Positions 1-64,000 of a DNA stretch of 64,000 nucleotides are shown here, piece after piece; positions within the stretch are counted from its first letter, which is position 1, and the number at the start of each line of letters is the position of its first letter. The translations under genes were made by a program, and so were the position numbers. The notes under the pieces were generated by a model. That model saw nothing but the letters and a program-made list of their open reading frames with translations. It did no database searches and was not told the DNA's origin. Source of the stretch: Lytechinus pictus (taxonomy: Eukaryota); assembly GCF_037042905.1 (NCBI RefSeq), contig NC_087250.1:20338001-20402000 (forward strand). The letters are read 5' to 3'.

Positions 1-403
1 CCCCCTCCCCCCATCTGCACACCAGGCTTGGCAATGGTGGAAAATCCATAACATTTGTGATCAAAACTTGCAAATGCTCATAGCTTCCTAATTATTTACT
101 TATTTTTTAACAAAATGAATTGTCATTGGTTTGGTTCTTAAGTCATTTATTTCAACTTACGGGCAAAATAGATAAATACATAAATAATGATAATATCAGT
201 AGTAGTAGTAGTAGTATTAGTAATAATAATATTAATAATATTAAAAATAGTAATAACAATAATAGTAATAGTAATAACAATAATAATGATAATAATAATA
301 ATACTTAGGAGATTGAAGAAGAAGAAGAAGAAGAAGAAAGAGAATAGTATGATATTTTTTTTAACACATTAGTTTGGTTCGTAAGTTATTTTTTTCTACT
401 CAC

Positions 404-490
404 AGGTAACATGTAGTCCTGTTGTGGAGACCGTTTTTTTGAGGGAGATTCCAGGGCATCTATGATGTTACCAGCACCGCACATCAATAA
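404..490 (-). CDS. MS4A-like paralog A, second coding exon (29 codons)
   Basis: Canonical AG/GT ends, phase 0/0, similar to exon 21122-21202. Confidence 0.85.
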
Positions 491-1647
491 CTGAAAAAAA
501 TATCAGAGGAAAGATTATGGACATGATGGAGAATTACAGAGATATAGATACACTCTAAAAATGAAGGATTTAAAATAAATTCATATCGGCTGTCAATAGT
601 GACCAGCCAAATATTATATTTAGTTTTGAACCTTGTAGATTTAAATCTAAATCTAAAAGATTTAAATTTAAATCTTTAGAAAGTTTTAAAGTTAATACCT
701 AAACATTTAAAATAAATCCAACATTCGGCTGGTCACTATCCACAGCCGATCTGGATTTATTTTAAATCCTTGATTTTTAGAGTGTATAATAGAGAGAGAG
801 AGAGACAAACTGAAAGAAGGCGAAAGATGGATAGAGCATGACAGAGACAGCAGACAGACAGAGAGGGAGAGAGGTTGAGGAGTGAGAGAGAAAGGAAGAG
901 ATGGAAACAGACGAACAGAGATACGAGAGACAGAAGGAGGGGGTTGAGTGTTGAATGTATCTTTCAAACTTGGTTAGATGTCATAAATGATGTGGCTTAC
1001 AGTTTCATTTTACTTCTTTTCAACTCCACGGATTAAATCCAAAACATACAGTCAAGTATTTCTTTAAAAAAAATGAAAAAATAAAAATCACCATGAATGA
1101 AACCGGAAAAGGAACAATGTAAAAATTTATTTCCAAAGTGGATAATCTTCAAATAAATTATCAACCTTTTTTGGCCCAGTAAAAAAATTGTTATTTATTG
1201 GGTCATCTCACCCACTTCCGGAACCACGAGAGGGGGCGCTATAAAAAAGTAAAACATTGTTTTTTGTCAATATTCCCTTTAATAACGAACTTGTCATGCT
1301 CGTGAGATACGTGTAATAGAACGGCTCTTTTTATACTTAGGATATGGAAATCAATTGTTATTGGGGACATCACCCAAATTTATATCGAAGAAGATTAAAT
1401 TCAATGTATCAAATAGCAAAATCACCCTTATCAATGATTGAGTTTGAGCACAGAGATACATTATCATATTTTATTTCGAGTGCAAATGACTTACGATTAT
1501 ACCACCCCAAAGAGGGGTGCCTACGGCGTTATTGGTAATTTGCACCGTGGAAAAGGCTGCAAGTTGTGCCGTCAAAATCAACATAGCCAGGGTTAGCAAT
1601 ATCTGCATGGCCCCTGTGAACCCGATGAATCGTCTCCTAAATCCCAT
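404..1647 (-). CDS. MS4A/CD20-like four-TM membrane protein, paralog A (partial; coding exons 1647-1495 and 490-404, remaining exons off the left edge)
   Basis: Exon 1647-1495 reads MGFRRRFIGFTGAMQILLTLAMLILTAQLAAFSTVQITNNAVGTPLWGGII, then GTAAGT donor (phase 0). Exon 490-404 follows a TTTTTTCAG acceptor, reads LLMCGAGNIIDALESPSKKRSPQQDYMLP, then GTGAGT. GxPxWGG followed by a phase-0 intron is the MS4A TM2 signature. Both exons align by eye with the plus-strand gene at 18961. Confidence 0.85.
551..784. mobile_element. Foldback MITE, TA-CACTCTAAAAA...TTTTTAGAGTG-TA
   Basis: Long terminal inverted repeats, TA flanks. Related CAC...GTG elements at 5819-6308, ~11163-11394, ~17232-17700 and ~20397-20636. 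Confidence 0.8.
1495..1647 (-). CDS. MS4A-like paralog A, first coding exon (51 codons; acceptor upstream, exon starts at 1684)
   Basis: ATG at 1647, hydrophobic TM1, GTPLWGGII, GTAAGT donor; pyrimidine tract plus AG 37 nt upstream of the ATG. Confidence 0.85.
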
Positions 1648-1927
1648 CGTAGGTGGCGTAGGTCTTTCGTTTTCAAGATCAAATCTAAAAAGAGTAGCAA
1701 TTAAAAAAAAAAGGTGGGTAGATTAATGAAATAAAATCATTTTAGACGAGCTGGGTATGGGAAAAGCTAACTTGATAACTGTGACCCGAGGAAGTTTATT
1801 CATTAAATCATGAGACACTTCATTTTATATCCGGTTCAATCATTAAAGCATTTTCAGTCATCATAAACCCTTTAATGCCGTGAAAATTTATGGTATCTTA
1901 CATGGTTGATTTTCAATTGGTCTGATG

Positions 1928-2450
1928 CAGTGGCGTACCTAGGATTTTCCACGGGGAGGGGGGCAAAACCGGAAAATTTGACAAGCAAAAAAAAGGTCTT
2001 CATTCACATATAAAGGATTTCGTACCAGAAAAAAAATTGACAAGCAAAAAATTTAAAAAATAAAAAAAAATAAAAAATAGAAAAAAGGTCTTCAATCACC
2101 GTGACATAAAAAGGATTTCGTATCAGAAAAAAAAATTACAAGCAAAAAAAAAAGGGCTTCAATCTCGTTAGGGGGGGGCAAAAAAGGTCTTCCGAAGGTC
2201 GTCAGGGGGGGGGGGGAGGTTTTCAAGCTCGTCAGGGGGCAGGGATAATAATAATAATAATAGTACTTGTATTTAAGAAACGCTATTCACGTTTGTACCA
2301 TAGCGCTTTACAAAAATTTGCATTGAATACAATAATAATACAACATAATCATAAACCATACAAACAAAATAAATCAACGTCCTTTGCATGGGTTGTGACT
2401 CGTCAGGGGGCGCCCCCCCCCCCTCCCGTCCCCCCGTAGGTACGCTAGTG
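1928..2450. mobile_element. hAT-type MITE (CAGTGGCGTACCTA...TAGGTACGCTAGTG) with internal TGACAAGCAAAAA repeats
   Basis: Short TIRs and G/C runs; a related copy lies at ~27060-27330. Confidence 0.7.
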
Positions 2451-5400
2451 GACTAATGCCAATTCGTCCAATTACCAACTCGTCTACTATCATTTGGTCT
2501 ACCATCAGTTCGTCCACTATCCACATAGTCTATACCTGCCATTTCGTGCACTCACCATTTCGTCTAACCAGTTGGTCCAATAGTCATTTAGTCCATGTAC
2601 CATTTTCTCTATTTGGACTAAGTGTTAATTGGGCAAAATTAATGAAAATAAAAGGGATATTAGACCAACTGGTTCTGAAAAGAAATGGTCAAAGACGAAC
2701 TGGTGATTAGACGAAATGATAATTGGACCAAGTGGTTCATATAGACGTAATGCTGATGGACGGAATGGCATTATACTACAAGGAGGTAGACCATGTGATG
2801 AGTGGACGAGTTGGTAATAGACGAATTGGCAATTTACCTCTTTTATCATATACATGGCCAAGAGGCAACTGCTCGCATAATGATGTCACAAATTAATGAT
2901 TTCAAACAATATTTTTTACCTTATTATTTGATGGTTTTACGCCAAAGACTTACAAATATTTTGGGCTTTTTGTATTAATGCACCCTTATAAACGATGAGG
3001 ATTCTCACCTTTAAGTGATAAACCCTCCATTATGATAACTATATACGCGAAAATGCCATCACGTGACTCGAGAACAAAAAACCTTGACGAAATACTTGAA
3101 CAAAGGTTAACTAAACGGAATGGCTATGAAAACCATTGTTGGTCTTGCACTCGAGTGATATTTGTTCTTAAATTTCAAAGGCAGCTCGTGCTAAGGTAGT
3201 GGCGCGCTCCCCTCCAAAAATTGTGTTCTTTTGTACAAGAATTTAAATATTCATCGAAATTCGAAACCCACAAAAACCTGTACCACCAAAGCCCTCACTA
3301 GCAATACAAACTCCATACTATTAACGAAAGGTATGCCATGGGTATCAATATATTGACTTGATGGTATTAATTTTTTTATAGTGCATTAACATACGAAGCT
3401 TGACCCCATTAGTATTCTTCAAATATTCTATTGAACATTCTTAATTTCTATTTGTATTTGATAAATTTTAATCAGTTATTTATTTCAGGGGACTCACATA
3501 AACAAGCGAAGCTTTCCAGTGAGTTCCCTTTTTTCATTTCTGTTATTCATATTATGTTTTGTTCCTACTTATATACTTTGTCAATTTGTATGAAATGAAG
3601 AAAAAAATAAATTCAATCAATCAATCAATCAAAGGTAATTACGTTATTTCCATTGCCATAATCATTGTTCATTCTGATGTAGGTTTCTTCATGTGTCTGT
3701 TAGTCGCAAAAAGGCTGCATAGGCATGATATGTACCCCCCCCCCCCTCTTCTCACTCTCCCTTTATCGCTACCCCTCCCTCTCTTTCTCTCAATATATAA
3801 TTCACATGATTTAACCTCTGCCATGTCCAAAAACAGGTCACAAAATTTCACAATAGGGCCAGGTGTACGACAAGGCTACCCTCACCCACCGTTATTGCTT
3901 TTTTTTCTTAATAATATCCGATGTTAAATGCGACAAGGGGAAATTTTGCCCAGGCATGAGAAAATACCAAGACCCTCGCGTCGAAAAAGGAATATTTAAT
4001 TTAAGCTCGATGAATTCAAGGTACATGTAGTTTTACCTTAACTTATATGCCGATCACCATTATGACAAGTGTCATCGACTCGTTTACAATATTATCGTTT
4101 CCATTGTTATAACAATATTACTACTACTGCTGCTGCAGCTTCTACTGTTGATTGTTTTTTCTGTTACACTTATTTAGTTTTAAAAAATAGAAGAAAAAAA
4201 ACAGTAGAAGCCGCATCAGCAGCAGTAGTTGTAATATTATTATTATAATGGATATAACGTCAGTAATAACAACAGCAGTGAAAAAAATATATTACTATTA
4301 ATGTACATAATGATGATAATAATACTAATAATGATAATAGTAATTACATTAATAAGATATTAGGAGCAATATAGTAATAGTAATAATTATTAATAATGAT
4401 GTTGATAAGGATGATGATGATAATTGATAATCACAATAATCACGATTATTATTATTATAACAATAACATTCACATTGTGCTGTTGTGCTTACAAAATTAA
4501 TGTAAAATAGTGTACAACAAGCAAAAATTTGAAAAATCGAAGGACAATATGATGAACACATGAATATGACAGGTCTTAATAAGTGTTTTGAATGATGCGA
4601 TAGCGGATCCCTCACAAGAGGATACCGGACGAGAGTTTGGAGGCAAGATGGAAAAATGCATAATGCATAATAATAAAGACATGTCATATTACAGGCAGGA
4701 AATAGGTACAGGTAAGCGGTAGGCTAAAAGCAGAACGGATTTGTTACGTTGCTGAAGACACCGTTCTCGAGAAATATAAAACAATCCTGTAAAAACCCAA
4801 CAGTCAACTTGACTCCTCATTAATCAGAGCTTGATAAAAGACTTCTCAGAAGAAATTACAAAAAATGTAAAATATAGTATTAGAGAAGTCTCTGATAATA
4901 ACAAAAATATTGAGATACTCACAATGAAGAATGGACTATGTATATGCTCCAGTTGCGAGAACTGATCGGTGAATGCGAAGTAAAGTGGAGTTGGAAAGGG
5001 TTGGTCTGTTCGAGGAAGTATAACTTGACCAGCGTATCACACTATAAATACTCAAATGTTGCCTATTCAACGATCGTAAACTCAAAGAGATCAAATTGGC
5101 ACTACCCCTAAAGATGCGATCTTTGATAATGAAATTGATCAATTACTGTATAGATCATCGACAATAAAGGTTTATTATTATATTGTTTAATTTCAAAAAT
5201 ATATATTTCCTCTAATATTAACACAGATATTTTAATTGCAGATTTAAATCCTTATAAAAAAATGAAAAGACGGAGAAGCAAATTGGCAGCGTATACCTGT
5301 ACGTCAAATAATGAAATTATGACAATGACATGGGCGCAGTATTCATTGAAATATTACAAAGCAAACTTCCTTATGTAAATAATGAATTTGTGAGTGCAAG

Positions 5401-5818
5401 ATATTGGCCAATGCTAATAATAGCGCTGGGCCCGCCCAGAAGCTAAATAGTTCTAAGTGAAGAACTACCTTTGAAAATGACGTATCTTGGGAAACGTATT
5501 CGTTGTCACTTCGTGCCAAGGCCACTCCTGTAGTCTAGATCCAGAAAGAGGCAAACATGGAGGATGCAGAAAAATTGGAAAAGACTCGTAATTATAAAAA
5601 TGTTTTCCAATGCTATTAAAAATGCTATCACCTTCTTCTTTTTAATTGTCACAAGCAACTGGTGTAAGCCTCTTGTTGTCTGATATACCATCGGCTAAAC
5701 CATGTCAATGATGGAGGTCTCCCACATTTCAAAATGTATTATGTCGATATATGTATATATTTTTTTTTCCTGCTATTTATTTCATTAATTAAATACAATT
5801 ATCAGGTATAAATAAATA

Positions 5819-6308
5819 CACTGCAAAAACTCCGGTGTTGATTTAACACCAGCCCGGAATCTATATATGTCCACACCAGAGAAGTATTGAAATAACACCA
5901 GTTAAGAATCAAACCCATGCTGTTCGGACTTTGAAACAGAGGGTCGTGGGTTCGAATCCCAGCCATGGCGTAATTTCCTTCAGCAAGAAACTGATCCACA
6001 GTGTGCTGCACTCAACCCAAGTGAGGTAAATGGGTACCGGTAGGAAGTAATTCCTTAAAAAGCTGTGTGTGCTATGAACGCCTAGCTTAGCCGGGTAATA
6101 TAGGAGCGCCTTGAGCACCTAACAAGGTGGATATTTGCGCAATATAAATACCCTATATCATTATTATTATTATTAATACTAATTGGTGTTGTATAAACAC
6201 CTATCTGGCGTTAGACCGAAACCAAACTGGTGTAGTTTAACACTTCTCTGGTGTGGACATATATAGATTGCGGGATGGTGTTAAATCAACACCGGTGTTT
6301 TTGCAGTG
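5819..6308. mobile_element. Foldback MITE (CACTGCAAAAACTCCGGTG TIRs) with a nested SINE
   Basis: Inverted ends flanked by TA; a SINE interrupts the interior. Confidence 0.8.
5922..6174 (+). mobile_element. tRNA-derived SINE, 5'-truncated
   Basis: B-box GGTTCGAATCCC at 5949-5960, body GCACTCAACCCAAGTGAGGTAAATGGGTAC, (TTA)n tail. Related copies at ~50380-50630 and ~42335-42498. Confidence 0.8.
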
Positions 6309-8830
6309 TATATTTCATTTAGATTGTTAGAATATTATGTATGCATGTGTTATTCATTATGTCATTTGCGTATTGTTATGTTATGCTAAGAAAAAAACGA
6401 TTACACTTGTATATATTTGTGTTATTGGAATGTGGAAATAAATAAATCAAATCAAATTTAGTATAATTGCTGTTCAGGCCTAACCTACTACTGTCCGGTC
6501 AATCCCTGCATGACCGTGACCCAACTTTGCAGCGATTGTGATTAGTGCCCATACACGATGCATGCTCATCTTTGGGTACTTTTAGAGTGACTTAAGGTGC
6601 ATGCATGGCCTTATTGAACATAATTATGTTGCACTTGCACAAACCTAAACGACTTGTAATCACTGGTGTTAGTTTGTAGATCAGTGCTGGTAAAATGGTA
6701 TCTCTCTGACTCTCTCAAAGTGAACTTAACAAGCACCTTCTGTGATGTTCCCATGAATTCGCCCATTTTGACGAACTTGTGCCCCCCCCCCCCTCCCAGC
6801 CAAAAAGACTTAATAAACCATATAGAAATATTTCTTTCGAGGATGGGAATGGATCGGTGTTTGGCTGTGTTACATCCCTATTAAAGGATTTTAAGAAAGC
6901 GAGCACATTCGTACCGGGGTGGGGGGCGTGCCTTCCCTCAATTCGGGACTTTTGTACACGGCCGATCGGAGAGGGTTGTCTCGTCCACTTTCGATTGACC
7001 AATGAAATTTCCGTCTGAGCGGGGTCTGGGTTACCACCTGAATGTGTATGGGGGGAGGGAGGGGGTCGATGGCATATGATGCGCAATCGTTTTCAGTTGA
7101 CTATGTATTTGGTTACTCTTTCTATCATGGGAAGAATTTCGAAATTTGAATAGTTATTTCCAAACTTCCCAAAACTGTATTCCTATGGACTTGTCAAGGC
7201 AAAGAAAAATAGAAGACAGAGTAAATGTGAGAACGCCACTTCTATAACGGGCAAAAACAGAACAAAAAAAGGGAAAAAAGAACTGGGCCCGGTCTCACAA
7301 AGAGTTTCAATTGATCCGATTAACCTCAACTGTATGGAAATCCGTCAATGTCATAATATTTTATGAAGGAAATTTGAACAATGTACTTCAGTAACCGAAG
7401 AGAAGCGCACTGAATTGGCAGGACAGCGATGGATGTATGAATATACATCATATTCAGAAAATAGTTTGAGCAAACATGTACTCTAGATGTTGGCGTTGTT
7501 GGCTTTCCATAGTTGTGCTTCACGGGATCAAACGCAAATGACTGTAGGACAGGGCCTCGGACAGAAATTCCTAGTGACACCACAGAGCCATCCACAGAAC
7601 GGTCCATTGAGCAGCAACTAAAGATATGTGAAGTGCATTATGAGACACACAAAAGACAGAATAGAAATCTATTGAAAAGAAATGAAATATGGAATTCCTG
7701 AATCAGAAGAACTAATTGTACACTAAACCACCACCTGAGAATCGGGGGACATTTGTCAAAACTCGTGTTGTATGTGTCTACCTGATGATAGGGTATTTAT
7801 GTCCTCTGTTTGATGTTTCATTCGAATTTGTAAAAAAGGAAGTAAAGATCTTAGTATTGCGTGGTCGGTCTAAATATATTCCGGTCATATCTGAATTACT
7901 ATTCCAATCATGATGAAAAGCTGCGGTCATTTTGATTACCATTTTCTTTTATCATGAATGACCTGTTAGGAGATTTTAATTTCCGTTAACATAATAGCCC
8001 GGTATTGCCTTCGAAGTGGGAGGAATTCTTTCAAAGAAATTATCAATTATCATGAGAGGATTCTGTCCATTATTTAAGGCACATGAATCTTGTTCGTACA
8101 TATTTTAGAAAGTTGAAATGCAAACTCTTTCAACTTTCATGTCTGTTATAAAAAACAAAACAAAAACTTTTCATAAAATAAAGAAGATTCACTTTATTCC
8201 ATACAGTTACACAATCAACCCTGGAAATGGTTACCAGTAACCCATGGAGGGAAACGCTAATCGTTAAACATTAAGTTACATTCATATTACGAATCAAATA
8301 TTTCATCTTATATTTGAAATAAGGGTTTTATAGAAGTCAACGTCAATGCACATGATAATTGTTTGCAAGTCATTACATTGTTTCTTTTTCAAGATAACCA
8401 TTGACTCTCAACGAAGACAACGAAAATAAACCATGACCAATCTCAGATTATTACATAGTTTATTAAGATTGTGACAAATTACGTTCAAATAAGTCCCTGA
8501 ATATGAAAATATGATATTATAACCTGCCTGCGTATACCGCAAAAAGAAAAAGAAAAAAAACCATAGTGTTCGATACTAATTGTGTGTTAAATGTTGCGTT
8601 CAGTGTGTGTGTGAAATCATAATGTTATTTTTTTTTAAGAATTTAAACTTGTCACATTTTCACATGGTCAAATAGGTAAAGACGCTGTGAATAGTCAAGC
8701 TATAGATGTGTCCACAGTGTAAAATTATCTCCATACCCCCACTGTGTGAACATACTGTGAACACAGTATGTGGCACTATGTGCCATCGCAGTGTGAAATC
8801 ACCTACACGCTCTTGAATTTAGCATTTTAA

Positions 8831-9424
8831 ATGGATGGTCCGGTCTGAACATATTTTTATCTAAATAAATAGAGTAAAATTCACAAAGCAAAATGCTGAA
8901 AATTTCATCGAGATCGGATAACAAATAACGAAGTTATTGAATTTTAAAGTTTATCAATATTTTGTGAAAACAGTCATATGCACATTGTCATAAATATTCA
9001 TTAGGTGGGCTGATAATATCACGTCCCCACTTTCCTTTTTCTTATATTATATTACATGAAATCATAATTGTTTCAGTTTTTCATACATGTGTAAATGATG
9101 TGTCTCCATTAAGACGAAATAAGTTGCGGCAATAGATAACTAATGCACTTAATCATTTGTCAATCCAATCGTTATAGTTTTTGGTAGTAAAATTTTGGGG
9201 AAAAAACAATTTAAAAGACAAGTGGGGATATGACATCATCAGCCCACCTAAATGAATATTCATGAAGACATGCCTATAGAACTGTTTCACCGGAATAATG
9301 CAAATCTTTAAAATTCAATAACTTCGTTATTTGTTATCCGATTTTGATCAAATCTTCAGCATTTTGCTTTGTGAATTTTACCCTATTTATTCAGATATAA
9401 ATATCTCCAGCCTGGACCATCCCT
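8831..9424. mobile_element. TTAA-flanked non-autonomous element (Kolobok-like)
   Basis: TTAA on both sides, long inverted ends. Related copies at ~14230-14890, 48498-49072 and ~54559-55140. Confidence 0.7.
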
Positions 9425-9686
9425 TTAACTGTCAGAGTCAAATTTTCACATAGGCTATGGAAGCACACAGTGAATATTCACCCCGTACATTATGTTCACA
9501 GTGTGAAATTATCTTCATACTCCCACTGTGTTGACATACTGTGAACATACTGTGCATACACTGTATGACACTGTGTTCTTACCACAAAGGGATGTGGGAT
9601 AATGCCGATAGCCGTCCCTCTGGAACTGGGCGTGTCGCGATGTGGATAGTTGCCCTATTATAGAGCCTATAGTATTACTAATGCCT

Positions 9687-9938
9687 CAGTCACATTTGCT
9701 CTACAGCGGCCGTACGGCGAGTCAAAAACAGTCGTTTTTAAAATGTTGGTACCAGCTACATACTAGGCAGGGGCCACCGAACGGTTTTCAAAGTGGGGGG
9801 GGGGGGGCAGGGGCGTCGATCCATTTTTCAGATTGGGGGGCGAAATCATTAACGTTCCAAAGGCGCTCGATCGTACAAAACACCCACCCACACACACACA
9901 CACACGCATACATATATATATATATATATTATATATAT

Positions 9939-10026
<88 letters not shown>

Positions 10027-10821
10027 CTATATATATGTATGACTCATGAGACACAGACACGTATCTCACTACACAGATAGTACGAGTGCCGAGAGTGAGC
10101 TCAAATTTCTTTATATTCTGAGCTGAAAACTTGATATTCTAAGCATTTTTGGTACCAATGATTAAGATTTGTATCTAAAAGAGAATAGATGCGAGCGCGA
10201 AGCGCGAGCTGAAAATTTTGATATTTCGATCTGAAAAAATGACAGTTTACTGGACGTTTTTGATAAAGAACAAGCTATATATCCAAGAAAAGATGATTGC
10301 AAATTGAAGCAGTTCTTTTGAGGCTTAGAACTGAAAATGGGACATTTACATTCACCAATTTAATCATGAAAAGTATGGGTTTTTGCTACAGAAATGATGC
10401 GAGCGCGAAGCGCGAGCTGAAAATTTTTATATTCCAATCTGAAAAGCGGACATTTTGAGCACGATTTTAAATAAAGAACGAGTTGTGTATCTCAATCTCG
10501 CTTGCCGAACATTACAATCTTGTTTTTTTTAATGCATATCCGGAATTATTGGGGGGTCAAAATGATATGTTTGCCCCCCCCCAAATATTTTCATTGGTGG
10601 GGCGATCGCACCCCCTACCCCCCCAGGATCGACGCCTCTGGGGGGGGGGCTGACCATGCCATAAATCACAATCACATTGTCATTTTTACGTTTTTGTACA
10701 CCGTTTTGGAAAAAACGCCCCCCCCCCCGCTTCTGCGGCCCCTATTAGGTGGTATGAATAAAAATGAATAAAATGGCTGCTTTAGACTCGCCGTACGGCC
10801 GCCGTATAGCAAATGTGACTG
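9687..10821. mobile_element. Three-level nested MITE stack (9687-10821 > 9768-10743 > 9808-10640)
   Basis: Three concentric TIR pairs: CAGTCACATTTGC/GCAAATGTGACTG, CAGGGGCC/GGCCCCT, and CAGGGGCGTCGATCC/GGATCGACGCCTCTG inside a G-run. Confidence 0.8.
9888..10040 (+). repeat. (CA)n/(TA)n microsatellite
   Basis: Directly visible. Confidence 0.95.
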
Positions 10822-12679
10822 AATTATAATTACGATATGCACTTGGATTTAGACATATCGAAACTATTCAAGCACAGTGAATGATGCATTCTGTTTGAAT
10901 TACTCTTCCAACTTTGGCATGTTTGGGGCCATAAACCACATTCCAGTGCATCAGAAGACTACAAAGATTGTTTAGAAACACAAAAGCTAATGGCATTCTT
11001 GAAATATTTGCTGAATAGTAGTATACATTGACATTCAGTATAGTCTGTATTAGCATGCTCTCATATAAAATGTCTACTCTCATATAGTATTTAGTAATGA
11101 TCATGTGTGATGACACACTAAATGACAGTCCTAATCGACATAAACATAAATGTTGCCTAATTACACAGTACGTTGTTTAAAATTTTAAACAACGTTTTTT
11201 GCTAAATGAACCTTAAAGTGGTTGTATAACATTTTAAGCAATCATGCTTTGTTTATTGAAAAATGAAATTACAATATACTTATATTTTGTTGTTTAAGAT
11301 TTTAAACACTTGTTCAAACTGTTTAAAGAATTACTGTAAGGGTCATATTGTGAACAGCATTGTATAATTTTTAAACAACGTTTTTTTATTGCGTAAGAAC
11401 TCCTAACCAACAAAGTGTATAATCTGATTTTAACTGTATTACATGTTAAGATCCCCCATCTCACTTTAATTTGTATAATTGAATGTGATACTGAGGGCCC
11501 TCCCTGTTAAAGTTCGTTTTGTTTTCTTTAAATCCAACTTATCTGTTCTATTAGATTAATTATTTTAAAATGTATTTTAAAAAGCCTCCATTTCTATTCA
11601 CCAATTTTAACGTCGCATAGTCTCCCATCATATTCACAAAGGCGGGGCAACATCAAAAGTAAGGTGATCCGATGTAAGGCCTCCAAACCCTACCTTAAAA
11701 CCCAGAACCTGCCCCGGGGAGCGTTTCATGAAAGGACTTGTCAGACGTTTTATCAGACAAGTCCCATTTCATCCGACAGTTACCATAGGAACAGTGCCTC
11801 TCAGCCAATCAACATCAGGGAAAGATGTCAGATCTGACAACTTGTCGGATGAAAATGTTGATGAAACACTCCCCAGAACTGACACACCCATTTTCCTCTA
11901 ACGCACACGCACACACACGCGCGCGCACCGTCACACTCAGTCTTTCCCACGGGAAGTATTGATGTGACTTTAACCGTGAGATAGTGCAACTACTGTGTGT
12001 AATATCAGTACGCTATTCAAATGATCGCCACTTGAAGTTGTGAGGTTCAGGGTTATTTGGCAATTAAAAGAGTTTTTAACTGATCCGCCCTTTGTAGATT
12101 CGGTAAGTTGACATAATCCTGGAGTATTTGCTTTGTTTTGTAAAGATAAATATGTATAGAAAATGAAGGTTTGCTCTTAACTTTCAGTTAAGCATTTAGC
12201 AACTCCGCTGGAAGGTCATATTCTCAAACTGATGTATGTAGATTTATGGAAGAACAGTGGTATTTTATTAATACCGCTGAAATGGGACATCCTCCATAAT
12301 TATGATCTGTACGTTATGTTAAATTGAGCATGTATATATATCATTTTTTATATGGAAATAAATACAAACAAACATTACCATCCTGAACTTAAGCATCTTT
12401 TGTGAAAAAGGTATATTAAAAAGGAACTAATGCAGCAAGATTTATACAAGTATTGTCGTTATTTTTTAAGTATTCTTTTGTTTCATATATCCATCATGAT
12501 ATGAGAAGAATTAGGAGTTATGTAGTAGTGGTGGAAGTAGTAGTAGCAGCAACAGCAGTACAGAAAATGTAGTATAGTAATAACATGAGGATTAGTTGTA
12601 GAAGTTGTTTTAGTATTATGGTTAGTACGGAATCACAAATGTTGCCACCGTCGTCAAAGTTAGTCTAGTGGTCATTTTT

Positions 12680-12908
12680 TTATTATTATCATTATTATCA
12701 TCATTTTGCTGCGACTTGTTGTTATTATTATTATTATTATTATCATTATTATTACTACTACTACTGTCATTATTTATTAGTAGTATCATCATCATAATCA
12801 TTATAGTTATTGTAGTTAGTAGTAGAAGTAGTAGTAGTAGAATTAGTAGTAGTAGTAGTAGTAGTAGTAGTAGCAGTAGTAGTAGTAGTAGTTGTAGTAG
12901 TAGTATTA

Positions 12909-12981
<73 letters not shown>
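12680..12981 (+). repeat. (TTA)n/(TAG)n trinucleotide microsatellite
   Basis: Directly visible; similar tracts at ~180-345 and ~4230-4460. Confidence 0.92.
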
Positions 12982-14039
12982 CAGGGGCGGATCCAGCTTT
13001 CGCCAATAGGGGGGGCCGAAAAATATTTTCATCAACAATTTTCTCGATTGGCCGCTATAATCTGATTTTTTTTGGGGGGGGGGTTCAGGGGGTAGTCCTA
13101 ACTAGAGACTGAAGTTTTAATTATATGTTAGTTTTTATTGTTATAAACAAGATAAGGTATATCATGTCGTCTTAATATATAATGCGAGCGCGAAGCGCGA
13201 GCTCAAATTCTTTGATATTTTTTGTCCTTAGACCTGAAGATTCTGAGGAGATTTTATAATAATGAAAAAGATAAGTATCCAACTAAACAATGCGAGCGCG
13301 TAGCGCGAGCCGAAATTTTATCATAGTAACGTGAAAAGGGACTCAATTAGGACTGTTTTTAGTGATTAATGAAGAGGATGCAAGTATCACCAATTAAATA
13401 ATGAGAGTGCGAAGCGCGAGCTCAAACTTTTTGATATTCCGACCTGAAAACTGGACAGTCTAAGCGCGTTTTTATTTAAATACAAAAAAAGCTGTGTGTC
13501 TCAAACAATCAAATGCGAGCGCGAAGCACAAGCTCAATTTTTTTATATACTGACATGATAAAGGAGCATTTTGACAAATTTTGGTAAGAATTTCCAAAGA
13601 GGATAGGTAACTCACAAATCAAACAATGCGAGCGCGCAGCGCGAGCTGAAAATTTTGATATAAACAATTTGTGTAAAACAAACAAAGTAATTAAAGCTTG
13701 ATGTGCGAGCTAAAATATTGTGTGCAAATTGATTTCAGATCTGGATATATAAGTGTCATTTAATCCTCTTGAAAGGGATTCATTGGCACAGGCAATGCGA
13801 GCGCGAAGCGCGAGCGAAACTTTTTATATAAAGTTCTTTTTCCAATTCTTCCCCTCACCCTTTTTTTCGTTCCTTTCGGGGTCGGGCCGGCCGTTACGAG
13901 GTTGTAAATTACACATCCTGGGTATGATACCTCTTTCCTACTTTTCTTTAGTGTTTTTCCTATAGTACACTTTTTCTGCAGGTTGTCAAAAAATAGGGGG
14001 GGCCGGGGCCGGCTCGGCCCCCTCCTGGATCCGCGCCTG
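12982..14039. mobile_element. hAT-like non-autonomous element inserted in a (TAG)n microsatellite
   Basis: CAGGGGCGGATCCAG...CTGGATCCGCGCCTG ends, AGTAGTAG on both sides, internal ~111-bp repeat. Confidence 0.8.
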
Positions 14040-15802
14040 AGTAGTAGTAGTAGTAGTAGTAGTAGTTGTAGTGGTATTGGTTGTTGTTACTATTGCATCA
14101 GAACTAGTGATATGAAATCTCGTAGATCGTTCCTTTCGTGGATTTTTTTTTTACAAAAATATTATTTGATTAGGGTGTACGATCTAAAGAGGCATGTCGG
14201 TATATCTTTTTTTTTATGAAATTGGCTTAAAGGGGGTAGTGAAATGACTAAAACAATGTGTTGCCTCTCACTGACTCTGAATTATATATAACTAGTCTTC
14301 AAAATATACCTGCTGGAATACTTCCGGCTGAAAAAAAAATTAATAGAGTGAAATTCATCGAGCAAATTTCTGAAAATTTCAAAATGACGAAGTTATTTAA
14401 TCTTAAAGTTTAGAAATATTTTGTGAAAATATGCACGTCCTCATGAAGATTTATTAGGTGAACTCATGATGTGTCCCCCACTTTCCCTCTTCTTATGTTA
14501 TTAAATGAAATAATAAATTATTCAATATTTTCATACATGTGTGTATGATATATCTCCCTTATAAAAGATTAAGTTGCAGCAATGGATATCTAAAGCATTC
14601 AATCAGTTGTCAGTTCAATGTTTATAATTCCCGGAGGACAAAATTTGAATAATCAAAATGTCTTATTATGAAAAACAAAAGAACAAATGGGGAATATGAC
14701 ATCGTCAATTTTCCCATTGAATATTCATGAAAGCATGTATAGAACTGTTTCATAGAAGTCATGCCAATCACTAAAATTTCATAACTTTGTTATTCCTTGT
14801 CCACATTTGACAAAATTGTCAGTGTTTTTATTGTCTGATTTTTGTATACTTAACCTGTTCAAGTCATATCAATTTCAGCCTGGAGAACCCGTTTGATAAT
14901 GCAAAGAATAAATTAACATATTTATTTTCATGGAGAAGCTAAAACGTTTTGGAGAGAAAAAAAAGTACAGTGTATATTTTTTTGCGCCTTATGAATATCC
15001 ATATGATTATATTATTATTATTGAAGGTTAGGTAAAAAAATAAAGCAACATCACACGATCATGTTTCTTTGTCGATGTAGGTCAATGTACAATTATATTG
15101 ATTTTTTTAATAAAAAATAATTGTGAGTTCGAATCATTTCGAAGCTTCCACGCCCAGCAGTATGCCTTGCAAACGGGTGTAATGAAATATTCAATGCAGT
15201 TGTAGTTATCATGGTTATGAGAATAGGCGTTCACCCGTAAAAACACGGGCAAACATGCAAAATGAATACAAACAATATCATTATTGTTATAGGCATGAAA
15301 AGCGTAGTCAGAACGTCATTATTTTCAAGGGTGAAAGGGGCGGACGCAACCTGGCCGGCGACGTAAGTCGAAAGCAATCTTAAACATGTTAGGGATGATC
15401 ACTTGTGCTCACGAGAATAAGAAATGAGCAACGTTATTTGAATATTAAGCTCGTGACTTCAATCCGAAGTGTAAAGGGACCCCAAAGTTTCTGGCAAATG
15501 AAAACTGTAAGACGAACCGAAATATGTTTTTAAAAACTACTAGCCTCGATGATACTGCAGTGAATTCCCCTCTCTATCTTTCCATTATAATTATCTCTCA
15601 AAAATCAACCACTTTTTTATCAAGGCACTGTGGACCAATCTCTCTGTTAATCATCAGACAGAAAAGACATGTAAACTTCTCAATTTTATTTACAAAACGA
15701 CATTTACTGAACATATACAGCAACCCATTTCTCTTGGCAAATAATCTAATAGCCGCACTGTTTCTTTCCTGTCCTATCTCATGCCATTTGTATATCTATA
15801 AT

Positions 15803-15915
15803 CATTGGCGGCGGAGCAGAGGATTATCTTTTGTGTTTGGGGGGGGGGGGGGACGCAACAATAGGCGTCCCCCCCCCCCAAACACAAAAGATAATCCTTT
15901 GCTCCGCCGCCAATG
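15803..15915. mobile_element. 113-bp near-perfect foldback hAT-like MITE
   Basis: CATTGGCGGCGGAGC...GCTCCGCCGCCAATG with an exact 8-bp TSD, TCTATAAT. Confidence 0.9.
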
Positions 15916-16107
15916 TCTATAATTATGAATGCTTATGAAAATTGTTTTGGGCCATCCAAACAAGCCTGATGAGCTTTCATTAGGTCTACCACTATTTTGA
16001 AATGTATTGTATATTGCTTTGTATATATTTTGATTTTGTGGAAATGAATGAAATTAAATCTCTCTCTCTCTCTGTCAATCCTTCCATCTCTGTCGATTTA
16101 TCTGACT

Positions 16108-16428
16108 CATGGACGGAAATCCCAGGGGGAAAGGGGGACGTGTCCCCTCTACACAAAATAGTATGGGGGACACAATATCAAATGTCCCCCTACTATTTTC
16201 GGTCTTTTATGATGGAAAAAAAAAAATTGAAATAAAACATGTATTTTGGACGAGAAAAACCTTACTTATTGGGTGATAACCTTTTTTTTGTGCTTGTCGT
16301 TTTTATTTTGGTCGAAATGATCTTACATTTGGGGTAATAACCTTTTTTTTTCTTTTTTCTTTTTTTTTTGCTTGTCAAAAATTCCAGCCCCTGGTCCCCC
16401 TTCCTTTGGAGACAGATTTCCGCCCTTG
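16108..16428. mobile_element. hAT-like MITE
   Basis: CATGGACGGAAATC...GATTTCCGCCCTTG with an exact 8-bp TSD, ATCTGACT. Another copy starts at 63902. Confidence 0.85.
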
Positions 16429-17563
16429 ATCTGACTTTCCCCCTGTCCCTATACCCTGTCTCCCGCGTTATCTCTTCCGTTCTCTGTCTCTCTCTTCTTT
16501 TTTAAATCCCTCCTTCTCATTCCTCTGCTCTCTAATTCTCCCTCTCTTTACCCTTTCTCTCTCTTATCCTTTCTTTCTTCCCTCTATCCCTTTGTCTCCC
16601 CTTTCTCTAACCTTTTTTAAAAATCTCTTTCCCTCTAATTTCCTTTCAGTTCTCCTCTCCTTTCTCTCAACTTCTCTCCCCCTTTAGCCCCCTCCCTTTT
16701 CTCCTTGCTCTCCCTCACGCATGTCACACACACACACACTCTTGTGTACGTTCCACTATCTTTGTCGTGCCTATACCCATTTTCTCTTTCATATATATTT
16801 TTTTTCAATTTGTTTGCGCTAGGTTCAATATTGTGTAAGGGATAAGGTTCAACGAGCAGGTCAAATATTTTCTTTTATTCTTGATTCAAAAGTACTTCGC
16901 ATCCTGCAACGGAAGGGTGTAATACACCTTCTGCATGATTTCATTCTTCTCTTAAATATGCGAGATATGCATATTGAATAACAACTCTATGGATATAGTA
17001 ATATTGACTAGTTAGTACCGTGTTCTGTAGTATGAGTACACCTACTTCAGTTTAAATATATATAGGATAATGTTTTTAGAGGGAGGGGGTACTTAGAATG
17101 CGAAGCAAAATGGATTCTTGTGTAGCAATCACCTAGAATTAATAGACTTAAGTTCACGATAAACTAACCATTGATTAAAAAGTTTATCACTTTTATTAAC
17201 ATCCATATACATTTATGATTATACTTGCTTACACTCTAAAAAATGAAGTGCTAATTTAGCACTTTATGTCCTTGTATAGTGACTGCACTTTGAGTGCTGA
17301 TTTAGTTATTCAAATTTGAACTAGAAAATCGGCATTCAAAGTGCAGTCACTATACACTGTTAGAAAATTTATCCTTAAAATAAAAGAAGTTCCTGCAGCA
17401 GAGTCTCGAGAACACCTGTAATCTTACCAGATGCGTAATCTTACATTATATCACGTAAAATTACAGGAAATTGGTATTTGATGTATGGAACCTTACAAAT
17501 GTCCTTAAATAAAACACCATTTTCCCCTTTTTAAACAGACCTGTTCTGTTAAATTGTAAAAAG

Positions 17564-18414
17564 ATTCCTGTTTTATGAATTCACAGAATGATTCTGTTAT
17601 TGCTTTCTGCAAAATCTTGTTTATTTCTGTAAAATTGGGTTTTTTTTAACAGTGTACAAGGACATTAATGGTAAATTAGCACTTCAAATTTTTAGATTGT
17701 AAATAGTGCTAACACTTGCTTTATGAGAATTCCCTAAGTGCTCTACAGTAATGCAACATAAGATCTATCATAATGTAATGATCTTACTGTGATAGCAAAA
17801 TACGGATGCTTCAAATCGACACAACTGAATACATATTGAGAGTAGGTTACTCCATTGGTACAGGGTGTAATTGCGACTAGGTCTAGTGTTGCGTGCGCCC
17901 CCTCTCTATTTCTCTCCCCTCCCCTCTCTCCCCATATATGTATATGTTCCACTCTCTCTGTTTCTCTCTCCAACCATATCTTTCATTCCTGTTTTATGAA
18001 TTCACAGAATGATTCTGTTATTGCTTTCTACAAAATCTTATTTATTTCTGTAAAATTTGTTTTTTTAACAGTGTACAAGGACATTAAAATGGTAAATTAG
18101 CACTTCATTTTAAATTTTTAGATTGTAAATAGCGCTAACACTTGCTTTATGAGAATTCTCTAAGTGCTCTACAGTAATGCAACATAAGATCTATCATAAT
18201 GTAATGATTGTACTGTGGTAGCAAAATACGGATTCTTCAAATCGACACAACTGAATACATTTTGAGAGTAGGTTACTCCATTGGTACAGGGTGTACTTGC
18301 GACTAGGTCTAGTGTTGCGTGCGCCCCCTCTCTATTTCTCTCCCCTCCCCTCTCTCCCCATATATGTATATGTTCCACTCTCTCTGTTTCTCTCTCCAAC
18401 CATATCTTTCATTC
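17564..18414 (+). repeat. Direct tandem duplication, ~421-430-bp unit x2
   Basis: 17564-17984 is repeated at 17985-18414 (near-identical ORFs 17743-17973 and 18169-18399); ATTC microhomology at the junction. Confidence 0.92.
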
Positions 18415-18960
18415 TCTGTTTACTCCAACCTCAGCTTGCCCCCCCCCCCCCCTCTGCCCCTCCTCGCCCTTGCTCATTCTCTTTGTTGTTAAGGTTTCCT
18501 GTAATAATGTAATAGCCGGTTTTGTGAAATGTTAACTAAGGTCCAGGATATTTCATTACGAGTAAATCAGAAAAATGAAACGATTTCTGTGTTAGTCCAA
18601 TAAGTATTTTTGCCATTTTCCCATTCAGGTCTGTCACTTTCGCAATTTTGAGATGGCAACAGTTCTCATTTTATTGAATTCTGTTATATTATTATGTTTC
18701 CGATTGTTTTGTAATTTTATTGTTGAACTTGAAATGACATAAATCATATCCACCAATCAATGAACTAGAATGCCTGCTGTCTCTGTTAACCACTTACACC
18801 AAATACATTACCACCTTTTGACCAATCAGAGGTCTGCATTATTCGAAATTTTTAAAGAGAAGTCTTCTTTTTTTTAAGTTTTATTCATCTTCACTCTCAC
18901 ACTATTTTGTGATATTCTTGTCCCAGGTTTGACTGCTACGGATAATAACCACCAACGAAG

Positions 18961-19119
18961 ATGCGTTTCAGACAGAAGTTCTTAGGTTTTAGTGGTGGTG
19001 CGATGGCAGTCTTGGGACTCGGGCTCCTCATCTTAGGAAAAGATACCGCCTATCTGGCCCAAAGTACTGCACCAGTAGTGAACGGAGCAGCGGGAGTCCC
19101 GATGTGGTGTGGTCTTGTG
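18961..19119 (+). CDS. MS4A-like paralog B, coding exon 1 (exon starts at 18927 after a CAG acceptor)
   Basis: ATG 18961; GTG|GTGGGT donor; 53 codons. Confidence 0.85.
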
Positions 19120-22100
19120 GTGGGTACCACGTAAATGTGTTTGTTTTTGTTGTTTATTTCTGGGTGTATGTTTGTTTGTTTTACTTTTACCATGCATAAC
19201 AAAAACAAATTGACAGAATATAATGTTACATTGAAAATAATTATAACCATGATAACTAAGCATAAACAAAATAGGCCCCCATGGAAGACCAGCCGCACGT
19301 ATAATTGGTGCAGCTGAATATGGGTTATCCAACCGTCTTTTGTCTTAAGTTTGATCTCTTAACTTTCTTAACATGTTTCAATCATATTTTTTCTCTCTTT
19401 TAATCAATGTTTAGATTTTATTTCATTATGTATGTATATGTTACTCCTTGTATCTCTTTACATGTATTTATATTGTTATGTATTTTTTATGACGGAAATA
19501 AAACAAACAAACAAGGCTTGAGGTGCAGTGTCCCTTGAATAACAATGTAGGTATAAATAACTCGTTTAACTAAAACCAGAACAAAAAATAAATAACCCCC
19601 CCCAAAAAAAAAATGTCCCTATAGCATATTAAGATATAGACATCATTCGCATCTTAAATGAAATAGAAAACATCATCATTCACCCCGATTATAAAGATTT
19701 TGTGTGTGTGTTTCAATTCCATTTAATTCAATTCTTTATTTTCATTTCCATTCAAACATAAATGCAAAGTCATATTAAATCAGATACAAATTAACAGAAA
19801 GACATTTTTGAATAGCAGTATAAAGTAGAGCATATGGAAATTGAAATGGGGTGGAGGGGTTCCACTAAAAGTAATGCATGTAAAAATAATTGGGTAATAT
19901 TATTGATAACATGCGTATAATAAGATGAAAAGGGGTGGAAAAGAGGAATAAATGAAAAGGTAGAGATTAGACTTCGGTAAACAGTATTTTGATTTTTTTT
20001 TTACCAGGTGGGTGTTTCATAAAGCTGTTCGTAAGTTAAGAGCGACTTTAAGAACGACTGGTGATCCTTTCTTGTGGTAACTGGTATATTCATTGGCGAT
20101 GGTTTAGCGCGTAAGAAAGGATCACCAGTCGTTCTTTAAGTCGCTCTTAACTTACGAACAGCTTTATGAAACGGCCCCCAGATGCAAGTTTAGTCGCACG
20201 GGGACAAGGGTCCCGTAACGCAAATATTAGATATTGATTGTACATTGTAGTCAACGCAATCAATCGTAAAGATATTCTTCTACGATGATTACTAAGCTTT
20301 GTTTTACGGGACCCGGATCCGTTCATAGTGCTGAAATTCACAATTTTTTATCCAAAATGCTGTAACCATGTGGTAACACTATAGCCCAAGATCTCTACAC
20401 AGCAAAAACTGTGGTGTTAACCGGTGTACATAAAGGACCACACCAGTTATTTTACACTGGTGTTGAATTGGTGGTGTTAGTTTTACACATATAGGTGTCA
20501 TAACAACACCTTTGGTTGATACATTTACACGCTTCGGTGTTATTTTTAATCTCTAGGGTGTAATTTTAACACCTCACGATGTGGTCCTCTATTAACACCA
20601 ACTGGTGTCAGTTTTAACACCGCAGTTTTTACAGTGTACAACTCATGATATCTCGTTACACAGGATGCCACTGTCATCATTTTATGATAATTATGTTGCC
20701 CGCCATTGCCAATTAAAACAATGAATAATTATCGCTAGTATATTTTTATATATTTCGAGAAAAAATGCATTATTGATCCGAAAATTCCTCCCTTATTAAC
20801 ATAATGTGTTTTTCCTTTTTAATTTTCAAACCAAATTACGTTATAGTCCCATTTTCTCTTTTATACCAAAGTAGGGGGGTATGTATACCTTTTTCAGGAT
20901 ATTCTTTATGTCATGTACATGTATGTGGAAAATGGTAACAGGTCCCGAAAGTTCGGTTCTCCTTTAAAAGATGAAAAATGGAATGATAACAATGATAATA
21001 AAAAAAATGAATATATCACAAACTACCCCTAATATATTTTTGTTTTTCTTCTTCCAATCTCTTCTTGTGTAACACATTTTGAGACTCTTATTGTTTAATT
21101 CTCCTTTTTTCAATATCCTAGATCATTTTGTGTGGGCTGGCAAACATAGTTGAAGCTTTTGACAAACCTAAGAAGCCAGGCAGATATTATTATGAATTAC
21201 CGGTAAGTAAGATATCATATTTTTTGGATTAGTTTGCTGTTGTTGATTTTATCTGTGATGATTAGTTTGTTTGTTGTTGTTGTTGTTTTGTTCTTAATGA
21301 AAATTCTTGATCTTGATTGATATTAAAAATCAGTATCAGTAAAGATCTGGTATTCAACTAATTTCAATTTAATCCATTTACTAATTTCAAGATGTTCCAA
21401 TACATTTTGTACAAGGGTTAGAAAAAACAGGTAATACCTTAATATTACGCTTGTCGAAAAATATTAACATTTAATCTAGCCATCTAGACCGACAGGTGTT
21501 ATATTAATTTGATATTATACGAAAGCGAACTGGAAATTAGAAATGTGGTGATTGAGCTATATAAATGGCAATTATTCCGTATGGTTAGTAGATGACCTGG
21601 TTGTAGACGACGTAAGATGTTGAAGGTTAGACCATGCTAGATGAGACCACATGGCCGTATGCATTGGGGGCTGGGGCAGATGCCCACCCCAGACATTTTG
21701 AAAAATTACATTCTTTTACAGAAAATTTTCAAAAAAATCACAAAAAGTGTGCACCAAATCGTTCAATTTCACTCTATAAAACGCAAAACAAAGCACCCCC
21801 ATGACAAGCTCGCTCTCTCACTCCGGTGTTCTTTGAAAATTGTTAGGTGCCCCCCCCCCCGCCGAAAAAACATTATCTGCTTACGGCCATGTGAGACTAA
21901 ACAGTAGGTATACCTATCGGGTGTTCACCAAGGGTCAGTTTAACCTCCATTCTTGTTTTTTTTCAAACAGTTTTCCATGACAGTCTTCTTAGCTAACTTC
22001 TTAGCCCTCGCCGTTTCTGCAGTCTGCATGGGTCTCCTTTCCTGGTCTCTCTACCTCCGTTATCTCGAGCCTGCCGTGACGGATAATACCAGGGACCAGG

Positions 22101-23201
22101 CCAATGTGGGCCTGTATTCAACTATCATCGTGGCAAGCTGTCTGATCTTCATCTTTGCCCTGATGGCGATGTTTGTCGACTGCTGCATCAATGGATTCAT
22201 CGGATTCGGGGGACCGATGGGGGTGCCGCCCCCTGATGTAAGTGACCCCACTCGCTTGGGTATTTTGATTAGCGGGGATGGGGTAACAGCGAGATTATGT
22301 TATGATGCCATGTTTACTCTCCCCCCCCTCTCTCTCTCTGTTTCCATTAAATAGAAGGGGTAAATGGGGGGGGGGGGGTGAACAGAGTGGTTAGCCTTTT
22401 GTAAGTTATTAGTAGACCATCATAGACGGAACTTATTAGCTATTAAGTGCAGGCATATTGACAATCTCTGCGGCGTCAATTTGTGCAAGCTGCGACAATC
22501 TTTGCAGTGTTGTTTTGGAAAAATTCTTCACAGATTGACGCCACCGACATTTTGTGCAGCAACAGGCTTATGGATATTTTTCGAAGGACGTGAAGGTCAA
22601 ATAAATGGAATAGTCGCCACTACCGCTTCTTTATTTGGATGATTCGCCAGTTGCTTGCCGGTGTCGTTTTTCGTTTCAATTGGCGCAAATTAACGATAAG
22701 GACAAAAAAAATACTCGTGAACGTTTCTCACAAACCACGATGCCTTTTCTTCGTGCTATTGTTAAAAAGTAATCGTCACGCGCGAACAAGCTCTGCACTT
22801 CCTTCGTACATTTGTATACAACCCCCCCCCCCAAAAAAAAAAAAAAAAAACCCAAAAAACATGAGATTTCCATATGGACAACACAGGAATTGTCTTTGGA
22901 CTCACCGCCAGGACAGATTCGAAAAGTTTGTCATTCACAAAATATTTGGTCTCTCATATAAAACAACACTGTCTTGACCAATAGCTTTGCTCACGGTATC
23001 AAATCGTTCAACAACACATTTTCGAGATATATTAGATAATAATTGCTGAATTTTGATTTCCTATATTCTTGGCTCCTTTCTCCTTTCTATTTGAATTTTT
23101 TGATAAAAATCATGCTTTTATCATTTCTTTCTTCCTCGCAGGTCCAAAGGGAATCACCTTATGATACATATAACAGTCGCCCAGCCATACTCTACAAGTA
23201 A
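18961..23201 (+). CDS. MS4A/CD20-like four-TM membrane protein, paralog B, complete, 188 aa; join(18961-19119,21122-21202,21971-22237,23142-23201)
   Basis: Four phase-0 exons with canonical splice sites: MRFRQKFLGFSGGAMAVLGLGLLILG...GVPMWCGLV | IILCGLANIVEAFDKPKKPGRYYYELP | FSMTVFLANFLALAVSAVCMGLLSWSLY...LYSTIIVASCLIFIFALMAMFVDCC...PPPD | VQRESPYDTYNSRPAILYK*. Four hydrophobic segments, GxPxWxG motif and CC after TM4 are typical of the CD20/MS4A family. Confidence 0.88.
20008..20178. mobile_element. ~170-bp hairpin MITE (PIF/Harbinger-like ends)
   Basis: GTTTCATAAAGCTGTTCGTAAG inverted ends. Copies at 25776-25946 and 42143-42313, plus a split copy at ~34625-36740. Confidence 0.8.
21122..21202 (+). 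CDS. MS4A-like paralog B, coding exon 2
   Basis: TAG acceptor, CCG|GTAAGT donor, 27 codons. Confidence 0.88.
21650..21891. mobile_element. hAT-like MITE in MS4A-B intron
   Basis: CATGGCCGTA...TACGGCCATG ends; TSD TGAGACCA/TGAGACTA. Confidence 0.75.
21971..22237 (+). CDS. MS4A-like paralog B, coding exon 3 (TM3-TM4)
   Basis: Lies inside ORF 21953-22354; CAG acceptor, GAT|GTAAGT donor, 89 codons. Confidence 0.9.
23142..23201 (+). CDS. MS4A-like paralog B, last coding exon
   Basis: Strong pyrimidine tract plus CGCAG acceptor; 19 codons then TAA. Confidence 0.8.
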   Translation, partial: VQRESPYDTYNSRPAILYK

Positions 23202-26200
23202 ATGGATGTTCTAGTTCAAGCCGGATTCATAAATCATAATGGTACTCATATAGGGTCGGATCTAACCGGAGTCGCTTATCCGGATATCATCGATTGCCTC
23301 TATGCAACGATGTGAATTTATAAATTGCTATACATTATTGTTAGGAACATGGATATGAAAAACAAAACTGTGGCAGAGGTTATGTCAAAATTAATGGGGG
23401 CGTAGGGAGGGGGGGGGGGGGCATTGAGGGCAAAAAGAATAGGAATGAAGAGGGATACTTGCGTTTTTGTTTATGTGATTATTTTTTTTCCCCGTATAGA
23501 TAGCGAAATGCAACAAAGTAAGACTTTAAACAGATACTAATCCGAAATATGGCGATTCGGACTGACAAAGAAAAGATTGGCTTGTGCCTTCACAATCGGG
23601 TTATCATGATTGTGTCTGGTCGGGCAATTTGCGTGACCCGACCATTCGAGAAATAGGCCCCCTACATTCCTAAAAGGTCGGTTGCAATTTACCCTACCCT
23701 TCGTATATTTGGCTTTTAATTTTCACAAAACATCGAGTAAAGTGGACCCGAACGTTCTTATTGGAGATGCATACACTTTACCTTTAGGTGTTAAAAAGCG
23801 ACGCCAGTTTGGTGTACCAATAGGACCACGCCCTATAGATTTAACATAGCACCAAAGAGTACCAACCACAGGTGTTGTCATAACATCGTGTGTGTTGAAC
23901 TGACACCGCAACATTAACACCAGAGGTGTAAAATGTATGGTGTGGTCCTAATATGTAAACCGGTCAAGGACACAGTTTTCGCTATGTACACTGCTCAATG
24001 TTGAATACTGCCGTAGAGCTCAAAAAATAATTTGGATATAAAGCTATTTATGGTATTTAACCAAATGTGAATAAACAATGATATATATACAGAAGAGTTA
24101 ATTTAAGTTTATACAGGACCTAAGCATCAAATTAATTGGTTAATTAATGCTACGGTCACGAATACCTTTCCGAACACCATACGAGCAATTTTATATCATT
24201 GATGTTATGTACATGGTGTGGGGGGGGGGGTATACAAATCGGTGTACATGTATTGTGTTCATGAAGGCATTTGTGACTGTGGCATTAAAGAAGTTTCTAT
24301 GAGTTTGCCAATTTTATTTCCTTTCGATTCAATTTTGACTATTCTTCTTACAAATCGGGGCCTCGTCTTACAAAGAGTAACGATTGATCCGGTCAACCTC
24401 AGCTAAATGGAAATTCATCAATTGCATGATTTCTACTACATTAAATTTGCGCAATGTCCTATGTAAATAAAAAGAAACACATTGAATTTTCAAGAAAACA
24501 ATGAATATACACATCATATCTGTAAAATATCTTAACAAACATGCAGTTTAGATGGTGACGTTGCTGGCTTTCCATAGTTGAGGTTGATCGGATCAATCGC
24601 AACTCTGTGTAAGATGGTGCCCAGGGGCTCGTTGCAGAAGAGATGTAATCAAAAACATCTCTTAAAAAATCAATCGCTAAATCAACTCTTAATAATCAGC
24701 CAATAAAAGACTTTATTTAGGAATCGTGCCTGATTTCTTTAGTTGCGATCAAACGCAAATATTTTTTGCAACGAGCCCTTGGAGAATTTATTTTGTTAAA
24801 ACTTAAGCAGTTGGGATTGCATAGGCTGTTAGGTAATAAACTATTCTCTTATTAAAGCCTTTTCATGGGATATTGAATTTTCAAGTTTGTAATTTACAGT
24901 TTAATATTTTGTTTTCTTTCTTAGTGAATTCGTCTCGAAATGTGTACCGTTTGTCTTTCATGTCTTTCAAACAGAGATTTTCCACTGTAAATTTAATTGT
25001 ATAATCTTAAAAGGGTTACGTATTTCATTTGTCATGTAAATCGCTGTGCATACATGAATGTATACCTGAATTGAAGAAAGTCAATTACTAATGTTTTGTT
25101 TTAATTGGCAAATTTGAAAAGGCGACGAAACACTTAATTCAGACTTCTGATTTATTTTCATCACGTCTTTTGAAAAGATTAACGTATTTATTCCTGTTTT
25201 TGGAAACAAATCTTTCCATTAACGACATCTGATTAGCAGTGTCATATTGAGCAAGAACAATCATTGTGACCTTTGTAATACAAAGATTCTAATTTGGTGA
25301 TAGACTTTTACATGATATTCAGAAAGTGAAATCACATTCACCAATTTGTTTCGTTATCTCCTCTTTATAATAGTCTTATTTTTGTCGGGGGGGGGGGGTC
25401 CATTCCCCCAGAAGCCACCCCACCCCCGTCTGCACACCAGAGAATCAGACATCTATTAATATCAAGAATTCTCATTGTACTTTAAAACTTATAATCATGA
25501 CAGATTTTCAATTGTATACTAGTATGACATTTTAAACTATATGTTTAGTTTATTTATATCATTGTATCTATTGTATCTTGTACTTTTACAGTTTACCCAT
25601 TTTTCAAATAAATCTAAAACTATTCTTGTTATTTGCGTTTAAAATAGGACTTGTACTCTGATAGTATCACGTATTCATTAATCACGAAAAGTTTAATTAT
25701 AATGAAAGAAATAATACTCAGTCTGAGTTCATTCCAAACCCTTTATGTTTTATGTTTCGTGCTTCACCATACCTGGTGGGTGTTTCATAAAGCTGTTCGT
25801 AAGATAGGAGCGACTTTAAGAACGACTGGTGATCCTTTCTTGTGGTAAACGGTATATTCATTGGCGATGGTTTAGCGCGTAAGAAAGGTTCACCAGTCGT
25901 TCTTAAAGTCGCTCTTAACTTACGAACAGCTTTATGAAACGGCCCCCAGTTGTATATACATACTCAATGATCGTTCAGTAAAATTCATTACTATTTTTTA
26001 GTACAAAATCTGTTGAAAATAAAAACATATTCTATTGATTAAAAACAGTGTACTACATACAAGTAGAAACATGAGTAAATGCAGTTATTTTTTTGGAAAT
26101 ATTTTGCATTTCGTTTGTCCCCGTGTCAATTATAGAGACTCTTGGACAGTCAAACGTTTTGGTGAGCAAAGAGATAGTTGTTGTTGTTGTTGTGTTGATT

Positions 26201-29200
26201 TAAAAGGGGAATGAAGCCTTTCGAACAAATGGGCTTGTATGGAAATAGAAAAATGAAAGAATAAGAACAAAGAAAATTTGAGAAAATTCGGACAAATAAT
26301 AAGAAAGGTATGAGCATTTGAATATTGCTGCTCTGACAATGTGACCAAGATGTGTGAACAACTGTCCCTTTGATGGACTATAAAATACCCCCAAAATGTC
26401 TGCTTTTGCTCTTATGGTGGTACAAACTCTTCACAATATATTCTTTTAAAATTTGTATTACATTATGCCATCCTATATAGAAAGAATACATGATCTACCG
26501 ATAGATGTGATAAAAGAGGAATTTTAAGTGAAATGTATACAAAAGCAATGGGAAAGTTGTTCACAATCATGTAACATCATACATCTGTGTTGCATTGCCA
26601 AAAGGAGGATCTAGTTTACAATAATGCTCTAAACTTCAAATGCTCATAACGTTCTTATTATTCATTGAAATTTTCTCAAACTTTTGTTGATAGATCTGTT
26701 TCTGTATAGTGTCATATTTATGTTTTGTCTCAGAAATTAAAGATTTTTTTGTCAAATACACTGCATATATGCTAATTCAGCGGGATTATAGTCAGCCCCA
26801 CATTATGGCATTTACACTGTAGCTATTCTGGGCCCTGTTGCATAAAAGTTGCAATTTTGGTAACTTTGCCATCCAATGGTAACTTGCATGGAATCCTTGA
26901 TTCTGATTGGCTGTTAATTAGTGTTACCATGGTAGTTACCTGACCCCATTAACATAGGGTTAGACACCACAACCAGGTAAAAAAAAAAAAAACCTCTAAA
27001 TGAAGAAGATATGGCTAAAATGTGATGAATGTACGTGAATATGATGTATGTTTATGTGCAATTTTCCAAAGGGGGGGGGGCAAATTCGTCCGCCGAAAAA
27101 TTTGACAAGCAAAAAAAAAAAAGGTCTTCAACCGCAAATAAAGTTTTTCGTACCAGAAACAAATCTGACAAGCAAAAAAAAAAGGTCTTCAAGTTCAAAG
27201 GAGCTTGTGGCACGTCAGGGATCAGTTGTGACTCGTCAGGGGGGCAGGGATACGTCCCTTGCATGGGTTGTGACTCGTCAGGGGGGCAGTCGGCCCCCTC
27301 TGCCCCCCCCCCCCCGGTAGGTAAGCTAATGTGTACATCAGCTGACAAAAGCAATCAAATTTATAATCTAATTCTAAACATCAGGAGGTCATTTCTATGA
27401 CACTATAATAGCTTATATACAGGCCTTATTATATGTCATAGTGGTCAATGCATGCTGGATATGCATGTATGCAGTGTAATACACATACAGTTCATTGTAT
27501 ACCGTATAGCCCCTATGGATTATATTTTCTTTTATTTGATAAGATATATTTCGCAAATATCTGTAAACCCCAATTAAAAGGAATAAAAGCAATTAGCTAC
27601 ATGAAGCTGCTTGCTACTGTTCAACTCGTTTCTTTTAATATCCCAGAACCACAAGACGATGAAACCTACTTTTTGGCTGAAAAAAGGGGGCTCTAAAAAT
27701 GGGTAAACTTAAGTAAAAATCACCTTTTTACTCTACAAATAATGGTTTAAAAGTATAATTTTTGGAAAAAGAAATTGCTTGCCCCCCAAAACATATGAAT
27801 AAAGACCAAAACCAGAGAAAAAAAGACCACCTAGTAAAGAACTTGTGGTCAAAAATGTGATTTGGGGGGGTTTGGGCGGCCATTATGGATTTTGGCCCGG
27901 CACACTTTTTTCTCGGACCCGAGAGAAAAAACATTGCCATTTCATGTTGAGTTAAGTTAAAACGAGCACAAAAGAACTGTTGCCATAGTAAAACAAAAAA
28001 TCGCCCACTTACAGCACACTCTTAATAAATTGTTCAATAAACCCTAATAAAGTTCAGTTTTTAAATAAGGGAAGCAAATCAATACATCCCCCGACAAAAT
28101 TTGGAGTTTATTTAAAATTTTAATATTACAATTATGTTGAATTTATTTTTATATATCTTTTAAAAAACAAAATAAAACACAGTTAAATAATTGATAAGGA
28201 TAAAATAATTGATTAAAAAATAATTAGGCTTTTTGTTTGTAAAATTTATTAAATATTATTAAAAACATTTAGTTTTTTTACAACATATACATGATTATCT
28301 TGACAAATACTTTACTACGTGATATTTCGATTGTAATACTCTTTGGAGTGAGACTCCTTTGAATATGATCGATTAAAACAATTTTTAATTTTTCGAAAAT
28401 ATACATTCGGATTTTACACGAAAAATGATTATTTCTTTCTATGCTCTGATGCCCAACTTTGGCAAAAAGAAGAAAGTGACACATCAGTCCAATTTGAGTT
28501 ATTGTTGTTTCTGAAACGCCCTTTGCACGTTGCACGTTCAGGCAAAATTTTGGGAAGAAATGATCGTTCTTATGGAAAGATACTGTCGAAAATATGCTGT
28601 TAAATTGCATTAATTTAATTTAATTTAATAACGTTTTATTTACCCAGGGTAGCCACTTCAATCATAAGACTGCTCTTCCAGCGGGCCCTGCATAACATAA
28701 TATGTTATTATTACCCTTCTCCAGTCTAAATGCTGAACGTCTATGTAAATGACGAACACACATTGCTCATTTACAACAAATTATACTTTTGTAACTTGCT
28801 TCCTTTTGCCAAAGTACGGCAGCATGCATTCGGGAGAGCGTTTCATCAAACAATATTAGTCAGTGATTCGTTCTCAGCCAATCAGAAAGAAGGATTTCAG
28901 TGACGTATAACAATCGTCAGTGATTTTCTCCCACTAAAGGCCGGAAGTTCACCCCAAAGAAAAGTTTGTTGTAAAAAAAAAACAGAAAGAAAAATAATAA
29001 AAAATACTAGTGAGGGTTTGAGGAAAATTCGTTGAAGATTAAAAAATTTATTTGAATTTAAAGTTTTGGATTTTTGACGTCATAAACGAGCAGCTGCCCC
29101 ATATTTCATGTAATATAAAATGCAAGGATTTCATTTTCAAATGGTTCCTAATAATAAAGTTTTGTTTTTTCTTTATGATCGACTGTGAATTTTTTGTCTA

Positions 29201-29471
29201 TTGATATACCAAAGCTTCTGTAAAAAACATTTCAAATTTTCTGAGAAAATTACATTTCATTCATTTTTTACCATTCGCTATGTAAGAATGCTGCTCGCAT
29301 TATGACGTCACAAATCAAATAATTAAAATTATAACACCTATATACTTCTTTGATGGATTTTTCCCAAACCTTCGGCAATACTTTTTACATATTTCATTTT
29401 TTATACTATTTTTACTATAGACTTTTTGTTAGGGTGAACTTCCCCTTAATTGGTTCTGAGCCATTCACATA

Positions 29472-29781
29472 GGCCCGTATTCTTGAAGTCGTGTTTAACT
29501 TAAACTTAGGTTTAAAGTTGTGGTTTAAGTATGGACAGCCAATTGTTACATAATCACTTACAGTAGAGATATACTTCAGCTCAATCGGCTCTCAATTCAT
29601 TCATAATTGTGTAGGAAGTATAAATAGATGATTGTCTTCACCATTGATGAATCAGGCAAGAGCACAGTAAACATATACGAAACATACAACTTAATAAAAA
29701 TGTTGATACTTTTGGCCTCCCATACTTAAATCACTACTTTAAACCTGAGTTTAAGTTAAACACGACTTCAGAATACGGGCC
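29472..29781. mobile_element. ~310-bp MITE with GGCCCGTATTCTGAAGTC TIRs
   Basis: Four copies in the window: 29472-29781 (opposite orientation), 38959-39269, 40682-40981, 43004-43312. Confidence 0.85.
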
Positions 29782-29994
29782 ATAGACTTTAGTAACTTAT
29801 AAAAGTTATCGGTCCAACACCAAAAATCCCACCACGAATATTTTTATTTAAGTTGTTAACAATTTCTAACAGTTTTTTTTTCAAGTTAATTTGGGGTAGT
29901 AGTCTTCCGTTTAACCTAAAGAAACTTGTTACAAAACAAAAATTAAAAAGTCGAGAATCGTAGGTGGAGCAAACCTAAGCCCAAGATCTAAAGT

Positions 29995-30265
29995 TAGCAC
30001 ATCATACTTTCAGTTTAAACTGCTTACTTTAGAAGATATTACAACCTACCAGCAATGTATTTTTATTTATCAGTGTATCAATTGGCTTATGCCTGTTAAT
30101 TTTTTTCAGTTGTTTGATACAAATCAGATTCTATATAAATACAATACACACTCCTCTTCATTAATTAATTTGCCAAAACACAGGACGTGTTCTTATCAAC
30201 ATAATATTCGTTTTATAGGTCCGAAAAAGTGGAACAATTTACATACAGACTTCATTCATGAAATG
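29995..30265 (+). mobile_element. LINE (L2/CR1-like) ORF2 C-terminal fragment
   Basis: Translates to LKLLTLEDI...CIFIYQ...YNT...L.LPK.RT...IRFIGPKKWNNL, a typical post-RT C-terminal motif set. Confidence 0.7.
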
Positions 30266-30974
30266 ATTTGACTCATTACCAGATTGTGTCCCCTTTTTTC
30301 AGAAAGAATGTGCAAATGAGGTCTTTAATTACCTGATATTTGGTGATTAGGCCTAGTCTGAGTTTGTATAGATCCAAAACAAATTTCCCGAAATTCGTAG
30401 ACGTTTCCTGGAATTTTCAAAGAATGATTTTTAACAAAAATCGGTGAATAATATATCGAGCCTAAATTTATTCCAAGTTACCAAAATCAAGGAATTTAAT
30501 ATTTCTTTTCAAAGGAACAAAATTAAGAAATGCGAGCACGGAGCGTGAGCCGAAAATTCTGAGCTACCTGGTAGGATTGCACAGTCTTCTCAATGTATAT
30601 TGTAAAAGGATAAGTTAATGAATATCAAGTACAAGCAATCGATCACAAAAGTTTCAGCAGCCAATCACAATATTGGGAGGGATTTGTAATCGATTATAAG
30701 GAGCTATTATGTGTCAGAATATTACAAATATTTTCTTTTTTAATTGTCTTCGTCACATATATCACTTTCTAACTTGTTCGTACCAGGTAAAAAAAAAAGG
30801 CAGATATGAATAATCATCATCACCACCATCGATCATCATCACATCATCCTCGACCTTCCTCCTCCTCATCATTATCCTCATCATCATCATGCATCAACAA
30901 CAACATCATCCTATATCGAGAAGAAAAAGAGAGTCATTACAATATATTATAAGGTCTTTGGTCATTATATTACT

Positions 30975-31078
30975 ATGCACGTGTACGCGCGCAGTGGGTA
31001 CGAGCGAGCCTGTGGAGCTGAGCGCGGCGCGCGGCTGAGCGAGCGCGATATGCGAGCTCGCGCTATCGCTAGCAAGAA
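30975..31078 (+). promoter_or_regulatory. CpG-rich promoter/5' UTR of the MULE-derived gene
   Basis: Dense CG/GCGC stretch with a CACGTG E-box in otherwise AT-rich DNA, directly before the ATG at 31079. Confidence 0.5.
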
Positions 31079-31126
31079 ATGGCTGAAGCAGTGGTGATGA
31101 AAACCGCGTCCGAAACGGAGTCGGAG
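31079..31126 (+). CDS. MULE-derived gene, candidate first coding exon 1a (MAEAVVMKTASETESE)
   Basis: AAGAAATGGCT start in a CpG-rich stretch; GAG|GTAATT donor, phase 0, matches the acceptor at 40202. Confidence 0.6.
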
Positions 31127-34100
31127 GTAATTTTTGAATGTGATGTCCTTGATGACCATGAAAAACTCTTAAGGGTGAGATATTAGAAGCTAAGCATAAC
31201 GAGGACAAATATGAATTTTGCGTTTGAACTTAAGAGCATGTTCAAAGTGATGAACTTCGGAAGTTCATTTTCATGAGCTGAGAGTGAGACTGAGAGGCCT
31301 GAGTTGATGCCAGGCAGGGGCAGGGTAGGGTCAGGGAGCTCGGGCCCGCGTCGCTGGCGCGGGTAGCCAGTAGTAGGGTATCTGGAGAAAAAAATTATTT
31401 TTCTTATTTCAACTTCAAGAAAATATCACATTTTCTTTGTGAATATGAAGAGAAATGGGAAAGAGTTCCATATGCACCCCCCACCAAAAATAACAAAAGT
31501 TTGTTGAGACTTCCGGTTCTTTCACTTCAGAATCAGATTTTTCTATCATTTTTTTACTGTTGCTTACCTTAAGTTCTTAACGTCCATGCGCAGTGAGTCG
31601 CCATCGGCAGTCTTCAACCTTCAATTTTGCAACCAAAAAAAAAAAAATTACCCAAAAAGGCCAAATCTTTGGATGAGATGAAAGTATCCACAAATCCTTT
31701 GAAATATATGATAAACTTTTCTCCTGAAATTGCTACAGTTTTTAGTAAAAACATCATGAATTACACACTTCCGGAACGGCGACACAATGATGGGTATATT
31801 TTGAGTCGCCGATTCGAAAAATCCAATACATTTACTACACAGACATATCGCGCATGCGCACACACACGCACCGATCGTACACAAAAGTGCATTGACTCAG
31901 CTGCGTTGTTGAAACCTCTCCGTGGGTTAAGATATACGTTGAGTCGCCAACCCCTCTTATTTTGATAACAATTGTCACCCCCACCTTCAAAATGAAATGA
32001 TCGTGAGCATATTTTTATAATCTATATTTTGATACCAAATATTGGTAACTTGATCGGGCAGTTTTGGAAACATCGATTGCTTAGTGTACGTGTGGGCGTC
32101 TCAAATCGTCGCCCGAGAAAAATGGCAGCTTAAATTCGCACCGTACGGACCAAGTTTGCAAGTCTGACTTTGACTGCGCTTAACTCCTTTGTCTTTTGCT
32201 GGATCTTTTAACCAAACGTTGCAGCATTTCAGGGAATTACTGAGGATTAATATCAGATGCCACAAGACACTTTTCAACATTGCAAAAGATTTCTAGAACC
32301 ATTGTAGTCAAGCAGTGACAGGTGAGTGGCGCAACAGTAAAAAAATTGCACATGGCGACTCACTGCGCATGGACGTTACTTAGTTGGGACTCGAACTCAC
32401 CTCGTTTGATCTGCAGTCAAGACCTTTCCCGCTATGCTAGCGAGAAGCGCTGATACCGGAAAGGGTATTTTTACGATTATCAGCAGATAGTTCAGCTAGT
32501 CTTGACTCGCAGACCCTTTACTGACTAAATAAACCTATGTCTATGGACAATAAGCCAGTTCACGGTTAGCTCATGATCAACTTTTCTCCAATGACCTTTG
32601 TGATTTTTCATTAGGATAAGCACTATCATTTTCAAATGTAGATGTTGCGTAAGCTTTACCGGTAGAGTATTCAAATTCTAAGAACAAATGGCATTGTATA
32701 GACCAGGTGACTAGAATAGTACATCAAAGATAAAGTTTAGAAATCTGTTTTATTGTCTGCCTTTGGCACATTTGAATATTGTTTAGGCTACTGTCAAATA
32801 CCAGTGATTATGAAGGCTCTATTTATTACCCTTCAGCTTGGATGTGACAAATATTTTGAAAGGAATACATGAATAATCATCAAATCACAAATGCCTATGT
32901 CAGTGAATTTGAAAGTCACCTTCATGGCTGTCTCCAATGACCTTTTTCTGCTCGTGCGCAGTTTACAACCGTGAACAGGCTTATTACACGCACAAGATCT
33001 CGCTCGAAATTTGACGGAATAAAGCCATATTTTGGTATATATTTCCACTTCCCCATCATGTATGTTCGATATTAGGGCTAGATATATTAATTCTGAACCT
33101 TCTCCATGTTTTTATTTTCAATTTTAGTGGGGGGTGCATATGGAACTCTTACCGAGAAATGACCTACAGACTGACAGAAATGTAACATTTTTGAAAAAAA
33201 ATCCAATTATTGGCCAATTATTGGCTGCAAAAAAGAAGAATGAAATTAGGTTAATTTTCAGCATTTCTCTGCCATAGACTGTGTAGTTAAGAAATGGACA
33301 CACACAAATCCAAATTTTTAGCTTCCGAGAGCTGTTATGAATTTATTATTAATGCCAAAAACTTGTCCATAAAGAGTCCAATAGGATTTTTTATGCTCTA
33401 TCTGATGGTATGATTTTTATAAAGATTTGGAAACCAGATCACAATGAAAAATTGCGACAAAGTGAAAAAAATTGTGCAAAACAGAAATTTCATTTTCCCA
33501 TAGAAAACGCATGGAGAAATGGCAATCTCAACACACACAAAAATAAGGGTTTGCAATTTATCTCTAAATCCTTATTTAAAATGATCATATAAACTTGTCC
33601 TTACTGTCAAAAGAAGCCCCTGAATTTTCTCTTTCAATATATGCCAAACACAAGTTAATAATCAATGCAGATCACATTTTTCTAGTAGCCTGAACTTCCC
33701 CGAAAAAAATGTGCCATATTTTTCCCTAAATCAGCCTGTTTTATGCTGACACTTTTCGGTGTGGCTTCAGACACCCTACCAGTAGTCTTGAGGATGCAAT
33801 GATGATGACTTTTAAAATAATGATATATACTTCTTCATCATTGACGTCTTGACACTCTTCCAGTAGGCGCAGAAGAGAAGCACCAAAACAAAGATGGATT
33901 TCCCTAGGATATCCATCTCTTAAGACATAAATGAATTCAAGTTTATGAATTTTATTGATTTCTACGCCTAAATGCGTAAGAAGGTTTTAAAAATTCTCAC
34001 TAGAAAAGTATAAAAAATTAAGGTTTCTTACCAGACTGATGTCGCGTAGACCCCTCGATCCACATGTAAACAACGCAAATACAATGGCGACGACCCTTGA

Positions 34101-37100
34101 ACCGCTTATGTATTACGTACCATTACGTACTTCCGATACGCAATGCCGTTTTGAATAACAATTTATAGATAAAAAGTATTATTTTACAAATATTAAAATT
34201 TTTTACGTAATAAAAAGTTGACATAATATTGCTAATTATTTATAATCACGTAAAATAATTTAATATTTGTAAAATAATATAATATGGACTGAAGTTAGCA
34301 ACCAAATCATGCGAACATGTGGCGAACAAACTGCCAGCATGCTGCAGGCGAATCTTTTGGTCGCATAACTTCAGTCTATATCAACATTACGGCGCACGGC
34401 GAATCCAAGCGATAGATCAGCGAAGTGATGTCTGAGGATTCGAACAACGACATCGAGATCAAAGCTGAAATACAGCCGTTCCCGATCGCGATATTTGGAA
34501 AAAAGGTGGGTATATTGACCTCGAAATGTGACTGAGAGACTTGTCATGACATTTGGGAACAAGTATTGGTGACGAGGTAAGCTGGTAATCGGCCGGTGCG
34601 AAACTGCATTAGCGCCGCGACTTTTACGACTGGTGATCATTTCTTCTGGTTGGCGATGGTTTTGCGCCTAAAATAGGTTCACCCCGGGGGGGCCACTTAC
34701 ATTGACGAGTGGATACAATGCACGACCAAAAAGACACGTAAAAAGGATGTCTTTTTCAAGATGGGGCACGTTATCTACGTAACGTAATAAGGGTGTCAAA
34801 AACACTGAAATAATGAAAAAAGGGTATCTATTTCGCTAGGAAAGCTACTTGTTTAGGGTCAAATTTGCGAGGGTATAAAAAATCGAGACTAATAAAGGAT
34901 GTACTTTTTGCCCCAGGAGTCAACTCTACGACTACGTGTTTAGAGTACGATTTGCGCGAGGTGTGGGAGGTGGGGCTGTACTAAACCCAATGATGTACCG
35001 TAAGGTCACTAGTATTCAACCCGTTTGGAGAGTTTCCTCAAATATATAGAAATATAGAATTTACCTGAATTTCAGACCCGTCTTATTTCCAAGAGCAAAT
35101 GCTGGTTATTCTTTTTCCGTTATTTTTTTCTTCAACCAGTTGACTGATAGGGACAGTGATTTTCCGTTTAAAAAAATTGCCTTTTCCGTTTCAGAAAATC
35201 TCAAATTCCGTTTCAGCATGTCAGAAAACGGAAATTCCGTTTCCCCATAGACTTTGTACACACGGAAAAGTGACAATTCCGTTTACACATTGAATAGCAA
35301 AATCACAACACGCATACTCGCACTGGTCAAAATTTGTATCTGCTACTGTACCAACAACACAATAAAATCCGTTCTAATCGGATCTATGCGGGTGCATAAC
35401 ATATTTTTACACACCCATTTTGCATGCATACATCCTCACCTTTCATATTATTAGCATTATTTCACGGTGAAATGATATTTCATCGATAATTTTGGGGTTT
35501 TTTGGACATCGTTATCATCAGTCAACGGCTATTGCCAATCCGCCATCTTGGATTTTAAGACCACGATATCGTGCTGTTACATCTTCAAACGTAGAGGGCA
35601 GCAACACACGACCGTGTAAGGAGTTGAACGATATGTGTGCATGTGAAGCCCAACACCCGGCTGGCTGGGTACGGGTACGGCGTACGGTGCGGGGTACAAT
35701 CGAGTGTGCTGATGTCAAGTGCAGTCACGATGTGTGAATGTGTGATAGTAGCGAAGTGAGATTGTGTTTTCTGGGTTTTTTGGGCCATTTAATATTCTCA
35801 TTTTGTTGTGATTTTGGAGTAATTTCTGTTGCTATTCTGTGTATTTTGAGGGAAAATACGTTTTCCGTGATTTTCCGTTTGAAATGCCACTTTCCGTTTC
35901 AAAAGGCCCTTTCCGTGAATTCCGTCCGTTTTCCGCGATCGCGGAAAATCACTGTCCCTAGACTGAGTGCGCGGGCGATCGAATTATACGGCGACTGATT
36001 TTGGTACTAGTATTCAACCCGTCGGCACTAGTATTCAACCTAGCGATGAAAGATGGCCCTGTCTCTCAATCTGCCCTTGTCCCATCCGACTATGGACTAG
36101 ACCATTTGAGATGAGACCAAACAGGGAATTAATCAAAGCCAGAGACTTACATAGATCTAGATCTAATTTAGCAATCTAAACCCTTTTGAGATTTGCTATC
36201 AATCCTCACTAGGTTGAATACTAGTACCATTCAGTGCAAAAGGCCATCGCCGCATAATTCGATCCTCCGCGCATATAGTCGACAGATTGACAAAGAAAAT
36301 ATCGACAACAGATTACCCTGGAAATAACAAAGGTATGAAATTAAGATAAATTCCCTATTTCTAAATATTTTGGGGAATATGTCAAAATCTTTGAATTATG
36401 CCAGGTTGAATACTAGTACCCATACAGTAGGTAAAGGTAAAACCGACGTCCGCGACATAACATTGAAATATCGCTGTACTTGTTTAGGGGTTCAAATCAG
36501 GGAATACTTGCCTATAGTATCATTTTGTTTCCAATACTTGTTAAGGGTAGGGTTTCACACGCCAATACTTGTTAAGGGGTGCATTTTCAGAATAAGGAAA
36601 ATACGTGTTTAGGGTGCTTTTTGAGATCTCATGGTCGCGCATGGTATCCACTCGTGAATGGAAGTGGCCCCCCCGGGGGTTCACCAGTCGTTCTTAGAGC
36701 TAGAGTCACTCTTAACTTACAGACAGCTTAATGAAACGGCATGCACCCTGGAGCCTCTAACGTTAGACTAGAGAGTAATTCATTTTATAGCGTATGCTTA
36801 CTCTCCACGAAGCCAGGGATTATTCTATTGCATTCATCTACACATATTCGCCAAAAAATCTCAAACTTTCGCCCCTGAGATTTCTTCTTTCCTACTAAAA
36901 GATCTAGCCCTACATCCTGTAAATGGGATACAACTTCATTTCGGACATTTCTACGCTATCGATTTCATGTTTAAACAAGAATTAATCAAAAAAATATCAT
37001 GAAAAGACGGGAGAGACTCCCCCAATGTTTACGCCGCCATCTTGTTTCCTATTTTTCTTCCCCAACGTTACTGACGCGTGCGTCCGTAACTGCTAATGTC

Positions 37101-40100
37101 GAGCCCTACTTATTATATTCAGTTAAAATTCTTATCTGTTGTGATAATACCGATGACGGATACAAACCAAATATTTGTACAGCCTTCGATCGCAGGTTTG
37201 GTGAAATTAATTATGATCCCGTCAGTGACGCGAATGCGACGATTTTCCTTCAGGGCCGGGGTCTGCCCCTCTGGAAAATCGTGTTCCATGGTGTCACTTG
37301 GGGAACCATATTTATAACCATCTCCTCTGGCACCTGGCTGCTGTACATATTTGTTCTATGCACTGTAGCTTGTTTCCTTCAAATTGGTCCGAACCCGGCT
37401 CGTAAATCTTATCAGAATAAGAACTCAACCCGGAAAGGCTCGGCATCCCGGACCAGCTAAAATTAATTCATGTCCATGCAAAAATGCAATGTTTTGACCT
37501 ACTTGACTCTTATTTGTGACCGACATCACCTGGCCTTGTTCTCAAAAGACGATACAAACCCCCAAAATATTTCATTCACTGTTTATATTATCCAGTAGTA
37601 ATGCAGAGAGAGGATTGAGATCCAACTAGGCCAACTCACAATCCCTCACATGCTTATCATCAGTGCAGCTAGCGGTCAACAGAACGAGTCTGTGCACCAC
37701 TAGTGATTATGTGCTTTGCTTTTTGTGTGATGTCTGAAATCGAGAGGCAGATTACAAACCACATCGTTTATTATGTTATCATTCTCTTGACCCAATTTTC
37801 AAGCAGGCTCTCACAGAGATCGTTTCTGTCTACCATACATAAAGGTTTTTTTTTGGGGGGGTGGAGGTGGCAGAAAGAGTTAATTTCAATCGCCATATTT
37901 GCTTTGAAGCCATAGAATATTTTACTCAAACTATTTTTTGTGCATGATTTATTTTTATCTGTCTTATTCTAGCTTTCAGCTACCGGTAATAATATTTTTT
38001 GTGTGATAGGCCTATTGATCAAGAAGAATAATCCGAAAAAAAACTTACTCTCTTAGAAAAAGGTGTTTTCCCCTTTAAGTAGAAAAAATGAATTAAAATA
38101 TATTTTTTATTTCATATTAAAATTTGACAATCAAAGTATCGGACCGATATCATCCTACCTCCATATCATCCATTTAGTCATCTGGGCAATTCCATAGGTT
38201 GGTGGACATGAGCTTAAAAATTCAAATTCAATATATAATGTAGCCCATCTGACCTACATTTTAATTGTGTTTGCCTTACTTAAATACTTATTGCTGGTTC
38301 TTTAATTGATGTTGATTGCTTGAGGCAAGAAATGGAATGCATTTGTTTTACATTTTTTGATTAACACAGCCCAAGCCAGATCTCGTACAGTTTAGTGAAT
38401 ACATTACCAACATACTGACCACTAAGTAAAAAGAGAGGAGAAAACTTATTCAGAATGTTACCTTTAAACATAAACTGGTGTCTGGAATCCTACTCATATT
38501 ATTACAGAAACAGAAACATGAATCTTACACACATTATTGAAATTTTTAGTGACATTTATGTTGTTGACCATACATGGACAAAATGTAATGTGAGTAACCA
38601 TAATGTGAGTAACCACTTTATCTGCACCCCTAGTAAAAACCATGTGTTCTTTATTTTTTTAATTATATACAAAGTTTGTCTCCCTAATATACTTCTTTGA
38701 AATGGATATCATATAAGCAACTTTCATAAAAGCCTTGTTTGAGGACACTTTTCACTTATGTCGACTTTTCATTTTATGCATGTCCAAATCATGTAACATG
38801 AGTAACCGACACATTTCAAAGACTTCCCAGGAGCATAATAAAATTTCCCAAGTTTTGTTTTTATACAAAGGATAGTCAGACTGCGTTCTTTGTTGTGATA
38901 AAGAGATTTTTAGTTCCTATCAATAATAATGGACTTACAGCTTTAAGTATGAGTCAAGGGCCCGTATTCTGATGTCAGGTTTAACTTAGACTCAGGTTTA
39001 AAGTTGTGGTTTACAGTATGGGAAGCCAAAAGTATCAATTTTTTATTAAGTTGTACGTTTCTTATGTTTACTGTGCTCTTTCCTGATTCATCGATGGTGA
39101 AGACAATCATCTATATATACTTCCTAGACAATTATGAATGATTTGAGAGCCAAATGAGCTGAAGTATGATATCTCTACTGTTAGTGATTTATGTAACAAT
39201 TGGCTGTCCATACTTAAACCACAACTTTAAACCTGAGTTTAAGTTAAACACGACTTCAGAATACGGGCCAAGGTGTCTCCAAATGTAACGTGGGTAACCG
39301 TGGAATAGCCCATCTCATCTCTTCATCTCACACATTTTTTTTTGCTCTTGCCCCCCCCCCTTCTCTCTTTCTCTCTCCCTCTAACTGCATCCTCCTCTTG
39401 ATCATCCGTCCCAGTCCACCCTCTTCGATGTCTCCTTTAATTGGGAATTAAAATGTTTTGCACCCAGCTGAGCTATTATTTTCGGATCACCGACTTTGTG
39501 GAATATGTCAACACTAAGGTTTTTTTTTTTTTTTTGGGGGGGGGGACTTCTATGGTTAGCAGAAAAAATATAATATAAAAGATATCTCAATAAACCCGGA
39601 CAGATTATTTTATAAAAAAGAGAAAAATATTCTGCATGTCATCACAGTCGTATCAAAAGGAAAACTTCTTGATTTATGACCATGCCTAATGGACCGACTG
39701 GCCTTTACCTGTAAACAATATGGAATTCTCACCCAGTGAAACCATTACTCTCAGCCAATCACATGACCAGTCACATGATATCACATGCGCAGCTGCACTG
39801 TATGCATGTGCGGCCTGAGCCGGCTAACTATAGGTTATCTCGTCTTGATCTCTCACACACAAGGCCATGACTCGGGAGGTCCGATCATATACATCAACCA
39901 AAATCAATATGGGGAAAGAATGAAAATAAGGTAGGGATGCTTGACCTTTGACCTGTCCCCTCGACCATCACACTACTGGTGGATGGATTGCTTGTTAAAA
40001 ACAGTTTCATGACTTATATCGCGGTGAAAAATGACACCTCAAATATTATCAAAGGCCATCCGGGTTTATTACCGAGTTGGATTCAAAGTGAAGCCCGACC

Positions 40101-43100
40101 CGTAAAGTTCCGAGCCGGACAATGCCAACTTGGCAGGATCCAGTCCGGTAAACAATCCAAGCTACAGGACTAATTTGTTCAATATGATCTTCCCCTTGCA
40201 GAACTACCTACCCAATGGCTATCACTACCGAGTGTGGCTCTTCGAAGCATCGGAAGATAATCCAGAGAATTTCAAGGCCATCATATGGATGAAGGTTTCA
40301 ACGCAGGAGGAGGCCGAGGCATGGTTCAAGTCTTTGATGGGAAAATCACCCGTCACATGGAGGGTCAGAAAGACGTACCCAAATTTCCAAAAAGTTCCGG
40401 AGTTCAGGAGGAGAAATGCATTCAGGGTATGACTTTTAAAAAATTTAATTGCGGTGTGGTACCTCTCTACAGCAGCCAACTACCTATCAATAGTGAACAC
40501 TTGCTGACTCTCATGGAGACATATTCTATGAATGAGAGCCTGTTTATACATGTAGCAGCCAACACCAAAGCCATATTTGGGTGATCATGTGAAATATTAA
40601 GAGTCAAAAAGAACTGCTGGGCAATTTCATGGAACACATCTTTTTTAGCTAATTTATAAAACAGTGAAATCTGTATTCTATGGCCCGTATTCTGAAGTCG
40701 GGTTTAACTTAGATCATGGTCTAACTCAGTGCTAAAATTATGGCAAGCCGAAATGTCAAAACTTTTAATGACATTGTTTATTTCTTATGATTATTGTGCT
40801 CTTTCTTAACTCGTGAATGGTGAAGAAAGCTATCTTATTTATCCTCTCGAAACAGTTTAGAATTATTTGAGAGAAAGTGAGCTGATATACATGTATTGAA
40901 GTAACACTGTTATAGATTTATGCCACTATTGGCTATCCATAGTTAAACCACAATATTAAACCCGACTTCAGAATACGGACCATATGAGTCGTCTGAGGGG
41001 AAACACAAAGGTGGCATTTATTATTGACCGGTGGCTGCTGTAGACAGGATACACCACAGGGAGTGGAGATGGTGCACATTATGCGTGGAACACCAATGAT
41101 GTAATAATTACATTCAATCAAGCACTTGGACTCGCAAAGTATGAAGCGCTCTATCATTGTATTGTGCTTCCATGGTAATCTGTAAATATACATACAGTGA
41201 TCTTCATTCTGCTTTGATAGATAACCGCGCAAATTATATTTCATGAGGAATTCAGTTTACCTGTACATTATACAAATATACCAGGCTTTGAGTAAGTATA
41301 GCGGGAATTATCATCCGAGGTTGGACTGGCATTAGTATTTTTTCCCGACAAAGCCCAGAGGGAAAAATAGTGATTTTGCCAGTACAACCGAGGATGATTA
41401 ATTCCCTCAATACTTTCGAAATAAAAGCCTGGTATATTTGTTTTATATCCTACTTTGATAAGTTAGAGCAATAGATCTTGATAAGCTAGTTCTTGTACTC
41501 TTAGTTCATCCTTTTTTTAATCTGAACCAATCCAGCCACGCTGACTGACCTACTTTTTCTGAAGTGCTTTATACCTACGCGCTCAGTGCGCGGAACGTGT
41601 ATTAGTGATTGCGCCATCATGATCTGTGACGTCAATGATGGAATAGTCGACTATTCCATCATTGACATCACAGAATAGCACATTTTCTTCGGTGGGCGTT
41701 CAATTTTCGACATCATCGCAAAATAATGAGAATATGTCTGATCACATGATACTGTTTAAACCAATCAGCATACAGGATTTAATTTATGTAGGATGTAAAA
41801 AAAACTATTTAAAAAACATGTAAGAAGCAAAGTAGAGTGCAGTCACTGCACTGTAAATTAAAATGGAGGTATTCCTATCATTACATTTATCTTTATACAG
41901 GTGGATTATGGATGCCATCATAATACTCGTCCAGCCAAAAAGGAACAGGTTCGAAAGTCCTCAAAGCACACTTCGTGTGAGGCCCGGGTCTACCTGGTCG
42001 TGAAGCGGCAAAGGGACAAGAGCGGTAGATGGAAGTAAGTATTATCATAAAGAGCCTTCGCTTTGCAAGACAGACGCTTCTATGAAAATATAACTAACGA
42101 TTGAACCGTCTGCATTTGCATAATGTATGGGGAGCCTTCCTGGGGGCCGTTTCATAAAGCTGTTCGTAAGTTAAGAGCGACTTTAAGAACGACTGGTGAT
42201 CCTTTCTTACGCACTAAACCGTCGCCAATGAATATACCATTTACCACAAGAAATGATCACCAGTCGTTCTTAAAGTCGCTCTTAACTTACGAACAGATAT
42301 ATGAAACACCTTCCAGGTATTTTTTTTTCAATTTGCTGCACTCAACCCAGGTGAGGTGAATGGGTCCCCGGCGGGATTAAATCCCTGCATGCACTGAGCA
42401 CTGGTGATGATTAGCTCGAGCTAAAGCCGGGGTAATGATTGCAATTTTTTAGTATCCACAGGTAAAAAGCACTGTATAACCCAGCTATTATTATTATTGA
42501 TTTTCAGGGGCTACTTTTCACAACTTTCTGCCTAATTCTGCAAAATTGGATAAGCATTACTTTTGTGTATGAGTATTCTGACTCTAATACACATTTGAAC
42601 TCTGTCTTGATCTCTACTCAGTAACTAGGCATGACCATTGGCGGCGGAAGCCAACAATTTTAGGGGGGACCACCACACAATTTTTTGACAAGCAAAAAAA
42701 AAAAAGGTTAGCAACCACAAATTATAGGGGGGACGCAGGAAAAAAATTGACAAGCAAAAAAAAAAAAAATTACCAACAAAAAATTTATGGGGGGATAGTC
42801 CCCCCCCCCCCCACCTCAAATTTAGGGGGGGGGGGACACGTCCCCCCGCTTCCGCCGCCTATGGGCATGACTGCTTGGGTTGGAGTCACAATCACAACTG
42901 ACTGTATTCTCCATACTAAACCACAATATATCATACTCTGTACATAGTTACATGTACATAATATTCTGAGGAGGGCATAGTGATAAGGGAAGTATAAACA
43001 GATGGGCCCGTATTCTGAACTCAGGTTTAACTTAGACCATTGTCTAACTCTGTTAAAATTATGGGAAGCCAAAAGTGTCAAAATTTTTATTAAGTTGTAT

Positions 43101-46100
43101 GTTTCTTATATTTACTGTGCTCTTTCCTGATTCTTCAATGGTGAAGACAATCATCTATTTATACTTCCTAGACAATTATGAATGATTTGAGAGTCAAATG
43201 AGCTGAAATATGATATCTCTACCGTTAGTGATTTATGTAACAATTGGCTATCCATATTTAAACCACAACTTTAAACCTGAGTTTCAGTTAAACCTGACTT
43301 CTGAATATGGGCCATGGAGTTGAACAAGGGGTTGTTCATGGTGGGGGTGATACAACATGGTCAATATTACACAACTGGTCTGGGGGTGGAGACATGATGA
43401 AAGAGAGCTTATGAACAGTGATGGAAACAATAGTAAGCCATGAGTTAATAGCATAGAATGAGAGGATGGATTGATGAAGAATAAAATGTGTGTGTGAACG
43501 CAATAGTTACCATTACAATGAATGGGGATTTCTATGGCTCTTTTTTTTTCAGTTCAATTCAACTTTATTCAATTCCAATATCTAAAACATTTTACAACAC
43601 ATCATGCAATTCAAGATGAAATAAAGTACAGTACTGTAATTCAATAGTATACATATTGTCATAGAAAGAGTATTGAAATTGGGTATAGCTCTATAAAAAA
43701 AGCCTAAAGGTCTTGTCAAGACAGCTCCCTTAATAACATAAGATTTGATCAATTAATAAAAGCGGAGAACAAATTCAGTGAATATTCGGTAAGTAAAAAT
43801 GAATTGCGTCTTGCACCAAGTCAAACCCCAGAACAAACATACATGTAAAGGGTAGGAGAGAATGAAAAGCAGAGGGGGGGACTGAGAGTTGAAAGAAGAC
43901 AAAAATCATTTGAAATTCAACGAGAGTCACGTTTGATCAAATATAGCTTTACATTGTGCTTAAATCTGTTATAAAATGAAATTGAGGTTATACATGTAGG
44001 GAGTGAATTCCAGATTGAAGGAGCATGATGCCTACATGAATAAAAAGCAAATTCTGTATTCACATTCCATCTGTGGTATTGATTCCTATTTCTAGTATTA
44101 TAAGTATGAATTAAACTGTTCTTTACAATTGACCAGCTTTGGGATAGCAAAAAAAAAGAGATTTTAAAGAGCAATTATGAATGTTATTCTGGTGTTTGAG
44201 CATTTAGCGGGCTAAATCACATCCAGCCCCTGTATAATTTGTTTTCCCTGGAGCCCTCGGTCCTCCACATCTGGTTTTCAGAATAAGCTGATTTTTTGCT
44301 GAAAACAGCAACAGGACCGTATATTTTACATCAACACAAGTTTGTTTTTGTTGTTTCCCATGAAATGTTGATATCAAAGGCTTTTCCATGAGCACTTTTT
44401 TGTAGTAGTATTATTGACACCAGAATAATGTTCATAATTGCTCTTTAAAATCATTTTTTTGTTGTTGCTATCCCAAAGCCGGTCAATAGATCCCCATATC
44501 CGTTGTGGCTACCTAACGAAATGCACCATATACAACATTCATAACCACTCCATCCGGAGCGCCGAGGCAATGCGAAGACGTGATGTGTCGGAAGACACCA
44601 GGGCCAGGCTCCTGCAGCTCTATGAGGATGGCTACAAACCTATTGGAGCTCTTGAAGCCCTCAAGAGAAGTCTCCAGGAAGATTATGGGTCAGACTACGC
44701 AGAGAAGTCGGCGGACAGGTCGCTTTGTCCGGACATCCAATACTGCTATAGGTAGGATTATCAGGTTATTTTTAAATTTGGTGTTGGTGTTTTTACAAGC
44801 ATAATTAATTATACGTCAAGGATGTAGTCGAGGCAACACTTTTTAGGCCTTGGCCTTGGCCTCTGCCAGAGTAACGAGTACAAAATCTATGGAAGAAGGC
44901 TGTCTCTAGCTGAATTGTGACTCGGAATTGCTGGCCTTCTTCATTATGACAGGCTAGTTTACCAGCATTCATCAAGGGTCTGATGTTGTAAGAGAGTTGC
45001 AGTAGCAATTAATATCTACAGAAATCCTTTTCAAGTGATTGGCTGGTAGTAAATATAAGAGCATTTATATTGCAGTTTAGTAATGTAATCTACTGCACAT
45101 AACGTTTTGGGGTATTAAGAATTCCTGGTGCGTGATTATGGGTTTAACAAATGTTTTGTTTCTTTTCAGGTTGTACTACTCCATTTACAAGCCAGACTGC
45201 CATCAAAGGATACGAAAAAGTCTTCTAGATGCGATAAAATCAAAGCTAGAACTCAATGACGTAAACAACAACCTTCACAAGATGGCCACCACGAAAGAAG
45301 GTCACACCGTTATCGCAATTTGCTCGGGTTCCATGAGGCGGACACATGAATTCTGGCCAACCAGCAAGGAGCTATGCTATCTTGATACGAGGGTAGGTCT
45401 TGAGAGACAGAACTGGAAGGTCACTTTCCTCCTGACCCCGAGTCCCGTAGGAGAACTTCCCCTTGGGATTCTTCTTGCATCCTCAGGCACTCCAGAGACT
45501 CTCACCCTAGGTCTCCAGCTGCTGCACAAGCTCTTGCCCCAGTTCTCGTTCTTCGAGCGTGGGCACAGTGGACCAAGCACGGTGATAACCAGAGACGACG
45601 CTGACGAGATGCTGGCCCTGCACGAAGTCTACCCAATGGCAGAACTGCTCATAAATCCCCATGCTGTCGTCCGAACCGCAAAGGACTGGCTGTGGGATCC
45701 TGGAAACAGGATCGGGAAGGTTGATCGGGTAGAGCTTCTGCGACACCTCAAGGCTGTCGTTGATGCGAGGACACCCGACGAGCTGAACTTCCTGTATGAC
45801 CTCGCGAAGCAGGATGCAGAGAATCGTGCGTACAAGGAGTACGTTGATTATCTGGGAGAGCTTTATGAGCGAAGGGAGATGTGGTCTGTGGCACTCCATA
45901 GAATTCCTGCTTTGTTTGAAAACCAAGTCTTACCATCAGTCAAGGTCAGTCAATAACTGTGTTTCTCTTTGATACATATCAACAGGTGTGTAGAGGTGTT
46001 GTGGCTCCAGATATTTCTCAGGACTTTGAACCACAAGGTCATTTGTATGAACCCCACCACAGCTCTCGCATCCTTTGGCAAGGCGTTTGTCCATATTTGC

Positions 46101-49100
46101 CTCTTTCCATCCTGGGTCCCGTTGCATAAAAGTTACTATGATAACTTTGCCATCGAATTGTAACTTCCATGGAATCCTAGATTTTGGTTGGTTGTTGAGC
46201 ATCGTTACCATGGTAGTTTACATTGGATGGCAAAGGTAAACACCCCCCTCAACATGTTTTGTCACTACGCCGTCGCACAAATTTTTTTGACTGCGCCGCT
46301 CACTGAATTTTTACTTTCAAGTCTTTCGCATCTTTTGAGACCCCGGGTACGCGGTTCCAAAATTATGCAAAGTTTTGTAAGTGCATGTCAGACCAGAAAT
46401 TGCTCAAAAACGTGATTCCGTGTACAACGCAAATTGTGTTTTTCAACCAAACATCATAAATGTATGATTATTTTTACTATTGTTGGTTTAACTGGATTAA
46501 TTTTATGCTATTTATGATCGCAAAAGGGTCCTTGACAAAGTTCATCGGGAAAAACAAAGAAATACATAAGAATTTAAAAAACAATAAAATACATAAGAAA
46601 TTAATTATATTTTTGCTATTGTTTTGTAGATATTGTTAATGTAATAATTGATACTCCCACCAAAAATTAGCATTCTACTAGCTATATAAATTGAGTTAAA
46701 GGCAAATACATGTACCTACACAAAAAAACAAATTTATGGTAAATTTCATATGCTTATTTGCATAATTAATTAATAAAAATATTTTTTGAAAATTTTACTA
46801 TACACTCTTGTAGTTTGAATCCGGCCTACGCGCTTGCAAATTTTTGCAGCGATTGCGCAATCAGCGGCCGAGATCTGAGGGGGGGGGGGGCAAATTGACC
46901 ACCCCCCCCCCCCCCCCCCCCCAGTATATACTGGTCTGAAATAGCTCAGTTAAGGGTTATTTCGAACAATAAAATGTGGATTTTCATGTTGATGAATTTT
47001 ATTGTTTGTTTTAGTTTTTGTTGATCAGTTTTGACAAGTTACACATCTTTTAAAAGCTTAGGATGTTCTTTTTCAAGCTCATGAAAACTATCAAATTTCG
47101 TTTTTGGGTGAATTATTGTTGCTTTAAAGAGAAATGCCAGTAGTTGCAGTAAACACTGATTTCATGAGAAAGTCTGTAAACCAGGCTTAATTGTCAGTAT
47201 ATCATCGAGGATCTAGATCTGGTACAGTTACATAAACTGAACTTTGTGAAATCTTGAAATTTATGCTGAAAAATGTTCACACTGAAGATCACCAACACAG
47301 ATAAGCGCACGTGGGACAGTGTATTATTATTGCCTTGAATGTCGGCCCGACGCTTGACCCGAATCCTGTGCTTATTTGCTGATTTCTCAGCAATTACACA
47401 ATTTCTTCCAGAATTCTTTGGCACATATGTTTTATTTATACAAACAGACACTTTGGTGGTCATTTCATTGGATTCTGTACGAACTCATTTTGATATCGTT
47501 ACCACAACTAGCATTTACCTTTAAATATGGCTTGTCACTGTTTTAAATCAAGAAGGCAAATAACAAATTCTCTTGATTTTTCTTGAATACACAGGTGCCA
47601 TTGGATAAGATGCTGAAGAAGGCCAAGGGGTATTCAGTTCTGATGCTTATTGATGACTTGCTTCATAATTTATGTTCTTACTACGTGCGAAAGCTGATCG
47701 ATGCTGGGAATAATCGACTGGAACGAGTGATCTTTCCATGGAACCCTAAGGAGTCCCAAGGCACAGAAACAATTGTGAATAAGGTGATTTGATGCCTTTA
47801 AATTTCTTATTCTGACCAGGGGCGGTATTATGAGAACCATTTTATCTCAGATGAAATAGAATATTTTATCTTCGTTAAAATCAGTGAGATACGCTTAAAA
47901 TCTTTCCTAATTGGTATTCTGAGAACAATTTTATCTTCCTTTTATCTCTGTAAAAAAAAAAGACACCTATTTTTTTAATCAATATCCATTTAGAAATGCG
48001 CTTTTATAGCTCTCTCATATCACTCAACCAATGGAAATCCATTTCACCAGGAGGTGTGGCAAAGGAGTGAGATTGTGTCAATTTATTGACTTAAAATACG
48101 CTTGCACTATCTGAGAGATAAAATGTCATCTCAGAATACCAGTTTCATTTTAAGAGATAAGATGAAATATTTTAAAGATAAAATGACATCTATTCAGAAG
48201 ACTGCCCCTGGGCCCTGTAACACAGATGATAGTGATTAATCACTTATTTGAAAGAACACTAGTTCCCAATTAATCGCTAAACTTTGTTCTATGGGGCCCT
48301 GGATCCAGTTGGGGAGGAAGACTTTCGAGTAATTAAGGTACCCTTCTCTATACCTAGGTAGCCTCTCCAACTCTCATTCAGGTCTGTGGTATCAGATTTG
48401 TAATGTCATTGAATAACAATAATCCATGCACTCTGGCACGGTCACATGAATTTCATCTAGGGAGTCTTACAAAGATTTAAGTATGAGTTGCACTTAAAGG
48501 ACAAGTCCACCCTAACAAAAAGTTGATTTGAATAAAAAGAGAAAAATCCAACAAGCATAACACTGGAAATTTCATCAAAATCGGATGTAAAATAGGAAAG
48601 TTATGTTATTTTAAAGTTTTGCTTCATTTCACAAAACAGTTATATGCACATCCTGGTGGGTATACAAATGAGGAGACTGATGACGTCATCCACTCACTAT
48701 CTCTTTTGTATTTTGTTATATGAAATAGGGAATATTCTATTTTTCTCCTCATTGTCGAGTGAAACAACAATTAATTCCTCCCTGAACATATGGAATAAGC
48801 ATTGTTTTATACTATATGATTCTATCAAGTTGGCCCTTATTGTCAAATCTATAAAATATTGTATAATTCAAACAATAAAAAACAAAAGAAATAGTGAGGG
48901 ACATCATCGACTTTCTCATTTGAGTTGTGCATATCACTGTTTTGTGAAAAATAAGCAAAACTTTAAAGTGTTGTAACTTCCTTATTTTACATCCGATTTT
49001 GATGAAATTTTCAGCGTTTTTTATGTTTCTCTATTTATTCAAATTAACATTTTTCTGGGGTGGACTTGACCTTTAAATGCCGACGCATACATGATATGCA

Positions 49101-51805
49101 ACGAGCAATCTTATTGATTATTATACAGTGGTGGGCATCCTTTTGGCATGATCTTACCATTGTGGTCATGCCTTATACCGCATGCAACTAGGCATTTAAA
49201 AGTGACCCTAAGTCATGCTTAAATCACCCCCCCCCCTGAAATTGCTAGAGCAATTACAATATGAATCCTTTTTAATCGATAATGTTGACGTATCTTACAT
49301 TCGTTAGCTACCTCTTGAAAAATTTGGATCTTACCCCTTTGGGAAACAAAACTGAACCTTTCGCTTCATTGAACTGAATGGAACAATTGTGTGCATTTTC
49401 GAAAGTTATGAAAGGGTTAACAAGTAAACCACATTTATTGATTTGCAGGTGAATGAGGTTGACTATGAAATCCTTGTTAAATCAGATGGCCAAACCACCA
49501 CCTTCAATGTTAACACGGAACAGGGTCTTTGCGGCTGCCATGCTGATATAGCACGCATCCCCTGCCGACACCAGATGGCAGTGTACAAGAAGTTTGGGAA
49601 GAATTGCGGAACCTTCTTCCCTGCAGAGCTCAGGTCGTTGTTCACCAAGATCGCTACAGGTGGGTATAGCAACTCTGTGAGGATTCATAAATGACTCCTT
49701 GAGATGTCATAAGTGACTTCTCAAGGTCTTGTAAGTGACTCCCTTAGGGTTCATGACAGTGACTCCTGTAGGACTTGTCAGGAAATGTTTGAGGATTCAT
49801 AGGTGTTACCTAGAGGATTCATACGTGACTCCTTGAGGTTTTGTAAGTGACTCTGTGATGATTCCTAAGTGACTCTTTTAGGGTTCAAAAGTGACTTTGA
49901 GGATTCACAGGTGTCTCATTTAGGGTTCATAAGTGTCTCCTTAGAATTCATGATGGATCTTTTGTTTACACATTTGATGGCTCTCTGATGATAGCAACAT
50001 CTGCACATGCGTCAACTCTCAGATTTTGCTTGTCCTGCATTTGAACCAAATTGTTAGATAAAAAAGATGAGATGTGGAACACACGGGTTTGGATTGATAA
50101 ATGAAATGACCCAGTAATATGAAGAGATGTCGCAAGAAGTATTTTCAATCAATTGCAAATTTCTGTTGCAAATTTTTGATTAATAAAGCAATTGTAACTA
50201 TAGCATATCAATGTTTGCTCCTTGGTGCAAGAAAAAGCAGACCGGCATTCAAGTGCAAATTTGCAATTAATTGACAGACTGACAATTGATTTCGGGACAA
50301 AAATCGATTTGCAATTGATTGCAAGTTGCAACACAATCTTAGAGTAAGTGTACAGTGTACATTACAACAGCTCTAACCTAGAGTCGGGTTTCATCTCAGC
50401 CATGGCGTAATTTTAGCAAGCAAGAAATTGATCCCCAATGTACTGCACTCGACCCGGATGATGTTAATGTGTACTGGCAGGAAGAAGTTCCTCCAAAATC
50501 TGTGAGCACTGGAGTTGTTAGCTTAATAGTGGAGCAGGAATAATAAAGGAGCGCCTTGAGTACCTAACAAAGTGGATTATGAGCAATATAAAAACCTGAT
50601 ATCATTATTAGTAGTAGTAGTATTATTATTACTACAAGTAGTTAGTTGCACTCATACATTGTTGTATTTAAATACATTTTCCTGTTCTCTTACACATAAT
50701 TTTTAAAATGTTATTTATAGCCGAATTATAGTTGTTCAATGTAAATTTTATGTATGTGTTTTATTCTTGAATGTCACCGTACAAGTCCAGGTCGGGGTGG
50801 AAATCCTGCGGGCTACAGTAATTCGATTTACTTTTTCCCTTCCCAGGCAACCTGGACTTGTACTGTATATATCCTTGTTTCTTCCCTCTCTGTACTCATG
50901 TATTTACCTTGTAACTTCATTTTGTTGAAATGCCGAATAAAATAGTAATAATGATAATTATAATAGTAGCAGGTAGTAGTAGTATTATCATCTTCATCAT
51001 TATAATCTTCATCATCATTATTATTGTTCTTGAAGACGGACAGTCAACCTGCCCGAAACGTCGAGTAACCTCTCTTCACTTCATCCTGCTACTACTCAAA
51101 CCATCGCTACTCAAGCCATATTCAGCTCATCTCGTCTGGTTTACAGTCCTTTTCAGGACTTCGCTCACTTTCAAGAAAAGAATACTTCTAATTTCCTCTT
51201 TTCATCCTTTCTCGTCTTTCCATTTCAATCTTTCTGCCTGTATATCCTCCCCTTCTTCATATTACACGTTATTATTGTTCTTGTTTATAACAGGTAAAGA
51301 GAGTCAGGATGACATATGGTACCAGCCCTTGTCTGTCAGCAAGGAAATCCAGATCACAGCGGATGGCAAGGAGGTCATTCTTGCTGACGATATCCAAGTG
51401 GAAGAGGCCCTGATAGAACTCTCAAGCGCCATTGAAGAGCAAGTAGCATTAGGGATGATAGAAGGCAACGACGATAGTGATGATGAAGATGTGGAGGAGA
51501 CGCAGAGGTATGAACCACATGAAGCGCATCAACAGCTCCAGAAGGTATTTGCTGATTTGGAGAAGAGGCTGTTGGACGATCCTGTGGCCTTTGAAGGACC
51601 TGTCCTGGACTTTGCCAAGAACTACGTGGAGGCCTCTGAACGTGGCCAGCTGTTGTCAGCATTGAATTCCTTCGGCCAGGATGGAAGTGCCAGCTGGAAG
51701 ATTCAAAGGATGGATGAAGATAATGCTCCAGACACCTCTCGGTTGCACGCTGTGGCTGAGTCAGCGGAAGTCCACCTTAGAAAGAGGGCCGTGCATCCAT
51801 CATGA
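31079..51805 (+). CDS. MULE/Mutator transposase-derived SWIM zinc-finger protein, ~788 aa; join(31079-31126,40202-40426,41901-42034,44479-44751,45170-45944,47595-47783,49449-49659,51294-51805)
   Basis: Exon phases chain 0,0,2,2,0,0,1 into one open frame. N-terminal YGCHH...TSCEA...NIHNH (WRKY/GCM1/FAR1-like zinc DNA-binding module); MULE core YLD...LPLGILL...GPSTVITRD...INPH; SWIM finger CGC-x8-CRH; acidic C-terminal exon. The first exon is the least certain part. Confidence 0.8.
31374..33778. mobile_element. Three-level nested DNA transposon stack (31374-33778 > 31458-33153 > 31581-32375)
   Basis: Outer: TAGGGTATCTGGAG/CTTCAGACACCCTA with CCAGTAG direct flanks. Middle: GG(T/A)AAGAGTTCCATATGCACCCCCCAC TIRs with 8-bp TSD GAGAAATG. 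Inner: CGTCCATGCGCAGTGAGTCGCCAT TIRs at TTAA/TTAC. Confidence 0.85.
34428..34505 (+). CDS. MULE-derived gene, candidate alternative first coding exon 1b (MSEDSNNDIEIKAEIQPFPIAIFGKK)
   Basis: ATG in a CpG-rich patch, 26 codons, AAG|GTGGGT donor, phase 0. Confidence 0.5.
34683..36677. mobile_element. Nested stack: CCCGGG-ended element > TA-flanked element 34998-36427 > TAGGG-ended element 35148-35960, all inside a split hairpin MITE
   Basis: Concentric TIR pairs with direct flanks GGTTCAC, TA and GACTGA respectively. Confidence 0.8.
40202..40426 (+). CDS. MULE-derived gene, exon 2
   Basis: TTGCAG acceptor, NYLPNGYHYRVW...TWRVRKTYP...NAFR, AGG|GTATGA donor; lies inside ORF 40130-40432. Confidence 0.88.
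41901..42034 (+). CDS. MULE-derived gene, exon 3 (first two zinc ligands)
   Basis: TACAG acceptor, VDYGCHHNTR...KHTSCEARVYLVVKR, AA|GTAAGT donor (phase 2). Confidence 0.88.
42636..42863. mobile_element. hAT-like MITE
   Basis: CATTGGCGGCGGAAGC...GCTTCCGCCGCCTATG; exact 8-bp TSD GGCATGAC. Confidence 0.88.
43553..44127 (-). mobile_element. 5'-truncated LINE (L2/CR1-like) 3' end with a (TTGAA)-type tail
   Basis: Minus-strand ORF HTYNTRN...APSIWNSLP..I......FK..VK.YL, then 3' UTR, AATAAA and TTGAA repeats. Confidence 0.75.
44128..44487. mobile_element. MITE with ~68-bp TIRs overlapping the start of exon 4 of the MULE-derived gene
   Basis: 44128-44195 is the reverse complement of 44417-44487 (ATTGACCAGCTTTGGGATAGCAA... 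/ ...TTGCTATCCCAAAGCCGGTCAAT). Confidence 0.85.
44479..44751 (+). CDS. MULE-derived gene, exon 4 (HNH zinc ligands)
   Basis: RSIDPHI...NIHNHSI...ADRSLCPDIQYCYR; AG|GTAGGA donor. The only nearby in-frame acceptor is AAG at 44476-44478, inside a MITE terminal repeat. Confidence 0.8.
45170..45944 (+). CDS. MULE-derived gene, exon 5 (degenerate DDE transposase core)
   Basis: TTTTCAG acceptor; most of ORF 45132-45956; AAG|GTCAGT donor. Confidence 0.92.
47128..47520. mobile_element. ~390-bp TTAA-flanked element (Kolobok-like)
   Basis: Near-identical copy at 53423-53817; more diverged copy at ~62846-63240. Confidence 0.85.
47595..47783 (+). CDS. MULE-derived gene, exon 6
   Basis: CACAG acceptor, VPLDKMLKK...YYVRKLIDAGNNR...VNK, AAG|GTGATT donor. 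Confidence 0.88.
49449..49659 (+). CDS. MULE-derived gene, exon 7 (SWIM zinc finger)
   Basis: TTGCAG acceptor; FNVNTEQGLCGCHADIARIPCRHQMAV fits CxC...CxH; G|GTGGGT donor (phase 1). Confidence 0.92.
49672..49952 (+). repeat. Degenerate ~22-bp minisatellite (GAGGATTCATAAGTGACTCCTT-like)
   Basis: About a dozen diverged tandem units starting right after the SWIM exon donor. Confidence 0.75.
51024..51070 (+). ncRNA. Hammerhead-ribozyme-like motif from a Penelope-like retroelement remnant
   Basis: TTGAAGA-C-GGACAG-TCAAC-CTGCCC-GAAAC-GTC, with a possible 6-bp stem I (TTGTTC/GAGTAA). Confidence 0.5.
51294..51805 (+). CDS. MULE-derived gene, last coding exon (acidic)
   Basis: AACAG acceptor in phase 1; 3' part of ORF 50930-51805, ending in TGA. 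Confidence 0.88.
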
Positions 51806-54345
51806 CCCTCGTCGAGACTCGATATACAGGGAAGCAATAAAACAACGCTTGACATGTGCCAAAGAAGTGCAGGGCTCCGTAACACATAGGTTTGCGTGAA
51901 TTGCAAATATGAAATAACCGCACTGATTGGTTCCCGGTCAGTATTTTAAACAGAGCACGCAAGCAATGATGATCCTGATTGGTCATTGGTATTTAGCGAT
52001 TGATTGCAAACCTTTGTGTTACGGAGCCCAGGTGACGATATCGATCAGTATTGGTGCTGGCAGTAAAGCTTGAATATGGAGAGTATTTCATCAACAATTT
52101 TTATTTGTCAGAGCTGTCAACTTTCCTTGTTTTTGATTGGCTGAGAAGTGCTTTGACTCTAAGTGTAATTGTGAGATAAAACAGTACTTTGATGGATAAA
52201 ATTCCATGCAAATCCTTTCATTGTACACTTCCAAGGTTGTCTTACAAAGCACCAAACCCCAATTTTGGTTCTATACAGAAATGATACCACCCTCAAATTG
52301 TTGAAAACTCATTACATACTGATTTTACTTGCAAATACAGAAAATGGAACACCAACATCTTATCTTTTTCCGTTTTTTTTTTTCTGATTGTTTTTTGTTT
52401 GATGAAATAGAAAATGAAGGCCTCTTCTGATTTGCTTTTTTCATTTTTGCTTTGACATAACAGAAAATTGAAGATTGCCCTCTATGTTAATGTTTGAGCA
52501 AGCGAGCCGAGGGCATACCTATTTTCAGCCAAGATCCCCCCCCCCCGTCAAGTCTTCTTAGGCATCAAAATTTCCCAGTCATTTCAGTGTTGATCCAGTT
52601 TGTAGATACAATCTGAATATGTGCAGATAATGGTCTTTTGAATTAAAATCTAAAACCCACCTTAAAGGGCCCAGCCACTGACAAATCATGGGGAAATTGA
52701 TTCAATACGAAATTTGCAAAAGGCCAATTGACTTGCATAATATAATCTGTCCGTCATGAGCGCCCGTCGGACTAATGCGATAAAAGTTCATACAGCACGA
52801 ATTTGACCGAACTCTTGATGGTTATTTACTTCGGATCATCGCAGTTCCAGTTTCCAACAATCCCAATTCCTAGACTCATAGCATGTCTCTTGATTGCTAA
52901 ACCAAAATAAATAACCTCTGTGAAGTTACACGTTTCAAAAGTGAAAACACGCAGTTTAGTTCTGGTTGGTTAGTCTACTAACTAATTGCTCTCCTATAGA
53001 CCTCCCAGACATGCCGGCGTCTATTACATAACACCCCCAGGCATGCGGCCGAGTGAAAGACTCGAATCCCTTCTCTGTTCCGAGATTAGCCGTGATTTCC
53101 CCATGATTTGTCAATTAAAGGTCGCTTTAATAGATAAGGTTCTTTGATTTCCTGACATAGCAGCACTCAAATCAGGCAAACTGGTGTTCCAATTATTGGG
53201 CATCATTGATTACAAGAAAAAAGAAGCAAAGTGAAGAGATAACTTGTCTCCAAACGCTCTAAGCTGAAAAGGTTCACATGTAAGTCGTTAACTTGTGGTG
53301 AAAATCAAAATCATGCAGGGGGGGGGGGGGTTCACTGCTCATGCCCCCATAAGGTTTAGGGGCATAGACCCTGTGGAGAATTATGCTAACATGAACAGAA
53401 TTATCTTGTAAATCGTCATTAAAGAGAAATTCCAGTAGTTGCAGTAAACACTGATTTCATGAGAAAGTCTGTAAAACCAGGCTTAATTGTCAGTATATCA
53501 TCGAGGATCTAGATCTGGTACAGTTACATAAACTGAACTTTGTGAAATCTTGAAATCTACGCTGAAAAATGTTCAGACTGAACTTCCCCAACACAGATAA
53601 GCGCACGTGGGACTGTGTATAATTATTGCTTTGAGCGTCAGGCCCGACGCTTGACCCGAATCCTGTGCTTATTTGCTGATTTCTCAGCAATTACACAATT
53701 TCTTCCAGAATCCTTTGGCACATGCGTTTTATTTATACAAACAGACACTTTGGTGGTCATTTCATTGGATTCTGTACGAACTCATTTTGATATCGTTACC
53801 AAAACTAGCAGTTACCTTTAACCGCATTATTTTCAACTATTTGAGAGTGTTCGAGTGATTTGTTCACCTGTATACGTCCAAGGGCAGATATGTAATGGTG
53901 CCCCTGTGGAAAAGTGAGGCAGCATTTGGTATCAAATTTCATGACTTTGCATGAAATGTGCATGTGGGTGTGTTTGTGTGTGAATAATAGTTTACATTTG
54001 ATGGGCATAACATGTTGAACTATGCAAATTAAATGATTAAAGAAATATTATTTGGTGTTCTCTGTAGCATTATTATGTAAAATCCAAAAAACTAAATAGA
54101 GATTGAGAGAGATGTATGCCTACACAGTCTTAAACCTGTTGGAGACTAAATGATTTTGCTATACATGTTTTCTGAAGAGTCCAGGAGAGCGTAACACAAA
54201 GATTAGCAATCAATCGCTAAATAAACTGACCAATCAGGATCATTGTTACACGCGCATTTGGCTCAAAATACTGAGCAGTAGCCAATCAGAAGCGTTCTTT
54301 CATATTTGCTATTCATCGCAAAGCTTTGTGTTATGGGGCTCTGCT

Positions 54346-54470
54346 GTGGCTGAGTGGTGTATGGTGCCTGAATAGACATAAGTCTGGGGTCCGATCCCCG
54401 GCCATGACACCTATGCCCTGCGTCAGCAAGGCATTTAATCAACGGTGCTCCTTTATCCTACATTCAAATA
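54346..54470 (+). mobile_element. Degenerate tRNA-derived SINE head
   Basis: A-box TGGCTGAGTGG and B-box-like GGTCCGATCCCC, followed by a SINE-like body. Confidence 0.55.
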
Positions 54471-56661
54471 AATGGACATGCTACATGCATTCTTTATAAC
54501 GAGGAGTGCACCTCTTTAAAAAAAAGGCTCCAGCCCTGCTCAGTCTCCAACAGATAAAAGGACAATTCCACCCCAACAAAAAGTTGATTTGAATAAAATG
54601 AGAAAAATCTAACAAGCACAACACTGAAAATGTCATCAAAATCGGATGTAATATAAGAAAGTTATGACATTTTTAAGTTTTGCTTAATTTTACAAAATAG
54701 TTATATGCAATTCCTGGTCAGTATGCAAATGAGGGAAGTGATGACATCACTCACTATTTCTTTTGTATTTAACTATATGAAATATTCTGATTTTCTCCCC
54801 ATTTTCCTGTGAAACAAAGTTTTATTTCACCCTGAACATGTGGAAGTACCATTGTTTAACATTTTATGGTTCAGTCAAGTTGGTCCTTATTTTCAAATCT
54901 GTAAAAATTGAAATATTGCCTCAAACAATAAAGAAATGAAATAGTGAGGGACATCATTTATTCTCTCATTTGCAGGTGACTAAATTGTGCATATAACTAT
55001 TTTGTGAAAAATAAGTTAAAATTGAAAATGTCAACTTTTTTCACTTACATCCGATTTTGATGAAATTTTTTAGCATTATGCTTGTCTGATTTTTTTCTCT
55101 ATTGATTCAAATCAACATTTTTCTGAGTTGGTCTTGACCTTTAAGTTTGAGAGGGAGGAAGTGAGGGAAAGAGGGAGAAAAAGAGAAGATTAAAGAAAGG
55201 CAAATGAAGAATAGAAGAGTAAGGGGAGGCGGTAAAAATAGAAAGAGTGGTCGGGGTTGGAAATAAAGAGGGGGAAATAAATTACAAATATGGAGGGGGG
55301 CAGGGCTGGAAAGAGGGGGTGGAGAGAGAATATATTAAATTAAGGAGAGAAAGAATGAGGGACTACATAATGATGGAAGTTAGAGAACATATAGACTAAC
55401 ATGATAAAGGAAGAGGATTTTAGGAGAGGAGTAGGAAAAGGGTTAGTTCACGAAAGAGTGATAATGATGAAAGGAGAGAGGACATTAGAAGGGTTGGTTG
55501 GCTTTGTCAGATTTACAGGGGGGGGGCAGGTTTTCATTAAAACAATAAAATATAGGTCTTTACCCTTCACGTAGACAGAATTGGAAAATGCAGAAATGGG
55601 CGATTCCATACTTGTCGTACATGACATTTTAACAACGATTTGCAATCTGAGCTGAATGCTTGAGCAATAAAACTTTTTTGTCAATGATAACGTTATTGCG
55701 GGTAGTGATATGAAAAACTGATAACCAACAAAAAATGTTTTAGTATGGGTGAATTAAAGGTGAAGATGTTGTGTCGTACGGTACTCAGAAAGAAATGTCC
55801 CGTAAGACACTCAACATTTTCATCCCTAATTCATTGTTGGAATATATATTTGTTTACATGACTACCCAGAAGTACTTTATTATGAAGTTCCTGGTTTGGA
55901 CGGTAGGTTGCTTGAAAAGTGTTGTGATAATGGCTGATTTTTCTAGCATGGAATCGCCCAATGGATCTTTTAAGAAGTGTTGTGTGCTGGGGCGGGGGGG
56001 GGGGGGGGGGCTTAAAGCTCACCTCCCCCTCCCCATCTTGGGGTATAACGACAATTGATGGACAGAAAAATAATCTAATTTGGCAATTGGCTTACAGCCT
56101 CACATTATAAGAAGAGAAAAAATATACATGGAGAAAAATAAGCAAGTAAAAATTCAATTTTAATAAAAAAATATATTTTTGTTGTTTCAGAGCAACTGGT
56201 ACCCTAAAACGTTAAAGAAAATCACCCCCCCCCAAAAAAAAAAAAAAAAACAGATTCTCAAGAGCATCAATTCAAGGCTATTCCAAAAATTTGAACATTT
56301 TAGAAAAATTGATGGTACTGTACACATACTCCAGATTCAGCTGTTTTATGTTTATCATACAATAATACATAGGCCTAGATCTGATGCAGATTAACTTTCT
56401 TCCACAAAAACAATTTGGAAAATATCATACACAATGATTATAGATCTTGACTTAACTGAAGCTAGGAATTAAAGCATTTCAACGAATCAATTATTGATTT
56501 TCAATGAATATTGTTTAGAGGTACTAGAAATCCTTGCATCTGACCGGCTGGGATCAAATTAATCAGTGGAAATCACTCCTCACTGAGTAAACATTTCATG
56601 AAATGTTCCACAACGTTTGATAGAACTCGGTATGAACCCCAGGCCAGAGACAGCCGTATGA

Positions 56662-56746
56662 GGGGAATCCCCTTGCCTCTCGGCGACGAGACTACAAACA
56701 AAAATAGGGAAATTCCCCTTTACTGGTACGGTGCACGCATGCGCAC
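56662..56746 (+). promoter_or_regulatory. IDO proximal promoter: two NF-kB consensus sites and an NRF1-like motif
   Basis: GGGGAATCCCC (56662-56672) and GGGAAATTCCC (56707-56717) both fit GGGRNWYYCC. GCACGCATGCGCA at ~56733-56745. All lie 100-185 nt upstream of the ATG. Confidence 0.55.
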
Positions 56747-56845
56747 TTCGATGTAGACGTTAATTTATTGATAACTGTCGAGCGCGAGCGCAGATAGACG
56801 TCGTGAAAAAAAAGCTCAAATTGTAACACCAGTGTTGAAGGAAAG

Positions 56846-56950
56846 ATGTCGGACGACCGCCAGCGTGATCAAGATGAATTTCCTTCAGTAGCTGATCCAG
56901 AAAAATACAATGCTTCTCATCTCTATGGATTCGTTGAGCAGAAAACAGAC
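56846..56950 (+). CDS. IDO: IDO-like, coding exon 1
   Basis: AAAGATGTCG start, Y....yGF motif, GAC|GTAAGT donor. Confidence 0.85.
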
Positions 56951-58242
56951 GTAAGTTTAGCATGACAAGCTTTACGGCGCGGCCGTCATGGTCGTATGCG
57001 TATGGCGCCTCCCGGCCCGCGCCCGGCCGGTTGCGAGTCTTCGTTGACATGCACCGGCAGCGCGTTTCCGTTTTACACCCTGGCGAAGGCATTTTCCGGA
57101 AAAATAGCCACAAAGCGACTAGTGAAGAGTCTACGTCTACGTTTGTTTACATAATCAGCTGGGCGCGCGATCCAAAAGTCCGCACCGAAGATATCCGCAG
57201 AACATACGTGCAAATTCAGCTGAGCTTACAATATAGACCAAAAGCTTCAGTCTCTGTATTTTGGTTGTTCCGCTGAACTATATACGTTGGCTTCATGATT
57301 ATTTTTTTTTACTTTATCGCACATGATCGTTTATATGAATGAAAACGAATAATAGCTAAAATATTGAAAAATAAAACACATAATTACACTTTTTTCATAT
57401 TATATCTATCCTTATATCTATCATATCTGTCTATCCACTATCTATGTTATAAATCAATCTATGGAACTACATGATTGATATATCTATCTGTTAATTTGTC
57501 TATCTACTCTGTCTATCTACTCTGTCTCTCTCATTCTCTATCTACCTATCTGTCTATCTATCTATCCATCTAACATCTATCTCTCAAATTCTATCCATCT
57601 GTCTCTCTTTATTTCTCTCTATCCATCTATTAATCTACTCGTGCAATATCAACACTGCTTCGACTTCCTTCGGGAGTCTATTTCCTCAGCTCTACTTTTC
57701 CCTTTTTGTGCTCGATTCGATTCAATTACTACTTTATTTACTTGTTACCATTGTTAAATGTCTTGTATTGCATAACGAGTTTTTTTTTCTGAAGGGTTGC
57801 CTCCTATTCTCTTTCAGATTCCACCTCTTGCTTTCCCTTCTCTTTGTCTTATCCCAATTTCTTTCCCTTCTCTCACCTCTTTCCTCTTCTCTCTCCTCTT
57901 TTTTCTTAATCTTTCATTCCGCTTTTTTCTTCTTTGGTGACACTTTGTAGTACTTTTGGCCTTTTGTATTTATTTATGATACATTTATTTTTATCTGTAT
58001 AAATTTGTATTGTATTTGATATTTATTTATAATGTTTACTTTATATTTTGTTATGATTCTATTTGTATGTAAACATTCACTTATTTCAGTCTTTGACTGC
58101 TTGTGATTGTATTTTGATAGTTTTTATTGCAATAAAATCCAAAATATATATATATATATAAACCAATAAATTATTTATACTCAGCTCCTACACAGTCGAG
58201 CACTATTAGATATTGCAGTATATCACTATATACTTACCTACC

Positions 58243-58273
<31 letters not shown>

Positions 58274-58478
58274 CTCTCAAATTCTCTCCATCTGTCTGTC
58301 TTTTTCTCTCTCTCTGTTTCTCTCTATCCGTCTATCTATCTCTCGAATTCTCTCTATCCATCTGTCTGTCTGTCTGTCTCTCAAATTCTCTCTCTCTATC
58401 TATCTATCCATCTGTCTGTCTTTTTCTCTCTATCCGTCTATGTATCTATCTCTCAAATTATATATCTATCTATCTATA

Positions 58479-58509
<31 letters not shown>

Positions 58510-59359
58510 ATATCTATCTATCTATATATCTATGTAACTACAGTATCTATCTATTAATCTTCTCTGTCTCTCTCTCTCTCTATCTATCTATTTGTCTTTC
58601 TCTAGTTCTCTCCCTCTCTATCAATCTATCTATCTATCTTCTATCTATCTATCTATCTATATGTAACTGCAGTATCTATCGATCTGTTAATTTGTCGCTC
58701 TTCTCTGTCTCTCTCATTCTTTATCTATATATATATATCTATCTATTTATCTATCTATCTATATATCTATCTAACATCTATCTATCTTTCAAATTCTCTA
58801 TCTCTCTCTCCCTCTATCTATCTCTCCATCTGTCTTTCTCTATTTCTCTCTATCTATCTATCTTCTATCTATCTATTTATCTATCTATCTATGTAACTAC
58901 AGTATCTATCTATCTGTTAATTTGTCTATCTTCTCTGTCTCTCTCATTCTTTATCTATCTATCTATCTATTTATCTATCTATCTATAACATCTCTCCATC
59001 TCTCAAGTTCTCTCCCCCATCTATACATCTATCTATCTATCTTTTATCTATTATCTATCTATGTAACTACAGTTTCTATTTATCTGTTAATTTGTCTATC
59101 TTCTCTGTCTCTCTCATTCTTTATCTATCTATCTAACATCTATCTATCTCTCAGATTCTCTATCTGTTGCTCTAATTTATCTTCCCCCTCTCCCCCCTCT
59201 CTCCCCCTCCCTCTCTCTCTCTCTCTCTCTTTCTCTCTCTATCTATCCATCTCATTCTGTCTGTCTTTTTTTCTCTCTCTCTATTTCTCTTAATCCGTCC
59301 ATATATCTATCTATCTATCTATACATCTCTCCATCTCTCAAGTTCTCTCCCCCCCCCCC

Positions 59360-59430
<71 letters not shown>

Positions 59431-62400
59431 CATCTCTCTGTCTTTCTCTCTCTCTCTACTTCTATCTATATACATGTATTTATCTATCTATTTATCTATG
59501 TCTCTATCTATTTATCAGTCTTCTATATCTATCTTTCGGCATCTAAGTGTATCAATCCATCAAACTTCAATTTTCTTTCTATTATATGTATCTGTTTATT
59601 TTTATTTTGTCTGTCATTTTATTCATTTAGTTAATAATTTATATTTAGAAAAAAAAACTTTTTCATAACTTTTCATTAAAAAACGTAACTGCAAAATCAT
59701 GTTCGGATTTCACTCATATATGACTGCTCTCTGTACATGAAGTGCCGAGGAACTCTATGCTCTGATCAGTAACTGTGCAGATTGCATGCGGTGGTGTGGG
59801 ACTCGCCTGTGTCGCACACTGCAACCAGCGACGTGTGTAGACTCTTCACTAGTCGCTTTGTTGCTATTTTTGCGGAAAATGCCTTCGCCAGGGTGTAAAA
59901 CGGAAACGCGCGCACCGGCACTGGTCATGCTGTAGCTAGCTGGTAGTGGTACAGATACATGGTCATGGACATGGATAGGCATAGCCATAGGCATAGGGGG
60001 CTCAGAACCGGAGCGCTCAAAAACTTTAAATTTCAGCACATTTTTGTGTAGGCCCTGTATTTGTGGATAGTAAAGTTATTAAAAAACACTTAATGACTAA
60101 ACAATGTGATAAATAGAAAGTTAAATGAGAACAGGGTTTGAAATTTAATTATTATTTTTTGAGTAATTGAAATAAAAGGGAGAGTCGAGAGATTACAGCC
60201 TACAGGAGATCCCGTTCATACGCATGCACACCATCATTGAAAGCAACAATTGTGCCTCCTGCCACAAGTAAGAAAGATTAAAAACGTGTTTGATTTTCAA
60301 TTTTGCATTGCCATTATTAAAACAGGAAAACTGAATAAGTAACTTTTTTAATTTTCAAATTTGCATTTTTAAAACAGGAAAACTGAATGAGTAACGTGTC
60401 TGTGTTTAATTTCAAATTAATGAATATGGTTAGAAGAAGTTAAAATAAGAAACTGATGAAACAGAAAAACAGTTTGTTTTTCTGATTTTTTAATTTTAAA
60501 AATGATTTTCCTTGATATATATGTATCATTAAAATACAAAGAAAAAATAGAATGGTTTTCGCTCAATTTTCTGTTTTTTCTTTTCCCGTTTTTGAAAGAG
60601 AAAACCAAATTATCCGAATGTACCTTGATTCCATTTGGTTCGTAAAGGAGGTTTGACTGATGCTTAACTACAGCGTCTATGGAGAAAGGGTGTGCTAGCA
60701 CACCCTCTGCGTAATTCCAACTTTTAATGGGTGAAAATAATAGTTTAGTTTTAGTTTACTACCTTTACCAAAATAAGCTGAAAATATCGAATATTTATGG
60801 CTTACATTTAGGATCAGGTTCTTCTTCGATCGTACGCCGTCATTTTGTAATACAGCTGAGTGTACGGGGGTGCCAGCCAATCACGTTTGTGTTACCATTT
60901 TCTGTTCATGAACTGACAATGGAAACAAGAACGTGATTGGCTGGCACGTTCGTATGCTCAGCTGCATTACAAACATGATGGCAAACGATCCAAGAAGAAC
61001 CTGGCTGATCTTGCAGGTTTATCATAAAATTTTGTATTTTCCAGCTTATATTTCGGAAAGGTGGTAAGCTGATTATATTCAATATTATTTGCTCTTTATT
61101 ATTGCGCCCCTTTTTGCCCATCAAAAGGAGGAATTGGCAGTAATCGAGGAGGGTGCGCCAGCGCAACCTTTTCTCCACAGACGCTGTAATTAAGCGTCGG
61201 TGTAAGCTCCTCCATTACAAGACCAATGGCAGACATCCGTCTGTGTAGGAGGAGGACAAAAAAAATCAGAAAATGTTAAAAAACTCCTCCGAAACAGCGG
61301 ACATATCAGTCTAAGGGTAGGGTATATAGCAGGGCTCGACATTGGCAGTGGCCCCGGGCAATCAAAAATGAGAGTCGGGCCACAAAATTCCTGTAAAAGC
61401 CTGCAATTGGTGGCCCAGTTGGGCAATCAAAGTTTTGATAAATTGTAATGTTTTCTATTGTTTTAGGGCCACCAAATTTGCTTTTCGAGCCACCAAGAAT
61501 ATGAAATTGATTATTTTGGTGGACTGATCGGGCTACCAAGAAAAAAGTTAGTGTGGAGCGTTGTACATGTATATAGCATTAAATCTAGGGTTGAACTTAC
61601 ATGTAGGTGCAATTCGTGTGTGGCAGGAGAGCAAATGCCTAACCCTTTCCGAATCTTATTTCTTAAAATTTTCTTTTACCTTAAGACTGATCTCCCAGAT
61701 TACTTTAAGCCCTGGACAGACCTAGCTCATCAGACAGAGTCTCTTGTACAGGATGGTACGCTCAGGAATGAAGTACACAAGGTAATGTATTATTCATCAA
61801 TCAATTCGTGCATTTCATTTTAAAAATAGTAAGACTGAAAAAAATTAAAACGTCTTTATAAAAGACACCTCCTATTTACCTTGCCTGTTTGATTCAGAAT
61901 TCACATGCCGAATGTTTCCTTTCTATCTTCTTTCTTTGTTCTTTCCCTCCTTTATTTTACATATTACATTGTTGTCATTTGTGTTATTTTATCTTTGTTT
62001 GCTTGTACTGTAAGGGGTCATTTTTAATAAGCCATCATTTGTGCTTTTTATGATCCCCCACTATACTAATATTGAGATGTATAGAACATTGTATCTATTT
62101 GTATACATTGTTGCTTTTTAAAGTGGAAATAAATTGAATTGAATAATATATGCGCACTAGTTGTGCACTTTTTGTGACATCTTTCCCTAGTTTTAATCCA
62201 TGAGAGTGTAGCCTTTTTAACATTAATCACGGAATTAAGCAGAACTCTTGACTAGAAGACTGTTACTGTTAGATGGTAATATTCTTATTTCTAATTATCT
62301 TTCAAATTGACTTCAAACCTCAATTATATCTGTTTAAAACCATTGTTGCCTGTTGGTCATAGTGCACTCTATATAGAGTCTAGAAACTTTTTTTTTAGTT

Positions 62401-63845
62401 TGGAGTGATTGCCAGCCTTTCTAAAGCTGCATACTGTCAAAATGGCCATCAAAATTCTAAAGTAAGTTAACCTGCTATGCTGGCTCTGATATCAACATTA
62501 ACAATTTTTTTTTTCATTTCATTTTCTCAGCTACTATTACTTGAACACAGTAGGCTAAGTTCAGCTAGCGAGATGAAGACGGCCCTTGTTTACCTGACCT
62601 GTATCTCATACGGCTATGTATGGTGTGAAGGAGAAGATGGCATTCCAGACGTAAGTTAGGGGAAAAAAGAAGAAATATGTCGTCGATTTGCTGGCAGACG
62701 AACAATAGGTTGCGTGTGCGCGTGGATGTGTGAGTGCTGAATATTTCATTGCTGTGCAGCTGTTAAAAGGGCGTTAGCTCAAATGTACTACACAATGCAA
62801 ATTGTAAAAGTGCATGCGACTAAAAACAATGTATTTGAGAGTTGAAGCTAAATGAACGTAGTTGCAGTAAAACACTAATTTCGTGAGAAAGTCTGTAAAA
62901 CCAAGGTTAAGTATGACTATATCATAGTGGATCTAGATCTGGTACAGTTACATAAATTGAACTTTGTGAAATCATAAAATCTAAGCTGAAATACAATCAC
63001 TCTGAAGATCGCCAACACAGATAGGCACACGTGGGACAGTTTATTATTATTGCTGGAATAAAGACCCGACGGAAGTGACCGAATCCGCGCTTATTTTGCT
63101 TATTTCTCAGCAATTACACAATTTCTTCCAGAATCCTTTGGCACATATTTTTTATTCATACAAACAGACACTTGGGTGGTCATGATATTAGATTCTGTAA
63201 AAAGTCATTTTGAGATCGTTACCAGAACTGGAATTTACCTTTAATGCAATGCGAATTGTATGGTTCGTGGAGGAGTTGATACCCTTTGATGCCAATTTAA
63301 TACCATTTTGATGATCAAAAACAGTTTTTTGTGCATCGGTAGGACTAGTGAGCATGCGGTAACTATGGAAACTAGTCTAAACCCACTTGGCTGCGCCTCT
63401 TGGGTTAAACAGTTCCATAGCTACCTTATGCTCACAAAATTAACCTACTGACGCACTCACACCTGTTCATAATTTGTATAATAATGTTGACTTTAGAAAA
63501 GCTGTATAAAAGCTTGAATAAACATCAAATTTCTGAATGGGTTTTTCTTCCAACGAAAACAGGTTTTTACCCTCATGTCTTGAAAATTCCTAATTGTTGC
63601 CACTTTTTGGATCAGAGGCACAATGGTCTTGACTCCTCTATATAAGGTTTATGACATGTCAACAATTACCAATCCTCAAACTCCTGACTTGTTCCCTCTC
63701 CCAAATGACAGGTTTTACCCTCGTGTCTTGCTATACCCTATGCTGCTATAGCAGGGAAGCTTCAGGTTCTTCCTTCAATTAGTCAGTATAGCTTCATCCT
63801 TCTTAACTGGAGACTCAAGAACCCCAATGGAAAGGTGGAATTAGA
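56846..63845 (+). CDS. IDO: Indoleamine 2,3-dioxygenase family heme protein (IDO-like), partial; join(56846-56950,61686-61781,62531-62650,63712-63845), continues beyond the window
   Basis: [35 protein letters not shown] | [32 protein letters not shown] | LLLLEHSRL...[19 protein letters not shown] | [40 protein letters not shown]. These match the IDO motifs LP.fy..W, i...YVW, vLP..lAvP and lNW. Exon sizes of 96 and 120 nt match human IDO1 exons 2 and 3 as I recall them. Confidence 0.92.
57400..59530 (+). repeat. Large compound (TCTA)n/(TC)n/(TA)n microsatellite region in IDO intron 1
   Basis: Directly visible; explains the low-complexity ORFs at 58213-59668. Confidence 0.92.
61686..61781 (+). 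CDS. IDO: IDO-like, exon 2 (96 nt)
   Basis: TAAG acceptor, AAG|GTAATG donor. Confidence 0.92.
62531..62650 (+). CDS. IDO: IDO-like, exon 3 (120 nt)
   Basis: CTCAG acceptor, YGYVW motif, GAC|GTAAGT donor. Confidence 0.93.
63712..63845 (+). CDS. IDO: IDO-like, exon 4 (134 nt)
   Basis: GACAG acceptor, VLP..LAIPY...LNW, GA|GTAAGA donor. Confidence 0.92.
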
Positions 63846-64000
63846 GTAAGATATTCATTCTCATTCTTCAACCAGAGCTGCTGCCAACTATTCCATACAT
63901 ACATGGGCGGAAATCCCAGGGGGGGGGGGGGGACAGGAGGGATGCGTCCCCCCTACCCAATATATTAGGGGGACACAATATAAAATGTCCCCCCACTATC

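What the first reader, a model, noticed from the sequence alone, without database searches (positions are those of the whole stretch)
31079..51805. Apparently domesticated, catalytically dead MULE transposase gene with intact DNA-binding and SWIM zinc modules
Seen: 8 phase-compatible exons over ~20 kb form one open ~788-aa frame with no stops, while the introns are full of transposon insertions, and I see no TIR/TSD pair around the gene. Established: MULE transposases use D...D...CxxH...E, and domesticated MULEs became transcription factors (plant FAR1/FHY3, MUSTANG). Motif comparison from memory, not a computed alignment: the first D is kept (YLD, 45384); the (T)D position reads T-R (45591); CxxH reads INPH (45651-45662); the TNNxxE glutamate position reads L (45930). 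The C...C...HNH module and the SWIM finger are complete. Inference: a host gene, possibly an uncharacterised transcription or chromatin regulator, or a repressor of related transposons.
Basis: partly seen in the sequence, partly recalled or inferred. Interest (0 to 1): 0.75.

Follow-up and report, generated by a model that had tools for sequence, protein, structure and literature searches.

The report
Sea urchin tamed Mutator transposase gene
This is a real, spliced, single-copy sea urchin gene descended from the cutting enzyme of a Mutator-type jumping gene; it has lost the residues needed to cut DNA but kept its zinc fingers in three urchin species, so it likely now serves the host, most likely as a DNA-binding gene regulator, a kind of reuse already known from plants and other animals.

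Summary
Confirmed, with corrections. The window is Lytechinus pictus. RNA reads support splicing.

L. variegatus (95%) and S. purpuratus (66%) orthologs share all four changes; none of the 120 does. The N-terminal C-C-H-H finger and SWIM finger are complete. The gene is single-copy, lacks TIR/TSD, and sits beside IDO in L. variegatus too.

The introns are not evidence of taming: young relatives in this genome (TIRs, a 9-bp TSD, 99% identical copies) share six of seven intron positions.

Domestication about 0.95. Likely job: FHY3/FAR1-like DNA-binding regulator (0.6), untested. No paper found on the gene. New member of a known kind; dead genes from this clade recur (Diadema independently).

The parts
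31079..31174 (+).
   Evidence: Spliced frames equal P0001 and P0011; N-terminus aligns with S. purpuratus. Its junction was outside the stretch laid with reads.
34428..34505 (+). Alternative first coding exon of RefSeq isoform X2 (798 aa), inside intron 1
   Evidence: Translates to the N-terminus of P0013 and ends at GT; not checked with reads.
40202..40426 (+). Exon 2, start of the N-terminal domain
   Evidence: Junction to exon 3 in 31/54/20 reads of three RNA runs.
41901..42034 (+). Exon 3, C112 (41913) and C133 (41976) of the WRKY-GCM1-type zinc finger
   Evidence: weak Pfam ZSWIM3_N hit E 0.036, under cut-off.
44479..44751 (+). Exon 4, H173/H175 (44540, 44546) and helical, HTH-like region
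   Evidence: weak HTH_23 hit E 0.013, under cut-off.
45170..45944 (+). Exon 5, RNase H-like core with helical insertion: D315 (45384) kept, D to R384 (45591), CxxH to N405..A408 (45654-45665), W481 (45882) kept, E to L497 (45930)
   Evidence: fold matches ISCth4 transposase best.
45945..47594 (+). Intron 5, absent from the mobile relatives examined; apparently shared with the Strongylocentrotus ortholog
   Evidence: Frames of C3, C9, C5, C13, C16 and C20 copies run through this point; P0016 and P0017 leave the alignment at this point (inferred).
47595..47783 (+). Exon 6, end of the catalytic-fold helix region
   Evidence: Junction to exon 7 in 30/41/16 reads.
49449..49659 (+). Exon 7, SWIM finger C592-x-C594-x8-C603-x-H605 (49530-49571)
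   Evidence: Pfam SWIM E 0.008, under cut-off; atlas SWIM clusters 0.92-0.93.
51294..51805 (+). Exon 8, acidic low-confidence stretch, C-terminal helices, stop codon
   Evidence: Junction from exon 7 in 30/27/27 reads; model helices 709-760.
61644..62656 (+). Two exons of the downstream IDO2-like gene (synteny marker, not part of the gene)

Best explanation
This spliced, single-copy gene encodes a Mutator-family transposase descendant that has lost two of three catalytic acids and the CxxH motif but kept both zinc fingers in three sea urchins; it is likely a domesticated host gene whose protein most likely binds specific DNA sites and regulates transcription. Shown: gene structure, expression, copy number, residue losses, orthologs, fold. 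Inferred: a MULE copy was immobilised in an ancestor of Lytechinus and Strongylocentrotus (split 30-50 million years ago), changed fast on the stem, then came under ordinary constraint. Inferred by analogy with FHY3/FAR1: the N-terminal C-C-H-H finger plus the helical region reads DNA, the dead RNase H core and helical insertion act as a folded scaffold for protein contacts, and the SWIM finger with the acidic stretch recruits transcription or chromatin partners. Domestication alone I put at about 0.95; the confidence given is for the DNA-binding regulator mechanism.
For: Catalysis lost: among 120 library relatives with a near-complete core, D1 is D in 108, D2 in 93, C in 100, H in 103, E in 101; 77 have all five; the set R/N/A/L is found only in the three urchin proteins. 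In Muta1, changing any of D, D, E, H or W to alanine abolished or nearly abolished transposition (PMC5225508, passages). Loss is selective: of positions conserved in at least 75% of relatives, 22 of 26 are kept in residues 33-243 but 21 of 44 in the core 276-545 (Fisher p 0.002), and the kept core positions are largely G, P and L. The dead core is still as conserved between genera (99/130) as the finger (54/73) and SWIM region (56/76), against 6/15 to 38/67 in linkers. Single copy: 1 of 34 and 1 of 15 matches at 100%, next best 36% and 51%. Orthologs form a 100/100 clade in species order on a stem of 1.09. L. pictus-L. variegatus identity 767/804 against 429/455 for the neighbouring IDO enzyme. 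Under neutral substitution the frame stayed open in 30 of 300 runs at the divergence matching 95% protein identity and 0 of 300 at that matching 65%. L. variegatus IDO2-like and the ortholog have consecutive accessions on a contig of the same length. Stranded junction reads in 3 of 3 raw RNA runs. Fold: ISCth4 transposase first, Z 12.7, rmsd 4.7, 240 aligned. N-terminus: atlas neighbours carry ZSWIM3_N, FAR1, GCM, ALS2CR8 and AFT families (0.83-0.89, leads). FHY3/FAR1 division of labour: PMC13306707, passages.
Against: No binding, localisation or knock-out data. P0001 has no Pfam hit at E up to 1, and the exon-level hits are all under cut-off. The N-terminal fold match to Aft2 is only Z 5.8 (rmsd 2.7, 73 aligned, rank 44), within the range of common matches; model pTM is 0.44 and residues 491-503 around the E site are under pLDDT 50. 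D315 and an acid at 385 are kept in all three species. The SWIM region keeps only 7 of 13 family-conserved positions. dN/dS was not obtained. Synteny rests on accession order and was not shown for S. purpuratus (the IDO search returned 1 cluster). The three raw RNA runs are one study, tissue unknown, about 6% of each read. Conservation of a zinc finger does not tell a transcription factor from a chromatin-complex subunit.
Confidence: 0.6

Rival explanations
1. Host gene, but working as a structural or adaptor subunit of a chromatin or DNA-processing complex rather than as a sequence-specific factor, like nuclease-dead transposase partners recalled from other systems (Harbinger-derived plant proteins, PiggyMac-like proteins; from memory and search listings only).
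For: The dead core and C-terminal helices are as conserved between genera (99/130, 44/60) as the finger (54/73); long stem with many changes in the core.
Against: The N-terminal region keeps 22 of 26 family-conserved positions, more than any other region, as expected if ancestral DNA contact is retained.
Confidence: 0.2
2. Host-kept repressor of related MULEs: it binds their ends or poisons their transposase.
For: Young relatives exist in the same genome: 14 exact TIR-pattern matches, copies 99% identical, a 9-bp TSD. Full transposase architecture is retained.
Against: Nearest mobile families are only 30-36% identical in the core and 42-51% in exon 4; their ends differ between families after the first five bases; those families evidently moved recently; the host gene changes slowly, not as in an arms race.
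Confidence: 0.12
3. Domesticated but still a nuclease or recombinase using substitute acidic residues.
For: D315 is kept and position 385 stays acidic (D, D, E) in the three species; W481 is kept.
Against: The second D is replaced by arginine, H408 and E497 are lost, and no acid is conserved in all three species between 480 and 519; the acid at 385 is also usual in intact relatives, so it is not a compensation.
Confidence: 0.05
4. A decaying transposon copy that is transcribed but has no function.
For: Six of seven intron positions come from the mobile family, and mobile copies also gather insertions in their introns, so splicing and nested repeats alone prove nothing.
Against: Open frame with the same dead residues in three species across 30-50 million years; 0 of 300 neutral runs stayed open at comparable divergence; conserved like its neighbour enzyme.
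Confidence: 0.03

Closest known systems
Arabidopsis FHY3/FAR1 and FRS genes (PMC13306707 passages; PMC4948706 passages)
   Same: MULE origin; N-terminal zinc finger, central transposase-derived domain without catalysis, C-terminal SWIM; kept as host genes; separate exaptation events within one superfamily.
   Different: No FAR1 Pfam hit; animal lineage, independent origin; DNA binding and activation are shown for FHY3/FAR1 and untested here.
Active MULE transposases: Aedes Muta1 (PMC5225508 passages), IS256-family ISCth4 (PMC7780238 passages; PDB 6xg8), and the TIR/TSD-bearing L. pictus elements on C3, C9 and C16
   Same: RNase H fold with helical insertion, first D, W, zinc fingers, six intron positions (against C9).
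   Different: Second D, C, H and E lost; single copy; no TIR or TSD; one extra intron.
WRKY-GCM1 'insert' family of MULE-linked DNA-binding domains (PMC1702500, section 10 and passages)
   Same: Core unit of N-terminal finger, transposase domain and C-terminal SWIM.
   Different: That section mentions other sea urchin transposases with two classic zinc fingers, not this gene; the fold assignment here is a weak match.
Animal MULE-like host proteins: 'FHY3' of metazoans (PMC10027918 passages), vertebrate ZSWIM1/ZSWIM3, fish si:dkey-75a21.2-type proteins
   Same: Animal genes with MULE-type core and often SWIM; the fish proteins are 28-35% identical over most of the length.
   Different: PMC10027918 names no echinoderm in its main text or 5 supplements; fish proteins form separate branches with different substitutions; orthology to ZSWIM3 not shown.

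Membership tests
Active MULE/Mutator transposase | RNase H-like core with alpha-helical insertion | tested here: met
   ISCth4 top in Foldseek (E 9e-5) and VIA (Z 12.7, rmsd 4.7, 240 aligned); 30-36% identity to relatives, two of which pass the Pfam MULE cut-off.
Active MULE/Mutator transposase | D-D-E triad | tested here: not met
   D315, R384, L497.
Active MULE/Mutator transposase | CxxH motif | tested here: not met
   N405-P-H-A408; S. purpuratus N-P-Q-A.
Active MULE/Mutator transposase | Conserved W before the E helix | tested here: met
   W481; 117 of 120 relatives.
Active MULE/Mutator transposase | TIRs with 8-10 bp TSD, several similar copies | tested here: not met
   0 of 5 enclosing inverted pairs with a TSD; one copy; the same kind of check finds TIR and 9-bp TSD on the C9 relative.
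Domesticated transposase gene | Single copy without transposon ends | tested here: met
   S. purpuratus has two models 98.9% identical, probably alleles (inference).
Domesticated transposase gene | Orthologs in species order | tested here: met
   (L. pictus, L. variegatus), S. purpuratus; 100/100.
Domesticated transposase gene | Conserved neighbourhood | tested here: met
   L. variegatus only, by consecutive accessions XP_041466563/564 and equal contig length; not shown for S. purpuratus.
Domesticated transposase gene | Spliced transcript | tested here: met
   4 junctions in 3 raw RNA runs; one contig across exons 2-8.
Domesticated transposase gene | dN/dS below 1 | tested here: inconclusive
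   No ortholog DNA in hand; proxies only; the 2 coding differences among the 40 rows shown are both synonymous.
FHY3/FAR1-type transcription factor | N-terminal WRKY-GCM1-type zinc finger | tested here: inconclusive
   C-C-H-H ligands intact; atlas leads 0.83-0.89; Aft2 Z 5.8.
FHY3/FAR1-type transcription factor | C-terminal SWIM finger | tested here: met
   CxC-x8-CxH complete; Pfam E 0.008 under cut-off; atlas 0.93 with 189 shared features.
FHY3/FAR1-type transcription factor | Pfam FAR1 domain (PF03101) | tested here: not met
   No hit at E up to 1; works-like claim only, not membership.
FHY3/FAR1-type transcription factor | Sequence-specific DNA binding and transcriptional effect | not testable with these tools
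   Needs bench work.
ZSWIM1/ZSWIM3 family | ZSWIM3_N plus ZSWIM1-3 RNaseH-like domains, orthology to vertebrate genes | tested here: inconclusive
   ZSWIM3_N E 0.036 on exon 3 only; no vertebrate ZSWIM3 was placed in the trees.

The most novel reading that the evidence does not exclude
One clade of intron-bearing animal MULEs is a recurrent source of lineage-specific transcription factors: camarodont urchins (this gene), Diadema, a second L. pictus gene on C21, a starfish and several fish each appear to have killed the active site by a different route while keeping both zinc fingers. This gene would then be an unrecognised, young, sequence-specific regulator wired into sea urchin development, an animal counterpart of FHY3/FAR1 that standard Pfam-based factor lists miss.
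Probability: 0.3. Interest if true: 0.68.

Novelty: new member of a known kind. Interest (0 to 1): 0.42.

Why it matters
Sea urchins are the model for developmental gene networks, and this protein is invisible to Pfam, so factor catalogues built on domain hits would miss it. It gives a clean, datable domestication with its mobile relatives still present in the same genome, in L. pictus, where knock-outs are practical (recalled). The principle itself, a dead transposase kept as a likely regulator, is well known, so the surprise is moderate.

Tried and rejected
Pfam on the whole protein: no family. Homodimer prediction of residues 270-765: no verdict, score 0.31 against a mark of 0.32, no evidence either way. 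Run search: no RNA holder listed; raw runs were laid instead. dN/dS: not obtained. Deeper orthologs: none among the best 150 of 1,372 library hits; after the gene's own cluster identity drops to 35% or less over full length, apart from a 191-aa C-terminal piece at 62% (P0079); relatives over 50% identity are hidden inside the cluster, so the range is not settled. Diadema dead gene as ortholog: rejected, AU p 0.005. Introns as evidence of domestication: rejected. Relic of the C3/C9 TIR in the window: none of 3 motifs found. TIRs for the C5 and C13 relatives: none within the 20 kb fetched. E-helix exon of the C21 gene: not found. The Engraulis row in the tree was mis-cut and carries no information; one search kept 101 of 158 rows; one search used 20 chosen rows. 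IDO ortholog in S. purpuratus: not returned. Literature: 0 papers for five gene ids and si:dkey-75a21.2; searches listed nothing on this gene; subscription journals and Echinobase were not searched; PMC3093488 was not held. Earlier notes by sequence and by words: none.
Full report
Identity and gene model. A search with exon 5 returned a 100% match, RefSeq 'uncharacterized protein LOC129263695' of Lytechinus pictus, on a contig of the same length as the window's. A third isoform starts at 34428. In three raw, stranded RNA runs of one study the junctions of exons 2-3, 3-4, 6-7 and 7-8 carry 16 to 54 reads each, all in one direction; the other two junctions inside the laid stretch were not among the 15 rows shown (137 hidden), but one contig of run X1 runs through exons 2 to 8 with matching lengths. 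Exon 1 lay outside the stretch.

What it descends from. The protein has no Pfam hit, yet exon 5 finds 33 other matches in the genome, the best at 30-36%. Those relatives read D...TD...CxxH...TNNxxE; two of three tested pass the Pfam MULE cut-off and the third is 0.3 bits under. They are real transposons: the C3 and C9 copies are 99% identical over about 9.4 kb, a 31-base end pattern has 14 exact matches against 0 for the reversed control, and the C9 element has inverted ends with a perfect 9-bp target duplication, the MULE hallmark (PMC6446971, table passages). The predicted fold matches the IS256-family transposase ISCth4 best in both searches.

The active site. The pairwise alignment to the C5 relative has no gap from residue 280 to 488. 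It puts D on D315, the second D on R384, CxxH on N405-P-H-A408 and, after a 3-residue deletion, E on L497. Among 120 library relatives with a near-complete core, 77 keep D, D, C, H and E, and none shows R at the second D, A at H or L at E; the three urchin proteins share all of these. In Muta1 each of D, D, E, H and W is needed (PMC5225508, passages). Catalytic death is therefore well supported, though not assayed. D315, W481 and an acid at 385 remain, but no third acid is conserved near the E site.

Selection. [quoted passage not shown] The neighbouring IDO enzyme is 94.3% identical between the two Lytechinus species, so this gene is as constrained as an ordinary enzyme. A substitution-only neutral simulation left the frame open in 30 of 300 runs at 95% protein identity and 0 of 300 at 65%. 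In L. variegatus the ortholog and IDO2-like carry consecutive accessions on the same-length contig; that is indirect, and nothing was shown for S. purpuratus or for the upstream membrane-protein genes. dN/dS remains open. In trees the three form one clade in species order on a long stem.

Which parts were kept. Family-conserved positions are kept 22 of 26 times in residues 33-243, 21 of 44 in the core and 7 of 13 in the SWIM region, where all four ligands survive. Core losses include the catalytic residues and several basic or aromatic ones; structural G, P and L stay. After these changes the core is as conserved between genera as the finger, so it still folds and does something. The N-terminal domain's nearest atlas clusters carry ZSWIM3_N, FAR1, GCM, ALS2CR8 and AFT, members or likely members of the WRKY-GCM1 group (PMC1702500, abstract, section 10 and passages; ALS2CR8 recalled); the match to the Aft2-DNA structure is weak, Z 5.8.

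A correction on introns. The C9 element has splice sites at the positions of introns 2, 4, 6 and 7, one codon off for intron 3, and the same acceptor for intron 1 (read, not checked with RNA), and the mobile copies carry nested insertions too. Only intron 5 is new; two genomic ORFs in the S. purpuratus cluster break at the same point, which suggests it was gained once, after or during domestication.

Mechanism. Shown: an expressed, single-copy, constrained gene with a disabled MULE active site and intact zinc ligands. Inferred, by analogy with FHY3/FAR1 where the N-terminal finger binds DNA, the central domain supports protein contacts and the SWIM end activates transcription (PMC13306707, passages): a sequence-specific nuclear regulator, 0.6. 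Rivals: complex subunit 0.2, repressor of related MULEs 0.12, residual nuclease 0.05, relic 0.03.

Novelty. No paper names the gene ids, and the metazoan survey of transposon-derived factors has no echinoderm entry in text or supplements (PMC10027918). The kind is known: MULE-derived genes in plants (PMC4948706, passages), 'FHY3' in animals, ZSWIM1/3 (PMC10236294, passages; their MULE link rests on Pfam family names and recall). It also looks common: 43 of 120 relatives lack at least one of the five residues, usually with zinc ligands intact (some may be decayed elements or misalignments); named ones include Diadema, Asterias, lamprey and mantis shrimp proteins. The Diadema gene is a separate event. 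Earlier unchecked notes list tamed hAT, Merlin and Crypton genes in this genome. Verdict: real, new member of a known kind, interest 0.42.

Noticed in passing
L011 / L023-L024 (G000:C21 about 2.313-2.326 Mb) and L010 (C21 about 13.24 Mb): A second spliced, degenerate MULE-like gene (first and second D kept, CxxH reads S-P-Y-H, SWIM intact, long extensions, E-helix exon not found). Present twice on C21 in 30-kb inverted blocks about 90-95% identical, flanks included, so probably two haplotypes or a segmental duplication. No protein above 38% identity among those held.
   Followed up: partly
L040-L041 (G000:C9 25.590-25.619 Mb) and L027-L028 (C3 64.502-64.516 Mb): Young intron-bearing MULE family with about 65-bp TIRs and a 9-bp TSD; the C9 copy spans 29 kb and has a stop codon in its exon 2; insertion flanks are GC-rich in most of 12 ends seen.
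   Followed up: partly
G000:C8 9.179-9.203 Mb (L036-L038), with L035: The same MULE end with the same flank recurs three times at about 11.9-kb spacing, plus once 164 kb away: a tandem array carrying the element end.
   Followed up: no
G000:C11 33.152-33.157 Mb (L013-L020): A 211-bp piece of a MULE transposase gene amplified into a tandem array of about 20 copies.
   Followed up: no
P0049, P0193, P0194: Diadema antillarum and D. setosum share an independently degenerate MULE gene (91% identical), sister to an intact transposase.
   Followed up: partly
P0008, P0043: Catfish proteins of this family; P0008 has lost all three acids and carries an N-terminal THAP domain, which in another catfish annotation is a separate gene model, so the fusion is unsure.
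   Followed up: no
window 1471-1722 (-) and 18949-22354 (+): Two divergently oriented genes for similar small membrane proteins; only the left exon gave a CD20/MS4A hit (E 0.0012, under cut-off).
   Followed up: partly
window 56760-57276 and 59741-60075: Two related GC-richer stretches in opposite orientation between the gene and IDO, around a long simple-repeat tract; one holds an ATG frame that may be IDO's first exon.
   Followed up: no
window 42334-42365 and 50393-50413: Short intronic pieces of a highly transcribed repeat: over 1,000 reads per run join them through other sequence, which points to a SINE-like RNA from elsewhere.
   Followed up: no
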